A DNA stretch of 64,000 nucleotides, from NCBI GenBank assembly GCA_018667855.1, contig JABIRL010000002.1:2300-66299 (forward strand), in the 5' to 3' direction. Origin of the DNA: Rhodospirillaceae bacterium (GTDB lineage Bacteria; Pseudomonadota; Alphaproteobacteria; GCA-2731375). Under the pieces are notes generated by a model. The model had not been told where the DNA came from. It did not search any database and worked only from the letters and a program-made list of their open reading frames with translations. Positions 1 to 64,000 of the stretch are shown in pieces; the stretch's first letter is position 1, and every line of letters starts with the position of its first letter. The position numbers and the translations under genes are program-made.

Positions 1-40
1 CACCTTGGGCATGGGTACCGCCCGCGAAGCGGCCGAATAG
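1..40 (+). CDS. 3' end of an upstream gene (partial, ...TLGMGTAREAAE*)
   Basis: Open frame from position 2 ending in TAG at 38-40, 23 nt before the next + strand start; too short to identify. Confidence 0.35.
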   Translation, partial: TLGMGTAREAAE

Positions 41-63
41 ATTAAGAAAAGGACGGACTAGCC

Positions 64-933
64 ATGCAAGTCGGGAAATGGGGCGTCTGGTTCGCCCCCA
101 ATAAATTACCCATAGACGACGTCGGCCGCCTGGCCCGGGAAGTGGAAGGGCATGGCTATGATGTTCTGTGGTATCCGGAGGCCTTGGCCTATGAGGCCAT
201 GGCCCTTGGCGGTTATATGCTGGGTCAGACCAAGACGCTGACATTGGCCACGGGCATCGCCAATATTTACGCCCGCGATGCCTCCGCCGCCATGCAGGGC
301 CATAACACCCTGAACAGCCTGTACGATGGCCGTTTTATCCTCGGCCTTGGCGTCTCGCATATTCCTATCGTGGAAGCCGCCAGAGGGCATAACTACGGCA
401 AGCCGATCGGCGCAATGCGGTCCTACCTCGAGGCCATGGCAGCAGCGCCCGTGCAAATCGAAGCCGCCGAACGCCAGGTTGTCCTGGCCGCCCTGGGGCC
501 GAAAATGCTGGCGCTATCGGCAGAACTGACGGACGGCGCCCTTCCCTATAACGTCACGCCGGAACATACCGCCCAGGCGCGGCAGATCCTGGGTCCTGGC
601 AAGGCGCTGTGCGTGGAGCAGAAAATCTGCCTGACGGAAGATCCCGGAACGGCACGCGATGTCGCCGCCGCGCAATTGAAAATGTATCTGGGCCTGCCCA
701 ACTACCGTAACTGCTGGCTCAGCCTGGGTTTCACCGAGGACGAGCTTTCTGACCGGGGCAGCGACCGTTTCCTAGACGCCATGGTCGCCTGGGGTTCGGA
801 AACAACCATTCGGGCCCGATTGCAGGCCCATTTCGACGCCGGCGCCGATCACGTGGCCATTCAACCCTTCGATCCGGCGGGCGGATCATCGCCGGACTGG
901 AATGCCCTGGCCACCTTCGCGCCGGGCAGCTAA
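64..933 (+). CDS. LLM-class (luciferase-like) oxidoreductase, resembling the TIGR03620/MSMEG_4141 'F420-dependent' subfamily
   Basis: GYDVLWYPE, LATGIANIYARD, GRFILGLGVSH, VLAALGPKML, HFDAGADHV motifs; AAGGA RBS upstream. Confidence 0.85.
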   Translation: MQVGKWGVWFAPNKLPIDDVGRLAREVEGHGYDVLWYPEALAYEAMALGGYMLGQTKTLTLATGIANIYARDASAAMQGHNTLNSLYDGRFILGLGVSHIPIVEAARGHNYGKPIGAMRSYLEAMAAAPVQIEAAERQVVLAALGPKMLALSAELTDGALPYNVTPEHTAQARQILGPGKALCVEQKICLTEDPGTARDVAAAQLKMYLGLPNYRNCWLSLGFTEDELSDRGSDRFLDAMVAWGSETTIRARLQAHFDAGADHVAIQPFDPAGGSSPDWNALATFAPGS

Positions 934-966
934 TAATAACCGAGACATCAAATTAGGAGAGAAACC

Positions 967-1284
967 ATGAGTATTGTCAGTGTCGTTGCCATCATCACCA
1001 CCAAACCCGGAAAAAGAGACGAAGTGCTGGCCGCCGCGCGCGGCAATCTGGCCGCCGTGAGGGCCGAAGACGGCTGCATTGAATACGTCCCCCATATCGA
1101 TACGGAAGGCATGGGCAGCTTTCAGACCGAGTTCGGGCCGGATACTTTTGTCTTCGTCGAAAAATGGGAGAGCAAGGAAGCCCTTGGCGCCCACGCCGTC
1201 GCACCGCACATGAAAGCCTATGCCGCCAAGGTTGGCGACCTGCTGGAAAGCCGGGTTATTCACGTTATTTCCTCAGCCGAATAA
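967..1284 (+). CDS. Antibiotic biosynthesis monooxygenase (ABM) / putative quinol monooxygenase
   Basis: 105 aa; KPGKRDEV, VRAEDGCIEY, FVFVEKWES, H..APHM pattern; AGGAG RBS. Confidence 0.85.
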   Translation: MSIVSVVAIITTKPGKRDEVLAAARGNLAAVRAEDGCIEYVPHIDTEGMGSFQTEFGPDTFVFVEKWESKEALGAHAVAPHMKAYAAKVGDLLESRVIHVISSAE

Positions 1285-1295
1285 GGGCACCGGTG

Positions 1296-2003
1296 ATGTC
1301 GGAGACGAAGGGTTTCGCGCCGCGGGATTGGGACAGCCATCCGCCCTATCTGCATCCCGATTATGGTTCCACGCCGTTGCGGGCGCCGACGAAACCCCTG
1401 GTCATCCTGCCGCAAAGCCTGTCGGAGCTGACGGGTCCGGTTTATGGTCAGGATGCGGTGGGGCCGTTGGATCACGATCTGACCAGGGCCGCAGCCAAGA
1501 CCGGGGAGCCGAACGGCGAGAGGATCATTGTCGCCGGCCAGGTCACGGACGAGGATGGCCGTCCCGTACCCAATATTTTGCTGGAAGTCTGGCAACCCAA
1601 CGCCGCCGGTCGCTATAACCATGCCGATGATCAGCATGACGCGCCCATCGATCCGAATTTCCTCGGCGCGGGGCGTTGCGTCACCGATGACGATGGGCAT
1701 TACCGCTTCATCACCATCAAGCCGGGCGCCTATCCCTGGGGCAACCATTTCAACGCCTGGCGGCCCAACCACATCCATTTTTCCCTGTTCGGCCCCTCGA
1801 TCCTGACCCGGCTGATCACCCAGATGTATTTTCCCGGCGATCCGCTTTTGGGCCTCGACCCCATCTTCAATGGCGTGCCTGCAGCCTCCCGCGATCTGCT
1901 GGTCTCGAAACTGTCTATCGAGCTGTCAGAGCCTGAATGGGCCCTGGGCTATGAATTCAACATCTGTTTGCGTGGGCGCATGGCGACGCCGCTTGAGACT
2001 TAG
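1296..2003 (+). CDS. pcaH: Protocatechuate 3,4-dioxygenase beta subunit
   Basis: HPPYLHPDY, ELTGPVYG, GERIIVAG, EVWQPNAAGRY, TIKPGAYPWGNHFNAWRPNHIHFS; start trimmed from 1164 to the in-frame ATG at 1296. Confidence 0.95.
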   Translation: MSETKGFAPRDWDSHPPYLHPDYGSTPLRAPTKPLVILPQSLSELTGPVYGQDAVGPLDHDLTRAAAKTGEPNGERIIVAGQVTDEDGRPVPNILLEVWQPNAAGRYNHADDQHDAPIDPNFLGAGRCVTDDDGHYRFITIKPGAYPWGNHFNAWRPNHIHFSLFGPSILTRLITQMYFPGDPLLGLDPIFNGVPAASRDLLVSKLSIELSEPEWALGYEFNICLRGRMATPLET

Positions 2004-2018
2004 TTGGAGAATTAAGGT

Positions 2019-2603
2019 ATGGCACCGAAACAAACGCCGTCGCAAACCATCGGGCCGTATTTTTCCTATGGCCTGACGCCGGAGCAATACGGCTACGACT
2101 ACAAACAGCTTGCCGGCAATGAAATGAGCGAGGATGGCGCCGAGCGTATCACCATTCGCGGCCAGGTCTTCGACGGCAACGGCGATACGGTGCGCGATGC
2201 GGTGCTGGAGCTGTGGCAGGCCGACAGTCAGGGCCGTTACGCCCATCCGGGTGATGCACGCGGCTCCAACAGCGACTTCGGCGGCTTTGCCCGCGTCGGC
2301 ACGGGAACACTGGCCGGGCATTTCTATGAATTCGGCACCGTCAAACCGGGCGCCATTGGCGATGACCAGGCACCGCATATAACAGTGGTTCTATTCATGC
2401 GCGGCCTTTTGAACCATGTCTACACACGCATCTACTTCTCCGACGAAGCCGCCGCCAACGGCAGCGACCCGGTGCTGACCCAGATCGGCGACGGCCGCCG
2501 CGATACCCTGATCGCCCGCCGTGAAGACGGCGCGGACGGCATCGTTTACCGCTTTGACATTCACATGCAGGGCGATCGGGAAACCGTATTTTTCGACGCC
2601 TAA
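2019..2603 (+). CDS. pcaG: Protocatechuate 3,4-dioxygenase alpha subunit
   Basis: QTPSQTIGPYF, LELWQAD..GRY, TVKPG, QAPHI, RGLLNH..TRIYF, YRFDIHMQGDRETVFFD. Confidence 0.95.
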   Translation: MAPKQTPSQTIGPYFSYGLTPEQYGYDYKQLAGNEMSEDGAERITIRGQVFDGNGDTVRDAVLELWQADSQGRYAHPGDARGSNSDFGGFARVGTGTLAGHFYEFGTVKPGAIGDDQAPHITVVLFMRGLLNHVYTRIYFSDEAAANGSDPVLTQIGDGRRDTLIARREDGADGIVYRFDIHMQGDRETVFFDA

Positions 2604-2617
2604 AATAGGCCAACGGC

Positions 2618-3907
2618 ATGATATTGGACGCCTATCTTCGGGATTCTGAAACGGATGCGCTGATCGCCGATGCGGCATTGGCCAGCGCCATGCTGGAGGT
2701 GGAAGCCGCCCTGGCCCGTGTGCAGGGGCGTTTGGGTATCATCCCGCAAGAAGCAGCCGATGAAATCAATGCCGCCGCGACCGGGCTGAAGTTGGATCTT
2801 CCGGCACTGTCGGAAGGCACGATCCGGGACGGCGTGCCTGTGATCGCCATGCTGGCGCAGTTGCGGGCGGCGGTGGGCGAGGGCCATGACGGCTATGTTC
2901 ATTGGGGCATGACATCCCAGGATATCATCGACACCGCCCAGTCCTTGATTCTGGCCCGGGTCATGGCCTTGTTCGCCACCCGGCTGGATGATCTGATCGA
3001 GACCTGGGCGCCATTGGCGGACCGCCACCGGGGCACCGTCATGGCGGCCCGGACCCGCAATCAACAGGCCGTGCCGACAACGTTCGGCCTGAAGATCGCC
3101 GGCTGGATCGCGCCCCTGCTGCGCCAGCGCCGGCGCCTGGATACGCTGCAAAGCAGCGGCCAAATGTTGCAGATGGGCGGGGCCGGCGGCACCCTGGCCG
3201 CATTGGGGGATCAAGGCCCGGCCACCGCCGCCGCCCTGGCGGCGGAATTGCAGCTAACCCTGCCGGCCATGCCCTGGCACAATCAGCGCGACATTGTGAT
3301 CGACATCGCCAACTGGCTGTCGCTTCTCAGCGGTAGCCTGGGTAAGACGGCGGGAGATATTTTGCTGCTGGCCCAGACGGAAGTCGGCGAAGTTCGAATC
3401 GCCGGGGCGGGCGGCTCCTCCGCGATGCCGCAAAAGACCAATCCGGTGTTGGCCGAGGCCGTCCTGACCCTGGCCCGCCATAGCGCCGGACAAATCGGCG
3501 CCATGCACCAAACGGCCCAACATCTGCACGAACGGGACGGTGCGGCCTGGACCCAGGAATGGCTGACCCTGCCCGGTATGATCCGCGCGGGGGGCGCCGG
3601 TCTGCGCCTTAGTCAGGAAATTGCCCAGGGCCTTGAAGTGGACAAGGGGCGCATGACAGCGAATATGTCACCGACCCTGCTGGCCGAGGCAGCGGCCTAT
3701 AAATTGAGCGAACATATGCCAAAATCCGAGGCGCAGGCCCTGGTCAAGACCGCCTGCACGGAAGCAACGGCGGACCAGGATATGTTCGATCTGTTGGAGA
3801 CGCTTACGTCGGCGCCGGTGGACTGGACCGCATTGCGGAATCCTGCGAATTACCTTGGCGCTGCCGACAAATATATTAATGCCGTTTTGAAGGAGATTAG
3901 GCGATGA
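2618..3907 (+). CDS. pcaB: 3-carboxy-cis,cis-muconate cycloisomerase
   Basis: Fumarase/aspartase superfamily motifs HWGMTSQDIIDT and GGSSAMPQKTNP; directly follows pcaHG. Confidence 0.9.
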   Translation: MILDAYLRDSETDALIADAALASAMLEVEAALARVQGRLGIIPQEAADEINAAATGLKLDLPALSEGTIRDGVPVIAMLAQLRAAVGEGHDGYVHWGMTSQDIIDTAQSLILARVMALFATRLDDLIETWAPLADRHRGTVMAARTRNQQAVPTTFGLKIAGWIAPLLRQRRRLDTLQSSGQMLQMGGAGGTLAALGDQGPATAAALAAELQLTLPAMPWHNQRDIVIDIANWLSLLSGSLGKTAGDILLLAQTEVGEVRIAGAGGSSAMPQKTNPVLAEAVLTLARHSAGQIGAMHQTAQHLHERDGAAWTQEWLTLPGMIRAGGAGLRLSQEIAQGLEVDKGRMTANMSPTLLAEAAAYKLSEHMPKSEAQALVKTACTEATADQDMFDLLETLTSAPVDWTALRNPANYLGAADKYINAVLKEIRR

Positions 3908-4842
3908 CCGTGAAACTGGGATACCTGCTGCCGACCCGCGAGAGGGTCATGCATGGCCAGCCGGAGGCGGCACCGATTTTGGACTTGGCGGACCGGGCGG
4001 AGGATATGGGTTTCGATTCCGTCTGGATCGGTGATTCAATTCTGGCCCGGCCCCGGCACGATCCGATCACCATGCTGGCCGCCATCGCCGGACGCACCAG
4101 CAAGGTTGAGCTGGGCACCGCCGTGCTGCTGCCGGCGCTGCGAAACCCGGTCGTTCTAGCACATCAGTTCGCGACGCTGGACCAAATCAGCCAGGGCCGG
4201 ATTATCCTGGGCGTTGGCATCGCCGGGGATGTGCCCAATATTCGCGCCGAATTCGCTTCCGTCGGTGTGCCTTTCGAAAAACGCGTCGGCCGCATGATGG
4301 AGGGCCTGCGCCTTTGCCAGGCATTTTGGCGCGGCGAGCCGGTGGATTGGGATGGACGGTGGCCCGTCGAACAAGGCGTCCTCGCACCCACGCCCTATCG
4401 CCCCGGCGGACCACCCATCTGGGGCGGCGGCTCGGCCCCGGCCGGCCTGGCGCGCGCGGGCAAGTATTTCGACGGCTGGTTCCCCACGGGGCCTGACGCG
4501 GCCGGGTGGGCCAAGGACTGGCAAATCGTGAAGGATGCCGCCCGGGATGCCGGGCGCGACCCGGACGATTTGACCGGCGCATTGTACCTGACCATGGTGA
4601 TCGACGATGACGCCGCCAAGGCGCAGCAACAGATCGAAACCTATCTAGAGGAATATTACGGTGTCGCCGCCGCCATCCTGGCCAAGCGCCAGGCCTGTTA
4701 TGCCGGCCCGGCGGAGGGCGCTGCGGAGTGGCTCAAAGGTTACGCCGATGCGGGCGCTTCCCACCTGGTTTTGCGCTTCGCCGGTGATAACGAACGGCAC
4801 ATGGACGCCATCGCCGATATTCGCGGCAGTCTGGGCTGGTAA
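3904..4842 (+). CDS. LLM-class flavin-dependent oxidoreductase
   Basis: GFDSVWIGDS, ELGTAVLLPALRNP, ATLDQISQGRIILGVG, PPIWGGG; ATGA overlap with the pcaB stop. Confidence 0.85.
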   Translation: MTVKLGYLLPTRERVMHGQPEAAPILDLADRAEDMGFDSVWIGDSILARPRHDPITMLAAIAGRTSKVELGTAVLLPALRNPVVLAHQFATLDQISQGRIILGVGIAGDVPNIRAEFASVGVPFEKRVGRMMEGLRLCQAFWRGEPVDWDGRWPVEQGVLAPTPYRPGGPPIWGGGSAPAGLARAGKYFDGWFPTGPDAAGWAKDWQIVKDAARDAGRDPDDLTGALYLTMVIDDDAAKAQQQIETYLEEYYGVAAAILAKRQACYAGPAEGAAEWLKGYADAGASHLVLRFAGDNERHMDAIADIRGSLGW

Positions 4843-4851
4843 GCAGGCGCC

Positions 4852-5238
4852 TTATTTGACGCCCTTCCAGTAAGTGTCCTTGCGGTAGATCCGGCCGTCG
4901 CGGACCGGATATACATCGACCACGTTGAGGTGATAATCCGTGCCGTGTTCATCGGTGCCCTTGGTGGTGAACATCTGCAGGATCACATCACCGGCCGGAC
5001 GTTCCACCATGTTTTCGTAGGTGACATTTTTCCAGTTGGCCTCGCGCCAGGCGATTTCCTTCATCACCCCGTCAACGCCCTTGACGACCCGCCCCGTCGG
5101 GCTGTCGGTGCCCGGCTCGCCGTAGTGCATGTGCCATTCGAAGTCATCGGTAGTCGCAGCCGCCAAACCCTCCTGATCGGCCTTGGCGTAGCCGCGACGG
5201 AAACGCTTCATCAGCTCCAGCATCTCTTCATCGGTCAT
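4852..5238 (-). CDS. NTF2/SnoaL-like fold protein of unknown function (128 aa)
   Basis: D..GLAAA.TDDFEWH start, V.G.DGV, DVYPVRDGRI.RKDTYWK end typical of SnoaL-like proteins; start at 5238 overlaps the puuE stop (ATGA). Confidence 0.75.
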   Translation of the reverse strand: MTDEEMLELMKRFRRGYAKADQEGLAAATTDDFEWHMHYGEPGTDSPTGRVVKGVDGVMKEIAWREANWKNVTYENMVERPAGDVILQMFTTKGTDEHGTDYHLNVVDVYPVRDGRIYRKDTYWKGVK

Positions 5239-6155
5239 GTCACATTTTCCTTGTTGGCGGGATGGCGGTCGCGCCAATGGCGGGCGATATCGATGCGCCG
5301 GGTGAACCAGACATCGGAATGGCTCTGGGCATGATCGATGAACCGTTCCAGCGCCGCGATCCGTCCGGGACGGCCCACCAGACGGCAGTGCAGACCAATG
5401 GACATCATGCGCGGGGTCGCCGCGCCCTCGCGGTACAGAACATCGAATGTGTCCCGCAGATAGGCGAAAAACTGATCGCCAGAATTGAAGCCCTGGGGCG
5501 TGGCGAAGCGCATGTCATTGGCGTCCAGGGTATAGGGCACGACCAGATGATCCTTGCCGTCAACCTCTGTCCAATAGGGCAGGTCATCGTTGTAGCTGTC
5601 CGCGTCATAGAGGAAGCCGCCGTCTTCAACCACCAGGGCACGGGTATTGGCGCTGGTGCGCCCGGTGTACCAGCCCAGCGGCCGCTCTCCAGTCAGGTAT
5701 TTGATGATCTCTATGGCGTTTTGCAGGTGTTCCCGTTCCACATTGATGGGCACGTCACGATAATCGATCCAGCGATAGCCGTGACTGCAGATCTCGTGCC
5801 CCTGGGCCATCGCGGCCTCGGCCACCGCCGGGTTACGGGCCAAGGCCATGGCCACGGCAAAAATGGTGATCGGGACGCCGCGGCTGCGAAACAACTCCAA
5901 CAGGCGCCAGATGCCAACCCGGCTGCCGTATTCATAGATGGATTCCATACTCATATGCCGTTGCCCCGGCCAGGGGTCGGCGCCGACAAGTTCCGACAGG
6001 AAGGCTTCCGAAGCGGCATCGCCATGAAGGATGTTGTTCTCACCGCCCTCCTCGTAGTTGACGACGAACTGAACCGCCAATCTGGCGCCGTCGGGCCAGT
6101 CAGCCTGGGGCGGCGAGGCGCCATAGCCGGCCATATCGCGGGGATAGTCGTTCAT
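5235..6155 (-). CDS. puuE: Allantoinase PuuE (polysaccharide deacetylase fold)
   Basis: YPRDMAGYG, WPDGARLAVQFVVNYEEGGE, ESIYEYGSRVG, HGYRWIDY, GWYTGR, PYTLDANDMRF, MMSIGLHCR. Confidence 0.95.
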   Translation of the reverse strand: MNDYPRDMAGYGASPPQADWPDGARLAVQFVVNYEEGGENNILHGDAASEAFLSELVGADPWPGQRHMSMESIYEYGSRVGIWRLLELFRSRGVPITIFAVAMALARNPAVAEAAMAQGHEICSHGYRWIDYRDVPINVEREHLQNAIEIIKYLTGERPLGWYTGRTSANTRALVVEDGGFLYDADSYNDDLPYWTEVDGKDHLVVPYTLDANDMRFATPQGFNSGDQFFAYLRDTFDVLYREGAATPRMMSIGLHCRLVGRPGRIAALERFIDHAQSHSDVWFTRRIDIARHWRDRHPANKENVT

Positions 6156-6158
6156 GGT

Positions 6159-7460
6159 CTAGTCCTTCTCATGCACCATTTCTCCGCGGATATAGACCTT
6201 GCGCACCGCGCGGTCGTCACCCAGCATCATCAAGGCGAATAGTGTGTCTTCCAGGTTTTCCGATAGTTCGTCACGGGCCGCCAGGACATCCGTCGCCTGA
6301 GGATCAAGGACGACGATATCTGCCCAGGCACCGGCCTCCAGGGTGCCGATTTCACCATCCAGACCGAGCCCCCGGGCATTGCCCAGAGTGGCCAGGTAAA
6401 AGCCATCAAGGGCGGTCAGTTTCCGTCCCTTCAGCATGGCCACCTTGTAGGCCTCGCCCAGGGTCTGCAGCATGGAATAGCTGGTGCCCCCCGCTACGTC
6501 CGTCGCCAGGCCCACATGCACTGGGCGTTCGGGCGCGCGCAGATGATCAATATCGAACAGACCGGAGCCAAGGAAATTGTTGGAGGTCGGACAATGCACC
6601 ACTATGGCGGAGGCATCATGGAGGACCTGACACTCCCGTTCCGAGAGGTGAATGCCGTGGGCAAGGACAGTATTGCCGCCCAGCAGACCAAAGCGGTCAT
6701 AGACATCCGTGTAGTCACGGGACCAGGGAAACTGCTGTTTGACGAATTCGATCTCGCCCGCGCTTTCGGAAATATGGCTGTGCATGAGGCAATCCGGATT
6801 GTCGCCATACAGCGCGCCGGCGGCCTGCAACTGCGCTTCGGTCGAGGTGACGGCGAAGCGCACGGTAATGGCATACCGCAAACGATCGACGCCATGCCAT
6901 TTGCCGATCAGATCGGCACTGTCCCGGGCGCCGTCCTCCGCCGTGTCCAAAACCGCATCGGGTGCATTGCGGTCCATCAATGTCTTGCCCGTAGTCAGGC
7001 ACATTCCCCGTCCTTGCGCCGCCTTGAACAGACAGTCGGCGGCGCCTTTGTGGACCGAGGAGAATGCCAGGGCGGACGTGGTGCCGTGGCTGATCAGTTT
7101 ATCCAGAAAACGCTCCGCCGCCGCCGCCGCGAAGGCTTCCGAGCTATATTGCGCCTCCTCTTCAAAGGCGAAGCGGTTCAGCCATTCCAACAAATCCTTG
7201 GCCGGCGCCGCGATCATGCGGTGTTGCGGGAAATGCACATGGGCATCAATGAAACCGGGCATAATAATCTTGCCCGGAAAATGTTCGACCGACCCACCCA
7301 AGAACGACTCCGGCAGATCGGCAAATGGTCCGGACCAAAGAATACGGCCATCCGTGCCGATGGCGACGGCGCCGTCCGCTTCCGTTACCACCGCCCCATC
7401 CAGGCGAGGGTCATCCCGGAATCCAAGCGTCCGACCGCGCAGAATGCGGGCGGCGGTCAT
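6159..7460 (-). CDS. guaD: Guanine deaminase
   Basis: PGFIDAHVHFPQ, LLEWL, HGTTSAL, HSHISE, HCPTSNNFLGSG, LATDVAGG, ATLGNA, MMLGDDR. Confidence 0.92.
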   Translation of the reverse strand: MTAARILRGRTLGFRDDPRLDGAVVTEADGAVAIGTDGRILWSGPFADLPESFLGGSVEHFPGKIIMPGFIDAHVHFPQHRMIAAPAKDLLEWLNRFAFEEEAQYSSEAFAAAAAERFLDKLISHGTTSALAFSSVHKGAADCLFKAAQGRGMCLTTGKTLMDRNAPDAVLDTAEDGARDSADLIGKWHGVDRLRYAITVRFAVTSTEAQLQAAGALYGDNPDCLMHSHISESAGEIEFVKQQFPWSRDYTDVYDRFGLLGGNTVLAHGIHLSERECQVLHDASAIVVHCPTSNNFLGSGLFDIDHLRAPERPVHVGLATDVAGGTSYSMLQTLGEAYKVAMLKGRKLTALDGFYLATLGNARGLGLDGEIGTLEAGAWADIVVLDPQATDVLAARDELSENLEDTLFALMMLGDDRAVRKVYIRGEMVHEKD

Positions 7461-7969
7461 CGGGCAACCCGATCTTCGATGCGGAAGCGCAGGATACGGC
7501 AGACATTATCCAGGGCGTTGGCCAATTCGGTTTCCACATCGTTGCCGACCCGTTCCCCGAACGATTTCAGGATCGACGCCTTGTCCGCCCCCTTCACCGC
7601 GAAAATGAACGGGATATCAAAGCGCGCCTTGTAGGCATCGTTGAGGGTCGTGAAGCGGCCGAACTCCTCCCCCGTCAATTTATCCAGGCCCGCGCCCGCC
7701 TGTTCATTTCGCGAATCTTCCGTCAACTCCCCCGCGATGGCCGCCTTCCCCGCCAGGTCCGGATGGGCGCGCAGCACCGAGAGCTGATCATTCAGAGATG
7801 CGCCTTGCAGGGCGGCGGTGAATTTTCCAATTACGTCTTCACGGTCAACAAAGGGTCGAGTGCGCGCCGCGTCTTCCGCCACCCAAGGGGAATGTTCCGC
7901 CACGTCGCCAAAGGCGGCGACGAATTCTTCGCCCGACATTTGGTTCAGCTCATCAATTGAATAGGCCAT
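7457..7969 (-). CDS. uraD: OHCU decarboxylase
   Basis: F.DVAEHSPWVAE, LRAHPDLAGK, EQAGAGLD, LNDAYKARFDIPFIFAVKG. Confidence 0.92.
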   Translation of the reverse strand: MAYSIDELNQMSGEEFVAAFGDVAEHSPWVAEDAARTRPFVDREDVIGKFTAALQGASLNDQLSVLRAHPDLAGKAAIAGELTEDSRNEQAGAGLDKLTGEEFGRFTTLNDAYKARFDIPFIFAVKGADKASILKSFGERVGNDVETELANALDNVCRILRFRIEDRVAR

Positions 7970-7974
7970 GGCCG

Positions 7975-9153
7975 CTATTGATTATCGACCCAGGCGCCCA
8001 GCTTCAGGCGCTCATCGGCCGTCATGCCGGTTTCATTGCCCAAGGGCATGGCCCGGGTTTGCACGGCGAACTGCACCACCTGCTTGCCGTGACGGCTCAG
8101 CTGGTCGATGTTCTCCAACAGGATATTTTTCGGCGGTGCGTCAAAGCCTTCATTGCTTGGTTTAGCGGCATGGCAGGACGTGCAGTGCTTTTGAACGATC
8201 GTCATGGCCTCGACATCGGATACGTCGATATCGGCGGTATTGCGCTGTTGGGGCGAGGTCATATAGATCGCCGCGAACAGCGCGGCCAGGATCACCGGCA
8301 GGGCGGCGCGATATTTGGCGAACGGCTCGCCCACTTCGTGGCTGACCAGAACATGACGCATACAGGCGCCGCCAACGATGATGAAGGCGACGATCAACCA
8401 GGCCTGGGGGTGACCCGACAGCATGGGATAATGGCCGGACACCATGGTCACCAGAACCGGCAAGGTCAGATAGGTGTTATGGACCGAACGCTGCTTGCCG
8501 ATCTCGCCGTATTTGGGATCCGGCGCATCGCCGGCCAGTAGGGCGGCGGTGACCTTCTTCTGGTTGGGAATGATAATGGCAAAAACGTTTGCCGCCATGA
8601 TGGTGCCGATGAAGGCGCCCACATGGATCAGCGCCGTACGCCCAGAGAATACATGGGTATAGAAATAAGCCGCCGCCATCACCCAGATAAAACCAATGAC
8701 GGCCAGCAGTGTCGTTTGCCGGCCGATGGGGCTGCGGCAGAGGCCGTCATAGACAAACCAACCCACGGCCAGGGATGCAATGGATATGGCGACGGCCTGC
8801 CAGGGTTCCAGCGCCATGACGGAAGGATCGATCATCCACGCGCCGGCGTCCAGATAGAACTGCACGATCAGCAGCAGAAAGCCGGTCAGCCAGGTCAGAT
8901 AGGCCTCCCACTTGAACCAGACCAGATCGCCGGGTAGTTCCTTGGGCGCGACGGTGAACTTTTCCACGTGGTAGAAGCCGCCGCCATGCACTTCCCAGGC
9001 CGTACCCATGACGCCCTCCTTCATCTTCTCCCGCTTCTTCAAAGAGAGGTCGAGAGCGATAAAATAGAACGAGGTACCGATCCAGCCGATACCGGCGATC
9101 ATATGACCCCAGCGGATCAGCAGATTGGCCCAGTCAGCTAGGAAAGCGAGCAT
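7975..9153 (-). CDS. puuD: Urate hydroxylase PuuD (membrane protein with C-terminal cytochrome c)
   Basis: RWGHMIAGIGWIGTSFYF, WEVHGGGFY, WFKWEAY, KQRSVHNTY, C-terminal CTSCH heme motif. Confidence 0.92.
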   Translation of the reverse strand: MLAFLADWANLLIRWGHMIAGIGWIGTSFYFIALDLSLKKREKMKEGVMGTAWEVHGGGFYHVEKFTVAPKELPGDLVWFKWEAYLTWLTGFLLLIVQFYLDAGAWMIDPSVMALEPWQAVAISIASLAVGWFVYDGLCRSPIGRQTTLLAVIGFIWVMAAAYFYTHVFSGRTALIHVGAFIGTIMAANVFAIIIPNQKKVTAALLAGDAPDPKYGEIGKQRSVHNTYLTLPVLVTMVSGHYPMLSGHPQAWLIVAFIIVGGACMRHVLVSHEVGEPFAKYRAALPVILAALFAAIYMTSPQQRNTADIDVSDVEAMTIVQKHCTSCHAAKPSNEGFDAPPKNILLENIDQLSRHGKQVVQFAVQTRAMPLGNETGMTADERLKLGAWVDNQ

Positions 9154-9239
9154 CAGTGGAACTCCGCGGCTTTGGGCCGACCGGGCCGCCGAACCGGAAG
9201 AAATGGGGTTCGACGGCCGGGATCAGCGCAACGGGTTGG

Positions 9240-10310
9240 CTATTTCGGCAAATCGCCGTCAACGCCTTTGACGTACCAATTCATGCCCGACAGGGTACCG
9301 TCATCCATGACCTTGCCGTCGGCCAGGGCGAGGGAGCCGTCCTGTTTGTAAAGCGGCCCGGTAAAGGGATGCAATTTGCCCGACGTGATCATGGCCTGGG
9401 TTTTCTTGGCCATGGCGGCGACGTCCGAGGGCATATTGGTATAGGCTGCCATTTCCACGGTCCCTTGAGCCAGACCATCCCAGGCGTTCGATGATTTCCA
9501 ACTGCCGTCCAGAACCGCCTTGGTGCGGCGCACATAGTAGGGCGCCCAGTTATCGACGATCGAGGTCAGCTGCGCCTTCGGTGCGAACTTGATCATGTCG
9601 GAAGCCTGGCCGAAGCCCAAAGCGCCCTTGTCGGCGGCGATCTGCAGCGGCGCGGTGGAATCGGTGTGCTGGGTGACGATGTCGGCGCCTTGACCGATCA
9701 GCACCTTGGCCGCATCCGCTTCTTTGCCCGGATCAAACCAGGAATTGACCCAAATAACCTTCAGCTTGAAGTTCGGGTTGATGGTCTGGGCGCCCAGAAT
9801 GAAGGAATTGATGCCCATCACCACTTCCGGAATGGGGAAGGAGGCGATATAGCCGGCCACGCCGGATTTCGACATCTTGGCGGCGATTTGGCCGATGATA
9901 TAGCGGCCTTCGTAAAAGCGGGCGTTATAGGTCGCCACATTCTTGGAGCGTTTGAAGCCCGTGGCATGTTCGAATTTCACCTTGGGGAAGCGCTTGGCCA
10001 CCTTCAATGTGGGATTCATGAAACCAAACGAAGTGGTGAAGATCAGGCCCGCGCCCTGGCGTGCCAGACGCTCGATGGCGCGTTCGGCATCGGGGCCTTC
10101 CGCGACTTTTTCCACGAATACGGTTTCGACCTTGTCGCCCAGTTCCTTTTCGATGGCCAGGCGGCCTTGATCGTGTTGATAGGACCAGCCGTGATCACCG
10201 ATGGGCCCGACATAGATAAAGCCGATTTTCAGTTTATCGGCGGCGGATGCGGCACCCGCGGCGAATATCATCGCCAGGGATAACGCGATCGAACCAATGA
10301 GTTTTTTCAT
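9240..10310 (-). CDS. BMP-family ABC substrate-binding protein (purine/nucleoside)
   Basis: Signal peptide MKKLIGSIALSL..., GFIYVGPIGDHGWSYQHDQGR, TTSFGF, WFDPGKE, QHTDS; start trimmed to the ATG at 10310, which has a GAGGAG RBS. Confidence 0.92.
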   Translation of the reverse strand: MKKLIGSIALSLAMIFAAGAASAADKLKIGFIYVGPIGDHGWSYQHDQGRLAIEKELGDKVETVFVEKVAEGPDAERAIERLARQGAGLIFTTSFGFMNPTLKVAKRFPKVKFEHATGFKRSKNVATYNARFYEGRYIIGQIAAKMSKSGVAGYIASFPIPEVVMGINSFILGAQTINPNFKLKVIWVNSWFDPGKEADAAKVLIGQGADIVTQHTDSTAPLQIAADKGALGFGQASDMIKFAPKAQLTSIVDNWAPYYVRRTKAVLDGSWKSSNAWDGLAQGTVEMAAYTNMPSDVAAMAKKTQAMITSGKLHPFTGPLYKQDGSLALADGKVMDDGTLSGMNWYVKGVDGDLPK

Positions 10311-10380
10311 GATTTCTCCTCTTGCCTCACAAGTTGTCGTCGTTTTGTCATCGTTTTTCAGTGCGGTACTTCGAATTTGT

Positions 10381-10410
10381 CCGTCTTCGCTGTCCGCAAA
10401 GCGAAGACGG
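10381..10410. other. Perfect 10-bp stem-loop between permease and BMP genes
   Basis: CCGTCTTCGC-N10-GCGAAGACGG; no U-tract follows. Confidence 0.6.
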
Positions 10411-10421
10411 CGCAATTACCT

Positions 10422-11342
10422 TTACCTCTCGGGTGCGAACGGTTGTCCTATGCAGGCCGGCGTATTGACCTTGGTCAGGGTCTTGTTGCCGGAAATGATA
10501 ATCAACGCCACGATGGTAACAAGATAGGGCAGCGATGACAGCAATTGCGCCGGGATCGCCACGCCCAGGGCTTGGACGTACAGCCCCATGATCCAGACCG
10601 TGCCGAACAGATAGGCCCCGATCATCAACCGTTTTGGCAACCAGGTGGAAAACACCACCAGCGCCAGGGCGATCCAGCCGCGGCCGGAGCTCATGTTCTC
10701 GATCCATTGCGGCGTGTAGGCGAGCGACAGATAGGCCCCCGCCAAACCGGAGCAGGCGCCGCCGAAGGCGATACAGCCGTAACGTACCCGGATCACGTTG
10801 TAGCCCAGGGCGTGGGCCGAATGATGGTTGCCGCCCACGGCCGTGATGATCAGGCCCAGACGGGTGCGAAACAGCACATAGGCCACGCCCAGCGGTATGG
10901 CGAGAGAGGCGTAAACCAGAATGTCGTGGCCAAAGAGTATCGGCCCGATGAACGGAATATCGCTGAGGAAGGGAATATCAAGCACGGTGAGCTTGACGCC
11001 GGGCAGACCGGTAAAAGCCTCGCCGATCAGGCCGGACAGGCCCAGCCCAAGCAGGGTCAGGGACAACCCCGTGGCGACCTGCGAGGTCATCAGGGTCTGG
11101 GTCAGAAAAGCGAATAACATGGACATCACGACGCCCGCCAGCAACCCCGCCGCCACGCCAAGCATGGCGGAACCTGAAGTATAGGCGGTGGCGAAACCGC
11201 AGACCGCGCCCATGATCATCATGCCCTCGACGCCCAGATTCAAGACCCCGGAACGTTCCGTGACCAGTTCGCCGATCGCCGCCAGCAACAACGGTGTCGA
11301 GGCCGTGATGATGGTCAAAATGACTGCTTCCAATGCACCCAT
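10422..11342 (-). CDS. Nucleoside/purine ABC transporter permease
   Basis: TPLLLAAIGELVTERSGVLNLGVEGMM, GRGWIALALVVF, PYLVTI. Confidence 0.92.
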   Translation of the reverse strand: MGALEAVILTIITASTPLLLAAIGELVTERSGVLNLGVEGMMIMGAVCGFATAYTSGSAMLGVAAGLLAGVVMSMLFAFLTQTLMTSQVATGLSLTLLGLGLSGLIGEAFTGLPGVKLTVLDIPFLSDIPFIGPILFGHDILVYASLAIPLGVAYVLFRTRLGLIITAVGGNHHSAHALGYNVIRVRYGCIAFGGACSGLAGAYLSLAYTPQWIENMSSGRGWIALALVVFSTWLPKRLMIGAYLFGTVWIMGLYVQALGVAIPAQLLSSLPYLVTIVALIIISGNKTLTKVNTPACIGQPFAPER

Positions 11343-11351
11343 GGTCCCCTC

Positions 11352-12431
11352 CTACGCCTCTTTCGCCGCGCCGGCGCCGGGCGCAAATTTGATGCGGTAA
11401 TGGATCAGCGTATCGCAGGCCAGGATGAAGAACAGCAGCATGCCCTGGAATACCTGTGCCGTTTTGTCCGAGATTCCCAGCTCAACCTGGGCCGCCTCGC
11501 CACCCAGATAAGAAATCGCCAGCAGGATCCCCGCGAACAGCACCCCGATGGGGTTCAACCGCCCCAAAAAGGCGACGATGATCGCCGTGAAGCCATAGCC
11601 GGGCGATATGGTCGGCTGCAATTGCCCGCTGGGTCCGGCGACCTCGCAGATGCCCGCCAATCCGGCCAGGGCGCCCGAGAGCATGAAACAGAACCAGACC
11701 ACCCGTTTTTGCCCGAAGCCGGCGAAAGCGCCGGCGCGGGGGGAGCGGCCGATAACACGGATTTCAAAGCCGCGCAGGGATCGGCCCATCATGATCCACA
11801 GGATAATCACCGCGACGACCGCCAGAATGGCGCCAATATGGACCCGCCCCTCCCCCAGCAACGGCAGCAGCTGCCAACCCTCGAACGGCACCGATTGCGG
11901 AAAATTGAATCCCTGCGGGTCACGCCACGGCCCGCGCACCAGCCAATCCAGCAGCAGTTGCGCCACGTAGACCAGCATCAGGGATGTCAAAATCTCATTG
12001 GCGCCAAAGCGGTTCTTCAACAACGCCGGGATGGCCCCGAACAAGGCGCCGCCGACAGCGCCCAGGACCAACATCAATACCAACACCAAAGGCGACTGCC
12101 AGGCGGTGAAATAGACTGGAATGGCGGCACCGAACAAGGCGCCGATGGTCAATTGCCCCTCGGCGCCGATGTTCCAGACATTGGCGGTGTAGCAAACCGC
12201 CAGCCCGGCGCCGATCAATATCAGGGGCGCCGCCTTGACGATCAATTCCTCGACCGACCAGATCGAGGTCATCGGCTCAATGAAATAAATGTATAGCGCC
12301 TTGAAAGGATCAAGACCCAGGCCGGTGAAGATGAAACCGCCGATCACCACGGTCAACCCAATTGCCAGAACAGGCGATAGAAAAGTCATCGCCTTTGATT
12401 GTTCGCTGCGCTTTTCCAGAACGATCATCAT
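11352..12431 (-). CDS. Nucleoside/purine ABC transporter permease
   Basis: WNIGAEGQ, NEILTSLML, GYGFTAIIVAFLGRLNP. Confidence 0.92.
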   Translation of the reverse strand: MMIVLEKRSEQSKAMTFLSPVLAIGLTVVIGGFIFTGLGLDPFKALYIYFIEPMTSIWSVEELIVKAAPLILIGAGLAVCYTANVWNIGAEGQLTIGALFGAAIPVYFTAWQSPLVLVLMLVLGAVGGALFGAIPALLKNRFGANEILTSLMLVYVAQLLLDWLVRGPWRDPQGFNFPQSVPFEGWQLLPLLGEGRVHIGAILAVVAVIILWIMMGRSLRGFEIRVIGRSPRAGAFAGFGQKRVVWFCFMLSGALAGLAGICEVAGPSGQLQPTISPGYGFTAIIVAFLGRLNPIGVLFAGILLAISYLGGEAAQVELGISDKTAQVFQGMLLFFILACDTLIHYRIKFAPGAGAAKEA

Positions 12432-13978
12432 GAGGCCGCCGCCTTCTCTGGCGCCTTCTCGTGCGCCCCGGCCATCAACAGGCCGATTTGTTCCAGGCTC
12501 AATTCCTCCGCCGGGTAGGCTTCCGACATTTCGCCACGGGAGATAACGGCGATGCGGTCCGAGATTTCGAAAATTTCATCCAGGTCCTGGCTGATCACCA
12601 GCACGGCGGAACCACTACGCGCCAGATCAATCAGGGCCTGGCGGATCAACGCGGCGGCGCCGGCATCAACACCCCAGGTGGGTTGGTTGACGACCAGGAT
12701 TTTTGGCTCTCGGGTCATTTCCCGGCCGACGACAAATTTCTGCAGATTACCACCCGAAAGCGACCGTGCCTCGGGGTCGGGCGTGCCCTTGCGCACATCG
12801 AACAGTTCGGTGACTGCCGAATTCACATCACGTGCTGCCGCCCGGTTGATCAACCCTTTGCGCACCACGCCCTCGCCGACCGCATGGTGGGTCAGGACGA
12901 CATTCTCGGACAGTGGAAAATCAGGAACCGCGCCATGGCCGATACGCTCCTCGGGCACGAAGGCCGCATGACGCCGCCGCCGCCGGGTAATGTTCTCCCG
13001 GCCGCAGGCCTCCCCCGACATCTTGACTGTTTCATTGTTCGCGCTTGGCTGTTCGCCCGAGACGGCGTCGAAAAATTCCGACTGGCCATTCCCCGCGACC
13101 CCGGCCACGGCGACAATTTCGCCGGCACGTATCGTTAGATTGATGTTCTTCAGGGCGACGCCAAAGGGGTCATTCGTGGGCAGGGACAGATCCACCAATT
13201 CCAACAGCGGCGAACCCGGTACCCCGCCGCGATCCGCCTTAACCGCCGCGACCTCCGCACCGACCATGAGGTTGGCCAGAGAGGCGGCGGTTTCCTGCTG
13301 CGGGTCAACCCGGGCGACCAGCTTGCCGTGGCGCAGGATGGTGGCGTCGTGGCAAATGCGTTTGACCTCCTCCAGGCGATGGGAAATATACAGCACGCCG
13401 CAGCCTTCCGAAGCCAGACGTTCCAGCGTGACGAACAATTGATCGGCCTCCTGCGGGGTCAGCACGGCCGTGGGTTCGTCCATGATCAACAGGCGCGGTT
13501 CCTGCAACAGGCAGCGCACGATCTCGATCCGCTGGCGTTCCCCGACCGACAGATCCGCCACCAGGGCGTCGGGCCGCAGGGGCAGGCCATAATCGTTCGA
13601 AACTTTTTCAATCCGCCCGGCCAAGGCGCCAATATCCACATCAGCGGGCAGGGCCAGGGCGATATTCTCGGTCACGGTCAGGGCGTCGAACAGGGAAAAA
13701 TGCTGGAACACCATGCCGATGCCCAACTCCCGCGCCGCGGCCGGGTTGGCCACCGTCACGGGCTGACCCTTCCAGAACAATTGTCCGGACGTCGCCTGCA
13801 GGGAGCCATAGATGATTTTCACCAAGGTGGATTTACCGGCGCCGTTTTCCCCCAGCAAGGCATGTATCTCGCCTGGTTTCAGGGACAAGGTGACGTCGTC
13901 GTTGGCGCGCAGCTCGCCAAAAACCTTGACGATATTTCGCGCCTCCAGAAGGTACTCACTCGAACTATCCACGTTCAT
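12428..13978 (-). CDS. ABC transporter ATP-binding protein (tandem NBD, CUT2 type)
   Basis: GENGAGKST Walker A, LSVGERQRIEI, LIMDEPT, second domain LSGGNLQK and QPTWGVD. Confidence 0.93.
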   Translation of the reverse strand: MNVDSSSEYLLEARNIVKVFGELRANDDVTLSLKPGEIHALLGENGAGKSTLVKIIYGSLQATSGQLFWKGQPVTVANPAAARELGIGMVFQHFSLFDALTVTENIALALPADVDIGALAGRIEKVSNDYGLPLRPDALVADLSVGERQRIEIVRCLLQEPRLLIMDEPTAVLTPQEADQLFVTLERLASEGCGVLYISHRLEEVKRICHDATILRHGKLVARVDPQQETAASLANLMVGAEVAAVKADRGGVPGSPLLELVDLSLPTNDPFGVALKNINLTIRAGEIVAVAGVAGNGQSEFFDAVSGEQPSANNETVKMSGEACGRENITRRRRRHAAFVPEERIGHGAVPDFPLSENVVLTHHAVGEGVVRKGLINRAAARDVNSAVTELFDVRKGTPDPEARSLSGGNLQKFVVGREMTREPKILVVNQPTWGVDAGAAALIRQALIDLARSGSAVLVISQDLDEIFEISDRIAVISRGEMSEAYPAEELSLEQIGLLMAGAHEKAPEKAAAS

Positions 13979-14972
13979 GCCCCCCTTCGATGCGCAGCGG
14001 CATTTTTTTGTTTATCCCGCCCGCGCCGGCCTTCTGTTCACATTGTTCCACCCGGCCTAGCAGGTCCGCAACCACGGATGCTGCAATAGCGGATGGCTCC
14101 TTGGATCCGATGCCGGGAATGCCGATGGGACATACCATCCGCTCGATTTCACCTCTCCCCAGTCCAGCCTGCCGCAAACGGCTTTGAAAACGGGCCCGCT
14201 TGGTATCCGAGCCGATCAGACCGACGTAGGCGAATCGATCCGCCCGCAGGGCCCCGGCAACCACATCCAAATCCAGCGCATGGCTGTGCGACATGACCAG
14301 AACGAAAGCCTGATCGGGCAGTGCCGCCAGTTCGCCAACCACCTCCGGTGATGGCACGACGGCGACGTCCCCCGGCACAATCGAGGGAAAGGCGCCCGGC
14401 CGTGGGTCGATCCAGACCACCTTGAAATTCAGGGGCGCCAATGCCAAAACCAACGCCCGTCCCACATGACCGGCGCCAAACAGGGCCAGGGTTTGCCTCG
14501 GCTGGCCAAACTGCTCCCATAACATCCCGGCATCGGGTTGCTGGTTCACATCCACGACGGCCCGCGTCACCTGATACTCTCCGATCCGGCCCAGGGTGGC
14601 GAAAGCGCCCTGGTCTTCGGCCGCGGCCAGAGCCTGCAAATCGTCCAGTTGTGACGGACTCAAAACTTCTTCCAGCAGGCGGACCGAACCGCCGCAGCAT
14701 TGCCCCAAATCGGGACCCAAAGCGTGCACGGACTGGCGTACCGGCGGTCCCGACATATTAGCCTCTGCCTTTGCGATCGCCGCCTGGGCGCTGGCGATGG
14801 CCTGCCATTCCAGGGCGCCGCCGCCAATGGTTCCGGTGAACGAACCATCGGCCAGAACCACCATGCGCGCGCCCGTATCACGGGGCGCCGAACCGCGCGC
14901 CTCAATGACGCTGACCATGGCGCAATATTCCCGGGCCGCCAGACTGCCAGTTATGGTCGACCAGATGCCCAT
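13965..14972 (-). CDS. xdhC: Xanthine dehydrogenase accessory protein XdhC
   Basis: GSAPRDTGARM, GTIGGGALE, LGQCCGG, LFGAGHVGRAL, YVGLIGS.TKRARF, CPIG. Confidence 0.92.
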   Translation of the reverse strand: MGIWSTITGSLAAREYCAMVSVIEARGSAPRDTGARMVVLADGSFTGTIGGGALEWQAIASAQAAIAKAEANMSGPPVRQSVHALGPDLGQCCGGSVRLLEEVLSPSQLDDLQALAAAEDQGAFATLGRIGEYQVTRAVVDVNQQPDAGMLWEQFGQPRQTLALFGAGHVGRALVLALAPLNFKVVWIDPRPGAFPSIVPGDVAVVPSPEVVGELAALPDQAFVLVMSHSHALDLDVVAGALRADRFAYVGLIGSDTKRARFQSRLRQAGLGRGEIERMVCPIGIPGIGSKEPSAIAASVVADLLGRVEQCEQKAGAGGINKKMPLRIEGGHERG

Positions 14973-17306
14973 CTAACCGTCCCCCATGGCACGGACGGCG
15001 CGGGCAATGGCCTCGGGCGTGGCGGGGGCGTCCAATTGCGGCACGCGTCCCGGGCGCAGGCTGGCCACCGCATCGGTGATGGCCGAAAATACCGATATGG
15101 CCAGCATGATGGGCGGTTCCCCCACGGCCTTGGAACGGTAGATCGTGGCCTCCCTGTTGCCCTTGGAGTCCCACAACGTGACCCGGAAATCTTCCGGCAC
15201 GTCCGAGGCGGTGGGAATTTTGTAGGTGGAGGGCGCATGGGTGTTGAGCCGCCCGGCGTCATCGTAAACCAGCTCCTCCGTGGTCAGCCAGCCCATACCC
15301 TGTACGAAGCCGCCCTCGATCTGACCAATATCCAATGCCGGATTGAGGGACTTGCCCACATCATGCAACACATCCACGCGATCAACGCGCATTTCACCGG
15401 TCAAGGTATCGATGGTGACCTCCGCGCAGGCCGCGCCATAGGCAAAATACAAAAACGGCTGCCCCGTTGCCGTATTCCGGTCCCAGGTGATCTTCGGTGT
15501 CGCGAAGTAGCCTGTCGAGGACAGAGAAACCCGCTCCAGAAAACAGCTATTGGCCAATTCGGCGAAGGATATATCGCGCTCACCCACATGGACCCGGTTG
15601 CCGGCGAAACGAACCTGCCGTTTGTCGACCTGGAACAGACGGCAGGCCAGATCCGTCATCCGGTCCTTGATGGTGGCCGCCGCGCGTTGCGCGGCCATGC
15701 CATTCAGATCGGAGCCCGAGGAAGCAGCGGTCGGCGTGGTGTTGGGAACCTTGTCGGTCGTGGTCGCCGTGATCTGTACATGGGCGAAGTCGATGCCGAA
15801 TTCCTGCGCCACCACCTGCGCCACCTTGGTGTACAGGCCCTGGCCCATCTCGGTGCCGCCATGGTTCACTTGCACGGAGCCATCGGTGTAGACATGTACC
15901 AGGGCGCCGGCCTGATTGAGATGCTTCAGGGTAAAGGCGATGCCGAATTTGACCGGCGTCAGCGCGATGCCTTTTTTGAGAAAACGGTTGGTCTTGTTGA
16001 AGGCCCTGACGTCCCGCCGACGGCGGCGGTAGTCGGATGTTTTCTCCAGCTCCCGCACGAGCCTCGGCGCGATGTTATCCCTCACCTTCATGCCGTAAGG
16101 CGTGACGTCACGTTTCGGTCCATACAGATTACGCTTACGCACATCCAGCGGATCAAGGCGGAGGCGGATCGCGATCTCGTCCATCATGCGTTCCGCGAAC
16201 AGCATGCCCTGCGGTCCGCCGAAGCCTCTGAACGCCGTGTTAGAGACCGTATTGGTCCTGACCCGGCGGGACAGAACGCGGGATGCGGGATAAAAATAAG
16301 CATTGTCGGTGTGAAACAGCGTGCGGTCACAGACGCCCAGGGACAGATCGGCGGAATAGCCGCAGCGGGCATTGAAAGCCACGTCAATCGCATCCAGCCG
16401 GCCCTTGTCGTCGTATCCATAGCTGTAATTCGCCAACACGTCATGGCGCTTGCCGGTCATGATCATATCGTCATCGCGGTCCAGTCGGATCTTGACCGCC
16501 CGTCCCGTCACATGGGCCCCAAGCGCCGCCAGGCAGGCCCATTGGGAGGCCTGGCTTTCCTTGCCACCGAAGCCGCCGCCCATGCGCCGGCATTCGCAAA
16601 TCACCCGGGCCTGGGGCACTTCCAGCATATGCGCCACCAAGTGCTGCACTTCGGTTGGACCTTGGGTTGAGGAATGCACATGCATCACGCCACCTTCGCC
16701 GGGCAACGCCAGGGCGACCTGCCCCTCCAGATAAAAATGCTCCTGACCGCCGATACGCAGGTTGCCGGAAGCCCGATGGGCCGAGGCCGCGATTGTCCGA
16801 TCCGGATCGCCGGAGAGGAATTGATAGTCGGGCAGAACCGTCTCGCCCGAGATCAAACCGTCATCAACGGATACAGTTGGTGTTTCCTCATTGATCTCGA
16901 TCTTCGCCAAGGCAGCGGCGTGGCGCGCCTGATAACGGCTATGGGCCGCGACGGCAAAGATCACTTGGCCATGAAATTCGATCCGGCCATCGGCCAAAAT
17001 CGGATCGCCGCCAATCGAGGGACTGCATTCGTTCGGGCCCGGAATATCCTGTGCCGTCAGTACCGCGACCACGCCCGGCGCGGCCCGCACCGCATCCAGA
17101 TCGAGCGTAACAATGGCGCCCTTCGCGCCCGTCGCGGCATAACCCGGCGCCAGATGCAGCAGACCGGCCGCCTCAGGCATGTCATCAATATATCGGGCGC
17201 TGCCCTGGATCTGCCAGGCGGCGCTGTCATGGGGCAAGGCGTTACCAACGGTATGGTCACCGCCGGGCGGGGGAATTCGGGTCCGAATTGGGACGCTATG
17301 GGGCAT
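14973..17306 (-). CDS. xdhB: Xanthine dehydrogenase molybdopterin-binding subunit
   Basis: GGQEHFYLEGQ, RRMGGGFGGKESQ, TAFRGFGGPQG, HGGTEMGQGL, GQIEGGFVQGMGW, SKAVGEPP; likely start ATG 17306 (track ORF starts 17372). Confidence 0.95.
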   Translation of the reverse strand: MPHSVPIRTRIPPPGGDHTVGNALPHDSAAWQIQGSARYIDDMPEAAGLLHLAPGYAATGAKGAIVTLDLDAVRAAPGVVAVLTAQDIPGPNECSPSIGGDPILADGRIEFHGQVIFAVAAHSRYQARHAAALAKIEINEETPTVSVDDGLISGETVLPDYQFLSGDPDRTIAASAHRASGNLRIGGQEHFYLEGQVALALPGEGGVMHVHSSTQGPTEVQHLVAHMLEVPQARVICECRRMGGGFGGKESQASQWACLAALGAHVTGRAVKIRLDRDDDMIMTGKRHDVLANYSYGYDDKGRLDAIDVAFNARCGYSADLSLGVCDRTLFHTDNAYFYPASRVLSRRVRTNTVSNTAFRGFGGPQGMLFAERMMDEIAIRLRLDPLDVRKRNLYGPKRDVTPYGMKVRDNIAPRLVRELEKTSDYRRRRRDVRAFNKTNRFLKKGIALTPVKFGIAFTLKHLNQAGALVHVYTDGSVQVNHGGTEMGQGLYTKVAQVVAQEFGIDFAHVQITATTTDKVPNTTPTAASSGSDLNGMAAQRAAATIKDRMTDLACRLFQVDKRQVRFAGNRVHVGERDISFAELANSCFLERVSLSSTGYFATPKITWDRNTATGQPFLYFAYGAACAEVTIDTLTGEMRVDRVDVLHDVGKSLNPALDIGQIEGGFVQGMGWLTTEELVYDDAGRLNTHAPSTYKIPTASDVPEDFRVTLWDSKGNREATIYRSKAVGEPPIMLAISVFSAITDAVASLRPGRVPQLDAPATPEAIARAVRAMGDG

Positions 17307-18780
17307 GCGCGGCCTCCCCGTGACGCACGCCAATGACCCGCATGGCGGCACTGTCCCGGCCGCCAACTTCATGCAGGGCCTTGATCAGCAAGGCCTGCGC
17401 CGTTTGCAGACGGTAGACGGCACTGGCGCGCATATCATCGATGGGCGCGTAATCCTCGGCCAGGGCATCCCGCGCGGCCGCCCAGGCGTCCTCGTCGGAA
17501 AGCGCCAGGCCTATCAAGGCTGCTTCCGTCGCCGCCCCCCGCTTTGGCGTCGCGGCCATGCCGCCGAATGCGACGCGGGCATCCATAATCCGACCATCGG
17601 CGATGGTGAATTTGAAGGCGCCAAGGACGGCGGAGATATCCTGATCGAAGCGTTTGGTAATCTTGTAACAGCGGAAGGCCTCGTCCGCTGCCAGGCGCGG
17701 CACGTCAATACCGGTGACAAATTCACCCGGACCACGGTCCTGCCCGCCGTATTCAACAAAGTAGTCTTCCAGCGCCATTGACCGGGTGCCATCGCCTTGC
17801 CGCAGGTGCAGTTCAGCCCCCAGCACGATGAGTGCCGGCGGCGTATCGCCGATGGGCGAGCCGTTGGCTATATTGCCACCCACGGTGCCGGCGGCGCGCA
17901 CTTGTTTGGAGCCGATGCGGCGCAGAACCTCGCCAAGATCGGGGTCGATGGATACCAAAACCTCTTCCGCCTGGGCGTAGCTGGCCCCGGCGCCGATGTG
18001 ATAGCCGCGATCCGTCGTCCGAATTTCCGCCAATCCGGCGACCCGGCCAAGATGAATGATTTTCGGTAGCTGGCGTAGTTGCTTGGTGATCCAAAGCCCT
18101 ACATCGGTGGCGCCGGCCACGATGACGGCATCAGGGTGGCGGGCGTAAAGATCCGCCAGGCTGTCCATGGTCGCGGGCGCGGCGAAGAATGATGTCTCAT
18201 CGCCCATAAACAGATCCGCGCCATCATCCAGGGCCGTAAGCTGATCAACGGTTGTGGTATATCGGGCGGAAAACCGATCGTCCGCCATGCCGCCGCAGGC
18301 GTCCCGGCCCGCATCCACAATGGGGCGATAACCAGTGCAGCGGCACAGGTTTCCGGCCAGGCAGTCGTTCACGGCCTGTCGGTCCGCCACCCCCTTGTCG
18401 TGATACAGGGTGAACAGGCTCATCACGATGCCAGGGGTGCAAAAGCCGCATTGGCTGCCGTGATGGCGCAGCATGGCGTCCTGCACCGGATGCAGATCAT
18501 CGTGGCCCGTGGCGAGGTCTTCGACGGTGACAAGTTCCTTGCCGTCGATCATACCCAGCAGTTGGATGCAGGCATTGACGGGTTTGTAAATCAGGTTGCC
18601 ATCGCGCAATGTGCCCACGGCCACGGTACAGGCGCCGCAGTCGCCCTCGGCGCAACCTTCCTTGGTTCCATTCAAGCTCCGGCGCAGGCGCAGATAATCC
18701 AACAGGGTTTCGTTTGGACCGACCTGGCTCAACTCGACCACCGCACCCTGGTGTAGAAACTTAATTGCCCCACGCGCCAT
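17296..18780 (-). CDS. xdhA: Xanthine dehydrogenase small subunit (2Fe-2S + FAD)
   Basis: GTKEGCAEGDCGAC, HGSQCGFCTPG, GNLCRCTGYRPI, AGATDVGLW, YKITKRFDQDIS. Confidence 0.95.
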   Translation of the reverse strand: MARGAIKFLHQGAVVELSQVGPNETLLDYLRLRRSLNGTKEGCAEGDCGACTVAVGTLRDGNLIYKPVNACIQLLGMIDGKELVTVEDLATGHDDLHPVQDAMLRHHGSQCGFCTPGIVMSLFTLYHDKGVADRQAVNDCLAGNLCRCTGYRPIVDAGRDACGGMADDRFSARYTTTVDQLTALDDGADLFMGDETSFFAAPATMDSLADLYARHPDAVIVAGATDVGLWITKQLRQLPKIIHLGRVAGLAEIRTTDRGYHIGAGASYAQAEEVLVSIDPDLGEVLRRIGSKQVRAAGTVGGNIANGSPIGDTPPALIVLGAELHLRQGDGTRSMALEDYFVEYGGQDRGPGEFVTGIDVPRLAADEAFRCYKITKRFDQDISAVLGAFKFTIADGRIMDARVAFGGMAATPKRGAATEAALIGLALSDEDAWAAARDALAEDYAPIDDMRASAVYRLQTAQALLIKALHEVGGRDSAAMRVIGVRHGEAAHAP

Positions 18781-18783
18781 GTC

Positions 18784-19137
18784 CTAGCTGCCCCTATACG
18801 TGGAATAGCCGTAGGCGGAGAGTAAAAGCGGAACGTGATAATGCGACTCGCTGTCCGCCACGCCAAAGCGGATCGGTACAATGTCAAGAAACAGGGGTTC
18901 CGGTAAAGCTTCGGCTTGAGCTTGCAGATAGTCGCCCGCCATGAAGCGCAATTCATAGGTTCCAACCGCAAGCTCCGCGCCGTCGAGCACCGGCCCGTCG
19001 ATCCGGCCATCGTCGTTCGTGCGCATGGTCTTCAGATGTGCGCTTTCCGCGCCGTCAAGGCGCCAGAGTTCAATGACCAGGCCGCGCGCCGGCTGTCCCG
19101 TCGTCAGATCGAGCACATGCGTGGTCAACCGACCCAT
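18784..19137 (-). CDS. uraH: 5-hydroxyisourate hydrolase (transthyretin-like)
   Basis: [17 protein letters not shown]-terminal [19 protein letters not shown]; start trimmed to ATG 19137. Confidence 0.95.
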
Positions 19138-19196
19138 CAATCCGCTCCCACCCGGTTGGCCGCCTTTACTTCGCAACTTAGGCGGCAGTTTTCTTG

Positions 19197-19212
19197 AATG
19201 TTAAAGAACATT
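19197..19212. promoter_or_regulatory. Palindromic candidate operator upstream of the uraH-xdh operon
   Basis: AATGTT-aaag-AACATT, overlapping a TAACAT -10-like hexamer on the minus strand. Confidence 0.4.
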
Positions 19213-19230
19213 TCGCGACCCGTCACCCAT

Positions 19231-20457
19231 TCAAGCCAGCATATCGGCAACAGACAATGCGATAATCCGGGCGGCATCCCGCAACAGGCTCACCGGCAGA
19301 CGTTCGTTCGCCCGGTGTGCATTGGCGTCTTCGATCGTGCGCGGGCCGGCTCCAAATAGTATTGTTGGGATGCCATAAGCCGTGTAATGGCGGGCATCGG
19401 TGTAGAGCGGCACACCGGCCTGTGGAATATCTTCGCCCAGGACCGCGCTGGCGTGTTTTTGCACGACGGCCGCCAGATGGTCCACATCGCCCACCGGCTT
19501 CAACGGCTCGGCCAGCATGATCCGCGTTATATCAACCGAGATACCATCAAGTCCCATTGCCGCACGGTTGATCAGGGCGCGCAGATCGCCTTCCACCTCG
19601 CCCGCGTCTTCCTCCGGGATCATCCGGCGGTCGATACGCAGGCTGACCCGGTCGGGCACCACGTTGGTGTTGATACCGCCTTCGATCAGGCCCACGTTCA
19701 GCTGCGGCGAACCGATGCCATCAATGTCCGAGACTCGTTCCGTGAGCAGGCTTCGGTGACTATAAATCGCCGTCAAAATGCCGTTGGCGGCCTCAAGTGC
19801 GTCATGCCCCGTGCCGGGCTTGGCCGCGTGGGCCGATCTACCCTTCACCTCCACACCCAGATGCAAACAGCCGTTATGAGAGGTGATGACCCCATACGAA
19901 AACCCGGCGGAGATGGCATAGTCCGGCTTCGAAATGCCCTCGTCGATCAGCCATTTCGGGCCGATGGCGCCACCGGCTTCCTCGTCATAGGTCAGATGCA
20001 GTTCGACAGTGCCATTCAGTTCGGCGCCAGTTTCGATCAAGGCCTTCAGGGCATAGGCATAGGTGGCGAAATCCGATTTGGACACGGCCGCGCCCCGGCC
20101 GTACATCCAGCCATCGACAATATTGGCGCCGTAGGGATCATGGTCCCAGCCATCGCCGGGCGCCACCACATCGCCATGGGCGTTGAGGGCGATCACCGGG
20201 CCGTCGCCAAAGCGGTGGCGAATGACCAGATTGGTGGCGGAGATCATGCCGTTGTCGCGGCAAAGTCCTTCGGGCACCGGGTGCTGCTCCACCTCGAATC
20301 CCATGGCCGATAGCAGCTCGCTTGCGCGGGCGCCATGGGCGGCACAATCGCCGGGTGGGTTGTCCGAAGGCACCTTGACCAGTTCGGCCAGCAGGGCAAT
20401 CTGGTCATTGTGATGGGCCTCCAGCCAGGCCGCCAATTCCAGCTCCATCTCAGTCAT
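19231..20457 (-). CDS. M20 (ArgE/DapE-like) metallo-amidohydrolase of unknown substrate
   Basis: VPSDNPPGD, ALNAHGDVV, GRGAAVSKSD, YDEEAGG, GRSAHAA, NAHRANE. Confidence 0.88.
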   Translation of the reverse strand: MTEMELELAAWLEAHHNDQIALLAELVKVPSDNPPGDCAAHGARASELLSAMGFEVEQHPVPEGLCRDNGMISATNLVIRHRFGDGPVIALNAHGDVVAPGDGWDHDPYGANIVDGWMYGRGAAVSKSDFATYAYALKALIETGAELNGTVELHLTYDEEAGGAIGPKWLIDEGISKPDYAISAGFSYGVITSHNGCLHLGVEVKGRSAHAAKPGTGHDALEAANGILTAIYSHRSLLTERVSDIDGIGSPQLNVGLIEGGINTNVVPDRVSLRIDRRMIPEEDAGEVEGDLRALINRAAMGLDGISVDITRIMLAEPLKPVGDVDHLAAVVQKHASAVLGEDIPQAGVPLYTDARHYTAYGIPTILFGAGPRTIEDANAHRANERLPVSLLRDAARIIALSVADMLA

Positions 20458-20463
20458 CCCGTA

Positions 20464-21696
20464 TCATCCTTCCAACTCTTCCAGCACCGCCAGCATGATC
20501 TTGATGCCGGCCGTGACATCGTCCAGGGTCGTGCGCTCCGCCGGGTTGTGGCTGATGCCGCCCTCGCTGCGCAAAAAAATCATGCCCACGTCGCATAATT
20601 CGGCCATGGCGGCGGCATCATGGCCGGCGCCGCTGGGTAGCCTGGTAGGCTCGATACCGGTTGCAACAATGGCCCGCTCTATGGCGTCCATCATTGCCGG
20701 CGCACAGGGCGCGGCGGTGGCTTCATGAAACACCGTGACCCGCGCGTCGACCCGGCGATTTTCCGCCGCCGCCCGAATGGCCCGGATCACCCGCGCAACG
20801 GCATCGCGGCGCGCGCCGTCTTCCCTGGCGCGCACATCGACGGTAAAGCTGACATCGCCCGGTATGACATTGATGGCGCCCGGCGCGGTACGCAAAATAC
20901 CGACGGTTCCCACCACATCCTCCATCCCGGCGCAGATCGCCTCCACCGCCAAAACACCTTCGGCGGCGGCGGTCAGGGCATCCCGGCGCAAACCCATGGG
21001 TACCGTGCCCGCATGGCCCGCTTCGCCCGTGATGACCACCGACAGGCGCGTCTGGCCATTGATGGCGGTGACGATGCCGGCGGGCCGGTTCAGATTTTCC
21101 AGCACCGGCCCCTGTTCGATGTGCAGTTCCAGGAACGCCTTTACGTCCTGCCGCCCATAGGCAGCCTGGCAAATCCTGTCCCCATCAAGGTCAAATTCCT
21201 CAAGCGCCTGGCGGAAGCTCATGCCGTCGCTGTCCGTCCTGTCCAGAGTGGCCGGGTCCAGCCGACCCGTGATGGCGCGGCTGCCCAGATAGGTGGTGCC
21301 GAAACGGACGCCTTCCTCATCAGCGAAACCGACAACAACAATGGGATAGGACATCCGCCGCCCCGCCCCGTGCAGCGCCTGCACGCAGGCGATAGCGCAC
21401 AACACCCCCAACATGCCATCGAATTTGCCCGCATTGACCACGGTATCTAGGTGGGAGCCGATCATCAGCACTGGCCTGGCGTCGTCCGCGCCCTGGTAGC
21501 GGCCAATAACATTGCCCGCGGCGTCCTGCCGGGACGTCATGCCGGCGACCGACATCCAATCGGCCACAAGGGCATTGGCCCGGCGGTGTTCGTCGGTCAG
21601 GTAGCGGCGGGTCAATATACCCGGCGTCTCGCTGATTGCCGCCAGCGCATCGATCCGCCCCATGACCTGCCTGGCCAAAGCCTCAGGCGAATTCAT
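20464..21696 (-). CDS. allC: Allantoate amidohydrolase / N-carbamoyl-amino acid hydrolase family Zn hydrolase
   Basis: GSHLDTV..AGKFDG.LGV, DEEG.RF, ELHIEQGPVLE, GHAGT.PM..RRDAL, SGAGHDA, GISHNPAE; lies in a purine cluster. Confidence 0.8.
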   Translation of the reverse strand: MNSPEALARQVMGRIDALAAISETPGILTRRYLTDEHRRANALVADWMSVAGMTSRQDAAGNVIGRYQGADDARPVLMIGSHLDTVVNAGKFDGMLGVLCAIACVQALHGAGRRMSYPIVVVGFADEEGVRFGTTYLGSRAITGRLDPATLDRTDSDGMSFRQALEEFDLDGDRICQAAYGRQDVKAFLELHIEQGPVLENLNRPAGIVTAINGQTRLSVVITGEAGHAGTVPMGLRRDALTAAAEGVLAVEAICAGMEDVVGTVGILRTAPGAINVIPGDVSFTVDVRAREDGARRDAVARVIRAIRAAAENRRVDARVTVFHEATAAPCAPAMMDAIERAIVATGIEPTRLPSGAGHDAAAMAELCDVGMIFLRSEGGISHNPAERTTLDDVTAGIKIMLAVLEELEG

Positions 21697-22549
21697 GCAG
21701 CGCCTCGTGATCCTGTTCGATCCGCGCCAGACGGGCCCGCCCCTCGCCGCCCATTTCGCGCATCACGCCCATGGCGAAGAAATGCAGGCAGGACATGACG
21801 CCGGCATACCGATCCAGGGCGTCCGCGCCACGGATCGGGCAGCGAACCGTCCAATCCGCCGCGCCCTCCATGCCGGCATCCCGGTCGGTGAAATAGAGCA
21901 CTTTCGCGCCTTTTCGCCGGGCCAGGGCCAAAGTCTTGGCCACGGCGGGGACGCGACGGCGAAAGCCAAAGATCAGGATCATGTCGTCTTCGTTCAAATC
22001 GGCCAGGGACTCAGCGATTGTTTCGCCGGCCTGGGGCAGACTATGAACATCGCCGCGCACCTGGATCAATTGCCAACGCAGATATCCCGCCAAATACTGG
22101 CTGTTTCGCCAGCCGGCGACGAACACCCGCCGGGCCCCACAGATAGCGGCGACACTGGCGACAAAGCTCTCGGCATCAAGGCTATCGAGGGCCTGGGCCA
22201 CCAATTCCCCATCCTGTTGCCTATGACGCGACGCCAACGCGGTAAAATCCGCCGTCTCCGGCGCGCCCGATAGCAGTAGCAGCGGCGAGCCGGCCCGCTG
22301 ATCATCCCGGGCGGCCCGGCGCATGGCCTCGAAACCGTCATAGCCCAGGCGGTGGCACAACCGCGTCACGGCGGCCTTGGACGCGCCCGCCAATTGCGCC
22401 AGTTCCGTAGCGGAATAGCTGGCGATCTGGCCCGGAAAGTCCATGATCAGATCGCCAACTTTGCGTTCACTGGCTGGCAGGTCGCCATAATGGCCCCGAA
22501 TACGGGTCACCAGTGGTTCGACGGAGATTGATTGTTGCGTGCTGGTCAT
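21683..22549 (-). CDS. MurR/RpiR-family transcriptional regulator (HTH + SIS)
   Basis: L..SERKV.D.I, SATELAQLAGASKAAVTRLC.RLGYDGF, VFVAG.RNS. Confidence 0.9.
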   Translation of the reverse strand: MTSTQQSISVEPLVTRIRGHYGDLPASERKVGDLIMDFPGQIASYSATELAQLAGASKAAVTRLCHRLGYDGFEAMRRAARDDQRAGSPLLLLSGAPETADFTALASRHRQQDGELVAQALDSLDAESFVASVAAICGARRVFVAGWRNSQYLAGYLRWQLIQVRGDVHSLPQAGETIAESLADLNEDDMILIFGFRRRVPAVAKTLALARRKGAKVLYFTDRDAGMEGAADWTVRCPIRGADALDRYAGVMSCLHFFAMGVMREMGGEGRARLARIEQDHEALHEFA

Positions 22550-22600
22550 GGGGGACGGCGCCTCGACGGAGCAATATTTCAGGAGAAACTTAGACCATCA

Positions 22601-22655
22601 AAATCTAAAACTCAAATTTTAATAATAGATTTTTCGAAACCCTTGTTTTAGATTT
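22601..22655. promoter_or_regulatory. Inverted repeat in the divergent rpiR/ade promoter region
   Basis: AAATCTAAAAC (22601-22611) and GTTTTAGATTT (22645-22655), with a third half-site TAGATTT at 22626-22632. Confidence 0.45.
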
Positions 22656-22724
22656 ACACATAGGCATTCTCGTAACGATTTTGGCGCTATGATCTGCTTT
22701 CGCTGAAGATGAGGTCGAGCAAGC

Positions 22725-24435
22725 ATGGTTGACAATACGGCGATCCTGGCGCGGCGGATCGACCAGGCCCTGGGACGGGAGCCGGCGGATCTGGTGATCA
22801 AGAACACACGTTATCTGAACGTCATCGACGGCCAACTGGTGGCGGGCGACATCGCGGTGACGGGCGACACCATCGTCGGCGTACAGGCTGACTATCATGG
22901 CCGGCGGGAGGTTGACGGCCGGGGCAAGGTGGTCGTGCCGGGTTTTATCGACACCCATGTCCATGTGGAAAGCACCTGTATCTCGCCCTGGGAATTTGAC
23001 CGCGCCGTGCTGCCCCGGGGCACCACCACGGCGATCTGCGATCCCCACGAAATCTGTAATGTGCTGGGCACCAGGGGCCTGGATTATTTCTTTGCCGCCT
23101 CAGCCGAGTTGGCCATGGATCTGCGGGTACAACTTTCGAGCTGCGTCCCGGCCAGCCATCTTGAAACCTCCGGCGCGGTCATCACCGCCGCCGATCTGGC
23201 ACCATATAAGGATCACCCAAGGGGTATCGGCCTGGCGGAATTCATGAATTACCCCGGTCTGTTGAGCAAGGAACCTGCCGTGATGGAAAAGCTGAGCAGC
23301 TTTTTCGGCACCCATATTGACGGTCACGTGCCCATGGTGTCGGGCCGGGACCTGAACGCCTATTGCGCCTGCGGTATCAAGAATTGCCACGAAAGCACTT
23401 CCCTGGCGGAGGCGGCGGAGAAGCTTTCAAAGGGCATGCAGGTGCTGATCCGGGATGGCTCGCTTTGCAAGGACGTGGTGACCCTGACCCCCCTGATCAA
23501 TGATCTGACCTCGCCGTTCCTGGCGCTCTGTACCGATGACCGCAACCCCCTGGATATTGTCGAGGAAGGCCACCTGGATCATCTGATCCGCACGGCCATC
23601 GCCAACGGCGCGCCCATGGGCGCGGTCTATCGCGCCGCCAGCTGGTCGGCCGCGCAGGGTTTCGGGCTGCGGGACCGGGGCCTGATCGCGCCTGGCTACC
23701 GGGCCGATATGGTGCTGCTGGATGATCTGGCGGATTGCGCCGTCGGCGCCGTCATTCGCGGCGGCCAGCTGGTTGACGAGGGCACCTTTTTTCAACATCG
23801 CCCGGATCTTTCAATCGGGCGAAATTCCATCAAGCTTGACCGCGTCGATCCATCGATCTTCGCCACGCCCGCGTCCGGCCCCGGCGGCCCGGTCATCGGC
23901 CTGGTTGCCGACGGCGTCACGACCCTGCATCTGACCATGGATCTGCCGTACAAGGACGGTCTGCGCCATCCCGATCCTGACAGGGACGTGCTGAAAGTGG
24001 TGGTATTGAACCGCCATGGCGGCAACAAAAACATCGGCCGCGGCTTTTATCAAGGGCTTTGGTTTCCGGGACGCCGCCATCGCATCTTCGGTCGGTCACG
24101 ATGCCCACAACGTCATCGTGGTGGGCGATAACGATAGTGACATGGCGGTTGCCGTGAACCACCTGATCGAGATGCAGGGCGGCTTCACGGTGGTGCGCGG
24201 GGGCAAGGTCCTGGCCGATCTGCCATTACCCATCGCCGGTTTGATGAGCGATCACCCGGCTGATGATGTGGTCACCGGTCTGCGCGGTCTGCGCCGGGCG
24301 GCCAAGGACATCGGCTGCCCCCTGCCGGAGCCGTTTCTGCACATGGCGTTTTTGCCGCTGTGCGTTATTCCGCATTTGAAAATTACCGACCACGGCCTGG
24401 TGGATGTGGATAAATTCGAACTGGTAGCAGCTTAG
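22725..24435 (+). pseudogene. ade: Adenine deaminase interrupted by a +1 frameshift (true pseudogene or sequencing error)
   Basis: PGFIDTHVHVES, CDPHEICNV, AEFMNYPG, IDGH, HES, CTDDR in 22725-24131; C-terminal GFGF..AIASSVGHDAHN and PFL.MAFL.L.VIP.LKITD in the +1 frame; removing one T from TTTT at 24045-24048 gives a continuous 569-aa ORF. Confidence 0.85.
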
Positions 24436-24510
24436 ATGAGTCTTATTGCCATTGCCCGGCGCGGCGCGGCTTGGTAGTCAAGATAACTGTAACTTTCAGG
24501 AGGACGCCGG

Positions 24511-25311
24511 GTGGTAAAGGATGCCGCTGGCAGGGAACATTATCAGGCGGGATCAAGCGCGCGGATCGTGTCGCTGGTCCCCAGCCTGACGGAACTGTTA
24601 TTCGACCTGGACCTCGTCCAGCAATTGGTCGGGCGCACATCGTCCTGCGTCGAACCCGCGGGCCGGCTGGACCAGATCGATGTGTTGGGCACCACCAACA
24701 AGGTCGATATCATGAAACTGGCCGAACTGGGACCCAGTCATGTCCTGGTCAACAAGGACCAGACGCCCGAAGCCCTGACCCAGGAAATCATCAATCTGGG
24801 TGTCGAAATCGTTTTGACCCATTGCGAGGGCCCCGATGACGTCGTCACCTTGTTCGAGCTGATCGGAAACATATTCGCCAGGGACGAACAGGCGGGAAAT
24901 ATGATCGAGGCCTTGCAGCGGGAGATCACCACCACCAAGCAGGCCGCGGCGGAGCGGGATACAAAAAGGGTAATTTTCCTGACCTGGAAGAACCCCTGGG
25001 TCACGGTTTCGCAAAATACTTTTACAGCCAACGTACTGGCCATGGCCGGCATGGAGACATTGGGGCACAACCCGGACAGGCGCTTCCCCGATATCGACAT
25101 CGATCGGGCGCTGTTGGAACAGACCGATCTGGTGCTGTTCGGCAATGAACCGTTCCAGTTCGAGGACGAGGATGTGGACGAATTCCGCCTGTCCAACGGC
25201 ATCGGCAGCCGACCGTACCTGGAAATCGTCGATGGCCGCTCCCTGGCCTGGCCCGGCCGGCGCACCGTACAGGGCTTGCAGGAATTATCCCAGCTGGCAG
25301 CGCGCCTTTGA
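24511..25311 (+). CDS. Helical-backbone (BtuF/TroA-like) metal or cobalamin receptor domain protein
   Basis: RIVSLVPSLTELLFDL, VGRT..C..P, NKDQ, TWKNPW.TV..NTF..N.L, EP..F, VDGR.LAWPG. Confidence 0.8.
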   Translation: MVKDAAGREHYQAGSSARIVSLVPSLTELLFDLDLVQQLVGRTSSCVEPAGRLDQIDVLGTTNKVDIMKLAELGPSHVLVNKDQTPEALTQEIINLGVEIVLTHCEGPDDVVTLFELIGNIFARDEQAGNMIEALQREITTTKQAAAERDTKRVIFLTWKNPWVTVSQNTFTANVLAMAGMETLGHNPDRRFPDIDIDRALLEQTDLVLFGNEPFQFEDEDVDEFRLSNGIGSRPYLEIVDGRSLAWPGRRTVQGLQELSQLAARL

Positions 25312-25325
25312 TTGACTGCGATACT

Positions 25326-25353
25326 GGATGCCCGCGTCAAGCGCGGGCATGAC
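25326..25353. repeat. REP-like palindrome
   Basis: ATGCCCGCG-tcaag-CGCGGGCAT (25328-25350); reverse complement GTCATGCCCGCGCTTGACGCGGGCATCC resembles alphaproteobacterial REP units. Confidence 0.55.
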
Positions 25354-25406
25354 AGTTATGGCTGTATTTAGCCATTAATCGACCTCTTTCGTCATTGCCG
25401 GGCGTG

Positions 25407-25440
25407 AAAAAGGGGACACATAGCGAGTATGTGTCCCCTT
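25407..25440 (-). terminator. Intrinsic terminator of the giant RTX gene
   Basis: AAGGGGACACATA-gcgag-TATGTGTCCCCTT stem, followed on the minus strand by TTTTT, about 40 nt past the stop at 25481. Confidence 0.75.
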
Positions 25441-25480
25441 GATTCATGGAGCCGCGATTGGCGCCGTTAAAGTATCGCCA

Positions 25481-28400
25481 TCAATAGTCGATGGTTTCGA
25501 TGTTCTGGAAGGCGATTTGCGTGCCGTCCTCCAGGGTGATGGTACCGGCGGCATCGTCGCTGAGGGTCTTGGTGCTGCCGTCGTCCGATGTCTCGCTGCC
25601 TGTTGTCAGGCTGACGGTCCAGCCGGAGCCGACCGACGAACTATCGGCATTTTGCAGGGTGATGCTATCGGTCCAGCCACCGGCCGCGCCGCCATCGATG
25701 ATGTCGTTACCATCGCCCTCGCCAACGATGAAGTTATCGCTGCCGGCGCCGCCCGTAAGGGTATCGACCCCGCCCAGACCCTGGAAGGTATCGTTGCCCG
25801 CGTTGCCGGTGAAGACATTGACGTCGCCGTTACCGACCAGCGTATCGGCATAGTCGGAGCCGATCAGATTTTCGATACTGGTCAGGGTATCGCCCGCCGC
25901 ATCACCGCCCGAAGTGGCGCCGGTGTTCAGGTTGACGTTGATGGCGGAGCCAGAGTCGGCATAAGAGCCTGTATCGTTGCCGGCACCGCCCAGCAGGATA
26001 TCGGCGCCCGCGCCGCCCTTCAGGGTATCATCGCCGTCATCACCCGAAAGCGTATCCGCGCCGGCATCGCCGTTCACCGTATCTGCACCCTCGCCACCCG
26101 ACAGGATATCGTCGGCGTCGCCGCCATTCAGGGTATCGTCCCCGGCATCGCCGTACAGGCGATCACTCCCGGCCGCGCCGGAGAGGGTGTCACTGCCCGC
26201 GCCGCCGGAGATGAAGTCCTCGCCGGTCGTGCCGGTATTGGTATCGTCGCCGGAGGTCAAAGTAGCCCGGTCGGTACCGGTGGCACCAGCGGCATACAGA
26301 CCGTCGATGGTAGTTTCCGGCAACTGACTGTCGTAAATCGCGACCTCGGAGATCTTGCCATCGAAGAAATCCGACCCACCGGTGTACGCGCCAACCGACA
26401 CAGCCGTGCTGCCGCCATCGATACCCTCGATGTTGTTGGAATCATCCGCCACCTTGGTGCCATCCAAATAGATCTGCAGACCATCGGCGCCGAAGGTCAC
26501 GGTCAACTGGTACCATGTACCGGCTGAGACAACATTTGTGGCAGTCAAGGTACCGCCGTCGGGGCCGCCCATGGCAACCACGATGTTGCTGCCATCACGA
26601 TCGATATAGAAATCACCAGTGTTGCCGCCGGCCGGATCCCGGCTGACCAAGGTACCAGTGCCCGTGACTGTGTCGGCATTGAACCACAGCTGGATCGTGC
26701 CGTTAGCCTGGTTCCAGGCGGCGGAGTCCGGTATCGCCACGTAGTCGTTGACACCGTCGAAATTATTGCCGGTATTATTGATGTTGGCGAAGGGATCCGT
26801 CGTGTCTAAGTAATCTGTATTATTGGTCCAGGTGCCGTCGCTGCCGCTGATCTGGTCCACGGCGGTGGAATTGGCATCGTCAAGGCGCCAGTAACCCACC
26901 GCGCCGGCGTCCACGACCTCGGCCTGATGGGTATCATCGAATTCAGCCAGATCGTTGACGGTGATCGGCTTGACTTCATCATAGGTCTTGCCGGTGGAAT
27001 CCGTGACCCGGATGGTGATGTTGTGGCTTTGCGTGGTTTCAAAGTCCAGCAACGATCCATCCGCCACGGTGATCTCGCCGGTATTGGCACTGATCGCGAA
27101 ACGGCCGCCGGCATTGTCCGTCAGACTGTAGGTGAAGGTCTCGCCACTGTCCGGATCGACGCCGGCAGCGGTGCCAACCACGGTGCCGTTGGAGGCGTTT
27201 TCATCCACGCCGTCCGCCGTCAGCGTGACGTCGTCCGGTGTATCGGCCACCGGATTGATGTTGACCTTGAAACTGCCCGAGGACTGCGCGGTGTCGGAGC
27301 CGTCCGTCGCCGTCGCGGTTACCGACAGATTGAAATTGGTATCCTGGTCGGGGGGCGGTGTCAGGGTCAGGTTATTCAGTTGGGCCGCCGTGAAGGTCCA
27401 GGAACCGTCGCCATTGTTGGTGCCGGCGGAGAACTTGGAACCCACCGGAACGCCGGAGACGACAACCCCAAGGCTTTCCGAGCCGTCCGTATCGGACAGG
27501 GCCGAGGACAGGCTCAACGAAATCGCCGTATCCTCGCTGCCGGTCACATCGTTGGCGCTCAATGTTGGTGCATCCGCCACCTGGGCGACGGTGACACCGA
27601 CAGTGCTGACGCTCTGCGTAGTGTCCGAACCGTCGGTCGCGGTGGCCGTCACGGTCAGGGAGAAATTGCTGGCATCGTCGCTGGGCGGCGTAATGGTCAG
27701 GTTGGAAAGCTGGGCCGACGTCAGGGTCCAGCTGCCATCCCCGTTGTCGGTGCCGGCTGAAAGGCTTCCGCCCGTCGGCACGCCCGAGATGACCACGGAC
27801 AGACTTTCCGAACTGTCAGCCAGGGACGAGGAGATGCTGAGCGAGATCGCGCTGTCCTCGTTGCCGGAGGCGGCGGACGTGCTCAGGTTGGGCGAATCTG
27901 CCACACCGGCAACTGCAACATCGAGGGTATCAACGGATTGTGCCGTCGAGGAACCATCGGTTGCCGTGGCCGTCACGGTCAGTTGGAAATTGCTGCTGTC
28001 GTTACTGGGGGGCGTCACGGACAGGCCCGACAGTTGGGCCGACGTAAGGGTCCAGCTGCCATCGCCATTATCGGTACCCGCGGACAGGGAGGCCCCCGTC
28101 GGTACACCGGAGATCACCACGGAAAGACTTTCCGAGCTGTCGGCCAGATCAGACGAGATGGAGAGAGCGATGGCGCTGTCCTCGTTGCCGGAACCTGCCG
28201 ATGTGCTCAGGGTTGGCGTATCGGCGACACCGTCCACGGTGACGGCCAGGGTCTGTACGCTGCTGGCGCTGCTGCGATCATCGCTGGCCGTGGCGGTCAC
28301 GGTCAGAGAGAAATCACTGCTGTCATTGCTGGCGGGCGTGATGGACAGGCCCGACAGTTGGGTTGATGTCAGGGTCCAGCTGCCGTCGCCATTGTCGGTA

Positions 28401-31400
28401 CCGGCGGACAGCGCGGCGCCCGTGGGGACACCGGATATCACGACAGACAGGTTCGTGCCGTCAACCAGGGATGAGGCGATATTGAGCGCGATGCCGCTGT
28501 CCTCGTTGCCGCTTGCGGCGGATGCCGACAGGCCGGGCGCCGAAACGTCGACAACTTCGACAACTTCGACAACGGTTTCCTCAACCGTCTCGACAACAGT
28601 TTCTTCAACCGCCTCGACAACAGTTTCCTCGACCGTCTCGACAACGGTCTCTTCAACCGTCGCCGTCCTGGCGGCGGAGGACCTGACGGCGCTCACCGCG
28701 GGTGCGGCCAGGGTCGTCGTGGTGGCCTCGACGGCCGCGTCCGCCGCCGTATCGGGCAGGCTTTCGCTCAGGGTATCGGTCAGACCATCGGTTGCTGTGT
28801 CGGCCAGGGGATCGCCCAGAATGGCGGCCTCTGCTGTTTCGGCGGCCTGTTCGACGACCACTTCGGTCTCGACCACCTCGACGGCCTCTTCCGCCGCGGC
28901 TTCTTCCGCCGCGCCGTCGGCGGCGGTGCCGCTGTTGCCGGACTTGGCCCGCGCCGCATCGGCGCCGGTGGCGCCTGAATCGGCGGCATTTTCCGCCGCC
29001 GCCGCGGTCGCGGCCTGCGCCTCGGACTCTGCCTGGGCCTGAGCCTGTGCTTGTGTCTGGCCGGTCGCGCCGGCTTCGATTGAGGCTTCAGCCGCGGTCA
29101 CCGTGGTCAGGTTACGAACCAGGTCGACCTGATTGGTCTCCGCCGTGGCATCGACCGTGACTTCGGCCGTTTCGATCACTTCACTTTCCGCACCATCGCG
29201 GCTGACTTCCACGTTCATGGCGAAAGCTTCCGACGCGAAGGCAGAAGCCGCGGGAATGGCAATGGCCAAGCCGGCCACCTGCATCACGGTCATGGACCAG
29301 GAACGGTCACCGTTGTCCGAACCTTCGGACAGCTGCACGCCCTCGGGCACACCGGTTATGGTGGTCTCGTAGGTGGAGCCATCGGTCGCGTCGGGGATCA
29401 GCGCTTCCAGATCCAGATTGATCACAATTTCGTCCGAGGCTGACACTTCGCCCGCCTCCGGGGCGACAACCGTGTCCTGCCAGCCACTTTCCATGGCCTG
29501 CTCAACTTCGTCGATGGTCATGGTTTGATCAGCGAATTCAAAGTTCTCGACGTTCCGCACCGTGTCCGTGGAACCGCCTTCACGCAGATCCTCGACCTCA
29601 AGGCCCCGTCGGCCCATGGAGACGTTGTAGTCGGAGGCATTGCCGTCGAACACCGCCGTGTCAACGCCCTGGCCGCCGTCCAGCTTGTCCCTGCCGGTGC
29701 CGCCGTCCAGCAAATCGTCGCTGTCGCCGCCTCTCAGATCGTCGTTGCCGGCGCCGCCGATCAGCGTATCGCCGTCGTCGCCGCCTCTCAACCTGTCCTT
29801 GCCGTCGCCGCCGATCAGAATGTCGGCGCCCGTGCCACCATCAAGGCGGTCATTACCGGTGCCACCATCGAGGGTGTCATCGCCCGTGCCGCCGGACAGT
29901 TTGTCGTTGCCGGTGCCGCCGTCGAGGGCGTCATTGCCCTCGCCACCCGACAATCTATCCCGGCCTTCACCGCCGGCAACAGTGTCGTCACCGGAACCGC
30001 CGTAAACTCTGTCATTGCCGGCGCCGCCGTCGAGGGTATCATCGCCCGATCCACCGCTAACGGTATCACGGCCTTCGCCGCCGGCCACGACGTCATCGCC
30101 GGTACCGCCATAGACCCTGTCGTTGCCTGTGCCGCCATCGATCGTATCGTTGCCGGTACCGCCGTACACCCGGTCGCTGCCGGTGCCGCCGTCGAGCGTA
30201 TCGTTGCCCTCGCCGCCGCTAACGGTATCGCGGCCCGAGCCGCCGGAGACGACGTCGTCGCCCGCGCCGCCGTATACACGGTCGCTGCCGGTGCCGCCGT
30301 CGATCGTATCGTTGCCCTCGCCACCGCTAACGGTATCACGGCCCTCACCGCCACTGATAGAATCGGCGCCGGCGCTGCCCACGATGGCATCACTATCGCC
30401 GCTGCCGGCGATGACATTGGTCACAACCGTGGGTGTTTCATTTTGTGCGGCGCCATTCGTGGATGAGGCCGGAGGTGAGCTCTCTGTCGGCGCCGGATCA
30501 GCCGGCGCGGCTTCCGATGCCGGGGCCTGCTCCACAGGCGCTTCCGCTTCAGCGGACGGTTCCGTGGCGTCAGGAGTCTCTATAGGTGCGGCCTGTTCGG
30601 CGGCCGGGGTTGCCTCGGCAACCGGATCGGCCGGCGCTTCGGCAGGTGTCGCAGCTTCGGCGGCCTGGCCGTTTGATTGGCCATTGCCATTGCCTTGACC
30701 GTTTGCCTGGCCATTACCTTGGCCGCTACCTTGACCATTGGTCTCGGCCGGCGCGGCTTCCGATGCCGGAGCCTGTTCCACAGGCGCTTCCGCTTCAGCG
30801 GACGGTTCCGTGGCGTCGGGCGTCTCTACAGGTGCGGCCTGTTCGGCGGCTGGAGTTTCCTCGGCAACCGGATCGGCCGGCGCTTCGGCAGGTGTCGCAG
30901 CTTCGGCGGCCTGGCCGTTTGATTGGCCATTGCCATTGCCTTGACCGTTTGCCTGGCCATTGCCTTGGCCGTTATTCTGACCATTGGCGTTGCCTTGACC
31001 GTTGTTTTCGGCGGGGGCGGATGCTTCGGAAGTCGGTTCCGTGGCGTCTACTTCCTCCACCGGCGCTTCGGCGGCCTGGCTATTTCCATTGCCATTGGCG
31101 TTCGCGTTCGCGTTGCCGTTGCCATTTCCGTTGCTATTGGCGTTCGCGTTGGCATTGCCGTTTTCCTGGCCATTCGCATTGGCATTTTCAGAGCTATTGC
31201 CGCTGGCATTGTTGCCATTGCCTTGTCCGTTGTTTTCGGCAGGGGCGGACACTTCGGAAGTCGGTTCCGTGGCGTCTACTTCCTCCACCAGCGCTTCGGC
31301 GGCCTGGCTATTTCCATTACCATTAGCGTTCGCGTTACCGTTGCCGTTATTACCATTGGCGTTAGCATTCGCGTTGCCGTTGGCATTTCCGTTGGCATTT

Positions 31401-32479
31401 CCGTTGCCATTGGCGTTCTCGTTGGCATTCGCGTTGGCGTTGCCATTTTCCTCGCCGTTGGAATTTCCGTTGCCGTTGTTGCCGTTGTTGCCATTGGCGT
31501 TCTCATTGGCATTCGCGTTGGCGTTGCCATTTTCCTCGCCGTTGGCATTTCCGTTGCCGTTGTTGCCATTGGCGTTCGCATTGGCGTTGGCGTTGCCATT
31601 TTCCTGGCCGTTGGCATTTCCGTTGCCGTTGTTGCCATTGTTGCCATTGGCGTTCTCATTGGCATTGGCATTGGCGTTGGCGTTGCCGTTTTCCTGGCCG
31701 TTGGCATTTCCGTTGCCGTTGTTGCCATTGGCGTTGGCGTTGGCGTTCGCGTTGGCATTGCCATTTTCCTGGCCGTTGGCATTAGCATTGCCATTGCCAA
31801 CCGTACCGTCAGCCTGCGGCGGAACCGGGCCACCGTTGAAATCAGTCTCTACGGTATTCTGCGCCGCAACGGATTGATCACCAGCAGTGGAGTCAACGGC
31901 TGCTTCGGTTTCAGTGAAATCGGTGACGTCCGGCGTGTATTCCGTTTCAATGTTCTGATCGCTCTCCGCAACCGCGGGCTCCGCCATGGCATCGGATGAG
32001 CTGGCCTCTGTATCGGCTTCCGCTTCCGCGGCCTCTTGTTCACCCGCCTGCGCGGCGTTATTCGATTGACCGGCTTGGGCCGGGCGGGCCTGTGCGGCCG
32101 TCGGCTGGTTCGCCGCCGTCGCATCCACACCCTGCGCCTGCGGCGCCTGGGCAGCGGGCGTCTGGCCGGTGGCCGCCGCATCCGTTGCTTCATTGCCCTC
32201 GGGATCGGCTTCTTGATCCTCGACGTCGGCGTCGGGATCTACCTCAGCACTGTCGGCCTGCTGCTCAATGTCGGCGCGGTCGCTGACCTGGGCGCTTTCC
32301 GATGCTTCGCCCGCACTGGCGACGGTTTGCCAGAATGTTCGACTGGCTTCATCGTCGCGGACCGGACCGTTGTCAGGCGACTGCCCAGCCTCGGCGTTTT
32401 CAGTTTGGACGACTTCTTGTTCTTCGGACGCGTCGCCCTTGCGGAGGATTTGCCGGATAATGTTTGGCATTCTAGCCAT
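25481..32479 (-). CDS. Giant T1SS-secreted RTX surface protein/adhesin (2332 aa): acidic and Asn-rich low-complexity N-terminus, internal RTX block, 4 Ig-like repeats, cadherin-like domain, LamG-like domain, C-terminal RTX block
   Basis: GGxGxDxxx nonapeptides at about 29640-30415 and 25660-26270; [13 protein letters not shown] repeats; [36 protein letters not shown] cadherin motif; [34 protein letters not shown] LamG motif; no N-terminal signal peptide; T1SS adjacent. Confidence 0.9.
27242..28540 (-). repeat. Four tandem Ig-like repeats (107-110 aa, 433 aa total)
   Basis: Unit [17 protein letters not shown].[37 protein letters not shown]...LTVTATA.D....VAD, read four times. Confidence 0.9.
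28550..28660 (-). repeat. VEET/VVET octapeptide tandem repeat
   Basis: [37 protein letters not shown]; about 24-nt period. Confidence 0.85.
29640..30415 (-). repeat. Internal RTX Ca2+-binding nonapeptide array
   Basis: More than 20 GGxGxDxxx units, e.g. [27 protein letters not shown]. Confidence 0.9.
30501..30970 (-). repeat. Two near-identical copies of a 246-bp (82-aa) Ala/Glu/Pro-rich unit
   Basis: gccggcgcggcttccgatgcc begins at 30501 and 30747; encodes [55 protein letters not shown]. Confidence 0.88.
31075..31798 (-). repeat. Asn/Gly/Ala low-complexity repeats
   Basis: (Q/E)[10 protein letters not shown](A/E)NANGNNGNGNANG-type units; main block about 31310-31798, second block about 31075-31235. 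Confidence 0.92.
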
Positions 32480-32725
32480 GGTGTCACCTATTCCTAAAAT
32501 GTTAGACGTTTAGGGATACTGCACTGCGCTCTTCGCAACTTTTTTGTTACTGCATAATGACTCCGAAGGGTAAATAAGTTGTGTCTAAACATGCTTAAAT
32601 TGTTTGGTTAATTTTTCAGCTGATTTTTGGCGTATTCGCCCCGGGAAAATCGGCATACGCCGAAGCGAATAGATCGCGGGACGGCATCCTATATTTCACT
32701 TCCGATATATCAAACCGCAATTTCT

Positions 32726-32767
32726 GTAACCGATTCTTAACCATCCCACTGCACAGTGTTTAACCAT
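32726..32767 (+). promoter_or_regulatory. Candidate CtrA-binding sites in the adhesin/T1SS divergent promoter
   Basis: GTAA-ccgattc-TTAAC (32726-32741; one mismatch to TTAA-N7-TTAAC) and two TTAACCAT 8-mers (32737-32744, 32760-32767). Confidence 0.55.
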
Positions 32768-32888
32768 GCGACAGAATCTCTTTGTCAGCTCATGACGAGA
32801 AATTATGTGGCGGTGTTGATCGAACAAAGAGGCGGACCATTGTTCGATCGCGATTGAAGCGCAGTCAGTAGAGGAAGAGTCCCCGACG

Positions 32889-34607
32889 ATGTCGAAACCG
32901 CAGAGCGACAATGCGCCGCTGCCACGCCTGCGCCCCATGCGTGGATTGCGTATGGAGATGCTTGCCGTCTCCTCTGCCATGAATCTGTTGTCGCTGGCCT
33001 TGCCGATCGTGATCCTGCAAGTCTATGACCGGGTTATTCCGAATGCCGCGAACCAGACCCTGGTGGTCTTTGTCTTTGCCCTGGGCGCGGTGTTGATCAT
33101 CGACGCCATTTTGAGCTACGGCCGTTCCTCGGTGACCGGCTGGGTCGGCGCCCGAACCCAGCATTATCTTGCCTGCGCCGCATTGAGACGCCTGTTTAAA
33201 ACCGATCTGCGCAGTTTCGAGGCAGTGGCCCCCGGCGTCCATATGCAGCGGCTCCGTGCCGTCGACGGGATCAAGACGTTTTATGCCGGCCAAGGTTTAT
33301 TACTTATGGTCGACCTGCCGTTCGCGGCGGTCTTTCTGCTATTGATCGGGTTGATTGCCGGCAAGCTGGTGTTCGTGCCGGCCGCCATCCTGGTGTTGCT
33401 CTCCATTTTTGCGCTGTTCAGCGGGCGGGCGCTGTCCGAATCCCTTAAGAGCCGCGCCATCGGCGATGAACGGCGGCACAATTTCATGATCGAAGTGCTT
33501 TCGAATATCCATACCGTCAAGGCGTTGGGCATGGAGGCCCTTATGGTGCGGCGCCATGAACGCCTGCAAAGCAGCTCGGCCGAAGCCAGCTATCAAGTCA
33601 GCCTGGCCGGCGCCACGGCTCGTAATCTAGGCATGACGTTGTCCCAAGTCACCGCCGTCGCCGTGGGCGCGTTTGGCAGCACCTTGGTGATGGACGGCAC
33701 CTTGACCATGGGCGGCCTTGCGGCCAGCACCATGCTGGCCAGCCGCGCGGCCCAGCCTATGTTGCGATCGCTTGGCATCTGGACCCAGTTTCAGAATGCC
33801 CAGGTCGCCCGCCGGCAGTTCGACGAAATGTTCGCCCTGCCCCAGGAGGCGCGGACGGATGACTCCACCGAGGTCTCGTTCGAGGATCCGATCATCATCA
33901 AGGACCTGAACTTTGGCTACACCGAGGACAAGGAGCCAGTTTATCGCGATCTCGATCTGCGTATCGAATACGGTGAAATCATCGGCATCGCGGGCGCCAA
34001 CGGCTCCGGCAAGTCGACCTTCCTGGGTCTGATGATGGGCGCCCTGGTCCCGGCCGAAGGTCAAGGCCACGTCATGATCGGTGATACCGATATCTGGCGC
34101 ACCGATGCCGCGGCGCTGCGGCGCCACGTCTGCTATCTGCCGCAAAACGCCGTGCTGTTCCAAGGTACGATCATGGACAATCTGACCATGTTCGGCGGCC
34201 AGCATTACGTCGACCGTGCCATGTATTTTGCCGACCGGTTGGGTTTGCACGAAGCGATCGGCAAAATGCCCAAGGGCTATGACACCCCCGTGGAATATCG
34301 CAAGACGACCCGCATACCGGGCGGCGTTCGCCAACGCATCGCCTTGGTCAGGGCGCTGACCATGACGGAGGAGCCCCGCCTGATCCTGTTTGACGAGGCC
34401 TATGTCCAGCTCGACCGCAGCAGTGATGAAAAACTCCACACCCTGCTGCGTGAATATGTCGGCAAATGCACCATGGTCATTGTCAGCCATCGGCCTTCGT
34501 ACATGAATTTGGCTGATCGTGTGCTGGTCGTCCGCAATGGCGAATTGATACCCGCGAGCGGCGGCGCCAGGGAATCAATTGAAAAACTACAAAAGGAATA
34601 TGCCTGA
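32889..34607 (+). CDS. Type I secretion ABC transporter (TMD-NBD, no N-terminal peptidase domain)
   Basis: NLLSLALPIVILQVYDRVIP, DLPF, GANGSGKST, signature IPGGVRQRIAL, LILFDEA, VSHR. Confidence 0.88.
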   Translation: MSKPQSDNAPLPRLRPMRGLRMEMLAVSSAMNLLSLALPIVILQVYDRVIPNAANQTLVVFVFALGAVLIIDAILSYGRSSVTGWVGARTQHYLACAALRRLFKTDLRSFEAVAPGVHMQRLRAVDGIKTFYAGQGLLLMVDLPFAAVFLLLIGLIAGKLVFVPAAILVLLSIFALFSGRALSESLKSRAIGDERRHNFMIEVLSNIHTVKALGMEALMVRRHERLQSSSAEASYQVSLAGATARNLGMTLSQVTAVAVGAFGSTLVMDGTLTMGGLAASTMLASRAAQPMLRSLGIWTQFQNAQVARRQFDEMFALPQEARTDDSTEVSFEDPIIIKDLNFGYTEDKEPVYRDLDLRIEYGEIIGIAGANGSGKSTFLGLMMGALVPAEGQGHVMIGDTDIWRTDAAALRRHVCYLPQNAVLFQGTIMDNLTMFGGQHYVDRAMYFADRLGLHEAIGKMPKGYDTPVEYRKTTRIPGGVRQRIALVRALTMTEEPRLILFDEAYVQLDRSSDEKLHTLLREYVGKCTMVIVSHRPSYMNLADRVLVVRNGELIPASGGARESIEKLQKEYA

Positions 34608-36778
34608 TGTCGGCGGCGGGTCAAAATACCCTGGATCGCCGGCCGCAGTGGCTGGACGGCATGAATGTGCTGGAGGCATTTCGCCGCGGCGGCGCCGGCG
34701 CCTTGTCCGATCTCGGCGCTTGTCTGTTGCGCCTGCTCGAGGCTTTGGAATGGAACGGCAAGGAGCGGCATTTGGCCGAGGCCGTGCCGCATTTCGTGCC
34801 CAACCTCGACCTCAAGGGGTTTCGTGAAACCCTGTCAAACCTGAACCTGAGCACGCGGCCCCTGCGTGTCCGACATGACCGCATCAATGCGAACCTGATG
34901 CCCTGCCTGTTTCTGCCCGACAATCCCGCCGCCCCGATACGCATCGTTGTCAGCGCCGACGAGGATGGATACCGGATTTACGACGGCGCCTATCGCATGT
35001 TCCGGCAATCGTCGGGTAAAGGGCTGCGCGGCACCGCCTACGTGGTCAAGGATATTGATCGGGCAGAGCGGGAAAAACAGCAAAAGAACAGATCCTGGGC
35101 CTCGCCATTGGCTGGCCGTTTTCGCACCCTGATCAGCCAGGTGATCCTGTTGACCTTGCTGTTCAACATCCTCAGCCTGGCCATGCCGCTATTCATGATG
35201 TCGATTTATGACAAGGTCATACCGTCGGCTTCGGTCAATCAATTGTTATTCCTGGTGTCCGGCGTGGCGCTGGCGATCTCTCTTGAAACCGGATTACGCC
35301 GGCTGCGGATCGGGGCCATGGCCTATCTGGCCGGACGCATCGACTATTTGGTGGGGCGTTCGGCATTCGAGCGGATCCTGTTTTTGCCCCTTTCCATGTT
35401 GGAGCATGAGCCCCTTGGCGCCCAATTGGCGCATTTGCAGGAATTTGAATCGCTGCGGGAATTTTTCGCCGGTCCCTTGGGCGAAGCATTGTTGGATCTG
35501 CCGTTCGTCGTGATCTACCTAGTTGTGATTGCGGCCCTTGGCGGGTGGTTGGTTTTGGTGCCCATATGCGCCGGGTTGGCTTACGTTCTCGCGGGCTTGG
35601 CCATTACCGCCATTACCAAGCATTTCGCAGCCGCCGGCAACGAACACAAAGCAGAACAGCAAAAGTTTCTGGTCCAGGCGATATCCGGCATGCGGGCCAT
35701 CAAATTCGCCGGTTCGGAGAAAGTCTGGCTCGAACGCTATCGTGAACTGTCGGCCGCAAGTGCCTTGCGGGAATTCGTCCTGACCCGGCACAGCAACGCC
35801 GTACAAACGGTTTCGCGGGTCATAACCCTTGCTTCCGGCATCGCCTTGATGGGGTTCGGCGCCCTGGGGGTTATGGATGACGGCCTATCCATCGGCGCGC
35901 TAATCGCTTCCATGGCCCTGGTCTGGCGGGCATTGGCGCCACTACAATCGGGTTTCATGACCCTGAACCGGCTGGCGCAGATAAAATCCAGCCTGCGGCA
36001 GATCAATCACCTGATGCGCCTGCCGACAGAGCGCATTCCCGGTCAAGTGCCGTTCAAGCGAGCCTTCAAGGGACGGATTGTTTTCAACAGTGTCGCCCAT
36101 CGCTTTTCAGCCGACGCCGAATTGGCCTTATTAGGTGTCACCTTTTCCATAGAACCGGGCGAGGTGGTGGCGATCACCGGGCCCAATGGCTCGGGCAAGT
36201 CGACCCTGATCAACATTACTGCCGGTCTGTACCGCCCCACCATGGGGGCAATATTGATCGACGGCATCGATGTGCGCCAGGTCGATCCGATTGATTTACG
36301 GCAAAGCGTCGCACTGGCCCCACAGGCGACGGAGCTGACATACGGGACGGTGGCCCAAAATCTGAGGTTGGCGGAGCCCACGGCCAGCGACGAGGACCTG
36401 ATTGAAGCGGCCAAGCTGGCACGGGTCTACGATGGCATCATGCAATTGCCGGAGCAGTTCGAGACACGCTTGAATGAACATGTCCTGACCGAATTGACAG
36501 AGGGCTTCAAACAGAAATTGTCCCTCGCCCGCGCCTATCTGAAAAAATCCCCGATCATGCTGTTCGATGAACCGGGGCAGGCTTTGGACGCGGAAGGTGA
36601 CCAGGCTTTTCTGGCAGCGGTGCAGAAATTGCGCGGCAGCAGCACCATTATCATTGTCACCCATCGGCCGAGCCATATGGAAATCGCCGACCGGCTGTTG
36701 GTCCTGGATGCCGGCCGGTTGCAGTACAACGGCCCGCCCCAGGAAGCCATGGACCGATTGTCCGGAGGCGGACAATGA
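34607..36778 (+). CDS. Type I secretion ABC transporter with N-terminal C39-like domain
   Basis: SDLGACLLRLL N-terminal domain, NILSLAMPLFMMSIYDKV, GPNGSGKST, signature LTEGFKQKLSLARA, MLFDEP, VTHR. Confidence 0.88.
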   Translation: MSAAGQNTLDRRPQWLDGMNVLEAFRRGGAGALSDLGACLLRLLEALEWNGKERHLAEAVPHFVPNLDLKGFRETLSNLNLSTRPLRVRHDRINANLMPCLFLPDNPAAPIRIVVSADEDGYRIYDGAYRMFRQSSGKGLRGTAYVVKDIDRAEREKQQKNRSWASPLAGRFRTLISQVILLTLLFNILSLAMPLFMMSIYDKVIPSASVNQLLFLVSGVALAISLETGLRRLRIGAMAYLAGRIDYLVGRSAFERILFLPLSMLEHEPLGAQLAHLQEFESLREFFAGPLGEALLDLPFVVIYLVVIAALGGWLVLVPICAGLAYVLAGLAITAITKHFAAAGNEHKAEQQKFLVQAISGMRAIKFAGSEKVWLERYRELSAASALREFVLTRHSNAVQTVSRVITLASGIALMGFGALGVMDDGLSIGALIASMALVWRALAPLQSGFMTLNRLAQIKSSLRQINHLMRLPTERIPGQVPFKRAFKGRIVFNSVAHRFSADAELALLGVTFSIEPGEVVAITGPNGSGKSTLINITAGLYRPTMGAILIDGIDVRQVDPIDLRQSVALAPQATELTYGTVAQNLRLAEPTASDEDLIEAAKLARVYDGIMQLPEQFETRLNEHVLTELTEGFKQKLSLARAYLKKSPIMLFDEPGQALDAEGDQAFLAAVQKLRGSSTIIIVTHRPSHMEIADRLLVLDAGRLQYNGPPQEAMDRLSGGGQ

Positions 36779-38139
36779 AACGACAGGATGATATCACCCA
36801 CGCTGCCGGCATGGGCCGGTCCCGTGCAGTACGGGGCGAACAGCTGCGCTTTCTCTCAAAGCCGGAGCTGTTGGAGGAAGTTGGACCACCCCGGTTTCTC
36901 AGATTGGTTTTGTTCTTCCTTGCCCTCACGGTGTTTGGCTCCGGCGCCTGGGCTTCAATAGCGAAAATCAAGGAAACCACCAAGGCCATGGGTGAAGTGG
37001 TTCCCATCGGATCCGTACATGCGATCCAGCATCTGGAGGGCGGCATTATTGCCAGTATCATGGTGTCCGAGGGTGAGTTGGTCGAACAAGGACAGATTCT
37101 GGTCAAGCTCGATCCGACACCGGTTCTAGCCGACCTTGAAGTGATCCGCATTCGACGCGCCGGGTTGCAGCTAAAGGCCGAGAGACTACGCGCCTTCGCC
37201 ACGGGAGAACCGGCTAGATTTCCCAAAGTGGCGGCCCGTTTCACCCATATGGTCTCCGACCAAAAGGCCATACTGGCGCAGAACAGACGGGCGCAGAACA
37301 AGCAGCAGCGCGTCCTGGAGCTTAAGCAGGCGCAACGCAAGGTCGAATTGTCCGTCTTGCGGAAAGAGGCGACGAAACTGCGACGGGAAGTGGCAATCCT
37401 GGTCAAACAGAAAACCATGCAAGAAAGATTGCTGGCCGAAAAACTCGTCTCCAATCTGGTCTACTTCAACACTTTGCGGGAATTCAACACCATCGCCGGT
37501 GAACTGGATGAAGTCGTCGAAAAGGCTCAACGGGCCCGTCGGGCCATCGCCGAGGCGGGCGCGAAAATCGGCGAGATGAATGCCGGCATGCGCGACAAGG
37601 CGCTGGATGAAATGGGCGGCGTACGGGCAGAGTTGACAGAGGTGGAGCAGTCCATCGTGCAGGCCGAGGACAGGGCCCGGCGGTTGGAGATCATGGCACC
37701 CTTGCGCGGCATTGTGCAAGAACTGGCGGTCACCACCGTCGGCAGCGTCATCGCGCCGGGAGCGCCGTTGGCCAAGGTGGTACCGGTGGAGGACGAACTG
37801 ATCGTCGAAGCGCAAATTTCGCCGATCGATGTTGGCCACGTGCAGGTTGGAAAGAAGGCAAAAGTGAAGATCACGACCTTCGATTTTGCCCGTTTCGGCG
37901 CTATCGACGGCGAGGTGGAAAAGATTTCCCCGACCACATTCAAGGATCAGGACGGTACCGTCTATTACAAAGCGGATGTTCGACTGTCGAAAAACTATGT
38001 CGGCGACAAGCCCGGGCGCAATTTGATCCTGCCGGGCATGGTGGCCGAAGTCGATATTCTGGCGGGCGAACGCACCGTGCTGCGTTATCTGCTGCGGCCG
38101 GTCTATCAGTCGCTTGATAGCGCCATGACGGAACGCTGA
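36775..38139 (+). CDS. HlyD-family T1SS membrane fusion protein
   Basis: IQHLEGGII..I.V.EG..V..GQ.L..LD, I.APLRGIVQ, P.DVGHV.VG..A.VKITTFDFARFGAI.G.V..ISP, PGMVAEVDI..GER..L.YLL.P. Confidence 0.93.
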   Translation: MKRQDDITHAAGMGRSRAVRGEQLRFLSKPELLEEVGPPRFLRLVLFFLALTVFGSGAWASIAKIKETTKAMGEVVPIGSVHAIQHLEGGIIASIMVSEGELVEQGQILVKLDPTPVLADLEVIRIRRAGLQLKAERLRAFATGEPARFPKVAARFTHMVSDQKAILAQNRRAQNKQQRVLELKQAQRKVELSVLRKEATKLRREVAILVKQKTMQERLLAEKLVSNLVYFNTLREFNTIAGELDEVVEKAQRARRAIAEAGAKIGEMNAGMRDKALDEMGGVRAELTEVEQSIVQAEDRARRLEIMAPLRGIVQELAVTTVGSVIAPGAPLAKVVPVEDELIVEAQISPIDVGHVQVGKKAKVKITTFDFARFGAIDGEVEKISPTTFKDQDGTVYYKADVRLSKNYVGDKPGRNLILPGMVAEVDILAGERTVLRYLLRPVYQSLDSAMTER

Positions 38140-38155
38140 GGTAGGCCGGCAGAGT

Positions 38156-41071
38156 ATGTACAGTTTCATGGCAAACATGGTGATAAAAGGCGCCGCGCCG
38201 CGCATTGGCAGAAAACTGGCAATCGGATTTCTGGCCGCGGGTTTTCTGAGCGCTTGCGCCGTTACGCCGGAACCCATCGTCGAGGCGGAACGTGCAAACC
38301 GTGTCGTCGCGGATCTTGACATTATCCGCAATGGGCAGTTCAAGCCAACGCAGCCGATCTCTTTATATCATGCCATGGCCCGCGCCGTGGCCTTCAACCT
38401 GCAACATAATGTACGGCAAATTGAACGGGATATCGCGCAGCTGGAGCTGGATCAGGCGAATAAAGAGGGTTATCCGGACGTGGAAGGCAGTGCCGCCTAT
38501 TCCAGGGACGACGCAGTAACCTCCACAGGCACTGATACGAACATCCGCTCGGGCAGCTTCGGCGGCACCTGGAATGTGCTGGACCTGGGCGTCAGCTATG
38601 CCAGGGCGCAACAAAGCGCCGACCGCGTGCTGATTGCCGAGGAGCGCCGGCGCAAGGCTTTGCAGGACATAATCCGCAACGTTCGCCTGGCCTATTGGCG
38701 ATCCGTCGGCGCGCAACAGTTGATGACCCGAATGGTAGCGATTGAACACGAGTTCAGCGCCGCGTTGTCGGAAAGTCGACGACTGGAAGTCAACAGTATA
38801 GAGACCAAACGCCGGACCGTCGGCTTTCGCCGTGGTCTGATCGATACCGTGCGACAGATCATTGCGGCACGGAAGGACTATGGCCGGGCCAAGTTTGAGT
38901 TCGCACAGCTAATTAACATTCAGCCAGGCGTCAGATTCACGCTGCAACCGCCCGAAACCATGCAGGGCATTCCGGCGCTGCCCATGGCGGTCGAGAAGCT
39001 GGAGGCTTTTGCCCTGGAGCAGCGGCCCGAACTGCGGGTCGAGGATTACAACGAACGGATCACCGAATGGGAATCCCGGGAAGCACTTTTCGGTATGTTC
39101 CCCGGTCTGGATCTTGATCTGACCCAAAACTTCAGTTCCGACAAGGGCCTGGTGAACACGACCTGGTCGTCCGTCGGACCCACATTGGGCATGAACCTCT
39201 TCCGTCTGTTCTCGGGTCCCCTACGTATGCAAACCGCCGAGTTGCGCGGTGAGATGGCACGCCGTCAGCGACTGGCCCTTTCCGTTGGCGTGTTGGCCCA
39301 GGTTCACATCGCCTATCACGAGTTTCATGAGGCCAGCTACCAATTCCGCCTGGCGCGGCAAATCTCCCGATCCGATCGGGAACTGAGCAAACTTGCGGTA
39401 TTGGAACGCGATATCACCCAAGGCAATCTATTGGACACTATTGACGTGGCGGCGCGGCAGCTGCGCTCGGAAGTTCAACAGCACCAAGCCTATGTGGAGC
39501 TGCGCCGGTCTCACGGCAACATTCTGCATGCCCTCGGCCTCGACGTCATTGGCAACGATATCCCCTTGAATGATGTTGATCGTCTGCGGACCGCAATCCG
39601 TCAAACGGTGTCGAAGTGGGAGTATCTCACGGAAGAGGACGATCCCAATGACGACGGCACGATTGAAGAACTAGTCGGACAGGTATTGGCGGATGTGCGC
39701 CGGGAATCCGTGATGCCCGTGAAGAGCAAAACTTCAGAGCAGTCCAATATGATGGCGGCAGTTGATTTTGGATTGGCCGACAGCGACCTGAAAGATGTCC
39801 CAGATGCCGCCATCCCCAAGACAACCATGGCGACGGCTGAAACGGATGTCGACCGCAAGGCTGCATTCGATGATCAGTTCGCGGAAGTCCTGACAAGACT
39901 GTCGAAAAACGACCCGAATGAAGAGGCGCCAATGGATCTGGTCCAACCCGCGGCGGCAACATTGGCTGAACTGGATCTATTAGGTGTGTTCGAACCTGAA
40001 CCGAAGCAGGAACTGGGCTTGGATCCGAACCTGTCCGCCGAGCACCTGGATCTCGGTGCCATCGAATATTCAGAAACGCCGCTTATTTCACCGCGCACGA
40101 CAAATTCCACAGCCATGGAGTTGTCGCTGCTGGATGTGGCGCCTCCACTATCCGATGCACCACTCATTGCGCAACCGGACTGGCAAGACTTACCGCCTGA
40201 GCCCGCCCATAAAGGTTCGCGAGAAACCTATGACGCACAGTTCGGTGCGTTTTCCGAGTACCCGCGTGCTCAGGCCCTGCTGGCGGTTTTGCGCGATCTG
40301 CAAATTCCACTGGCCGAGGCAAAGGGCTTCCGAATTTTGAAAAAACGGGATTCGAACCGCAAACAACTGTTTCATGTCCGGCTTGGCTCGTTCCTGAAAA
40401 AATCGGCCGCCTTGCAAGTCTGTAAAGGCTTTAAGGTCCATGGAAAACGTTGCGTCGCCGTGCGCAAGATTGCGGCCACATCGGATGATTTCGAATTTGC
40501 ACCGCACATCGATGCAGGCGAACCGATCACGGAAGCGAAACCCGATCCTACTCCCGGCGCCGTCTCTTCGGACGCGATCTTCATGCCTGAGGCGCCGGCG
40601 GCTTCCGAACAAACGGTGGCGGAGGTCTCGCCAGACCTTGAAAATCATCAACTTGAAAATCACAATGGACAAATTGCTGCCCAGCCGCTGCCGCCACGGC
40701 CCGCGGAGAAGCGCTGGCTGCCCCGTTACGACACACAGTTTGGCGCCTTTTCCGAATACTCCCGTGCCCAGGCATTGCTGGACAGCCTTCAGCAACTACG
40801 GATACCCCACGGCGAATATCAAGATTTCCGCATTGTGACGAAGACATCACCGGGCAAACAGACCCAGTATCACGTCACGTTCGGCTCGTACCTGGGCTGG
40901 TCAGCGGCGGCAAAAGCCTGCAACGGCTTCAAGGCGCAAGGCAAAGGTTGCATCGTTGTACGCCACAAAAGGTCGGAGGCCGCCGTTGTCTCCAACTGCC
41001 ATACCGCCGACAGCTGTGATTTGCCAGACACGATCAGCCTGTATGAACGCCGGCCGCTTTTGACGTTCTAA
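38156..41071 (+). CDS. TolC-family outer membrane lipoprotein with acidic linker and two C-terminal SPOR-like domains (971 aa)
   Basis: Lipobox FLSAC; ISLYHAMARAVAFNL, WNVLDLGVSY.RA.Q, ALEQRPELR, AQVHIAY in the TolC part; two YD.QFGAFSEY.RAQALL...HV.(L/F)GS....AA...C.GFK..GK.C..V units at 40229-40468 and 40727-40969. Confidence 0.85.
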   Translation: MYSFMANMVIKGAAPRIGRKLAIGFLAAGFLSACAVTPEPIVEAERANRVVADLDIIRNGQFKPTQPISLYHAMARAVAFNLQHNVRQIERDIAQLELDQANKEGYPDVEGSAAYSRDDAVTSTGTDTNIRSGSFGGTWNVLDLGVSYARAQQSADRVLIAEERRRKALQDIIRNVRLAYWRSVGAQQLMTRMVAIEHEFSAALSESRRLEVNSIETKRRTVGFRRGLIDTVRQIIAARKDYGRAKFEFAQLINIQPGVRFTLQPPETMQGIPALPMAVEKLEAFALEQRPELRVEDYNERITEWESREALFGMFPGLDLDLTQNFSSDKGLVNTTWSSVGPTLGMNLFRLFSGPLRMQTAELRGEMARRQRLALSVGVLAQVHIAYHEFHEASYQFRLARQISRSDRELSKLAVLERDITQGNLLDTIDVAARQLRSEVQQHQAYVELRRSHGNILHALGLDVIGNDIPLNDVDRLRTAIRQTVSKWEYLTEEDDPNDDGTIEELVGQVLADVRRESVMPVKSKTSEQSNMMAAVDFGLADSDLKDVPDAAIPKTTMATAETDVDRKAAFDDQFAEVLTRLSKNDPNEEAPMDLVQPAAATLAELDLLGVFEPEPKQELGLDPNLSAEHLDLGAIEYSETPLISPRTTNSTAMELSLLDVAPPLSDAPLIAQPDWQDLPPEPAHKGSRETYDAQFGAFSEYPRAQALLAVLRDLQIPLAEAKGFRILKKRDSNRKQLFHVRLGSFLKKSAALQVCKGFKVHGKRCVAVRKIAATSDDFEFAPHIDAGEPITEAKPDPTPGAVSSDAIFMPEAPAASEQTVAEVSPDLENHQLENHNGQIAAQPLPPRPAEKRWLPRYDTQFGAFSEYSRAQALLDSLQQLRIPHGEYQDFRIVTKTSPGKQTQYHVTFGSYLGWSAAAKACNGFKAQGKGCIVVRHKRSEAAVVSNCHTADSCDLPDTISLYERRPLLTF

Positions 41072-41089
41072 AGTGAGACCGGCAAACTG

Positions 41090-41869
41090 CTATTTCTTTT
41101 TGCCTGCCGGTTTTTCCGGTGCGGGCTCGGCCGCTTCCGTGGTTCGCGCGGCGGCGGTCTGACGTTGCGCCATCGGCGTTAGATTGTTGAGCGATTGCAG
41201 ATGAACGTAACAAAGTTCGAGTTCATCCGTTCGCGCCATCTCGGCCAGAGTCTCGCCCGGAAGTGCCTTCAGCTTGTCGCGATTGATGGTTTGAAAACCA
41301 GCCAGCGCCGCCGATTGCCCGTCCGGCAATTGAAATCTGGCCTGTGCCGCCTCCAGCAGCTCAAGTTCCCGCAACCGATTGGCAAACTGCATGGTGCGGT
41401 TAAACTGCGCTTGATACTCGCGGGTAAATTTCAACACGTTTTCCAGATATTGGGTACGCGCGCCCTCTGAATCGAACAGACGCTCGCCTTTACCCTCCTG
41501 ATTGAATCCATTGAACTCCTCGTCGATGCACAGCGTAAATGTGCCGCCGTCCTCGGAGCGTGAAAATACGAACGGGTACCGGCGCAAAAAGGCGGGCACA
41601 TACTTGCCCTGCCAGGCATTATCCTCACCGACAAAAGAATTCTCGCCATCGCGCATGCCGAGAATTACGGATGGAAAAATGGAATCGCCTTCGCCCGCAA
41701 AAATGATGGCGAATTCCGTGGCCGCCGGGATGAATTCGGCGGCCAGCAGAGGCACCGAATTCAAGCCGCGCGCATAAGAATAGTCGGCGCCGGTCTTGAC
41801 CGACCATTCGCCGTGGCGCTCGGTTGAAATCGGCACCGCATCTTCATAAATCATGAGTTGCTTGGGCAT
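41090..41869 (-). CDS. SapC-family protein
   Basis: Y..A..LN.VPLLAAEF..AA.EFAI.F, P..ILG.R.GEN.FV, W.G.YVPAFLRRYPF, LCID, RLFD.EG, L.G...I.R.KL..L; start trimmed to ATG 41869. Confidence 0.82.
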   Translation of the reverse strand: MPKQLMIYEDAVPISTERHGEWSVKTGADYSYARGLNSVPLLAAEFIPAATEFAIIFAGEGDSIFPSVILGMRDGENSFVGEDNAWQGKYVPAFLRRYPFVFSRSEDGGTFTLCIDEEFNGFNQEGKGERLFDSEGARTQYLENVLKFTREYQAQFNRTMQFANRLRELELLEAAQARFQLPDGQSAALAGFQTINRDKLKALPGETLAEMARTDELELCYVHLQSLNNLTPMAQRQTAAARTTEAAEPAPEKPAGKKK

Positions 41870-42080
41870 TCGCATTAATCTCCAAAACGTCAACCTGTTA
41901 GAAGCAAACGGGCCATTGCCCATGTCCTGCGATCTCGAATGACGATCATACGGTTGGGGTATATTTAGGCGAAACTAAGTTGAAATCCGAGTCCAATTTA
42001 ACTCATGCGAGCAGGATAGCAACGGCCGAAGATCGCACCTTTAACCCGGCTGATCAGTCTGCCTGTTTTCCGCATGGCCA

Positions 42081-42902
42081 TCACCGGTTCGGAAAAAACA
42101 GCTGCTGTCCGTTGATTTTGTGAGCAGCGATCGCGGCTTTTCCCGCCGGCGACAACAGCCAGTCGATGAAACGTTGCCCGAGGCGGAATTTGACGTGCGG
42201 GTGGCGCCGGGGCGAGACAAGGATAACGCCGTATTGGTTCCGTAGGTTGCCATCGCCCTGGGAAACGATTTTCAGCCGTTGCTTGTTTCGAAAACTTAGC
42301 CAGGTTCCCCGGTCGCTCAATGTATAGGCATCCATGGCGGCGGCGGTATTCAACGTGGCGCCCATGCCGGAGCCGGTTTCGCGGTACCAGGTCCCGGAAT
42401 GGGCGGCCACATCGACACCGGCTTCCGCCCACAGGGACAACTCCCGCTTATGGGTTCCACTGTCGTCACCCCGGGAGACGAAGGCCTCGCCTTGCTTGGC
42501 GATCAGCTCTAATGCGGCGGTGGCGGTCGTGGCCTTGACCACGCCGGCCGGGTCGCCGGCCGGTCCAATGATGACAAAATCATTGTACATCACGGGATGG
42601 CGCGCGACGCCGAAGCCGGCCGCAACGAAGGCGTCCTCGGACGGCTGATGATGCACCAACAGAACATCGGCATCGCCCTTCCGGGCCAGGCGCAGCGCTG
42701 CGCCGGTGCCTACCGCGACGACACGAACGGAAATGCCCGACGCGGCTTTGAACTTCGGCAAGATCTGATCGAACAGCCCGGAATTTTGGGTCGATGTAGT
42801 CGAGGCGAGCGTAATGAAGGCTTGCTCCGCCGCGCCCTCACCGCCAACTAAAAAAACGACTGCGGCCAGCAAACATCGGAAGAAATAGCGCCGATCATTC
42901 AC
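42081..42902 (-). CDS. tupA: Tungstate ABC transporter substrate-binding protein
   Basis: LASTTSTQNSGL, VAVGTGAAL..A.KGDADVLLVH, MYNDFVIIGP, FVSRGDDSGTH.RE, YTLSDRGTW, L.NQY. Confidence 0.9.
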   Translation of the reverse strand: MNDRRYFFRCLLAAVVFLVGGEGAAEQAFITLASTTSTQNSGLFDQILPKFKAASGISVRVVAVGTGAALRLARKGDADVLLVHHQPSEDAFVAAGFGVARHPVMYNDFVIIGPAGDPAGVVKATTATAALELIAKQGEAFVSRGDDSGTHKRELSLWAEAGVDVAAHSGTWYRETGSGMGATLNTAAAMDAYTLSDRGTWLSFRNKQRLKIVSQGDGNLRNQYGVILVSPRRHPHVKFRLGQRFIDWLLSPAGKAAIAAHKINGQQLFFPNR

Positions 42903-43699
42903 GTTCGATCGATCCCGATTTCATCGGCGGACTTGCCATCGACGCCATCGTAGACGGAGCGCCGCCGCCACCACAATAATTCGCCGTTCAGGAAGGCCCG
43001 CGCCAGATCGTTTTCAGGTCCCTTGAAGAAAGCCTCGGCCGGCGCGCGCTCCTTTATACGGCCCCGATGCAGAAATATCACCTCCTGGGCCAGCCGTCGC
43101 GCCTGATTAAGGTCGTGGGAGGTCATGATGATCTTGACGCCGGCCTCCGACAGACCGCGGACAATATCCTCCACCAAATGCGCCGCCGCGGGATCCAGAT
43201 TGGCCGTCGGCTCATCCAGAAAAAGCACTTGCGGCCGCAGCGCCATGGCCCGGGCCAGGGCCAGTCGTTGTTGCTCGCCAAATGACAATGCCCGGGCCGA
43301 TGTGTCGGCCAAACGGGTCAGACCGGTTCGATCAAGGGCTTCCGCCACCCGCTGGCGGCGTTCGCCTGCATCCAGGCCATGGATCTTCAAGGCCAGGTCG
43401 ATATTGCCCCGAGTTGACCGCCGCAGCAGCACCGGGCGCTGGAAAACCATCGCCTGGGCCCTGGCCCGCGTTTGCGGATCGGTTTCACCGGCCCAGTCCA
43501 CCGTGCCATGATCGGGCGCGACGATGCCGTGACAGACCCGCAGGAAGAGGCTCTTGCCGGCGCCATTGGGCCCGATAATGAAGCTGCGCGCCGGCGCGGC
43601 ATCGAAGCGGCAGTTGATCTCTTTCAACACCATCTTGTCGCCCCGCTTCAGCGAGACATTGTTCATGGTCACGGGCAATATTCGCGATTTGGTTTTCAT
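42899..43699 (-). CDS. tupC: Tungstate ABC transporter ATP-binding protein
   Basis: GPNGAGKS, MVFQRPVLLRRS, LSFGEQQRLALARA, FLDEPTANLDP; start trimmed to ATG 43699 (ATGA overlap with tupB). Confidence 0.85.
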   Translation of the reverse strand: MKTKSRILPVTMNNVSLKRGDKMVLKEINCRFDAAPARSFIIGPNGAGKSLFLRVCHGIVAPDHGTVDWAGETDPQTRARAQAMVFQRPVLLRRSTRGNIDLALKIHGLDAGERRQRVAEALDRTGLTRLADTSARALSFGEQQRLALARAMALRPQVLFLDEPTANLDPAAAHLVEDIVRGLSEAGVKIIMTSHDLNQARRLAQEVIFLHRGRIKERAPAEAFFKGPENDLARAFLNGELLWWRRRSVYDGVDGKSADEIGIDRT

Positions 43700-44403
43700 G
43701 CCGGACGCCGGACATCGCCAAAATACTTGAACCCATAGGCACCGATGTTGATGCTCAGGGACAGCAGCAGCAGCACAACCCCCAGCCCCAAGGCCAGGGA
43801 CAGATTGCCTTTGCTGGCTTCTAACGTGATCGAAGTGGTCATCACCCTGGTGACATGATCGATATTGCCGCCGACGATCATCACGGCGCCGACTTCCGCG
43901 ACAGCGCGGCCAAATCCCGCAAGCAACGTCGTCACCAACATCACCCGGCCGTCCCACAACAATGCGAAAAGAGCCTGCCTGGGTGAGGCGCCAAGGGACC
44001 GCAGGGCCTCATGATATTCCTGCCACAGGGTTTCGATAACCTCCCGGCTCAGGGAAACAATGATGGGCAGCACCAGGATGATCTGGGCGATGATCATGGC
44101 GGTCGGCGTGAACAGCAAATTCAAGACGCCAAACGGCCCGGATCGGGACAGCATCAAATAAACCACCAGGCCCACCACGACAGGGGGCAAACCCATGAGA
44201 GCGTTGAAAATCACGATCAGAACCCGGCGCCCGGGAAACCGGCCCAAGGCGATCAAGGCGCCGAAGGGTAGCCCCACCACCGCAGCGATCCCGGTCGCCG
44301 TCAGGCTGACCCGCAGCGACAGCCCGATGATTTCCCACAGCTCTGTATCGAGCCGCCATATCATGGAGCCGGCCGACATTATGGCGTGCCAGAATTCATC
44401 CAT
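43696..44403 (-). CDS. tupB: Tungstate ABC transporter permease
   Basis: LSLRVS, NALMGLPPVVVGL, LLFTPTAMIIAQ, FGRAVAEVGAVMIVGGNI..VTRVMTT.I.LE. Confidence 0.9.
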   Translation of the reverse strand: MDEFWHAIMSAGSMIWRLDTELWEIIGLSLRVSLTATGIAAVVGLPFGALIALGRFPGRRVLIVIFNALMGLPPVVVGLVVYLMLSRSGPFGVLNLLFTPTAMIIAQIILVLPIIVSLSREVIETLWQEYHEALRSLGASPRQALFALLWDGRVMLVTTLLAGFGRAVAEVGAVMIVGGNIDHVTRVMTTSITLEASKGNLSLALGLGVVLLLLSLSINIGAYGFKYFGDVRRPA

Positions 44404-44437
44404 GCCTTAATCCCACGCCATCACAGCGGCGTTTATC

Positions 44438-46492
44438 TCACTGATTACCGTCATCTTCCGGATCGTCCGTGATGCGGCCACTGAGGTAGTCGTCCGTGGT
44501 CCGCGGTATTGGCCTGTTACCGGCGGCCATGGGGTCCGTATCGGTCTCGGCCATATCGATGATGCGGCAATCGGCGCACATTTGCAGCCGCCGCAAAGCC
44601 TGGGAATTCGGGAACATGCTATGGGCCGTCATCTTTTCCGTCACAGTCTCGATCATCGATTTGGTCGCGAACGGCGTACCGCAGCGGATACAATCAAAAG
44701 GCTCTTCCTCCTTGATTACACGGGTATTTCGTACCGCGCCCGTGAACAACAGCCGGGGCCGCAGCTTGATTACCTTTTCGGGGCATGTGGAAGCGCACAG
44801 ACCACATTGCACGCACGCCGTTTCGACAAAACTGAGGCGCGGATAGTCCGGCGTATCCCGCAGGGCCTTCGTTGGACAGGCGTTGGTGCAGGCCAGACAC
44901 AGGGTACAGCCATCAACATCGATTTCGACCGTCCCGAACGGCGCGCCCTTGGGCAGGGGGATTTCGTCCCGAGGTTCCGGGGCGACGCGATGCAGGGCAG
45001 TCAGCGCCAGATTTAGCGCCGTGCGTTTTTCCGCCGTAGGCTCGAACGCCGCCGTCTTCGGCCCAACGGCGACATCACGGACGGCAGCCCACAGCCGCGC
45101 ATTGGCCGCTTCGGGGTCAGCTTCCAGAATCAACTCAACCTGTCCATCGTGGTAGCCGAGGGCGGCAACGATTTCGTTCGACAAGGAAATAGCTTCCTCG
45201 AGACCGACCAATTCCTCCGCGTCCCGTGACGATGCCAGGAGCAAGGATTTGCCCGCGCCATAGACCCGCGCCGCCAAAAGAATGTCCAAGCTGCATTGCC
45301 CCAGCGCATTGACGGCAACGGGCAGCATATTGGCGGGCAGGCCGTCGTAATACCGAGCCATGGTCGCGATCATCTCATCGCCAAAGTCGCCGTCGTGAAA
45401 CAACAGAACCGGATGCTTTCCCCCACCGGCGGCAAAGCTCTGAAGCAGGGTTCGCATGCGCTGCAACAAAGCATCATTGCGCGGCATGGCGTAACTGACC
45501 GCACCGGTGGGACAGACCCCGGCACAACCGCCACAGCCGGCACAAATCTGCGGATCGATCGCGACCTTGTCCCCATCCGGGGTGATGGCGCCGGCGGGAC
45601 AAATATCCTGACAACGTGTGCAGCCGACGATGCCATTGCGGCCATGGGCACAGATCGTCTCGTCGTATTCCACATAACGCGGCTTCTCGAACTCGCCGAC
45701 CAGCTCGACAATGTCGAATAAAGCATTGGCGACGGCGGCGGGGTCACCTGGATCAGGATTGAAATAACCGTCACGTTTATCCGGTGCGTTGAAGACCGGC
45801 GTGCCGCCACGTAAATCCAGGATGATATCGCAATCGCTGCGCGTCGTGCCCGCGGCCGCTGCCTCGAACGCAATCTCCCGACGGGCTGACGGCGTCATCG
45901 CTGCGAAGCCCTCGATCTCCACTTTGAACGCGCCCAGATGACCCTGGGCCCGCACGCCGGTGCCGCAAAAAATCGGCACATCGGCGGTGTGCGGCGCCGA
46001 TACAGATGCCCCGCTTTCCAACAACAATGTGACATCCATGCGCTGCCCCAGACGCCGCGCGGCCCCGAGCGCGGGATCAGAGGCACCCAGCACCATGACA
46101 ACGCCGCCGCTTTGCACCGGGACGGCGTGGGGACCGGGCACATCCAGCATGGCCTCGGCGATCAGTGCGCCCATCTTGGCGCCGGCGGCGGTGCCATCGC
46201 GGGACCATCCGGCCTTTTCGCGAATGTTGACAAAGCGAAGATCGCCGCCGAACTTGTCATCGCCAGCCGTCTCCAAAAAAAGCGGCGCTTCCTGGGTACA
46301 GCCAATCAACAGCGGGCTGTCATTGCGCAACCGCGACTGGACCTCACCCAACTGTTGTCGGCACAGCTGGGTGCCGCAGAATTCAGGCTTCAGGCCGGCG
46401 GCCTTTTCGATCGAGCTCTGATTTATCGGACTGGTACCCTCGCAATCGCAGATTAACACGCGAAAGTCGGTCCGACCTGTTTGCATCGCCAT
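44438..46492 (-). CDS. Multi-[4Fe-4S] protein associated with FDH loci (HdrA/MvhD-like elements)
   Basis: CAH..GCTRCQDICP, CAGCGGCAGVCP, CTLCLACTNACP, CVQCGLCASTCP, CIRC, C..C clusters; N-terminal LICDCEGT..CTQEAP..FVNIREKAGWS; start trimmed to ATG 46492. Confidence 0.85.
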   Translation of the reverse strand: MAMQTGRTDFRVLICDCEGTSPINQSSIEKAAGLKPEFCGTQLCRQQLGEVQSRLRNDSPLLIGCTQEAPLFLETAGDDKFGGDLRFVNIREKAGWSRDGTAAGAKMGALIAEAMLDVPGPHAVPVQSGGVVMVLGASDPALGAARRLGQRMDVTLLLESGASVSAPHTADVPIFCGTGVRAQGHLGAFKVEIEGFAAMTPSARREIAFEAAAAGTTRSDCDIILDLRGGTPVFNAPDKRDGYFNPDPGDPAAVANALFDIVELVGEFEKPRYVEYDETICAHGRNGIVGCTRCQDICPAGAITPDGDKVAIDPQICAGCGGCAGVCPTGAVSYAMPRNDALLQRMRTLLQSFAAGGGKHPVLLFHDGDFGDEMIATMARYYDGLPANMLPVAVNALGQCSLDILLAARVYGAGKSLLLASSRDAEELVGLEEAISLSNEIVAALGYHDGQVELILEADPEAANARLWAAVRDVAVGPKTAAFEPTAEKRTALNLALTALHRVAPEPRDEIPLPKGAPFGTVEIDVDGCTLCLACTNACPTKALRDTPDYPRLSFVETACVQCGLCASTCPEKVIKLRPRLLFTGAVRNTRVIKEEEPFDCIRCGTPFATKSMIETVTEKMTAHSMFPNSQALRRLQMCADCRIIDMAETDTDPMAAGNRPIPRTTDDYLSGRITDDPEDDGNQ

Positions 46493-46622
46493 TCTTATCT
46501 CGTCCCCCCAACGCAGAGGCATTTGGCGCCCTGCGTCTTTTCGCTGAGCATATTGCAATCAATGGCCCAATTGGAGCAAGATCACAGATGCCCAATTAAC
46601 GGCTTTTCACGAGGTTGTTTGA

Positions 46623-47135
46623 ATGAATGCAGATGCGAGCATGTCCCTTGGTGTTATTGTCGAGCGGCGCGAGGTTGAAAATCCCTGGCAGGATTTCGCC
46701 TGGCGGCCGATCGCGGTGGTACCGAACGCCGCGCGGGGGGGCCGCTGGCGGGAGCTGCAAAAGGGCGACGACTGGGTTCATTTTCTGGCCGCGACCTTTG
46801 ATCTGGAACTGTTCCGCGGCGAGACCGAAGGTTACATGACCAATCTGTCGCAAGATCCACCACTGATTTACGTGGTCTTGCGCGAGGGGGAGGAGGCGGA
46901 GGACAACGACGTGGAGCCATTTCATGTTACCGCCTGTCCGTTCGAGGCCATGGGCTATTATGAGAGCGGCGATGAAATTGTCGAAGGCGTACCCATGCCC
47001 GACAATGTGATGGGCTGGCTGCGGGAATTCGTTGACCTGTACCACGTGGAAACGCCCTTCGAGAAACGCAAGAACAAGCGTCATAAAGACAAACAAGCAG
47101 GTTCGCGACCACGCGGTCGGCTGGGACGGGGTTGA
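46623..47135 (+). CDS. DUF3305-like protein
   Basis: LGVIVERR...NPWQ...WRP.AV.P, L.L.R.ETEGY..NL....P..YVV.R, VTA.P.EA..Y...G...VE.VPMP; FDH context. Confidence 0.8.
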   Translation: MNADASMSLGVIVERREVENPWQDFAWRPIAVVPNAARGGRWRELQKGDDWVHFLAATFDLELFRGETEGYMTNLSQDPPLIYVVLREGEEAEDNDVEPFHVTACPFEAMGYYESGDEIVEGVPMPDNVMGWLREFVDLYHVETPFEKRKNKRHKDKQAGSRPRGRLGRG

Positions 47136-47746
47136 TTGTGCGTGGCGACGACGAAGGTCCGCTCTCACGCTGGTCGCGGCGCAAGACGGAGGCTCGGGCA
47201 GGTGATGGTGAGGCCTCGGAACCGCAATCCTTGGACCTGCCCCTGGCCGACGATAATTTGCCGGCGGAACTATTGAATGATGATGCTCCCTCAGAAGAGG
47301 CCGCCGAAGAGGAGCGCCCGCCACTGCCGCCCATCGAGGAGCTGGACGCGGATTCCGATTACACGCAGTTCATGGCTGACGGGGTGCCCGAGGCCCTGAC
47401 CCGCGCCGCGTTGCGGAAGCTTTGGCTCAGCGATCCGATTTTTGCCAATCTCGACGGCCTGAACGACTACGACGAAAACTTCAATCTGATCGACAAGATC
47501 ATAACTGCTGCCGACACCAATTATAAAGTGGGCCGCGGCATGATCAGCGACGAAGATGAGGATGAAGTGCCGCCACAACACGACGAGCCCGTTGACGAGC
47601 CAGTTGAACAGAGCGCCGAAGAAGACGTGGCTCAACTGGATGTCCCCGGCGCCGAAGCAGAAAGTACCGGCGCAACCGATAATGATAACGCCGATGACGG
47701 GGAAACAACCGACCGGGACACTGACAACGGTAGTTCAAAAAGTTAA
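47132..47746 (+). CDS. DUF3306-like protein
   Basis: LSRWSRRK, LPPIEELD.DSD...FM...VPE.L.RAALRKLW.SDP..ANLDGL.DY.E..; acidic tail. Confidence 0.8.
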   Translation: MIVRGDDEGPLSRWSRRKTEARAGDGEASEPQSLDLPLADDNLPAELLNDDAPSEEAAEEERPPLPPIEELDADSDYTQFMADGVPEALTRAALRKLWLSDPIFANLDGLNDYDENFNLIDKIITAADTNYKVGRGMISDEDEDEVPPQHDEPVDEPVEQSAEEDVAQLDVPGAEAESTGATDNDNADDGETTDRDTDNGSSKS

Positions 47747-47880
47747 TATTGGCTATTTCCAGGCCGGGATTTGCGCGCTACAATTTGCCGTAAGTTCAAT
47801 AAGATAATGAACAATAAAGAGCGGCGGCCGACGCGTATTTGTATTGGTTAGCTGGCGCCAGTGTTTGGGGAGCTCAACCG

Positions 47881-48492
47881 ATGTCCGCCAACGGCGACCA
47901 TTGGGAAGACCTGGCAGAAGTAGAAGCACAGCGCGCCGCGTTGTATGCGCTATTGGCGCGCCTGTTGGCCGCGCCGCCAGAGGCTGATTTCCTTGAAAAT
48001 CTGCAACAATTGCAAGGTGACGAGACGCCTCTTGGAGTGGCGTTATCCGCACTGGCGCAGGCAGCGAAGCTTGCCCCGGCGGATGTCGAGGAAGAATTCA
48101 CCAAACTGTTTTACGGCATGGGTCAGGGCGGCGAAATCCTGCCCTATGCCTCCTATTATCTGACTGGCAGTCTGCATGACCGGCCGCTGGCTGAATTGCG
48201 CCGCGATATGGAGCGCCTCGGCATCGCTCGCGGTAATGTGAATGACGAGCCGGAGGATCATGCCGCCGCCTTGATGGAAATGATGCATGGCTTAATCGCC
48301 GGGCGGTTTGGCGGCGGCGTCGCTGATCTGCCGGAACAGACACGGTTTTTCAATGCCCATGTCGCCCCATGGGCCGGAGATTTTTTTATGGATTTGGAAG
48401 CGGCCTCTTCCGCCGTCTTCTTCATTGCGGTCGCGAAGTTGGGCCGCGTGTTTCTGGAAATCGAAGGCAACGCTTTCCAGATGGCGGCATGA
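47881..48492 (+). CDS. TorD/DmsD-family molybdo/tungstoenzyme chaperone
   Basis: RAALY.LLA.LL..PP, V.EEF..LF.G.G.G.E.LPYASYYLTG.L...PLA.LR, EPEDH.A.L.E.M, FF..H..PW; ATG 47881 chosen (track ORF starts 47839). Confidence 0.88.
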   Translation: MSANGDHWEDLAEVEAQRAALYALLARLLAAPPEADFLENLQQLQGDETPLGVALSALAQAAKLAPADVEEEFTKLFYGMGQGGEILPYASYYLTGSLHDRPLAELRRDMERLGIARGNVNDEPEDHAAALMEMMHGLIAGRFGGGVADLPEQTRFFNAHVAPWAGDFFMDLEAASSAVFFIAVAKLGRVFLEIEGNAFQMAA

Positions 48493-48561
48493 TGCCGCGA
48501 GTCGAAATGGCAGCCACGGTAGCGATAGGCCCGTGACCGTCATCAAGAGCGTGAGGAGCGC

Positions 48562-48783
48562 ATGATGAAAGAAGGCAAGAAGCAACCTGAAGGCCAGGGG
48601 GATGTGGGGACGGTGAAACGTCGCGACTTCCTGAAACAGGCCGGATTGGTGGTCGGCACGGCCGGTGCCGCCGCGGTGATGGCGAAAACGACGGAAGCCG
48701 AGGCGGCGGACGTTAAAACCGCCGGAGGCGGATATCAGGAAACCGAGCATGTTCGGACCTATTACGAACTGGCCAAATTCTAA
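48562..48783 (+). CDS. Small twin-arginine (Tat) protein of the FDH region
   Basis: RRDFLK Tat motif, hydrophobic segment, C-terminal GYQETEHVRTYY. Confidence 0.82.
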   Translation: MMKEGKKQPEGQGDVGTVKRRDFLKQAGLVVGTAGAAAVMAKTTEAEAADVKTAGGGYQETEHVRTYYELAKF

Positions 48784-48865
48784 GGCCGGATCGCGAAGAC
48801 AGGTTCAGGGAAGGCGTTCGAGGCCAAAATTGGCCTGGCGGAAATATTCAATTCGGGAGAATTAG

Positions 48866-51733
48866 ATGCTTACCAAGAAAATCAACGGGGTTGCGCAAGG
48901 CCCCCGTTTGAAACAGAGCTTGGCATCGGTTGTGGGAACCACGGTCAACCGCCGTGCGTTTCTGGCGCAATCGGGATTAGCGGCCGGTGGCGCCGCATTG
49001 GCGACGACGGTGCCACTGGGTACCGTGAAGAAGGCCAAGGCGCAGGCCGCCACGGGCAGCGTTAAAAAAGTCAAATCCGTCTGCACCCATTGCTCTGTCG
49101 GCTGCACCGTCATCGCGGAAGTCGACAAGGGCGTCTGGGTCGGGCAGGAGCCCGGCTTTGAAAGCCCCTTCAACCTGGGCGCCCATTGCGCCAAGGGCGC
49201 CTCGGTGCGCGAACACGCACATAACGAGCGCCGGTTGAAGTATCCCATGAAGCTGGAAGGCGGCAAATGGAAGAAAGTATCCTGGGATCAGGCGGTCAAC
49301 GAGATCGGCGACAAGATGCTCGACATCCGCAAATCCTCGGGTCCAGATTCGGTTTATTGGCTCGGCTCCGCCAAATTCAATAACGAACAATCCTACCTGT
49401 TCCGGAAATTTTACGCCTTCTGGGGGTCCAACAACGGCGACCATCAGGCGCGGATCTGTCATTCGACCACGGTCGCGGGTGTTGCCAACACCTGGGGCTA
49501 TGGCGCCATGACCAATTCCTACAATGATATGCACAACTCCCGGGCCATGTTCCTGATCGGCTCGAACCCGGCGGAAGCCCATCCGGTGGCCGTGCAGCAT
49601 ATCCTCAAGGCGAAAGAGCAGAACAACGCTGCGCTGATCGTCTGCGATCCCCGCTTCACTAGGACCGCAGCCCATGCGGATGAATATGTCCGTTTCCGCC
49701 CCGGCACCGACGTTGCGCTGATCTGGGGCCTTCTGTGGCACGTCTTCGAGAATAGCTGGGAGGACAAGGAATTCATCCGCCAGCGGGTTTGGGGTCTGGA
49801 AGAGATCAAGGCCGAAGTCGCCAAATGGACGCCGGAAGAGACCGAACGGGTTACCGGCGTACCGGGCTCGCAACTCAAACGGGTTGCGCGCACCATGGCC
49901 AATAACCGTCCCGGCACCATCGTATGGTGCATGGGCGGTACCCAGCATACTAACGGCAACAACAACACCCGGGCTTACTGCATCATGCAACTGGCCCTGG
50001 GCAACATGGGCGTGGCTGGTGGCGGCGCGAATATCTTCCGCGGCCACGACAATGTGCAGGGTGCGACCGATTTTTGCATCCTCTCCCACAGTCTGCCGGG
50101 TTACTACGGCCTGAAGGCTGGTTCGTGGAAGCATTGGTGCCGGGTCTGGGGCGTCGATTATGAGTATGTGAAGGGCCGTTTCGCGTCCAAGAAACTCATG
50201 GAATCAAAGGGCATTCCGGTGTCCCGCTGGATCGACGGCGTGCTGGAGAACAAGGACAAGATCGACCAGCCGGATAATCTCCGCGCCATGGTGCTGTGGG
50301 GTCACGCCGTGAACTCGCAAACCCGTTTGCCGGAGATGAAGAAGGCGATGGAGAAACTCGACCTGATGGTCGTGATCGATCCGGTGCCCACCTTCGCCTC
50401 CGTAATCCCCGACCGTCAGGACGGCATCTATGTCCTGCCGGCGGCAACGCAGTTCGAGACCTATGGTTCTGTCACCGCATCGAACCGGTCCCTGCAATGG
50501 CGGGATAAGGTGTTTGAGCCGCTTTTCGAATCCAAGCCGGATCACGAGATCATGTATCTCATGGCCAAAAAGCTTGGTTTTGCGAAAGAAATGTTCAAAC
50601 AGATCAAGGTCACCAATAACGAGCCCTTGATCGAGGACATTACCCGCGAATTCAATGGCGGCATGTGGACGATCGGCTACACCGGCCAGTCGCCCGAGCG
50701 GATGCGCAAGCAGATGGCCAATCAGTCCACCTTCGACAAAACCACGTTGCTGGCAAATGGTGGACCCTGCGATGGCGAATATTACGGCCTGCCCTGGCCT
50801 TGCTGGGGCACGGCGGATATGAAGCATCCCGGCACGCCGATCCTCTATGATCCCTCCAAACCGGTGGCGGAAGGTGGTTTGACGTTCCGGGCCCGCTTTG
50901 GTGTTCAGCGCAACGGTGAAAACCTGTTGGCTGAAGGGTCTTATTCGGTTGGCTCCGAGATTAAGGACGGCTATCCCGAATTCTCCATGGCCATGCTGAA
51001 AAAGCTTGGCTGGGACAAGGACCTGACCGCTGATGAACGCAAGGCGATCGAGGCGGTAGCCGGCGACAAGACCAACTGGAAGACCGATCTTTCGGGCGGC
51101 ATCCAGCGGGTCGCCATCAAACACGGCTGCGCCCCGTTCGGCAACGCCAAGGCACGCACGGTGGTCTGGACCTTCCCGGATCCGGTGCCCCTGCATCGAG
51201 AGCCGCTTTATACACCGCGGCGTGATCTGCTGCCCAAGTATGCGACCTACAAGGACAAACAGGCCTATCGCCTGCCGACCATGTACGCATCGATTCAGGC
51301 GAAGGACTTTTCCAAGGACTTCCCGACCATTTTGACGTCGGGGCGTCTGGTGGAATACGAAGGCGGCGGCGATGAATCCCGGTCCAACAAATGGCTGGCG
51401 GAATTGCAGCAGGAAATGTTCTGCGAGATCAATCCCCGCGATGCCAACAACCTCGGGATCAAGGAAGGCGGCGATATCTGGGTCCACAGCCCGGAAGGCG
51501 GCAAGGTACTGGTCAAGGCCCTGGTGACGGAACGGGTCAACGCCGGTGTTGCCTTCATGCCGTTCCATTTCGGCGGCCACTGGCAGGGCAAGGACCTGCG
51601 GGACAAGTATCCACCGGGGGCTGATCCATATGTCCTTGGCGAAGCCTCGAACATGGTCGGCACGTACGGCTATGACTCGGTAACCCAGATGCAGGAAACG
51701 AAAGTTACCCTGTGTCGCATTGAAGCAGCTTAG
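48866..51733 (+). CDS. fdhA: Periplasmic formate dehydrogenase alpha subunit (Mo/W-bisPGD, Cys ligand)
   Basis: Tat NRRAFL; CTHCSVGC..C.KG Fe-S motif; QARICHSTTVAG active-site Cys-His; RGHDNVQG; LTSGRLVEY..GG. Confidence 0.95.
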   Translation: MLTKKINGVAQGPRLKQSLASVVGTTVNRRAFLAQSGLAAGGAALATTVPLGTVKKAKAQAATGSVKKVKSVCTHCSVGCTVIAEVDKGVWVGQEPGFESPFNLGAHCAKGASVREHAHNERRLKYPMKLEGGKWKKVSWDQAVNEIGDKMLDIRKSSGPDSVYWLGSAKFNNEQSYLFRKFYAFWGSNNGDHQARICHSTTVAGVANTWGYGAMTNSYNDMHNSRAMFLIGSNPAEAHPVAVQHILKAKEQNNAALIVCDPRFTRTAAHADEYVRFRPGTDVALIWGLLWHVFENSWEDKEFIRQRVWGLEEIKAEVAKWTPEETERVTGVPGSQLKRVARTMANNRPGTIVWCMGGTQHTNGNNNTRAYCIMQLALGNMGVAGGGANIFRGHDNVQGATDFCILSHSLPGYYGLKAGSWKHWCRVWGVDYEYVKGRFASKKLMESKGIPVSRWIDGVLENKDKIDQPDNLRAMVLWGHAVNSQTRLPEMKKAMEKLDLMVVIDPVPTFASVIPDRQDGIYVLPAATQFETYGSVTASNRSLQWRDKVFEPLFESKPDHEIMYLMAKKLGFAKEMFKQIKVTNNEPLIEDITREFNGGMWTIGYTGQSPERMRKQMANQSTFDKTTLLANGGPCDGEYYGLPWPCWGTADMKHPGTPILYDPSKPVAEGGLTFRARFGVQRNGENLLAEGSYSVGSEIKDGYPEFSMAMLKKLGWDKDLTADERKAIEAVAGDKTNWKTDLSGGIQRVAIKHGCAPFGNAKARTVVWTFPDPVPLHREPLYTPRRDLLPKYATYKDKQAYRLPTMYASIQAKDFSKDFPTILTSGRLVEYEGGGDESRSNKWLAELQQEMFCEINPRDANNLGIKEGGDIWVHSPEGGKVLVKALVTERVNAGVAFMPFHFGGHWQGKDLRDKYPPGADPYVLGEASNMVGTYGYDSVTQMQETKVTLCRIEAA

Positions 51734-51750
51734 GCGGGGAGGAATAGACA

Positions 51751-52347
51751 ATGGCTAGAATGAAATTTCTCTGCGACGCCGAACGCTGCATCGAATGCAA
51801 CGCCTGTGTCACGGCCTGTAAGAACGAGAACGAGGTGCCCTGGGGCGTCAATCGCCGCCGCGTGGTGACCCTGAACGACGGCAAACCGGGCGAACGTTCC
51901 ATTTCCGTCGCCTGCATGCATTGTTCGGATGCACCCTGCATCGCGGTCTGCCCCGTTGACTGCATCTATCAAAGCGAAGAAGGCGTTGTCCTGCACTCCA
52001 AGGATCTGTGCATCGGCTGCGGCTATTGCTTCTTCGCCTGCCCGTTCGGCGCGCCGCAATATCCCCAGGCGGGGAACTACGGCAGCCGCGGCAAGATGGA
52101 CAAATGCACCTTCTGTGCCGGTGGACCGGAGGAAGATATGTCTTCCGCCGAATTCCAGAAGTACGGACGCAACCGTCTGGCCGAAGGCAAATTGCCGATC
52201 TGTGCCGAGATGTGCTCGACCAAGGCCTTGCTGGCCGGCGACGGCAACATCGTCTCGAACATCTACCGCGAGCGCGTGGTCGCCCGCGGGTTCGGCTCCG
52301 GCGCATGGGGCTGGGGCACGGCCTACAAACTGAAGTCTGGTTCGTAG
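51751..52347 (+). CDS. fdhB: Formate dehydrogenase iron-sulfur (beta) subunit
   Basis: CIECNAC..AC, CMHC..APC..VCP, CIGCGYCFFACP, KCTFC, C..MC. Confidence 0.95.
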   Translation: MARMKFLCDAERCIECNACVTACKNENEVPWGVNRRRVVTLNDGKPGERSISVACMHCSDAPCIAVCPVDCIYQSEEGVVLHSKDLCIGCGYCFFACPFGAPQYPQAGNYGSRGKMDKCTFCAGGPEEDMSSAEFQKYGRNRLAEGKLPICAEMCSTKALLAGDGNIVSNIYRERVVARGFGSGAWGWGTAYKLKSGS

Positions 52348-52363
52348 GCAAAAGTTTGGTGTC

Positions 52364-52391
52364 GGCGGGCCGTGGTCATTCACGGTCCGCC
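52364..52391 (+). other. Intercistronic stem-loop between fdhB and fdhC
   Basis: GGCGGGCCGTG-gtcatt-CACGGTCCGCC (11-bp stem including one G-U pair); no U-tract. Confidence 0.5.
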
Positions 52392-52442
52392 GTGCCATTT
52401 CGGCGGACTAGACGACTGTTTCGTTGCACCGGGGGCTAAGGA

Positions 52443-53549
52443 ATGTTTCACGCGTTTGGCCTGGCCAGGATTACCGCTCTGTTCCTGGCTGTTTTTTTCG
52501 TCCTCGCCGGCAATCTTGCCCAGGCGCAACAGAAACCATCTTCGGTGCGCCCACCGACCGGCGCCGCTCAAACGGCGCCGGGTGGCTCCGTGCCCGGCGA
52601 GGCGCTGGGCAACATCAGTGATTCCGAAACCTGGCGCAAGATCCGACATGGCGGCCAGGGCCGGGTCACGATTCCCGATCCCAACGCCGGCGTCTTGGTA
52701 CAGTCCCAGGGAGAAGATTTTCGCAATTTCCGGAACAACAAATTGACCCAGGTCGGTGCCTGGTCCCTGCTGGGCATCATCGTGTTGTTGGCGGTTTATT
52801 TCCTTATCCGCGGCCGCATTCGCATTGAAGCCGGCGCCGCGGGCCACACCGTTCTACGATTTAACGGCATTGAACGCTTTGCCCACTGGTTGACCGCCGG
52901 CTCCTTCATTGTGCTCGGCCTCACGGGCCTTAACATGCTGTATGGCAAGCTCGTGCTGTTGCCCGTCATTGGTTCGTCGGCCTTTGCGGCATTGACCCTC
53001 GCGGGGAAGTATTCCCACAATTTTCTGGGCTTCGCCTTCGCCGTCGGCGTTGTCCTGATGGTCCTGCTATGGCTGCGTGACAATCTACCCAGCCGCCATG
53101 ACATTCGATGGATCGCCTTGGGCGGCGGTATGTTCAGCAAGGGTGTGCATCCCCCGGCGAAAAAATTCAACGCCGGTCAGAAAATTATCTTCTGGGTGGT
53201 CGTGCTGACCGGCCTGTCACTTGTGGCAACTGGTTTGTCCTTGATGTTCCCGTTTCAAATCGCGCTATTTGAAAGCACATTCAAGTTTCTCAATATCTTT
53301 GGATCCAACCTGCCGACCGAATTGACACCACTGCAGGAAACACAGCTCGCACTGTTATGGCATTCAATCGTGGCTCTGGTGGCTATCGTCGTGATCATCG
53401 CCCATATCTATATCGGAACCTTGGGCATGGAAGGCGCCATCGATGCAGTTACCACGGGCGAAGTCGATGAGAACTGGGCCCATGAACATCATAGTCTTTG
53501 GCTGGCAGAATTAAGGGAGTCAGAGGGCAAACAAGCCCCTGGCGATTAG
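52443..53549 (+). CDS. fdhC: Formate dehydrogenase gamma (cytochrome b) subunit with N-terminal extension
   Basis: RFNGIERFAHW, LGLTG, KY.HNF, KFNAGQK..FW, HS..A....IIAHIY.GT.GMEGA..A..TG.VD.NWA.EHH..W. Confidence 0.92.
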   Translation: MFHAFGLARITALFLAVFFVLAGNLAQAQQKPSSVRPPTGAAQTAPGGSVPGEALGNISDSETWRKIRHGGQGRVTIPDPNAGVLVQSQGEDFRNFRNNKLTQVGAWSLLGIIVLLAVYFLIRGRIRIEAGAAGHTVLRFNGIERFAHWLTAGSFIVLGLTGLNMLYGKLVLLPVIGSSAFAALTLAGKYSHNFLGFAFAVGVVLMVLLWLRDNLPSRHDIRWIALGGGMFSKGVHPPAKKFNAGQKIIFWVVVLTGLSLVATGLSLMFPFQIALFESTFKFLNIFGSNLPTELTPLQETQLALLWHSIVALVAIVVIIAHIYIGTLGMEGAIDAVTTGEVDENWAHEHHSLWLAELRESEGKQAPGD

Positions 53550-53672
53550 CTATAGCCGTACACTTGAAGCGCTTTGACTTTCGACCGAACCGCCCTCGAT
53601 CAAGGTGATCCCACCGGCAGCTAGAAGTGCGATGACAATCGCGGCGGCGAAGCCCAACCACATGGCACGCAT
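53550..53672 (-). CDS. Small single-pass membrane/secreted protein (40 aa), absent from the ORF track
   Basis: Manual translation MRAMWLGFAAAIVIALLAAGGITLIEGGSVESQSASSVRL*; GGAG RBS about 7 nt upstream; follows the WD40-cytochrome c gene. Confidence 0.65.
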   Translation of the reverse strand: MRAMWLGFAAAIVIALLAAGGITLIEGGSVESQSASSVRL

Positions 53673-53740
53673 ATTATGTCTCCGTTCTGGTTCGTCAAAA
53701 GGTTATCACGCCGTGCCGGCCAGCGGAAGGTTCCGGAACT

Positions 53741-55087
53741 TCAATTGGCCGGCACGATCTGTTCCAGATAATCCACAAGGTGTTCAAGGCTGGCTTCATC
53801 GCCCACTTTCTGCACGGGCATTTTCGTGCCCGGCACATAGCGGTCGGGGCCCTGGCGGAACAATTCGGCGATGGTCTTGCGTGACCAGACCACCCGTGCC
53901 TCCCGCAGCGCCTTGGAATAGCGATATCCCGCAAGTCCCCCGGCCTTGCGGCCAAACAGGCCATCGAAATGAGGTCCCGCCCGTTGCCGCTCGTCTTTCG
54001 TCAATGCGTGGCAGTTGGCGCATTTTCGAAACAGCCTAGCGCCCGGGTGATCACTCTCCAACCAAGGCGCGTGCCGGTCACCATCATCGTCTTCGCCGAC
54101 GCTGATACGGTCGCCGGATTCCAGATGCCAAACGCGCACCCGTTCGCTGATACCCGCCGACAGCGCAAAACGGCCATCCGGCGTGAAGGCCACGGCCCAG
54201 ACGGGACCGTCTTCCACCTTCAGCCGTCGCTTGACGCGGCCACTCACCGTATCCAGATGTACCAGATTACCGTCCACATAGCCGATCAACATCTCGGAAC
54301 CGTCCACGGACAGCACGACGGACACCGGTTTGACCTCCGGATCCGGGGCGTAGGAAGAAACCGCGGCAAGCGTCGCCAGATCCCAGACCCGGGCCGCATT
54401 GTCCAGGCCAATGGTCACCAGACGGCGACCGTCGCCGGATGCCGCCAGTTGGGTCAGGCCGATATCATGGGCCCGGATGCGGCCGATGGTAACCCCGTCG
54501 GCTCGGCGAAGCAGACGGACAATCCCATCCCGTCCGCCGGCAACAAACATATCTGAACCAAGGCCCAGCGCGGCTGACACAATGGGTACCCCGGTGTCGT
54601 AGTCCTTGATCTTGGCGCCTTGGGCCAGGTTCCAAAGGATTAACCGGCCATCCCAGCCGGCAGTCAGGATTTCCTTGCCATCCGGAGTTTCGACAACGGA
54701 CATGGTCCTGCCATGATGGCCGTTCATGACAACGGTCGGCCCGGCCTTCCGACGATCCCAGAGAATAACCTTGCCATCCGCGCCAACGGTAACAATGGCC
54801 TTGTCATGCCGGGAAAATATGGCGCCGTTTACCGGCCCGTCATGGCCATCGAGACTTCGAAGTTCCCGCTGCTCGTCAAATCGCCAAAGCCGTGCGGAAT
54901 AGTCGAAGCTTGCCGTCAAAGCATACTGGCCATCAGCCGACACGGCGATGGACCGTATCATTCCGCCATGGCCAACCATGTCGGCCTCAGCGATCGTGGG
55001 CATGGTGAAAATGGCGGCCAACAATGCCGCGCCCGCGACGATAGTTCTGCCGCCCGCCATCGCCATTCTTTTCTCCGACAGCCCCAT
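53741..55087 (-). CDS. WD40 beta-propeller fused to a class I c-type cytochrome
   Basis: Signal peptide; repeated GH..V...TAS.D..AR.W / WD units; C-terminal GARLFRKCANCH, GP.F.GLFGRKAG, PGTKM. Confidence 0.88.
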   Translation of the reverse strand: MGLSEKRMAMAGGRTIVAGAALLAAIFTMPTIAEADMVGHGGMIRSIAVSADGQYALTASFDYSARLWRFDEQRELRSLDGHDGPVNGAIFSRHDKAIVTVGADGKVILWDRRKAGPTVVMNGHHGRTMSVVETPDGKEILTAGWDGRLILWNLAQGAKIKDYDTGVPIVSAALGLGSDMFVAGGRDGIVRLLRRADGVTIGRIRAHDIGLTQLAASGDGRRLVTIGLDNAARVWDLATLAAVSSYAPDPEVKPVSVVLSVDGSEMLIGYVDGNLVHLDTVSGRVKRRLKVEDGPVWAVAFTPDGRFALSAGISERVRVWHLESGDRISVGEDDDGDRHAPWLESDHPGARLFRKCANCHALTKDERQRAGPHFDGLFGRKAGGLAGYRYSKALREARVVWSRKTIAELFRQGPDRYVPGTKMPVQKVGDEASLEHLVDYLEQIVPAN

Positions 55088-55188
55088 AATCGCACCATAC
55101 CGGCTTAGACCATGAATGTCGCCAGAGCTTTATGCCCCAAGGCGTTGGGTAATTCCGCTATACTGCACCACAAAAGGGGACGGGGTTA

Positions 55189-56208
55189 ATGGCGGAATTT
55201 TGGCGCAATAGTGGGTTTCAGCTTCTCTCTCATGGAGAGGACGGTTTTCTGAAACTGAGTGGCGATTTCCTGCGCGCCTATCTCCATCGCCCGGAACTGG
55301 CCCCCGTCGAAGAATCCTGCCAAAACGAATTACGCCTGCACGCCATGCTCGTCGAACAGCCCATGGTGGAAGTCAGCGACAACGAGCTGGCCGCGCTGGA
55401 GGATGAGGACGCCAGACAGAATTTCCAACTGTTCCTGAATTACCGCGCGCGCATGAGCCAGGCGGAAAATCTGGAACAAGGTTATCTCAACCTGTTTCGT
55501 CCAGGGGGGCGGATCGATTTTCCGCCTCTGTTCGTGGATCATCTCAGCCATGTCATATTGCACAATATCCTGAAAAATGCCGACGACAGCTTTGAGTTAC
55601 GCGCGGGCGAATTGTTCTTTCGTGAACAGGATGTACGCAACACTTCCGGTACAGTTATGTTGGTTGATGTTGAAGCCGCTCAAATCCGGCAGCAGCAACG
55701 GGGTAGCAATCCCATCAGCCTTCTGGATATGCTGCGTACCGGTTCCATCCTGGGCGCGAATGAGTTGGAGACGTTAACGGATGATAATGTCGGCAAATAT
55801 CTTGATCGTTCCGAGGCCTTCGATTTCGCCCTCGATCTGACTTACGGCCGCCGGGGCAGCATCGCCCTGTGTCGCGTGATGGAGCGTTGGGTCAGCCATT
55901 TTCTTGGTGTTTCGGTAAGCATAGAACCACAAGAACAGATCGACGATGACCGCTGGTCCTGGCATATCGGACTGGATGTGGAAGCTTCCGCGCTTTTGAA
56001 TGACCTTTATGAACAGAACGAGATCGAAGATGAACGCCTGGGCCGGCTGCTCAGCCTGTATCGCCTGACCTTTGACGATGACGGCGATATGCGCGCCGAC
56101 CTCTCCGGCCGACCCATCTATCTGGGCCTTTGCATAGGCGCCAATGGCAAATTGCGTTTCAAACCACAAAACCTGCTGGTAAATTTGCCGCTGGCAGCCA
56201 CGGCGTAG
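55189..56208 (+). CDS. DUF6352-like protein
   Basis: FW..SG..LL, LRAYL.RPELAP.EESC..E..LH, PPLF.D.L..VIL.N.L, F.LDL..GR.G..AL..V.E.WV.HF, W.WHIGLD.EA..LLNDLY, KPQNLL.NLP. Confidence 0.75.
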   Translation: MAEFWRNSGFQLLSHGEDGFLKLSGDFLRAYLHRPELAPVEESCQNELRLHAMLVEQPMVEVSDNELAALEDEDARQNFQLFLNYRARMSQAENLEQGYLNLFRPGGRIDFPPLFVDHLSHVILHNILKNADDSFELRAGELFFREQDVRNTSGTVMLVDVEAAQIRQQQRGSNPISLLDMLRTGSILGANELETLTDDNVGKYLDRSEAFDFALDLTYGRRGSIALCRVMERWVSHFLGVSVSIEPQEQIDDDRWSWHIGLDVEASALLNDLYEQNEIEDERLGRLLSLYRLTFDDDGDMRADLSGRPIYLGLCIGANGKLRFKPQNLLVNLPLAATA

Positions 56209-56236
56209 CGCACATAGTAAGCACGAGGATACCAGG

Positions 56237-57190
56237 ATGATCGAGCTGTTTCCCTTTTCCGGCTTTCAGGTCGCCGTACTGGGCCTTGGCCCGGAAGGCC
56301 TGGCCAGCGCGCGGGCCTTGTCCCTTAGCGGCGCCGAGGTTTGGGCCTGGGATGATGACCCGGCAAAGCGTGCGGCGGCGGCGGCAGCCGACATTCCGGT
56401 CCATGATCTTGCCAACGTGGATTGGCGGGAATGGGTCAGCCTAGTCATCGAACACCATATTCCCCACGGCACGGCGGGGGCGCACGCAGTCGTTAGCGCG
56501 GCGCGGGCCGGTGGCTGCGAAGTGATATCCGATGCCGAACTGCTGGCCCGGGCGCAACGGGATGCAGCCTACGTGGCGGTTGTGTCCAAGGAGCACGCAG
56601 CTGATGCCTTGAATGTTTTCGCGCATGTGCTGCAGATTACCGGCCGCGAGGCGGAGGTCGGCGGTGACGCGGCGCGGCCGCTGCTTGATCTGTACGGGAT
56701 GGATCTAGGCGGCGTTTATGCCATCGACATGCCGCCGGCGCGGGCCGATCTAACGGTCTCGATTACCTTCGATGCCGCTGTTTTTCTTGATATCGGTACC
56801 GGCGCCTGGCCACCTTGTGCGGATCGGGACGAGACAATGGCTGCAAGCCGTTGGGTCTTTCACCGCCAAACAATTCCCAAAGGCGCCGTGATCTCGGTCG
56901 ATAGCGCCGCCGGCCGTCAGTTCCTGGAACAGCTATCGGCAAAGGCCGAACAGATCATTGTTCCCGTATCCGGGCGATCACGTGCGCCGGGCGGCATCTA
57001 CGTGGTCGATGGCGTGCTGTATGACGATATGGACGGCGATGCCATGGCGATTACCGACCTGCCGCTGGGCCAATCCGCTTCCGAGCAAACCGAGGCCCTG
57101 CTGGCGGCAAGTGTCTATGCCACCGCCATTATCCTCAACATCTCCCCGCCGGCCGCCATGGCCAGCCTGCGCAGCTATTACGCCGAGTAA
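56237..57190 (+). CDS. Truncated, probably catalytically inactive MurD paralog
   Basis: N-terminus follows alphaproteobacterial MurD (VAVLGLG..GLA.ARAL...GAEV.AWDD, DL..VDW, H..V..AR..G.E.I.D.EL); P-loop and later motifs degenerate; C-terminal domain missing. Confidence 0.7.
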   Translation: MIELFPFSGFQVAVLGLGPEGLASARALSLSGAEVWAWDDDPAKRAAAAAADIPVHDLANVDWREWVSLVIEHHIPHGTAGAHAVVSAARAGGCEVISDAELLARAQRDAAYVAVVSKEHAADALNVFAHVLQITGREAEVGGDAARPLLDLYGMDLGGVYAIDMPPARADLTVSITFDAAVFLDIGTGAWPPCADRDETMAASRWVFHRQTIPKGAVISVDSAAGRQFLEQLSAKAEQIIVPVSGRSRAPGGIYVVDGVLYDDMDGDAMAITDLPLGQSASEQTEALLAASVYATAIILNISPPAAMASLRSYYAE

Positions 57191-57199
57191 CGGAAGCAG

Positions 57200-57601
57200 T
57201 TATTGGGGCGGCTCCGCCAGCCTGGGATCCTTGAGCGTCTTGGCAAATCCCACGATATCGTCCACCTGTTCATAGGTGAGCTGTATCGGCGGGGCATTCA
57301 GGGGTAATTTAGTGGGCGGTTGCTGATCGGGCAGAAAAATGAACGAGGGGTGCGGCCGTCGGGCATAGAAACTCTGAAACCTTTCCACGCCGTCCCGCAG
57401 ACTGGCCAGAAGCTGAAATGACGGTGTACTGCCGATACCTCCGAATTTGTTAAATTTGCCCACAACATGACAAACCGCGCAGTGCTTTTGAGCCAACAGA
57501 CGACCTTTGTCGATATCAACAGCCACAGCCCGCGGTACTGGCCAGATCAACCAAACCAACCAAAACGCTGTAACCCATCGCACCAATGTGGCGGGCTTCA
57601 C
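57200..57601 (-). CDS. Periplasmic monoheme c-type cytochrome
   Basis: Signal peptide; G..LA.KHCAVCHVVG; GGIGSTPSF..L; RRPHPSF. Confidence 0.8.
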   Translation of the reverse strand: MKPATLVRWVTAFWLVWLIWPVPRAVAVDIDKGRLLAQKHCAVCHVVGKFNKFGGIGSTPSFQLLASLRDGVERFQSFYARRPHPSFIFLPDQQPPTKLPLNAPPIQLTYEQVDDIVGFAKTLKDPRLAEPPQ

Positions 57602-57604
57602 CGG

Positions 57605-58099
57605 CTAGTTCCCGTCCGTGGTAGGGGTTGCGGCAATCTCCCAGGTCCGTACCGACTCATTTGCATTGGTCGGCTGAATAACGCGAAACCGTTCCACAAT
57701 GCCCTGTTCTTCATGTTCCCGATCCAACGCCAGCAGCGTATTTACCGGATGATCGCATAGACCGGCGGCGAATGCGGCCTCGTCCCGGGCAACGGCGGAT
57801 GCCTCTTCCAGGCCGGGCGCGCCGCAGTTCGAGACAAAATACGCCGCCAGGGTATCAATTACCCCTTGGTATTGGTTCTCTTCAATCCTGGCGACGGCAA
57901 CCAATGTGGACCATCCAAAACTCTCAAGACCGAGGAAACCATTTCGAAACGCCTGACGTTGCTTGCCGGAAATCGCCATTGGCTCCACATCGGCGAACAT
58001 AAACGCGCCCGTGACGGCCCATTCGCCAGCCGCCGCCGCAGTCTCGAATACCCGGCCGTCCGTATCATCCAGTCGTATGGTTCGCGGAAACAACATCAC
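57605..58099 (-). CDS. DUF6505-like protein
   Basis: RTIRLD.TD..VFE.AA..GEWAV.GAF.F, GK.RQAF.NGFLG..SFGWST.V.V, A..E..FA..LC.HP.NTLL...R......I.E.FR.I. Confidence 0.75.
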   Translation of the reverse strand: MMLFPRTIRLDDTDGRVFETAAAAGEWAVTGAFMFADVEPMAISGKQRQAFRNGFLGLESFGWSTLVAVARIEENQYQGVIDTLAAYFVSNCGAPGLEEASAVARDEAAFAAGLCDHPVNTLLALDREHEEQGIVERFRVIQPTNANESVRTWEIAATPTTDGN

Positions 58100-58137
58100 C
58101 CGCCTTCAATGTTTTCGCCAATTCCCGTCAATTCCCG

Positions 58138-59574
58138 TCAATGAACATCATAGACCATGGGCGCCATTTCATCCGCCGTGCGGTTGGCGAAATCAATCTC
58201 AGGCACCCGCGCCATGGAACGTTGCTGGGCAGCTTCCAGTGCCGTTAGCTCCGCATCCAGGTCAATGGTCAGGCATTTGCCACCTTCCACCACCAGGCGG
58301 CCATCGACATAGACATCGCGCACGGCCCGTTCCGCGGCAACATAAAGCAGGCTGCGCAGGGGTTCGCGCAGGGGACGCATGGCCTGGTTTTTCAGATCGA
58401 CCAACACCAGATCCGCCTTGGCGCCAACCGCCAGGCGGCCAATGTCGTCCCGGCGTAGGGCCTTGGCGCCGCCGATGGTGGCGGCTTCGAAAATGTCGGA
58501 TGTATTAAGATCATCCACCGTGCCCGCCACGGCCCGGGCCACCGTGGCCGCGTTGCGCATTTCATCCAGGATATTGTGGGGATAGGTATCGGTGCCGATG
58601 CCTATGTTTACCCCGGCCTTCAGATAACCGCCCAATGTATTCAGTGCGATACCACGGCGCATGAAGACGGTCGGGCAGTGGGCCACGGTAACGCCCCGTT
58701 CGGCGAGCAGATCCAGATCTTCGCGGGTCGACCAATGCAGCCAGGGGTGATGGTCCAGAAAAATGCCGTGACCGATGATGCTGCGGTCCGTCAGAACACC
58801 CATATCGTCCATCCATCGAATGGGAGTCTTGCCGTGGCGGCGGACCATTTCAACGAATTCATTGACCGACTGGGCCGCATGGATCTGGAACGGAAGATTG
58901 CGTTCCTCGGCATAGTCGTGGGCCTGGCGCAGCAACTCCGGGCTCAAGGTATCAACCTGGGCCGGCGACATCATGCCGGTCAGGCGGCCGCTGGGGTGCT
59001 GATTGGCCAGATCGATGGTCCGCTTGGCGACCTCGAAACCTTTGGGACCGCGCTCGGGGTCGCTCCAATCATATTCCAGCAGATGGCCGTCTTTGGTGTA
59101 CCAGGGCGCATCGCGGAACGACGGCGCCACGCAGGCCCGAATGCCTGCCTCGGCCAGCAGATCCAGCCAGCCATCGAACGGCATGGAATAATCGACAATG
59201 GTGGTGCAGCCGCTTTGCAGCAACTCTGCCATGGCCACCTTGTGACAGGGCGGCGTGCCTTCGGGGTCGTTGTTGAAGATAGTCAGATATTCATACAGCG
59301 AGGAATGATAGAAATTCGGGCTGCGGGTCTCGTCCGTAATGCCCTTGCGAAGGGGTTCCGAGGTGGGATGGCTGTGAATATTGACCAGCCCCGGCATCAC
59401 CATGACATCGCCGCCCGGTATCTCCGCATCCACCGGGCCGTCGTAACCGCCGCCCACATGGCTGATCTGGTTGCCGGTAAAGGCCACATCCACGTCCCGC
59501 ATATATTGATGCCGGCCCAAGGCATCGTTCCAGGCGACAACCCAGGCAGCGTTTCTAATCACCGTCGTTTTCAC
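58138..59574 (-). CDS. Amidohydrolase-family (Atz/Trz/SAH-deaminase-like) metallohydrolase
   Basis: PGLVNIHSH, ELL.SGCTT, QIHAAQS, IGHG, HCP, GIGTD, ATIGGAKAL, GAKADLV; GTG start at 59574 with GGAAGGA RBS (track ORF starts 59616). Confidence 0.85.
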   Translation of the reverse strand: MKTTVIRNAAWVVAWNDALGRHQYMRDVDVAFTGNQISHVGGGYDGPVDAEIPGGDVMVMPGLVNIHSHPTSEPLRKGITDETRSPNFYHSSLYEYLTIFNNDPEGTPPCHKVAMAELLQSGCTTIVDYSMPFDGWLDLLAEAGIRACVAPSFRDAPWYTKDGHLLEYDWSDPERGPKGFEVAKRTIDLANQHPSGRLTGMMSPAQVDTLSPELLRQAHDYAEERNLPFQIHAAQSVNEFVEMVRRHGKTPIRWMDDMGVLTDRSIIGHGIFLDHHPWLHWSTREDLDLLAERGVTVAHCPTVFMRRGIALNTLGGYLKAGVNIGIGTDTYPHNILDEMRNAATVARAVAGTVDDLNTSDIFEAATIGGAKALRRDDIGRLAVGAKADLVLVDLKNQAMRPLREPLRSLLYVAAERAVRDVYVDGRLVVEGGKCLTIDLDAELTALEAAQQRSMARVPEIDFANRTADEMAPMVYDVH

Positions 59575-59693
59575 TCTATTTCCTTCCAGGCTGGCTTGCC
59601 GGTCATCCTGCCCCAATCCGAAAAGCTGTCAAGGAATCCTGTTGTTTTTGTTATTTTTGCTTTTTAAAATCGTTCGAAACCCCAACCTGCTCC

Positions 59694-60308
59694 ATGAGAG
59701 GCGCGATGCCGTTGAATACCGATTATCTGGAAGACGCATTGTCGAATGTTGGGTTCAAGTCGGAAAAATCCCATGATTTTGTCAGGCATTGGTTTTCCTT
59801 GCGGGGCGACGCCCTGGTACCGCGCCGGCAAGCCTTTGATCCAGCCGATGTGCCGCATTTGCTAGCCAATATTTCCATTCATGAATTCGTCGCTCCCGAA
59901 CGGATCGAATTGCGTCTGGCCGGCACAAAGTTGGTGGAACGCTATGGTCAGGAGATTACCGGTCGCAACTATCTGGACTTCGTTCCCGAAGCCCGCCGGG
60001 AAAAAACATATGAGCTATTGTCCCATATCATCAAGCAACCCTGCGGCATGCTGGTTCGGATGCGCACGGCCACCAATGTAGGCATTCTTGGCGGTGGTAA
60101 CGAATCCGTCGGCTTGCCGTTTCATAATCGCGACGGTCTGTTGAATACGGTGATGTATCACGTCGCCAACTGGGAATATGACCGATCAACGGCCGATCCG
60201 GGGCAACGCATGGAAGCCCATTTTCCCACCGAACGCGTATACTTCGACCTGGGCGCGGGTCTGCCGGATTGGGACGATGAACCCTATCCGGTCGCCAATA
60301 CTACCTAG
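59694..60308 (+). CDS. Stand-alone PAS-domain protein (PAS_5-like)
   Basis: W.SLR.....P.R..FDP...P.LL..I.I.E, RLAGT.L..R.G.E.TG.N.LD, E....LP. Confidence 0.72.
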   Translation: MRGAMPLNTDYLEDALSNVGFKSEKSHDFVRHWFSLRGDALVPRRQAFDPADVPHLLANISIHEFVAPERIELRLAGTKLVERYGQEITGRNYLDFVPEARREKTYELLSHIIKQPCGMLVRMRTATNVGILGGGNESVGLPFHNRDGLLNTVMYHVANWEYDRSTADPGQRMEAHFPTERVYFDLGAGLPDWDDEPYPVANTT

Positions 60309-60547
60309 TCCAGTTTCAAGCCGAGGGCCCCGACGGCATGGGCCGTGATGGCGCCGCAATTGTCGCACGCCACATTGATAACCGGCACCGATGCACCGCC
60401 GGCTTCGACCCCGTCCCTGAAATTTTTCTGCAATATAAACTTGGTGAAACCATTGAGGACCGTAAACTTCATATGGTCGCAGCGGTGACAGGGTTTGATA
60501 ACTCCCTTTTGCTGCAACAAAAGACCAACGCTATTGGTATCCATCAT
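60305..60547 (-). CDS. Small zinc-ribbon-like hypothetical protein
   Basis: 80 aa with CHRC and CDNCG pairs. Confidence 0.6.
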   Translation of the reverse strand: MMDTNSVGLLLQQKGVIKPCHRCDHMKFTVLNGFTKFILQKNFRDGVEAGGASVPVINVACDNCGAITAHAVGALGLKLD

Positions 60548-60733
60548 GCCCCCTCTTTTTTTCCAACTCGGAGATGTTGCTGCTCTTCAGGGTATACACC
60601 AACCGCCAACGCAAAAAGCCGGGTTATAAATTATTGTACAAATTATCCTGCGGCGCCTGCGACAATAAGACGTATCGATTGCGCGAAACAAAATAACAAA
60701 CTTTATATGAGACACAATATTTGAAGGAGACGC

Positions 60734-60994
60734 ATGGTGAATTATCGAAAGCTGAAGGCATTCTTTCTCTGGTGCACCATCATCAACGGCTGCCTGTTGG
60801 CGCTATCGACGATTGTTTTCATTCTAGCACCGGAGGCAATCTTTCAAATCCACAGCAAGCTGCTACCGGTTTCCCAGGAAACTTACAACAACGCCATCTA
60901 CTTGTTCCTGGGACTATTCAAGATCATCTGGCTGACCTTCAATCTGGTTCCCTATGTGGCCTTGCGAGTAATTGGCGACGACCACACAGATTGA
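60734..60994 (+). CDS. Small two-TM membrane protein (DUF6868-like)
   Basis: FFLWCTIIN..LL, IH..L, Y.FLGLFKI..L.FNLVPY.AL.VI; GAAGGAG RBS. Confidence 0.7.
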   Translation: MVNYRKLKAFFLWCTIINGCLLALSTIVFILAPEAIFQIHSKLLPVSQETYNNAIYLFLGLFKIIWLTFNLVPYVALRVIGDDHTD

Positions 60995-61009
60995 GCCCTA
61001 TGACCGGGT

Positions 61010-62734
61010 CTAATGAATTTCAGGTTCCGGCACTGCCTCGCCGTCACGCAGGATAGCAAAGTCACAACCCTGGTCGGCCTGGGTCACGTGTTGAGCGTAG
61101 ATGGCGCCGAAGCCGCGGGCATAGCGTGGTTCGGGGGCCGTCCAGGCGGCTTTACGGGCAGCCAGTTCCGCATCATCCAGCAATAGATCCAGGCGCCGGG
61201 CGGGTACGTCGAGGCAAACCATGTCGCCGGTCCGCACGAACGCCAATGGTCCGCCAACGAATGATTCAGGTGAGACGTGCAGGACGCAAGTGCCATACGA
61301 AGTGCCGCTCATCCGGGCATCGGAGAGGCGCACCATGTCGTCGACGCCTTGCTGCAGCAGTTTTTTCGGGATCGGCAGCATGCCCCATTCCGGCATGCCG
61401 GGACCACCCTGGGGGCCGGAGTTGCGCAGGATCAGCACGCTGTCCGCCGTCACATCCAGGTCGTCGCGGTCAATGCGGGCCGCCATGTCGTTGTAATCCT
61501 CGAACACCAGGGCCGGGCCCGTGTGGGTCAGCAGATCAGGATCCGCCGCGATGGGTTTCAAAACAGCACCCGTGGGGGCCAGGTTGCCCCGCAATACGGC
61601 CAAGGTCTGCTGGTCGGAGACCGGATTGTCCAGGGGGCGGATCACGTCGTCATCATAGACTTCGGCGCCGGCGATATTCTCGGCCAGGGTCTTGCCGCTG
61701 ACCGTGGGCGCCTCGCCTTCCAACAGATGGGACAAGCGTCCCATCAGGGCACGAATGCCGCCCGCATAATAAAAATCCTCCATCAGGTACTTGCCCGATG
61801 GCCGCACATTGGCCAGCAAGGGCACCTCGCGGGCAATGGTATCGAGGTCATCCAGCTTGATATCCACCTTGGCCCGTCCCGCCATGGCCAGGATATGCAC
61901 GGCGGCATTTGTGGAACCGCCATAGGCCATGGCCAGGCGCATGGCGTTGCGGAAGGCGCGCTCATCCAGGAACGAGGAGATTTTCTCATCATCCCAGACC
62001 ATTTCCACGATACGGCGACCGCTTTCCGATGCCAGGCGGATATGGGAGCTGTCGGCGGCGGGAATGGAACTTCCCCCCGGCAGCACCAGGCCCAGCGCTT
62101 CGGCAATCGCCGTCATGGTGGAGGCCGTGCCCATGGTCATACAGGTGCCGGGAGAGCGCGAGATACCGCTTTCGATGGCGTCCCAGTCCTTGGCATCCAG
62201 CCGCCCGGCGCGCCGCTCGGCCCAGAATTTCCAGGCATCGCTGCCCGTGCCCAGGGTATTGCCGGCCCAGTTGCCGCGCAGGGCCGGACCGGCCGGAAAA
62301 AAGATCGTCGGCAGGTCCATGGATGTAGCCGCCATGATCAAGGCCGGCGTGGTCTTGTCGCAACCGCCCATAAGGATCACGCCATCAATGGGATGGCTGC
62401 GGATCAGCTCCTCCGCCTCCATGGCCAGGAAGTTCCGATACAGCATGGTGGTCGGCTTGACAATGGGTTCGGCCAGAGACATGGCGGGCAGTTCAACGGG
62501 GAAGCCGCCCGCCTGCCAGACGCCGCGCTTGATCTCCTCCGCCCGCTGCCTCAGATGCATGTGGCAGGCATTCAGGTCGGACCAGGTATTGATAATGGCG
62601 ATAACCGGCTTACCGGCGAAATCGGCCGTTGAGTAACCCATTTGCTTGGCCCGGGAGCGATGGCCGAAGGCGCGCAGGTCGTCCACGCCGAACCAGCGGT
62701 GGCTGCGTAATTCGTTCGGTTTCTTGCGTGTCAT
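61010..62734 (-). CDS. IlvD/Edd-family sugar-acid dehydratase (L-arabinonate dehydratase-like)
   Basis: LRS.RWF, GKPVIAIINTWSD..ACH, KPTTMLYRN.LAM, GGCDKTTP, CMTMGTAST, GGSTNA, GPGMPEWGM, SDARMSGTSYG. Confidence 0.9.
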   Translation of the reverse strand: MTRKKPNELRSHRWFGVDDLRAFGHRSRAKQMGYSTADFAGKPVIAIINTWSDLNACHMHLRQRAEEIKRGVWQAGGFPVELPAMSLAEPIVKPTTMLYRNFLAMEAEELIRSHPIDGVILMGGCDKTTPALIMAATSMDLPTIFFPAGPALRGNWAGNTLGTGSDAWKFWAERRAGRLDAKDWDAIESGISRSPGTCMTMGTASTMTAIAEALGLVLPGGSSIPAADSSHIRLASESGRRIVEMVWDDEKISSFLDERAFRNAMRLAMAYGGSTNAAVHILAMAGRAKVDIKLDDLDTIAREVPLLANVRPSGKYLMEDFYYAGGIRALMGRLSHLLEGEAPTVSGKTLAENIAGAEVYDDDVIRPLDNPVSDQQTLAVLRGNLAPTGAVLKPIAADPDLLTHTGPALVFEDYNDMAARIDRDDLDVTADSVLILRNSGPQGGPGMPEWGMLPIPKKLLQQGVDDMVRLSDARMSGTSYGTCVLHVSPESFVGGPLAFVRTGDMVCLDVPARRLDLLLDDAELAARKAAWTAPEPRYARGFGAIYAQHVTQADQGCDFAILRDGEAVPEPEIH

Positions 62735-62769
62735 GGTGCTCTCCGCTGCTTATCGTTTTATCGTTTTGG

Positions 62770-63585
62770 TTATTGGGAAGCGGTGATGCCGCCATCGACA
62801 TAGGTAATTTGTCCGGTCACGAAGTCCGAGGCCGGGGTGCAAAAACTCAGGGCTGGGCCGACCACATCCTTGGGATCGGCGATCCGGCCCAGGGGAATGC
62901 GGTCCAACAGACCTTGGCGAAACTCCGGGTTCTCCATAACGTGCCGGATCATTTCCGTGTAGACAAATGTGGGCGCCACGCCATTGACGGTGATGCCGTT
63001 CGGCGCCAATTCCATGGCATGTTGTTTGATCAGCATCACCATGCCGCCCTTGGTCGAGCAATAGGCGGAATAGCCCCGGTCCCGCAAACCCAATTGCGAG
63101 CGTACGGACAGCAGATGCACCTGCTTGCCCCAGCCACTGGCCGAGGCAACCTGATGGCGCGCGGCGGCCTGGGCCAGGAACATCGCGGCCTTTAAATTGA
63201 CCTGATAAACCTCATCGAAGGCCTCTTCGGTAACTTCCAGCAGCGGCTCCTCGCGCTGAATGCCGACGCAGTTCATCAGGATATCGATGGCACCGTGATC
63301 GTTCGCGATAGCATCGGCCCGGTCCCTGATTTCCGCCACGGATGTCACGTCCACGGCATTGCCATGGGCCTTGAAGCCGGCATCGCGGATCGATTGCGCC
63401 AGAGCTTCCGCCTTGCCGGCATCTCGGCCGGAAATCACCACTTCAGCACCGTGCATGGCCAAACCCCAGGCGATGGCCTCGCCGATGCCACCGTAACCGC
63501 CGGGCAGCCAGGCTACCTTGCCATCAACCCGGAACAGGCAGTCCAGTGCCTTGGTGAAGTCTACCTTTGGCGTGATCTCGTTCAT
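62770..63585 (-). CDS. SDR-family oxidoreductase (gluconate 5-dehydrogenase-like)
   Basis: PGGYGGIG, DVTS, N..G, YCSTKGG (YxxxK), NGVAP, GQ..YVDGG. Confidence 0.88.
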   Translation of the reverse strand: MNEITPKVDFTKALDCLFRVDGKVAWLPGGYGGIGEAIAWGLAMHGAEVVISGRDAGKAEALAQSIRDAGFKAHGNAVDVTSVAEIRDRADAIANDHGAIDILMNCVGIQREEPLLEVTEEAFDEVYQVNLKAAMFLAQAAARHQVASASGWGKQVHLLSVRSQLGLRDRGYSAYCSTKGGMVMLIKQHAMELAPNGITVNGVAPTFVYTEMIRHVMENPEFRQGLLDRIPLGRIADPKDVVGPALSFCTPASDFVTGQITYVDGGITASQ

Positions 63586-63595
63586 TTATTGCTCC

Positions 63596-64000
63596 TCAGG
63601 CCGCCTGCCCGCCGACCAGATCACCCAGATATGCGGTGACGTCGGGGTTGGCGAGCAGGCCGTCGTAGGTGGGCGCCAAGCTCAGTCGGCCGTGCTGGAC
63701 GAAGATGTAACGCTCGCAGATTTCCTGCATGATTTGCAGATGGAACGGCTCATTCGGATGCACGCACAGTACAACCAGCCGACCCTCGTCCCGCAGCCGG
63801 CGAAAGAAATCCAGCATAAAGCCGATGTAGCCGTCCTGGGTATTGAACTGCGGCTCGTCGAACAGATGCACCATTGGGTAGTCCGTATGGGACGGCTGCA
63901 ACATGAAATTTGGCCGCCGCTTGCGGAAATGACGCACCTGATAGGACTGGTGATAGTGAATGGCCAGGCGGTCCCGCTGATCGCTGCGGACCTGATGAAT
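63596..64000 (-). CDS. ABC-ATPase-like protein, C-terminal part (5' end outside the window)
   Basis: Frame open from 64000: IHQVRSDQRDRLAIHYHQSYQ...HLFDEP...LRDEGRLVVLCVH...EICERYIFVQHG; Walker B and H-loop recognisable. Confidence 0.65.
   Translation of the reverse strand: MHQVRSDQRDRLAIHYHQSYQVRHFRKRRPNFMLQPSHTDYPMVHLFDEPQFNTQDGYIGFMLDFFRRLRDEGRLVVLCVHPNEPFHLQIMQEICERYIFVQHGRLSLAPTYDGLLANPDVTAYLGDLVGGQAA

Follow-up and report, generated by a model that had tools for sequence, protein, structure and literature searches.

An atypical type I secretion locus with a TolC-SPOR channel, an adhesin-like RTX cargo and predicted CtrA-type promoter sites in an alphaproteobacterium

Can a type I secretion system (T1SS) be placed within the cell, and switched on, by elements that its own locus encodes? 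The question is raised by a locus in the window (the whole 64-kb stretch of alphaproteobacterial DNA that was analysed), in which the original prediction had combined a giant RTX protein, two ABC transporters, an HlyD adaptor, a TolC lipoprotein and a SapC protein into a CtrA-timed, septum-targeted export system. All six described open reading frames, SapC included, are found by their coordinates as listed below, and five of them (substrate, ABC1, ABC2, HlyD and TolC-SPOR) form the core locus.

25481..32479, minus strand: giant RTX substrate; 2332 aa, 229 kDa, pI 4.05, no Cys (Pfam and composition)
32889..34607, plus strand: ABC1, 572 aa; T1SS-type ABC half-transporter without N-terminal domain
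34607..36778, plus strand: ABC2, 723 aa; LssB/HlyB-like half-transporter with an N-terminal C39-like-domain region (aa ~36-165)
36775..38139, plus strand: HlyD-family T1SS periplasmic adaptor, 454 aa (TIGR01843 at 369.7 bits, cut-off 208.65)
38156..41071, plus strand: TolC-SPOR gene, 971 aa; OEP twice (100 bits), SPOR twice (E 8.5e-18)
41090..41923, minus strand: SapC-family gene (PF07277, E 1.5e-67), convergent with the operon

The four export genes are arranged in the order ABC1-ABC2-HlyD-OMF, where the OMF is the outer-membrane factor, and the substrate gene is divergent from them across a 409-bp spacer. This intergenic region would serve as the promoter of the substrate gene in one direction and of the operon in the other. 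Since ABC1 and ABC2 share position 34607, ABC2 and HlyD have 4 nt in common and a gap of 16 nt separates HlyD from the OMF, the coordinates indicate translational coupling along the operon. Neither the spacer nor the gene ends yielded anything informative when scanned for sigma-70 promoters and terminators. The locus contains an ABC exporter with transmembrane and ATPase domains, an HlyD adaptor, a TolC-family OMF and a nearby substrate with C-terminal RTX, i.e. a T1SS encoded together with its own substrate, and the HlyD assignment of the original prediction holds with it.

The synteny search across Alphaproteobacteria upheld the co-occurrence of the parts for the core five but not for SapC. 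The core set is present in 10 of the 21 genomes of the genus, at 70-84% identity, and also in more distant alphaproteobacterial metagenome-assembled genomes (MAGs), at 41-55% identity and with rearranged gene order. In these distant loci a homologous RTX C-terminus, with matches across aa 1680-2332 of the substrate, adjoins the TolC-SPOR gene. SapC is missing from all relatives' loci searched and occurs in only four of 41 relatives. In a sister genome a 78%-identical SapC orthologue lies elsewhere, beside GDPD and T2SS genes, and the ~1 kb around SapC has no counterpart in the otherwise syntenic flank of that genome. SapC was consequently rejected as a sixth component; together with the flanking tungstate-transport/FDH genes it appears, from gene context, to be an unrelated neighbour.

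The two ABC proteins are indeed different from each other, as had been claimed, although both consist of ABC_membrane and ABC_tran and both have the LssB-type T1SS family as their best NCBIfam match; their best-scoring families are among the T1SS LssB, HlyB and PrtD types. The LssB family TIGR03375 scores 405 and 485 bits for the two ABCs, both under its cut-off of 693, and they are therefore better described as a putative divergent, paired subfamily. ABC1 has intact Walker A, Walker B and H-loop motifs and a degenerate signature motif (IPGGVRQR). ABC2 aligns with HlyB residues 49-691, its signature motif is likewise degenerate (LTEGFKQK), and its start codon overlaps the ABC1 stop (ATGA). Throughout the related loci the ABC genes always occur as a pair, and both the complementarity of their domains and the degenerate signature motifs typical of each family are kept. 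Judged from these motifs, ordinary ATP hydrolysis should probably not be taken as given, and the pair would offer a natural case for how heterodimeric T1SS pumps use ATP. We propose that ABC1, which lacks an N-terminal domain, and ABC2, which carries the C39-like one, work as a heterodimeric exporter, the arrangement suggested for RtxB/RtxE of MARTX systems. This exporter would recognise the C-terminal RTX/signal region of the substrate, and the unfolded cargo would be threaded via HlyD and the channel.

The substrate gene carries tandem DNA repeats, and its product matches the description of a giant RTX protein with an Asn-rich N-terminal part, Asn making up 37% of residues 216-520. The Pfam content comprises 13 HemolysinCabind stretches (E 1e-72), Cadherin and Laminin_G_3, and the protein holds 37 G.xGxD nonapeptides. 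Its N-terminal half is composed of a motif region (aa 1-65), an Asn/Gly/Ala-rich tract (216-520), Ala/Pro/Glu repeats (521-696) and RTX block 1 (697-1010); its C-terminal half of cadherin-like repeats (1391-1845), LamG (1908-2058), RTX block 2 (2065-2260) and the secretion region (2261-2332). The Pfam search found no domain in aa 1-215 or 1011-1400. The 72-aa tail that follows RTX block 2 is predicted to be an uncleaved T1SS signal, and this C-terminus is kept in the relatives' substrates. Comparison of genus substrates showed conservation of the other end as well:

32285..32479, minus strand: conserved substrate N-terminus, MARMPxIIRQILR ... FWQTxxGAGExSE

The MARMPxIIRQILR motif was found in six substrate genes from five genus genomes. 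The middle of the protein differs greatly in size and content between close relatives, from 144 aa to >3100 aa in total length, and the 144-aa mini-substrate consists of this N-terminus, without the second motif FWQT..GAGE, and the C-terminal RTX/signal part. Neither an N-terminal retention module nor a BIg extender was recognised in the substrate, and a profile search of the genome for the LapG protease (C93, PF06035) gave no match. Retention of the LapG type was ruled out on the absence of PF06035 and of any Pfam domain in aa 1-215. The cadherin-like repeats and LamG precede RTX block 2, as do the ligand-binding modules of LapA-type adhesins, and this placement of cadherin and lectin-like LamG near the C-terminal end is the usual T1SS adhesin layout, so that the cargo appears to be adhesin-like.

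The most unusual part of the locus is the channel, whose regions are as follows.

38156..39700, plus strand: outer-membrane-factor (TolC/OprM-like) part of the channel lipoprotein; OEP twice, lipobox Cys34 codon at 38255-38257
39722..40216, plus strand: linker between channel and SPOR domain 1; ~165 aa, acidic, Pro-rich, predicted disordered
40223..40465, plus strand: SPOR domain 1, aa 690-770; Gln695, Cys756/Cys766 pair (Pfam and AF2)
40724..40963, plus strand: SPOR domain 2, aa 857-936; Cys922/Cys932 pair (Pfam and AF2)

The lipobox cysteine (LSAC34) is nearly invariant in alignments of 13 and 50 homologues. In the AF2 model the helical barrel of the channel has a pLDDT >90, and Foldseek matches it to TolC, OprM and OprN at E 1e-8 to 1e-6. 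The linker has a pLDDT <50 across most of residues 523-687, the exception being a short helix at 568-583, and varies in length and sequence between homologues. PF05036 matches two stretches with 64.9 bits (cut-off 21; 40.0 and 34.8 bits in the genome scan), and the model places a beta-alpha-beta-beta-alpha-beta fold at 692-770 and 857-936 with pLDDT 80-96. Q695, C756 and C766 do not vary among the 13 aligned homologues, and both cysteines are nearly invariant among the 50. A sequence search of the PDB with the SPOR region gave no match, and a Foldseek fold search was therefore used; it returned the RlpA SPOR domain 6i09 as the best hit (TMt 0.76), CwlC 1x60 (TMt 0.70) and also DedD. This RlpA structure was solved with denuded glycan. 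The predicted TolC lipoprotein with two SPOR-like domains is therefore a real fusion in both profile and fold, and it is kept: SPOR is present on the TolC ORF in 17 related loci, in one or two copies (this genus has the tandem form), and most of the closer homologues have a PF05036 entry. One lineage is an exception in which TolC-SPOR stands as an orphan, with no T1SS genes within 10 kb, and this counts against the overall reading given below. Because the genome encodes a second, canonical OMF, the TolC-SPOR protein is most likely dedicated to the present system. No paper found in our literature search joins a SPOR domain with a TolC/OMF fusion.

SPOR domains, such as those of FtsN, DamX, DedD and RlpA, bind denuded septal glycan, which is concentrated where amidases act. 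From the SPOR fold and the conserved beta-1 Gln (Q695), the channel is predicted to bind glycan without stem peptides. At the periplasmic end of the channel, the SPOR domains would extend to the sacculus and attach to such strands, fixing the channel, and whatever stays attached to it, to the wall. Because amidase action concentrates denuded glycan, the channel might then accumulate where the cell divides, and so at the new pole, a docking for which the whole case is drawn from SPOR behaviour in model organisms.

Binding to the wall need not mean binding at a particular place. The SPOR tail may instead be a general mechanical tether that couples the channel trimer, with its three to six SPOR domains, to the sacculus, either stabilising a very long-lived secretion complex or bearing the load of an adhesin lodged in the channel. 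A long, flexible linker of variable length and a SPOR copy number of one to two fit such an avidity tether, and the retention of the substrate N-terminus even in the 144-aa mini-substrate hints that the N-terminal end is held at the machine. Against this, SPOR specifically recognises a rare form of glycan that is found mostly at septa, whereas OmpA-like or LysM domains are the usual general wall anchors. Furthermore, the substrate has no folded retention module and there is no LapG/LapD. The missing retention module and LapG weigh on the main reading as well, since the cargo may simply be released, which makes a wall anchor less obviously useful. We regard a purely mechanical role as possible, though we would not expect it.

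Whether the channel is also produced at a particular time depends on the divergent spacer, where the following elements were identified.

32594..32612, no strand assigned: conserved block CTTAA-N9-GTTAAT, or TTAACCAAA when read on the strand of the substrate gene; 115-133 nt ahead of the RTX start codon
32726..32741, plus strand: GTAA-N7-TTAAC, a full site of the CtrA type but for one mismatch; 148-163 nt upstream of ABC1
32737..32744, plus strand: TTAACCAT, CtrA half-site consensus; overlaps the GTAA-N7-TTAAC full site
32760..32767, plus strand: second TTAACCAT half-site; specific to this genome, not kept in relatives

CtrA is the alphaproteobacterial cell-cycle regulator, and CtrA-like boxes had been predicted for this promoter. 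The sequence TTAACCAT corresponds to the CtrA half-site consensus (PMC3692519). The two perfect copies in the spacer are the only ones in the window, and the genome-wide count of 64 per 5.3 Mb gives an expectation of 0.005 for 409 bp. A perfect TTAA-N7-TTAA was not found in the window. In an alignment of the spacers of eight relatives, the [G/T]TAA-N7-TTAAC core (AA ... TTAAC) is the only invariant contiguous block, and its upstream half-site is GTAA or TAAA, never TTAA. TTAACC[AG]A is also present in four distant loci, between -97 and -152 relative to ABC1, and so about as far from ABC1 as in this genome. The CTTAA-N9-GTTAAT block is kept in six of the eight aligned intergenic regions, is weak or absent in the other two, and is kept at every aligned locus in which a substrate gene is seen directly upstream of ABC1. 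It was rejected as a second CtrA full site for its wrong spacing and stays a conserved element. The boxes claimed in the shared promoter are thus present, and GTAA-N7-TTAAC and the TTAACCAT sites are predicted CtrA-type sites that make CtrA control of the locus probable. A CtrA-type response regulator would bind [G/T]TAA-N7-TTAAC and switch the system on together with the flagellar and pilus-type genes that share the box. Our literature search found no paper that links CtrA with an RTX T1SS.

Genome-wide, TTAA-N7-TTAA occurs 38 times compared with 4-22 times for other spacings (~3x commoner). The sites include the fliX-flgI divergent promoter, a classic CtrA target, and positions upstream of a secretin gene, mreB and a PAS kinase gene. 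The enrichment of the N7 spacing argues for an active CtrA-like factor in this genome. Neither ctrA nor chpT was found in this 94%-complete assembly, where the best CtrA match has 38% identity; genus members have CtrA orthologues at 76% identity. In relatives ctrA and chpT lie ~6-7 kb apart, and the syntenic contig of the present genome stops ~700 bp short of where ctrA would be expected. A true loss was set aside, given the contig end just before ctrA, the position of chpT in the same missing stretch and four genus genomes that were scored CtrA-negative and still have chpT. Because both genes are absent from the assembly, CtrA control in this organism presupposes an assembly gap. The genome also encodes several other OmpR-family regulators, and GcrA.

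Without SapC, the original prediction becomes a CtrA-timed system in which SPOR places the channel at the septum, and with that at the new pole, and the daughter cell receives a polar adhesin or surface layer at a set stage. The conserved CtrA-type box is common to the fliX-flgI and secretin promoters, and in polar alphaproteobacteria the new pole is where the structures encoded by such genes are assembled. The presence of GcrA fits as well, as do the targeting of septal denuded glycan by all characterised SPOR domains (PMC7901474) and the closeness of the modelled SPOR part to the RlpA SPOR domain with denuded glycan. The timing part is countered by the missing ctrA and by the role of CtrA in Rhodospirillum and Magnetospirillum (Rhodospirillales) and in Rhodobacterales, where it is non-essential and mainly a motility regulator (PMC3692519). 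Since CtrA there chiefly regulates motility, the box would mean co-regulation with the flagellum and does not imply a cell-cycle stage, and any timing of the present system is read entirely from how CtrA behaves in model organisms. We therefore consider this complete scheme rather unlikely. Equally doubtful, in our view, is its strongest form, a first T1SS positioned by the state of the peptidoglycan, in which SPOR captures the channel at the septum, the CtrA-type box co-activates it with flagellum and pili, and the new pole of the daughter inherits the adhesin channel. If true, uncultured marine Rhodospirillales-like bacteria would have a built-in "swim-and-stick" pole, with a new-pole channel extruding a giant cadherin/LamG adhesin.

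The cargo could also be an S-layer or matrix protein, or a released calcium-binding exoprotein, instead of a cell-bound adhesin. It is acidic, Cys-free and has C-terminal RTX, like RTX S-layer proteins (PMC3034196), and its long low-complexity Asn/Gly/Ala and Ala/Pro/Glu tracts and the missing retention system agree with this. However, the cadherin-like repeats and LamG, close to the C-terminus, correspond to the tip with which RTX adhesins bind their ligands, and a middle part that varies so widely in size among close relatives is unlike lattice-forming proteins, which makes a non-adhesin cargo improbable. Finally, binding of the conserved box by a non-CtrA regulator, e.g. another OmpR-family protein reading 11-bp-spaced direct repeats, so that the likeness to CtrA sites is coincidental, would fit the missing ctrA and chpT, the upstream half-site that is never TTAA and the other OmpR-family regulators encoded, but is very improbable given the enriched N7 spacing, the occurrence of such sites at fliX-flgI and the like, which are classic CtrA targets, the two perfect TTAACCAT and a single assembly gap that accounts for both missing genes, with chpT present in four CtrA-negative genus genomes.

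We therefore return to the locus as a dedicated, atypical four-component T1SS with an adhesin-like cargo, a putatively peptidoglycan-tethered channel and probable CtrA control, for which we infer enrichment at the septum or new pole; this overall reading is likely. T1SS channels are usually regarded as freely distributed, shared ducts. An OMF with its own peptidoglycan-recognition domains would show that the secretion of giant adhesins can be wall-anchored and possibly aimed within the cell. The TolC-SPOR fusion is kept across several genera of abundant oxygen-minimum-zone alphaproteobacteria, together with an unusual two-ABC pump, and offers a simple, portable means of testing whether SPOR can direct an outer-membrane protein to a site in the cell. 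The conserved CtrA-type box would add an adhesin exporter to the flagellum/pilus programme of a lineage for which little is known of what CtrA does.

Among known systems, the Vibrio MARTX T1SS (RtxB, RtxD and RtxE with TolC) also has two different ABCs and one HlyD-type adaptor, divergent from a very large RTX substrate, and both its ABCs are reported necessary for secretion (PMC3034196). Its gene order is B-D-E, whereas here it is ABC1-ABC2-MFP-OMF, with the SPOR-bearing OMF inside the operon. The present locus also differs in the absence of RtxC/RtxH, an ABC1 without N-terminal domain, degenerate signature motifs in both ABCs, an alphaproteobacterial host and an adhesin-looking cargo. Between the locus flanks there is no acyltransferase and no further gene, and Pfam finds no MARTX repeat families in the substrate. 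The Legionella LssB/LssD-type T1SS (TIGR03375) provides the best-scoring family for ABC1 and ABC2, yet both stay under its cut-off. Campylobacter fetus sapCDEF and Caulobacter RsaA/RsaDEF likewise export an acidic, Cys-free RTX surface protein through a T1SS, and in C. fetus a SapC gene adjoins the T1SS genes (PMC2938197). Those systems have a single ABC, no SPOR and another cargo architecture, and SapC is not kept with the present system.

The LapA/LapBCE-type systems (Pseudomonas LapA, Marinomonas MpIBP, Salmonella SiiE) share a giant repetitive RTX protein with a T1SS signal, cadherin-like or lectin-like ligand-binding modules near the C-terminal end and a dedicated adjoining ABC/MFP/OMF set. 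In contrast to them, the present locus has two ABCs instead of one and lacks LapG, the N-terminal retention module and the BIg extender, so any cargo retention would need another mechanism, and the SPOR tail of the OMF has no counterpart there. For this tail the nearest relatives are the SPOR division proteins (FtsN, DamX, DedD, RlpA; CwlC), which have the same fold and the conserved beta-1 Gln, and RlpA, too, is a lipoprotein of the outer membrane that has its SPOR domain at the C-terminus. Whereas in these the domain belongs to divisome or lytic proteins, here it is fused to a trimeric secretion channel, occurs as a tandem pair in the genus and carries a CX9C pair in each copy.

The locus is a T1SS, every defining part of which was tested and found. 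All six ORFs named in the original prediction were confirmed in the region. A minus-strand RTX gene is separated by a 409-bp spacer from four divergent plus-strand genes, after which SapC follows:

25481-32479, minus strand: RTX substrate gene, 2332 aa, with 13 HemolysinCabind stretches (E 1e-72), cadherin and Laminin_G_3
32889-34607, plus strand: ABC1, first of four overlapping or nearly abutting genes
34607-36778, plus strand: ABC2, overlapping ABC1
36775-38139, plus strand: HlyD-family adaptor (TIGR01843, 370 bits against a cut-off of 209)
38156-41071, plus strand: TolC-family channel, 971 aa, with two OEP and two SPOR domains
41090-41923, minus strand: SapC-family gene, convergent with the operon

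Both flanks are unrelated to the T1SS locus: one holds genes of purine catabolism and for a periplasmic binding protein, the other genes for formate dehydrogenase and for an ABC importer of the tungstate/molybdate type. The importer stretch (PBP_like_2, ABC_tran, BPD_transp_1) runs from 42081-46558 on the minus strand onward, with an ORF at 44438-46558 and then the formate-dehydrogenase (FDH) cluster. It is collinear with the sister genome G004 at 73% nucleotide identity, and polyferredoxin genes were seen at the G004 counterpart.

A search of 5.8 billion proteins returned 89 homologues of the channel. In most of the closer homologues, all of them metagenome- or MAG-derived, precomputed Pfam domains place OEP and SPOR together. 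Distant relatives with 27-35% identity (e.g. Terasakiella, Pantoea, Paraburkholderia) are without SPOR, and the Trinickia, Magnetococcales and Desulfofustis loci also belong to this SPOR-free set. The host genus is uncultured, marine and Rhodospirillaceae-like; titles of the relatives, which were MAGs throughout, cite Saanich Inlet, Black Sea 150 m and the Arabian Sea. The channel gene was present in 10 of the 21 genomes of the genus, and ABC1-ABC2-HlyD-TolC-SPOR was collinear, at 70-84% identity, in the nine relatives' loci examined. The order is rearranged in other genera (41-55% identity), where TolC-SPOR comes first, then an oppositely oriented RTX gene and last ABC1-ABC2-HlyD (loci L030, L031, L032, L035, L037, L040 and L063); the RTX gene of these loci has a homologous cadherin/LamG/RTX C-terminus. 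Using an HMM of the SPOR region, we detected one or two SPOR copies on the TolC ORF in each of 17 related loci.

An orphan TolC-SPOR gene was observed in another Rhodospirillales lineage, at 10001-12088 and 10001-12061 of loci L076 and L077 (GCA_038116945.1 and GCA_041294365.1), in a conserved metabolic neighbourhood with HpaB, a cyclase, TauD and MFS. No T1SS genes were found within 10 kb of it.

The synteny check thus upheld five of the six parts, RTX, ABC1, ABC2, HlyD and TolC-SPOR being co-conserved, and dropped SapC. No SapC gene was found at the related loci; among 41 related genomes, just 4 carry one anywhere. The 78% identical orthologue of G004 lies on a different contig, flanked by a glycerophosphodiesterase gene and T2SS (GspL/M/D-like) genes. 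The G004 T1SS operon adjoins the same tungstate-transport/FDH genes as in the window, and the approximately 1 kb holding SapC (41072-42097) has no counterpart in this otherwise syntenic flank (L070, G004:C9:136001-156000). SapC is ruled out as part of the T1SS set by its absence from related loci and by the SapC-free flank of G004. The name derives from the C. fetus sapCDEF locus, and in alpha- and gammaproteobacteria the usual company of SapC is tryptophan halogenases and TonB receptors (PMC2938197).

The channel starts with a lipoprotein signal (…FLSAC34), the Cys of which is nearly invariant among 50 homologues. AlphaFold2 modelling with an alignment of 50 homologues gave a confident TolC-type helical barrel, disordered segments at residues 523-687 and 782-852, and two beta-alpha-beta-beta-alpha-beta domains at 692-770 and 857-936 (pLDDT 80-96). 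A Foldseek comparison of the model with the PDB gave E-values of 1e-8 to 1e-6 for TolC, OprM, OprN and similar channels. The small domains matched the SPOR domain of P. aeruginosa RlpA solved with denuded glycan (6i09, TM 0.76, rmsd 2.6 Å) as well as those of B. subtilis CwlC (TM 0.70) and DedD. The first-strand Gln Q695, within YDAQFGAF, is invariant in a 13-sequence alignment, and each SPOR domain contains a CX9C pair. Besides this protein the genome encodes another OMF, of canonical type, and four further SPOR proteins, which indicates that the TolC-SPOR channel is an extra, dedicated one. In the open literature we found no paper describing a fusion between SPOR and a TolC-family channel.

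Judging from the properties of the family, the SPOR domains, which sit on a flexible, roughly 165-residue tail at the periplasmic side of the channel, would bind peptide-free glycan of the sacculus. Since glycan of this kind is concentrated where cells constrict, the channel might reasonably be expected to gather at the septum or new pole, a view held here tentatively as possible rather than probable. The SPOR tail could about equally well act as a plain mechanical tether.

ABC2 aligns to HlyB residues 49-691 and thus includes the region of the N-terminal C39-like domain; ABC1 is without this domain. The two proteins share 25-29% identity, are translationally coupled and are paired in every related locus. 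Both retain an intact Walker A, Walker B (DE) and H-loop. The signature motifs are degenerate compared with LSGGQ, reading IPGGVRQR in ABC1 (region 34300-34420) and LTEGFKQK in ABC2 (region 36490-36600), the latter opposite canonical xSGGQKQR, and the D-loops are altered too. These deviations are kept in nine orthologous ABC1/ABC2 pairs, distant ones included (down to about 54% identity), and both proteins score under the LssB family cut-off. From established family properties, an ABC1-ABC2 heterodimer would export the RTX protein C-terminus first, together with HlyD and the channel.

The CtrA-like boxes predicted for the shared divergent promoter were found. GTAA-N7-TTAAC at 32726-41, a CtrA full site with one mismatch, overlaps TTAACCAT at 32737-44, and a second TTAACCAT lies at 32760-67; these forms correspond to the published full-site and half-site consensus (PMC3692519). 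The 8-mer has two copies in the whole 64 kb, both in the spacer, and its genome rate of 64 per 5.3 Mb gives an expectation of 0.005 in 409 bp. When eight relatives' spacers were aligned (mean column identity 50%), the sole contiguous invariant block was AA…TTAAC of [G/T]TAA-N7-TTAAC, and TTAACC[AG]A is kept in four distant loci (L030, L031, L037, L063), 97-152 nt upstream of ABC1. A further block, CTTAA-N9-GTTAAT at 32594-612, precedes the substrate gene by 115-133 nt and reads TTAACCAAA towards it. It is conserved in six of the eight spacers, including all aligned loci with the substrate gene directly upstream of ABC1, and was rejected as a CtrA full site because its spacing does not fit.

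No CtrA orthologue was found in the window's own genome assembly (best match 38% identical), and the ChpT search there gave nothing above the cut-off. CtrA of several genus members is 76% identical to the Caulobacter protein, and ctrA and chpT are 6-7 kb apart in three relatives (G004, G010, G020). Contig C28 of the window's assembly runs collinear with the sequence that precedes ctrA (compared with L074, G004:C1:178001-196000), its end at 9372 falling about 700 bp short of the gene, and chpT is present in four 'CtrA-negative' genomes of the genus. A single assembly gap would thus explain the absence of both genes, and assemblies of this group seem to break repeatedly at ctrA.

Across the genome, TTAA-N7-TTAA has 38 copies where spacings N3-N11 give 4-22 (mean 13), and [GT]TAA-N7-TTAAC has 40 against 5-20 for other spacings; these statistics are based on spacing controls, with no fitted model. 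The TTAA-N7-TTAA sites are unique sequences. They occupy the divergent promoter of fliX and flgI and stand upstream of mreB, of genes for a secretin and a three-PAS histidine kinase, and of an ORF without Pfam match that resembles the flagellar rod protein FlgB by eye only. Two such boxes precede the gene of a FecR-domain protein whose long tail is rich in Asn and Ser. The perfect boxes of all these promoters are at C57:9422, C221:32597, C188:2071, C300:5907, C280:20528 and C195:9147-9188 of the window's assembly. The perfect-box promoters may be read as a draft CtrA-type regulon of this uncultured lineage. GcrA is also present in the genome. The sequence data suggest that, most probably, a CtrA-type regulator acts in the organism and one of its putative sites lies in the T1SS spacer. 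Such control would link T1SS expression with the flagellum and pilus programme. CtrA in Rhodospirillales and Rhodobacterales is non-essential and chiefly a motility regulator (PMC3692519), and the cell-cycle regulation originally proposed is therefore a weaker inference than co-regulation with motility.

The RTX cargo (229 kDa, pI 4.05, zero cysteine) is organized along its length as follows:

aa 1-65: conserved N-terminal segment
aa 216-520: low-complexity tract, 37% Asn
aa 521-696: two Ala/Pro/Glu-rich repeats
aa 697-1010: RTX block 1
aa 1011-1390: no domain recognisable
aa 1391-1845: bacterial cadherin-like repeats of 108 aa, about four in number (Cadherin_4, Cadherin_5), plus a canonical cadherin domain
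aa 1908-2058: LamG
aa 2065-2260: RTX block 2
aa 2261-2332: C-terminal tail, 72 aa

T1SS adhesins follow a standard plan, with binding modules immediately before the C-terminal RTX/signal region. No acyltransferase gene was found at the locus, which argues against a pore-forming toxin. A LapA-type retained adhesin was rejected, as the LapG protease was not found in the genome and Pfam returned zero domains in the N-terminal 215 residues of the cargo.

Substrates of the genus have wholly different middles and a common N-terminus, MARMPxIIRQILR ... FWQTxxGAGExSE (window 32285-32479; L023:4301, L024:629, L027:2185, L029:984, L038:1160 and L038:1668; all minus-strand starts). A 144-aa 'mini-substrate' in the relative G002 consists of the MARRPEFIRQILR N-terminus and, directly after it, the C-terminal RTX/signal region; the FWQT..GAGE motif is missing. 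Because the known T1SS signal is C-terminal, cargo of such a system would not be expected to conserve an N-terminal tag.

We found no paper in the open literature on a CtrA-controlled RTX T1SS, and the locus is not a member of the LapA-type systems. The nearest described machine is the Vibrio MARTX T1SS, with its two different ABC proteins RtxB and RtxE (PMC3034196). The locus shares the two ABCs with this four-component system but stands outside the MARTX group, from which it differs in substrate, accessory genes and gene order.

What the first reader, a model, noticed from the sequence alone, without database searches (positions are those of the whole stretch)
30670..31798. Prion-like Asn/Gly/Ala tract at the N-terminus of the secreted protein
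About 160 contiguous residues (31310-31798) are almost entirely N, G and A. The ENGNANANA core occurs five times, and shorter N/Q/G blocks follow down to about 30670. This is seen directly. N/Q/G-rich tracts drive amyloid or phase-separated assembly in other proteins (curli, fungal prion domains). Strict alternation such as NANANA is also what beta-helical or ice/mineral-binding surfaces look like. Inference: it may be a self-assembling matrix domain, a flexible tether or a cell-surface retention element. This is not a standard RTX-adhesin feature.
Basis: partly seen in the sequence, partly recalled or inferred. Interest (0 to 1): 0.65.

Follow-up and report, generated by a model that had tools for sequence, protein, structure and literature searches.

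The report
Asparagine-rich disordered stalk of RTX protein
The asparagine/glycine/alanine tract is real and is one block of a 690-residue floppy, acidic front end found on a small, single-genus family of secreted calcium-binding surface proteins of marine bacteria; it is most likely a flexible spacer, and nothing found here shows it to be a prion-like or ice-binding domain.

Summary
Observation confirmed. Residues 228-391 (window 31307-31798, minus strand) of a 2332-aa RTX/cadherin/LamG protein are 91% N/G/A, with Asn at every second position. Shorter N/G/A and N/G/Q blocks follow down to 30665.

The tract belongs to a larger pattern: a conserved N-terminal motif (MARMP...FWQ...AGE), an acidic region, then uncharged N/G blocks alternating with acidic Pro/Glu/Ala/Thr spacers, then the first RTX block.

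This architecture recurs in orthologues and shorter paralogues in 10 of 21 genomes of the same genus and in 0 of 20 outside it. Composition and position are conserved; sequence, register and length are not. The orthologous loci also keep the divergent type 1 secretion operon.

- AlphaFold2 gives pLDDT 35-43.
- Every block falls on the disordered side of the charge-hydropathy boundary.
- Repeat units are irregular (23-48 aa).
- There are no Thr, aromatic or hydrophobic residues.
- The only sequence look-alike in the PDB is the disordered NANP repeat of the malaria circumsporozoite protein.

Best reading (0.5): a disordered, length-evolvable polar spacer within a block-copolymer-like stalk. Self-assembly, channel threading and mineral binding remain untested rivals. 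Interest is moderate: an undescribed module, not a new kind of system.

The parts
25481..32479 (-). CDS of the 2332-aa RTX / cadherin / LamG protein, the presumed type 1 secretion substrate
   Evidence: ORF. Pfam hits: HemolysinCabind x13, Cadherin at aa 1758-1841, Laminin_G_3 at aa 1908-2058. Orthologues share 64-73% identity in the C-terminal half.
32300..32479 (-). Conserved N-terminal motif (aa 1-60): [15 protein letters not shown]...[13 protein letters not shown]. It holds most of the few basic residues of the first 690 aa (K+R = 8 there).
   Evidence: The alignment with orthologues keeps M1 A2 R3 P5 R9 L12 F49 W50 Q51 A56 G57 E58 invariant. An AGGTGA Shine-Dalgarno-like motif lies just upstream of the ATG.
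31799..32299 (-). Acidic A/Q/E/D/T-rich region (aa 61-227), ending in [10 protein letters not shown], which corresponds to the PPG-type motif that precedes the N/G tract in relatives
   Evidence: NCPR is -0.22 and the region lies below the disorder boundary. The PPG motif is seen in relatives.
31307..31798 (-). N/G/A tract 1 (aa 228-391, 164 aa), built of five units of 23-48 aa, each starting ENGNANANA
   Evidence: TRF finds periods of 69 and 90 bp at 89-91% identity.
31235..31306 (-). Acidic spacer a1 (aa 392-415): [24 protein letters not shown]
   Evidence: It is part of the 228-bp tandem duplication.
31079..31234 (-). N/G/A tract 2 (aa 416-467)
31010..31078 (-). Acidic spacer a2 (aa 468-490)
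30911..31009 (-). N/G/Q block 3 (aa 491-523)
30740..30910 (-). Pro/Glu/Ala/Thr acidic spacer b1 (aa 524-580), first copy of the 246-bp duplication
   Evidence: (246-bp period, 2 copies, 94%)
30665..30739 (-). N/G/Q block 4 (aa 581-605)
30410..30664 (-). Pro/Glu/Ala/Thr spacer b2 plus a Ser/Pro-rich end (aa 606-690)
29585..30409 (-). First RTX block (about 24 GGxGxD nonapeptides, aa 691-965), directly after the disordered region
32889..41071 (+). Divergent type 1 secretion operon: ABC (572 aa), ABC (723 aa), HlyD-type fusion protein (454 aa), TolC-type channel with SPOR domains (971 aa)
   Evidence: Pfam and NCBIfam T1SS LssB/HlyB-type hits. The same arrangement sits upstream of the orthologues in L007 and L083.

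Best explanation
The tract is an intrinsically disordered, uncharged, very hydrophilic polymer segment. It is the longest of four Asn/Gly blocks that alternate with acidic Pro/Glu/Ala/Thr spacers. Together these form a roughly 690-residue, block-copolymer-like N-terminal stalk on a type 1 secreted RTX surface protein. Type 1 secretion exports substrates C-terminus first, so this stalk leaves the cell last. It lies between a conserved N-terminal motif, which is the likely cell-proximal or machinery-contacting end, and the calcium-folded RTX, Ig-like, cadherin and LamG parts. I propose that it works as a flexible, extensible spacer or tether whose bulk properties are what selection maintains: no charge, small side chains, strong hydration. 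Its exact sequence is not maintained. Its length changes by in-frame tandem duplication and deletion of 69-90-bp and 228-246-bp units. Shown here: the composition, the alternating architecture, conservation of composition and position across a genus-specific family, linkage to the secretion operon, and the lack of a predicted fold. Inferred: secretion, disorder in vivo, and the spacer/tether role.
For: (1) Composition. The tract is 164 aa with no hydrophobic, aromatic, basic, Pro, Thr or Asp residue. FCR is 0.06 and mean hydropathy is 0.31 against a disorder boundary of 0.435. All ten blocks of aa 1-690 fall on the disordered side, and net charge is -96.

(2) Fold prediction. AF2 mean pLDDT is 35 for aa 1-720 and 43 for the tract alone, with no residue above 70.

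(3) Family conservation. Orthologues and paralogues share the MAR(M/I)P...FWQ...AGE N-terminus (P0002, P0003, L007, L082, L083, L085-L092). All carry N/G/(A/Q) tracts of about 44 to 330 aa starting roughly 230-310 aa from the N-terminus, followed by spacer-plus-short-N/G modules. Sequence, register and length differ in each.

(4) Distribution. The module is in 10 of 21 genomes of the genus and 0 of 20 outside it.

(5) Not a pure DNA microsatellite. Asn codons are AAT 33: AAC 47 in the tract against 34: 48 in the rest of the gene. The period-6 DNA match is only 61%. Only 5 of 81 adjacent hexamers are identical in DNA. Unit comparisons show 61 synonymous against 14 amino-acid differences.

(6) Secretion context. 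A T1SS operon is adjacent and syntenic in orthologues, and the C-terminal ...IAFQNIE(T/S)I.Y end is conserved.

(7) Structural look-alikes. The only PDB sequence look-alikes are circumsporozoite-protein NANP repeats, which are described as intrinsically disordered (PMC6179375).

(8) Precedent. LapA-type adhesins have an unstructured Gly-rich segment after the N-terminal retention module (bioRxiv 10.1101/198937).
Against: Low pLDDT from single-sequence AF2 and charge-hydropathy plots are weak evidence for disorder in a repeat with no alignable homologues.

AF2 does place short strands only in this tract.

Short paralogues of about 900-1400 aa consist mostly of this N-terminal region plus RTX repeats (L082, L086, L088, L090). 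That suggests the region is more than a passive spacer for adhesive domains.

A plain spacer would not obviously need Asn-Gly, the most deamidation-prone dipeptide, which is kept throughout the family.

No expression, secretion or localisation data exist.
Confidence: 0.5

Rival explanations
1. Self-assembling matrix element. The Asn/Gly/Ala blocks act as hydrogen-bonding 'stickers' (Asn ladders, polar zippers or beta-hairpin stacks) and the acidic Pro-rich blocks act as soluble spacers. Secreted molecules would then gel, phase-separate or form amyloid-like fibres on the cell surface, possibly helped by Ca2+ bridging of the regularly spaced Glu residues.
For: There are 42 N+Q in an 80-aa window, which meets the classical Q/N-rich criterion of at least 30 in 80 (my own knowledge: Michelitsch and Weissman 2000). 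The period-2 pattern puts Asn on one face and Gly/Ala on the other. AF2 puts its only secondary structure, 6-8-residue strands, in this tract. The sticker/spacer alternation is conserved. Short paralogues are mostly this region.
Against: There are no aromatic or hydrophobic residues, and Gly makes up 21%. Glu occurs every 12-15 residues. Unit lengths are irregular and the register is not conserved. pLDDT is below 50 everywhere. No curlin or other amyloid family hit was found. The protein must stay soluble and unfolded in the cytoplasm to be exported.
Confidence: 0.17
2. Channel-threading segment of a retained adhesin. The neutral, thin N/G/A chain of 164 aa (up to about 55 nm when extended) would lie inside the electronegative TolC/HlyD conduit. 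The N-terminal motif would stay on the cell side, anchoring the protein as LapA is anchored in LapE.
For: The N-terminal motif is conserved in all paralogues, even though the secretion signal is C-terminal. The first N/G tract starts at a similar distance from the N-terminus in all members. LapA threads an unstructured segment, flanked by Gly-rich motifs, through its TolC-like pore.
Against: No folded plug is predicted (pLDDT about 40 for aa 1-60). There is no LapG-type protease in the genome and no TAAG site. Tract length varies from about 44 to 330 aa across members, so it does not match a fixed channel length.
Confidence: 0.1
3. Neutral by-product. This would be a low-complexity region that expands and contracts by replication slippage or unequal recombination and is merely tolerated in a disordered linker.
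For: There are nested tandem duplications at 82-94% identity. Length and sequence differ in every relative. A 1174-bp deletion allele or assembly variant exists in a sister lineage. Contigs break in the tract in several MAGs.
Against: The same composition sits at the same position in all family members and paralogues across at least 10 species. Synonymous variation is at the gene's equilibrium rather than in microsatellite-like identity. No other tract of this composition exists in the genome; the only other Asn-rich tract is the Ser/Asn-rich tail of a FecR-domain protein.
Confidence: 0.12
4. Cation-, mineral- or particle-binding surface. The pairing of N/G repeats with acidic blocks resembles the NG-repeat and acidic regions of the mollusc shell-matrix proteins nacrein, N66 and pearlin. 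It could bind Ca2+, carbonate or metal-oxide particles, or polysaccharide, in the water column.
For: NG-repeat domains next to acidic regions are reported to modulate CaCO3 crystal growth (PMC7677314, PMC3439604). The region has a net charge of -96 and 60 NG dipeptides in the first 700 aa. Relatives come from marine low-oxygen water columns (record titles).
Against: This is pure analogy with no homology. Nothing in the locus points to mineralisation. The protein already carries dedicated ligand-binding domains (cadherin, LamG).
Confidence: 0.07
5. Assembly artefact. The repeat number or arrangement would be mis-assembled in this 371-contig draft.
For: This is a draft assembly. Related MAG contigs often end in this region. 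Reads could not be examined.
Against: All 55-mers in the tract are unique and the longest exact repeat is 42 bp. The reading frame is intact over 2332 aa. Independent assemblies of relatives show the same kind of tract.
Confidence: 0.03

Closest known systems
LapA / MpIBP-type RTX adhesins (N-terminal retention module followed by an unstructured Gly-rich linker)
   Same: Large T1SS substrate with C-terminal RTX repeats and secretion signal, Ig-like/cadherin extender and a lectin-like domain. The N-terminus is conserved and is followed by unstructured sequence rich in small residues.
   Different: No folded retention domain is predicted, there is no LapG protease in the genome and no TAAG site. 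The disordered part is about 630 aa rather than about 80, is Asn-rich, and alternates with acidic blocks. There is a second, internal RTX block. Two ABC proteins are present.
Central NANP repeat region of the Plasmodium circumsporozoite protein
   Same: It is the only sequence look-alike in the PDB (E = 1.5e-15, compositional). It is an Asn/Ala-rich short-period repeat in a surface protein and is described as intrinsically disordered (PMC6179375).
   Different: There is no homology. The bacterial tract has no proline, has period 2 rather than 4, contains Gly and Glu, and has a different domain context.
NG-repeat / Gly-Xaa-Asn repeat domains of the mollusc shell-matrix proteins nacrein, N66 and pearlin (N16)
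   Same: Asn-Gly repeats lie beside short acidic regions in secreted extracellular proteins, and repeat length varies between species.
   Different: The phylum and protein scaffold are unrelated (carbonic anhydrase, or a Cys-rich small protein). The mollusc repeats are 10-20 aa in pearlins against 164 aa here. No link to mineralisation is evident here.
Q/N-rich prion-forming domains of yeast and functional amyloids (curli CsgA)
   Same: Asn content is very high and meets the Q/N-rich criterion. Charge is depleted, and Gly is present.
   Different: There are no Tyr/Phe or other hydrophobic residues. Glu is spaced regularly. No curlin repeat signature or Pfam hit was found. The protein is extracellular and exported unfolded by T1SS. 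No aggregation data exist.
Asn/Gly low-complexity tails of other bacterial extracytoplasmic proteins (ECF sigma/anti-sigma fusions, SH3_3 and PRC-barrel proteins)
   Same: They have the same GNGNANGQ-type composition, 100-160 aa long, at the outer ends of exported or membrane-anchored proteins. A FecR-domain protein in this same genome has a Ser/Asn/Gly tail.
   Different: The protein families are unrelated and the tracts are usually C-terminal. There is no alternation with acidic Pro-rich spacers and no T1SS context. The resemblance is convergent composition.

Membership tests
Q/N-rich prion-like domain | At least 30 Gln+Asn within 80 consecutive residues (criterion recalled from Michelitsch and Weissman 2000) | tested here: met
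   42 N+Q in the 80-aa window starting at aa 262
Q/N-rich prion-like domain | Interspersed aromatic/hydrophobic residues that favour prion formation (from my knowledge of the PAPA work) | tested here: not met
   F, W, Y, I, L, V and M are all zero in aa 228-391. There are 10 Glu and 34 Ala.
Q/N-rich prion-like domain | Self-propagating amyloid formation | not testable with these tools
   Needs ThT, EM and seeding assays. PLAAC and ArchCandy were not available.
Beta-solenoid ice-binding / antifreeze repeat | Constant coil length over many turns | tested here: not met
   Units are 25, 30, 23, 28 and 48 aa. Relatives have different registers.
Beta-solenoid ice-binding / antifreeze repeat | Flat array of Thr (T-x-T or T-x-N) or an equivalent ice-binding motif | tested here: not met
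   No Thr in the tract
Beta-solenoid ice-binding / antifreeze repeat | Confidently predicted or solved beta-solenoid fold | tested here: inconclusive
   AF2 single-sequence pLDDT is 43 with short strands only. PDB sequence hits are only CSP repeats.
LapA-type retained RTX adhesin | C-terminal RTX repeats plus adjacent T1SS genes | tested here: met
LapA-type retained RTX adhesin | Folded N-terminal retention module | tested here: inconclusive
   A conserved 60-aa motif exists, but AF2 pLDDT is about 40 and there is no Pfam hit.
LapA-type retained RTX adhesin | LapG (Peptidase_C93) protease and a TAAG cleavage site | tested here: not met
   No PF06035 match in the 94%-complete genome. No TAAG in aa 1-700.
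Curli-type functional amyloid | Curlin repeat signature | tested here: not met
   Pfam scan of the whole protein at E <= 0.01 gave only RTX, Laminin_G_3 and Cadherin.
Mollusc NG-repeat shell-matrix proteins | NG repeat next to acidic regions | tested here: met
   34 NG dipeptides in the tract, flanked by spacers with NCPR of -0.25 to -0.29. This is a resemblance only.
Mollusc NG-repeat shell-matrix proteins | Carbonic-anhydrase or conserved-Cys scaffold; homology | tested here: not met
   No such Pfam domain. There is no Cys in the N-terminal region.

The most novel reading that the evidence does not exclude
In this reading the N/G-plus-acidic block-copolymer region is itself the payload. After export into Ca2+-rich, mildly alkaline seawater, the Asn blocks associate and the roughly 60 unprotected Asn-Gly sites deamidate within days. 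Uncharged blocks would thereby become poly-anionic Asp/isoAsp blocks. This would give a bacterial extracellular coat or gel whose adhesive or cation-binding properties change on a built-in chemical timer. The short paralogues that consist almost only of this region plus RTX repeats would be the pure matrix form.
Probability: 0.1. Interest if true: 0.75.

Novelty: new variant of a known kind. Interest (0 to 1): 0.4.

Why it matters
RTX adhesins are usually described as a folded retention plug, Ig-like extenders, ligand-binding domains and RTX repeats. This protein belongs to a genus-restricted family of marine alphaproteobacterial T1SS substrates with a different front end: a conserved short N-terminal motif followed by hundreds of residues of alternating uncharged Asn/Gly blocks and acidic Pro-rich blocks.

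If the region is a spacer, it is an unusually clear case of selection on composition rather than sequence in a bacterial surface protein. It is also a source of length variation, and of assembly breaks, in metagenome-assembled genomes.

If it self-associates or ages by deamidation, it would be a new kind of bacterial extracellular material. Either way the practical value is modest until the protein is expressed and localised.

Tried and rejected
- **Reads.** I used k-mer uniqueness instead.
- **Metagenome scan with aa 1-227 as a single protein.** No relatives were found. A second scan with an alignment of the N-terminal motif found 6 loci.
- **First genome search over relatives.** It failed with a machine error. 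A later call with the N-terminal 690 aa worked.
- **Word-indexed homologue search on aa 1-700.** Only two proteins were returned. Low complexity limits this tool.
- **phmmer of the tract against 1.84 billion representatives.** It gave only 20 compositional look-alikes in unrelated proteins. These are not homologues, and HMMER's bias correction makes the count a lower bound.
- **AF2, twice.** Both models were low-confidence, so I ran no fold search, because matches would be meaningless.
- **Ice-binding / beta-helix reading.** Rejected for lack of Thr, irregular units and no structural match.
- **N-glycosylation sequons.** None (N-x-S/T) in the tract.
- **LapG/LapD-type release.** No LapG in the genome.
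- **Overlapping antisense and alternative-frame ORFs in 30586-31999.** Dismissed as shadows of the repeat, because only the 2332-aa frame is conserved in relatives.
- **Literature search for 'asparagine-rich' together with RTX / type I secretion.** No paper held all terms.


Full report
**What is there**

The region lies in one long ORF on the minus strand, 25481-32479, encoding 2332 aa. Pfam finds 13 stretches of RTX nonapeptides, a cadherin domain (aa 1758-1841) and a Laminin_G_3 domain (aa 1908-2058). GGxGxD motifs form two blocks, at aa ~691-965 and ~2085-2250.

A type 1 secretion operon runs divergently upstream (32889-41071). It encodes two ABC permease/ATPases (572 and 723 aa, best NCBIfam matches LssB/HlyB-type T1SS), a HlyD-type fusion protein, and a TolC-type channel carrying SPOR domains. 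A SapC gene follows. The protein is therefore a presumed T1SS substrate. This is an inference from domain content and gene neighbourhood.

- Residues 228-391 (window 31798-31307) are 164 aa: N 80, G 35, A 34, E 10, Q 3, S 2.
- No other residue type occurs.
- Asn sits at every second position; phase is broken only by NN or G(Q/E)E elements.
- ENGNANANA occurs five times here and once at aa 439.
- A second N/G/A block (aa 416-467) and two N/G/Q blocks (aa 491-523, 581-605) follow, ending at window 30665.
- In a six-frame scan of the whole 5.3-Mb assembly, only one other ORF reaches even 12 Asn in 40 residues. It is a FecR-domain protein with a Ser/Asn/Gly tail on contig C195.

**The start codon is right**

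Orthologues begin MAR(M/I)P.(I/F)(I/L)R..L and share FWQ(T/S)...AGE about 50 residues in. An AGGTGA motif precedes the ATG. The tract is therefore inside the protein, 227 residues from the N-terminus, not at the terminus.

**The larger pattern**

| Segment | Residues | Character |
|---|---|---|
| Conserved motif | 1-60 | Holds most of the few basic residues of the first 690 aa (K+R = 8) |
| Acidic region | 61-227 | NCPR -0.22 |
| Four N/G blocks | within 228-605 | Uncharged, NCPR 0 to -0.06, no Pro |
| Spacers between and after the blocks | within 392-690 | Acidic Pro/Glu/Ala/Thr, NCPR -0.18 to -0.29, up to 18% Pro |

Net charge over aa 1-690 is -96.

The array was built by nested tandem duplications:
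- 69-90-bp units at 89-91% identity inside tract 1;
- a 228-bp unit, two copies, 82%;
- a 246-bp unit, two copies, 94%.

**Not a simple DNA microsatellite**

- TRF's period-6 match is only 61%.
- Only 5 of 81 adjacent hexamers are identical in DNA, although 26 encode the same dipeptide.
- Asn codon use in the tract (AAT 33: AAC 47) equals that of the rest of the gene (34: 48).
- Comparisons among the five units show 61 synonymous against 14 amino-acid differences over 253 aligned codons. Alignment of low-complexity sequence inflates this ratio.

This fits constraint on amino-acid composition on top of occasional unit duplication.

**Relatives**

The C-terminal half finds orthologues at 64-73% identity in marine Rhodospirillaceae/Alphaproteobacteria MAGs from the Black Sea, Saanich Inlet and elsewhere. 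Using the N-terminal 690 aa, matches occur in 10 of 21 genomes of the same genus and in 0 of 20 genomes of other genera of the family and class. Several genomes hold two or more paralogues. A motif-based metagenome scan found six more loci.

Every member inspected has three features in common:
- the conserved N-terminus;
- an acidic region, often ending in a (T)PPG(L/Q)-type motif;
- a long N/G/(A/Q) tract of about 44 to 330 aa starting roughly 230-310 aa from the N-terminus, followed by acidic-spacer-plus-short-N/G modules.

Examples are [26 protein letters not shown]... in L082 and (GSE.QGNGNGQGNGQGNGNAQASTEPEPVV.EPVVEEPVVE)x7 in L090. Composition and position are conserved; sequence, register and length are not.

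Orthologues in L007 and L083 keep the divergent T1SS operon, with 73-84% identity for the ABC and HlyD proteins.

Shorter paralogues of about 900-1400 aa (L082, L086, L088, L090) are mostly this N-terminal region plus RTX repeats or a coiled-coil-like segment, and lack the Ig/cadherin/LamG parts.

**Structure**

AF2 without an alignment gives mean pLDDT 35 for aa 1-720 and 43 for the tract alone, with no residue above 70. The only secondary structure it draws is a set of 6-8-residue strands inside the tract.

All blocks lie on the natively unfolded side of the Uversky charge-hydropathy boundary; I applied the formula from my own knowledge.

The only similar sequences in the PDB are circumsporozoite-protein NANP repeats (best E = 1.5e-15). 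Their authors describe these as intrinsically disordered (PMC6179375). The match is compositional, not homologous.

Repeat units are 23-48 aa, there is no Thr, and the register differs in each relative. This argues against a regular beta-solenoid or ice-binding surface.

By composition the tract meets the Q/N-rich criterion, with 42 N+Q in 80 aa. However, it has no aromatic or hydrophobic residue, is 21% Gly, and has a Glu every 12-15 residues. These features disfavour in-register amyloid stacking (my inference).

**How rare is it**

phmmer of aa 221-400 against 1.84 billion representative proteins returned 20 hits at E <= 0.001. The bacterial ones are unrelated proteins that carry GNGNANGQ-type tails of 100-160 aa:
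- ECF sigma/anti-sigma fusions;
- an SH3_3 protein;
- a PRC-barrel protein;
- a signal-peptide protein with (ANANGN.H)n.

Several of these carry signal-peptide or membrane-anchor features, so the composition recurs convergently in varied proteins. I found no description of it in T1SS substrates. Earlier notes of this scan list similar N/G tracts in other secreted proteins; I treat these as leads only.

**Mechanism**

The best-supported reading is a disordered, uncharged, strongly hydrated spacer block within a block-copolymer-like stalk. T1SS exports substrates C-terminus first, so this stalk is the last part to leave the cell. It would link the conserved N-terminal motif to the calcium-folded body. 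LapA offers a precedent: an unstructured, Gly-flanked segment follows its retention module and threads the TolC-like pore (bioRxiv 10.1101/198937).

This protein does not meet the LapA definition. No folded plug is predicted, there is no LapG in the genome and there is no TAAG site.

Rivals that remain open are:
- sticker-spacer self-assembly;
- residence of the neutral tract in the secretion conduit;
- cation, mineral or particle binding, by analogy with NG-repeat shell proteins (PMC7677314, PMC3439604);
- neutral drift.

One chemical point deserves testing. The first 700 aa hold 60 Asn-Gly dipeptides, 34 of them in the tract. In unstructured peptides Asn-Gly deamidates with a half-life of days (PMC4682632). 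An exported, disordered tract would therefore gradually become acidic.

**Reliability of the assembly**

The longest exact repeat in the tract is 42 bp and all 55-mers are unique. The 246-bp duplication shares a 103-bp exact stretch. The contig runs through the region with an intact frame.

Related MAG contigs often end in the equivalent region (L003-L005, L089, L091). In a sister lineage, two assemblies (L079, L080) differ from a third (L083, otherwise 99.5-100% identical) by a 1174-bp deletion with an 11-bp overlap. The deletion removes most of the N/G region and shifts the frame.

The kind of tract is therefore secure.

**Verdict**

The tract is a real feature, conserved across the family in composition and position. 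It is best explained as a disordered polar spacer in an undescribed N-terminal module of a genus-specific T1SS protein family. The prion-like label is compositional only, and the ice-binding and beta-helix ideas are unsupported. Interest is moderate.

Noticed in passing
Own genome contig C195:7431-9086 (minus strand; outside the window): The only other Asn-rich tract in the genome. It is a FecR-domain protein with a signal/anchor-like N-terminus and a roughly 190-aa C-terminal (SNSNAGG/SSSS)n Ser/Asn/Gly/Ala tail. It resembles the N/G tails on FecR-like and anti-sigma proteins found by phmmer (P0004, P0009).
   Followed up: partly
L079 and L080 compared with L083 (metagenome contigs of a sister lineage): Two assemblies carry a 1174-bp deletion with an 11-bp overlap at the junction. 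It removes most of the N/G-plus-spacer region and shifts the frame, truncating the protein at 320 aa. Flanks are 99.5-100% identical to the intact L083. It is either a real null/deletion allele or a shared assembly error.
   Followed up: partly
L082/L085, L086, L088, L090 (same-genus paralogues): These are short family members of about 900-1400 aa. They consist of the conserved N-terminus, very long N/G tracts (up to about 330 aa in L088) and RTX repeats, without Ig, cadherin or LamG domains. Several genomes hold 2-6 paralogues.
   Followed up: partly
Window 31799-31850 (aa ~210-227), and the equivalent sites in L082, L083, L086, L090, L092: A semi-conserved (T)PPG(L/Q)...G(P)G motif directly precedes the first N/G tract in most family members. 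It reads [10 protein letters not shown] in the window protein.
   Followed up: no
Window 28566-28661 (aa ~1273-1304): A second low-complexity linker, (ETVV/EETVV)n, is encoded by a 12/24/48-bp tandem repeat between the degenerate Ig-like unit and the four Ig-like repeats. Relatives carry N/G blocks in this mid-protein linker instead.
   Followed up: no
L003, L004, L005, L089, L091: MAG contigs of relatives end inside or next to the N/G region, so this family is systematically truncated in short-read assemblies and probably under-annotated.
   Followed up: no
Window 32889-41923: The T1SS operon has two different ABC proteins, both below the NCBIfam T1SS cut-offs. It also has a TolC-type channel fused to SPOR domains, and a SapC-family gene on the opposite strand. 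Other findings of this scan already flagged these.
   Followed up: partly

What the first reader, a model, noticed from the sequence alone, without database searches (positions are those of the whole stretch)
56237..57190. MurD pseudoenzyme: P-loop erased, C-terminal domain absent
The first ~105 aa track alphaproteobacterial MurD closely. At the expected ITGTNGKSTT P-loop it reads VVSKEHAADA. GGNIG becomes GGDAA, ELSSYQ becomes DMPPAR, and LNITPDHLDRH becomes LDIGTGAWPPC. The ORF stops at SLRSYYAE, just before the usual GLPHR start of domain 3. The 317-aa frame is intact and has an RBS, which argues for selection rather than decay. Inference: a non-catalytic binder of UDP-MurNAc-peptide or another nucleotide, or a scaffold. 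It lies 28 nt downstream of the DUF6352-like gene, far from any dcw genes in this window.
Basis: partly seen in the sequence, partly recalled or inferred. Interest (0 to 1): 0.65.

Follow-up and report, generated by a model that had tools for sequence, protein, structure and literature searches.

The report
Dead MurD copy beside formate dehydrogenase
This gene is a shortened, catalytically dead copy of the cell-wall enzyme MurD that selection has kept intact; it travels with the helper genes of a periplasmic formate dehydrogenase, not with cell-wall genes, and seems to take the place of another dead ligase there.

Summary
ORF 56237-57190 (+) encodes 317 aa homologous to MurD domains 1 and 2. 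It scores 33 bits on TIGR01087, against a cut-off of 212. The AF2 model (pLDDT 94) matches MurD structures at TM 0.74-0.76. The P-loop, the Asn of GGNxG, the Mg-binding Glu and His and the carbamyl-Lys are all replaced. The protein stops at the domain 2/3 boundary.

It is not a decaying gene. Orthologs of the same length are 42-81% identical, dN/dS is about 0.1, and 63 core columns stay conserved. The 54 columns that lost conservation are the ligand-binding motifs. The genome has a normal murD in its dcw cluster.

In 14 of 16 independent loci the gene is the last gene of an uncharacterised accessory module (DUF6505, DUF6352) beside a Tat-type FdnGHI formate dehydrogenase operon. Long forms show intermediate decay, including one that keeps GTYGKST. 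In most other lineages the module carries a dead biotin-ligase-like protein. All 11 genomes with the P-loop-less MurD copy lack that protein.

Best reading: a non-catalytic scaffold or adaptor subunit of this FDH-linked module. Its biochemical role is untested. I found no description of it in the literature.

The parts
56237..57190 (+). psMurD: 317-aa truncated, motif-erased MurD paralog (domains 1 and 2 only)
   Evidence: ORF. TIGR01087 at 33 bits. AF2 pLDDT 94. Foldseek best hits are MurD. dN/dS about 0.1.
56225..56229 (+). Shine-Dalgarno-like GAGGA, 7 nt before the ATG
   Evidence: Read directly from the sequence.
56237..56530 (+). Former UDP-binding, Rossmann-like N-domain (about residues 1-98). 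GLGxxG and D39 are kept. The Ser at the E. coli T16 position is lost, and the SPG loop has become a family-conserved E72-x-x.
56576..56611 (+). Former P-loop (residues 114-125): AVVSKEHAADAL where canonical sisters read GITGTNGKSTTT
56726..56746 (+). Former Mg-Glu strand (residues 164-170): DMPPARA instead of EMSSYQL. P166 and P167 are newly conserved in the family (93-95%).
55189..56208 (+). DUF6352 gene, 28 nt upstream on the same strand; co-inherited partner
   Evidence: Pfam PF19879 at E 4e-68. Adjacent in 12 psMurD loci. Its tree mirrors the psMurD tree. The AF2 model has no PDB fold match.
57605..58099 (-). DUF6505 gene, third member of the accessory module, here on the convergent strand
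   Evidence: Pfam PF20115 at E 2e-56. It lies directly upstream of DUF6352 in L003-L006, L083, L119 and L137.
57200..57601 (-). Small class I cytochrome c, in an operon with DUF6505. Its stop lies 9 nt from the psMurD stop (convergent).
   Evidence: The same arrangement occurs in L077 and L079.
58138..59616 (-). Amidohydrolase (chlorohydrolase family, PRK06151-like), first gene of the convergent operon
53741..55087 (-). Secreted WD40 propeller fused to cytochrome c, between the FDH gamma subunit and the module
   Evidence: Conserved in most psMurD loci.
48866..53549 (+). FdnGHI-type formate dehydrogenase: alpha 48866-51733, beta 51751-52347, gamma 52443-53549
44438..48492 (.). Upstream FDH accessory genes: polyferredoxin (-, 44438-46558), DUF3305 (46623-47135), DUF3306 (47132-47746), NarJ/DmsD-like chaperone (47839-48492)
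   Evidence: This operon type is described in PMC4464133.

Best explanation
The gene encodes a cytoplasmic, non-catalytic descendant of MurD, a pseudoenzyme.

Origin (inferred from the tree and the motif series): a murD duplicate from a Rhodospirillales/Kiloniellales-like lineage was placed at the 3' end of the DUF6505-DUF6352 accessory module of a Tat-exported FdnGHI-type formate dehydrogenase. It then lost, step by step, the Mg ligands, the UMA contacts, the P-loop, the adenine motif and finally the whole D-Glu-binding domain 3. The folded core of domains 1 and 2 stayed under purifying selection.

Function (inferred): it works as a structural or adaptor subunit of that module, most probably bound to DUF6352. 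It fills the slot that a catalytically dead BirA-like protein occupies in most other lineages.

Shown: homology, fold, loss of every catalytic residue, selection, synteny, co-inheritance with DUF6352, and complementary distribution with the dead BPL.

Inferred: physical association with DUF6352 and DUF6505, a role in FDH maturation or function, and functional equivalence to the dead BPL.
For: Homology and fold.

Catalytic loss: 54 columns that are at least 85% conserved in 114 canonical sisters have lost that residue in 73 family members. These columns coincide with the known ligand-binding motifs. 63 core columns stay conserved.

Selection: dN/dS is 0.10-0.27 in 8 pairs. 52 orthologs of 304-326 aa show 59% mean column identity. 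The family spans about 14 clusters at 50% identity.

Canonical murD elsewhere. It is 31% identical to psMurD.

Synteny: psMurD lies at the end of the FDH cluster in the window, L001, L003, L006, L075/L082, L076, L077-L081, L083, L085 and L119. The exceptions are L002 and L008.

Graded series: L137 (GTYGKST and HNWQNA kept), then L119, L006, P0074, then the short forms.

Dead BPL: a BPL-like protein lacking GRGRxGRxW and the KWPND Lys lies next to DUF6505 and/or DUF6352 in at least 15 of 30 psMurD-free DUF6352 loci. It is absent from all 11 genomes with P-loop-less psMurD, which hold only housekeeping BirA. It is present only in the genome with the least-decayed paralog, directly upstream of that paralog.

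Co-inheritance: 11 of 12 DUF6352 proteins linked to psMurD fall on one side of a branch (support 86), in the same order as in the psMurD tree.
Against: G261 and G381 carry psMurD next to the FDH but have no DUF6352 anywhere in the genome, so DUF6352 cannot be an obligatory partner.

L002 has the DUF6352-psMurD pair without an FDH within 10 kb, and L008 has neither.

The complementary pattern with the dead BPL rests on few independent lineages. It could reflect a single loss event inherited by the clade.

The function of the whole module is unknown. DUF6352 has no fold relative in the PDB. FdhD is present elsewhere in these genomes, so the module does not replace it.

GLGxxG and D39 of the Rossmann-like N-domain are retained, so residual nucleotide binding cannot be excluded.
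Confidence: 0.6

Rival explanations
1. Ligand sensor or carrier. The retained Rossmann-like N-domain (GLGxxG plus D39) and the remodelled inter-domain cleft still bind a nucleotide-containing molecule. Candidates are a guanine or uridine dinucleotide such as the MGD moiety of the FDH cofactor, or a basic peptide such as the Tat signal. The protein would deliver or sense this ligand rather than merely scaffold.
For: G16, L17, G21 and D39 are conserved in both the pseudo and canonical groups. E72, P166, P167 and D41 line the former UMA cleft and are newly conserved in the family. The family is much more acidic than the same region of canonical MurD, -20 against -12. It is linked to a bis-MGD enzyme that is loaded in the cytoplasm before Tat export (PMC4464133).
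Against: The residues that contact the UDP diphosphate and uracil in MurD are lost: the T16 equivalent, the SPG loop, N138 and H183. An acidic cleft disfavours a diphosphate. The conserved Gly and Asp may be purely structural. There is no direct evidence for any ligand.
Confidence: 0.2
2. Cell-wall or divisome decoy. The dead copy keeps MurD's protein-protein surfaces. It would modulate the Mur pathway or the divisome, for example by titrating partners of MurD under formate-respiring conditions.
For: 63 columns are shared with canonical sister MurDs, and the N-domain reaches 66% identity.
Against: It is never found in dcw clusters. It is only 31% identical to the host's own MurD, so mimicry of host surfaces is unlikely. 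Synteny points to the FDH instead. The shared columns are mostly buried core Gly, Ala, Leu and aromatic residues.
Confidence: 0.05
3. Still an enzyme with new chemistry. A partner such as DUF6352 would supply the missing functions, or a new active site would have formed in the cleft.
For: New family-specific conserved residues exist (E72, D41, P166, P167). The least-decayed relatives keep a P-loop (L137, P0246, P0247).
Against: The window protein has no P-loop, no Mg ligands, no adenine motif and no domain 3. The P-loop region is among the most variable parts of the family, with entropy 1.7 against 1.0 in canonical MurD.
Confidence: 0.05
4. A decaying duplicate with no function.
For: All catalytic motifs are erased and a third of the protein is missing.
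Against: dN/dS is about 0.1. The frame is intact and the length is conserved in more than 70 non-redundant orthologs down to 42% identity. The model is confident and compact. The relaxation is confined to the motif columns.
Confidence: 0.02

Closest known systems
MurD, UDP-N-acetylmuramoyl-L-alanine:D-glutamate ligase (EC 6.3.2.9; TIGR01087; PDB 3lk7, 1e0d, 2jfg)
   Same: Homologous N-terminal Rossmann-like domain and central nucleotide-binding-fold domain. TMq is 0.74-0.76 to solved MurDs. It is 43-47% identical to canonical MurD of Rhodospirillales and Kiloniellales MAGs.
   Different: No domain 3, P-loop, Mg ligands, carbamyl-Lys or UMA contacts. It scores 33 bits against the 212-bit cut-off. 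It is not in a dcw cluster, and a real murD exists elsewhere.
Dead biotin/lipoate-ligase-like protein (Pfam PF16917, BPL_LplA_LipB_2) of the FDH accessory module
   Same: It is also a ligase fold that has lost its catalytic signature (GRGRxGRxW loop and KWPND Lys). It sits in the same DUF6505-DUF6352 module next to the same FDH type. Its distribution is complementary to psMurD.
   Different: The fold and ancestry are unrelated (BirA against MurD). It lies upstream of DUF6505, not downstream of DUF6352. It is far more widespread.
FDH and CISM maturation factors (FdhD; NarJ/DmsD/TorD-type REMPs; FdhE)
   Same: Cytoplasmic, non-redox proteins encoded beside a Tat-exported molybdo- or tungsto-enzyme. 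The operon type dmsD-fdhGHI with DUF3305 and DUF3306 is described in PMC4464133.
   Different: No sequence or fold relation. FdhD and a NarJ-like gene are both present as well. Any maturation role of psMurD is inferred from synteny only.
Other Mur-ligase-family offshoots (FolC, CapB, MurT, Mpl, cyanophycin synthetase) - named from general knowledge
   Same: They show that the Mur ligase scaffold is reused outside the core peptidoglycan pathway.
   Different: All of these are active ATP-dependent ligases with an intact P-loop and three domains. I found no report of a non-catalytic, truncated member.

Membership tests
MurD (TIGR01087 equivalog, EC 6.3.2.9) | Whole-protein score above the curated cut-off (211.95 bits) | tested here: not met
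   33.2 bits. The genome's real MurD scores 377.7 bits.
MurD (TIGR01087 equivalog, EC 6.3.2.9) | Three-domain architecture with the C-terminal D-Glu-binding domain | tested here: not met
   The protein ends at the residue before the canonical PGLxHR. The model matches only positions 1-290 of 441.
MurD (TIGR01087 equivalog, EC 6.3.2.9) | ATP-binding P-loop GxxGK(S/T) | tested here: not met
   SKEHAAD at the aligned positions, with K115 of E. coli MurD aligned to A121.
MurD (TIGR01087 equivalog, EC 6.3.2.9) | Mg2+ ligands (Glu157, His183) and carbamylated Lys198 | tested here: not met
   D164 (variable in the family), A190 and S204.
MurD (TIGR01087 equivalog, EC 6.3.2.9) | UDP-MurNAc-L-Ala contacts (T16 loop, SPG loop, Asn138) | tested here: not met
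   Ser at 20 is lost (E in 49%). SPG has become E72-x-x. N has become D144. D39, the equivalent of E. coli D35, is kept.
MurD (TIGR01087 equivalog, EC 6.3.2.9) | Ligase activity | not testable with these tools
   Needs an enzyme assay.
Mur ligase superfamily (homology only) | Fold of the N-terminal and central domains | tested here: met
   AF2 pLDDT 94. Foldseek hits to MurD at E 5e-15 and TMq 0.74-0.76, then MurC. PDB profile hits at E 9e-11.
Pseudoenzyme (operational definition) | Homolog of an enzyme that lacks the catalytic residues yet is under purifying selection | tested here: met
   Absence of activity itself was not tested.
FDH-linked accessory module (BPL-like / DUF6505 / DUF6352) | Conserved adjacency to DUF6352 and/or DUF6505 and to an FdnGHI-type FDH operon | tested here: met
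   14 of 16 independent psMurD loci lie beside the FDH, and 12 lie beside DUF6352. The exceptions are L002 and L008.
FDH-linked accessory module (BPL-like / DUF6505 / DUF6352) | Physical or functional interaction with module proteins or with the FDH | not testable with these tools

The most novel reading that the evidence does not exclude
Two unrelated dead ligases, one derived from BirA and one from MurD, are interchangeable subunits of an undescribed cytoplasmic machine (with DUF6505 and the novel-fold DUF6352). This machine would prepare a Tat-exported Mo/W formate dehydrogenase. Each dead ligase would be kept for its leftover nucleotide- or cofactor-binding scaffold, for example to hold the dinucleotide part of bis-MGD or the Tat signal during loading. 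The MurD copy would be a case of non-orthologous displacement of one pseudoenzyme by another, caught with its intermediates still extant.
Probability: 0.15. Interest if true: 0.8.

Novelty: new variant of a known kind. Interest (0 to 1): 0.55.

Why it matters
Mur ligases are textbook essential enzymes and drug targets. I found no report of a conserved non-catalytic, truncated member with a role outside cell-wall synthesis.

The family offers an unusually complete series of pseudoenzyme evolution. The canonical enzyme, a P-loop-retaining paralog, full-length dead forms and a two-domain stub are all extant, and all sit in the same genomic slot.

It also gives a handle on a widespread but uncharacterised accessory module of periplasmic formate dehydrogenases (DUF6505, DUF6352, dead BPL). 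If psMurD can complement loss of the dead BPL, that would show the module needs a 'dead ligase' subunit. This would narrow down what the module does.

There is a practical point for annotation. JGI names many of these proteins 'UDP-N-acetylmuramoylalanine--D-glutamate ligase', which is wrong as a functional name.

Tried and rejected
- Pfam gave no hit for the protein. The weak NCBIfam hits to GOGAT, PylD and UbiM cover only the N-terminal Rossmann beta-alpha-beta and were dismissed.
- A search for fusion proteins found nothing useful. The long DUF6352 proteins (P0130, P0160) carry no extra domain. P0037 is psMurD joined to unrelated sequence and is probably an assembly or frameshift artefact.
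- The DUF6352 structure (pLDDT 87) has no PDB match with E below 1, so it gives no functional hint.
- I tested whether the module replaces FdhD. It does not: FdhD is present in 11 of 12 genomes.
- I tested whether psMurD generally accompanies DUF6352. It does not. DUF6352 is in 49 of 401 sampled alphaproteobacterial genomes, the short P-loop-less form is in only 3, and none of 30 other DUF6352 loci has it within 1.5 kb.
- The promoter and terminator scan between DUF6352 and psMurD found nothing informative.
- Literature searches for DUF6352/DUF6505, 'Mur ligase' + pseudoenzyme, MurD + paralog + formate dehydrogenase, and 'MurD-like' + 'catalytically inactive' returned nothing relevant.

Full report
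**Observation**

The ORF at 56237-57190 (+) is intact, starts with ATG and encodes 317 aa. A GAGGA box lies 7 nt upstream of the ATG. The stop of the preceding gene is 28 nt away, and Pfam identifies that gene as DUF6352 at E 4e-68.

Pfam finds nothing in the ORF itself. NCBIfam finds only the murD equivalog TIGR01087, far below its cut-off: 33 bits against 212. The match is colinear, with residues 11-301 on model positions 1-290 of 441.

Using the HMMER alignment to E. coli MurD, the catalytic residues map as follows:
- K115 -> A121
- N138 -> D144
- E157 -> D164
- H183 -> A190
- K198 -> S204

The protein ends one residue before the position where canonical relatives read PGLxHR, the first motif of domain 3.

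An AlphaFold2 model built on 52 family members is confident (pLDDT 94, pTM 0.92). Its best PDB matches are all MurD (3lk7 at E 5e-15, TMq 0.74-0.76), followed by MurC.

**Not a decaying gene**

A search of 5.8 billion proteins returns dozens of orthologs of 304-326 aa at 42-81% identity, none with a Pfam hit. Canonical 465-485-aa MurDs of Rhodospirillales-like bacteria follow at 43-45%.

52 orthologs align with 59% mean column identity. At the 50%-identity level the family spans about 14 clusters, 8 short and 6 long.

NG86 dN/dS between the window gene and its three closest relatives (79-81% aa identity) is 0.10-0.11. Five further pairs give 0.10-0.27, and in two more dS was saturated so no ratio could be computed.

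I compared 73 non-redundant short members with 114 canonical sisters, column by column:
- 63 columns are conserved with the same residue in both groups.
- 54 columns conserved in canonical MurD have lost that residue in the family. They are the Ser equivalent to E. coli T16, the SPG loop, the whole P-loop, the Asn of GGNxG, EMSSYQL, N..DHL.RHGG, the carbamyl-Lys, HNxQN and PGL.
- 18 columns are newly conserved, notably E72 (replacing the Ser of SPG) and P166-P167 (replacing SS).

So constraint was lifted from the ligand sites and kept on the fold.

The family is also more acidic than the same region of canonical MurD, with net charge -20 against -12.

The genome keeps a normal murD (471 aa, GTNGKST, 378 bits) between mraY and ftsW on another contig. 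That murD is only 31% identical to this protein.

**Context**

The window carries these genes, in order:
- a polyferredoxin
- DUF3305 and DUF3306
- a NarJ/DmsD-like chaperone
- FDH alpha, beta and gamma
- a secreted WD40-cytochrome c fusion (minus strand)
- DUF6352
- the MurD-like gene
- a convergent operon of amidohydrolase, DUF6505 and cytochrome c

I scored the neighbours of every P-loop-less relative for which DNA was available:
- The gene sits at the end of the same FDH cluster in the window, L001, L003, L006, L075/L082, L076, L077-L081, L083, L085 and L119.
- It usually lies directly after DUF6352, and DUF6505 often lies before that.
- L002 keeps the DUF6352 pair but has no FDH within 10 kb.
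- L008 has neither.
- In G261 and G381 the gene follows the WD40-cytochrome gene directly, and those genomes have no DUF6352 at all.

The dmsD-fdhGHI operon type with DUF3305 and DUF3306 has been described (PMC4464133). The MurD-like gene has not.

**Rarity and origin**

I searched an even sample of 401 alphaproteobacterial species genomes. DUF6352 occurs in 49, but the short P-loop-less form occurs in only 3: the own genome, G261 and G381. Same-family relatives of the window's genome lack both.

The tree of domains 1 and 2 shows:
- All sampled canonical MurDs, including the genome's own, fall on one side of a branch (support 91).
- The short forms plus two long forms fall in a 99%-supported group.
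- Three FDH-linked long forms (L137, L119, L006) sit unresolved between the two.

Aligned motifs show a graded series:

| Form | P-loop region | GGNxG | E157 strand | Later motifs | Domain 3 |
|---|---|---|---|---|---|
| Canonical | GTNGKSTT | GGNLG | EMSSYQL | DHL, AAK, HNWQN | NDSKATN, SPACASFDQF |
| L137 | GTYGKSTA (kept) | GGCLG | GMTPSML | HNWQNA and PGLVHR kept; DH lost | degenerate |
| L119 | GGRGKATT | - | - | - | present |
| L006 | GIEGRTVT | - | - | HNxQN lost | present |
| P0074 | GEDGAEFV | - | - | - | present |
| Short forms | lost | lost | MPP | - | deleted |

Because P0074 and P0079 (long) nest inside the short clade, truncation may have happened more than once.

**The dead biotin-ligase-like protein**

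In L137 the gene directly upstream of the least-decayed MurD paralog belongs to Pfam PF16917 (BPL_LplA_LipB_2).

Relatives of that protein lie next to DUF6505 and/or DUF6352 in at least 15 of the 30 psMurD-free DUF6352 loci, counting only 1.5-kb flanks. Aligned with the genome's housekeeping BirA, they lack the GRGRxGRxW biotin loop and the Lys of KWPND. They are therefore also dead ligases.

No such gene lies within 8-10 kb of any P-loop-less psMurD. Whole-genome searches of 11 carriers find only housekeeping BirA, which has KWPND and mostly GRGRxGRxW. In the own genome it sits in the usual nuoN-birA-coaX setting. Only the L137 genome has both.

The DUF6352 tree puts 11 of 12 psMurD-linked DUF6352 proteins on one side of a branch (support 86), in an order that mirrors the psMurD tree. 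The pair has therefore been co-inherited.

Earlier notes of this scan independently describe the BPL-like/DUF6505/DUF6352 set as untested FDH helper genes. None mentions a MurD-like member.

**Interpretation**

The protein cannot be a MurD. It fails every defining feature that could be tested except fold homology.

The best-supported reading is a non-catalytic scaffold or adaptor subunit of the FDH-linked accessory module. It was recruited from a murD duplicate and now occupies the role that a dead BPL plays elsewhere.

What this module does is unknown. DUF6352 folds confidently (pLDDT 87) but has no relative in the PDB. FdhD is present elsewhere in these genomes, so the module does not replace it.

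A ligand-carrier variant of the idea cannot be excluded. It would rest on the retained GLGxxG and D39, and on the remodelled acidic cleft with E72 and P166-P167. It is speculative.

The decay hypothesis is refuted. A cell-wall decoy role and a new enzymatic activity are both unlikely.

**Limits**

- All carriers seen are metagenome-assembled genomes.
- The complementary pattern with the dead BPL rests on a small number of independent lineages.
- dS is near saturation, so the dN/dS values are approximate, though clearly well below 1.

Noticed in passing
L137:9265-9987 (+); also L045-L057, L064, L068, L071, L074: A BirA-derived protein (PF16917) that lacks the GRGRxGRxW biotin loop and the KWPND lysine is the common first gene of the DUF6505-DUF6352 module next to FDH operons. 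It is a second, more widespread dead ligase in the same module.
   Followed up: partly
window 55189-56208: DUF6352 gives a confident AF2 model (pLDDT 87, pTM 0.86) with no PDB match at E below 1. It is apparently an undescribed fold. The family has more than 5,500 members in the protein collection, including Burkholderiales.
   Followed up: partly
window 53741-55087 (-): A secreted WD40 propeller fused to a C-terminal class I cytochrome c lies between FDH gamma and the accessory genes. It is conserved at that place in most related loci (L001, L006, L075-L081, L119, L137).
   Followed up: no
window 57200-59616 (-): In this genome and its closest relatives (L077, L079) DUF6505 is not upstream of DUF6352. 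It sits in a convergent operon before a small cytochrome c; in the window a PRK06151-type amidohydrolase heads that operon. The two operons end 9 nt apart.
   Followed up: no
window 42081-44403 (-): An ABC transporter with a PBP_like_2 binding protein (tungstate/molybdate/phosphate type) lies just upstream of the FDH accessory genes. This may bear on the metal used by the FDH.
   Followed up: no
L001:2213-5123: In this relative the FDH alpha gene is read as two overlapping frames (called as 465 and 511 aa). It is either a frameshift in the assembly or a recoding site. The window's alpha gene is one 955-aa frame.
   Followed up: no
P0004, P0011, P0013 and other JGI records: Public annotation names many of these 315-317-aa proteins 'UDP-N-acetylmuramoylalanine--D-glutamate ligase'. 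This is a misannotation, because the catalytic residues and domain 3 are absent.
   Followed up: yes
G143 (L027 and G143:C266): One sampled genome holds two P-loop-bearing MurD genes on different contigs. The genome is 81% complete with 3% contamination, so this may be bin contamination rather than a real paralog.
   Followed up: no
L006:7703-7909 (-) and L006:9317-9616 (+): In the long-form locus a DUF6494 gene sits between DUF6352 and the MurD paralog. A 99-aa ORF with no Pfam hit abuts the end of the paralog.
   Followed up: no
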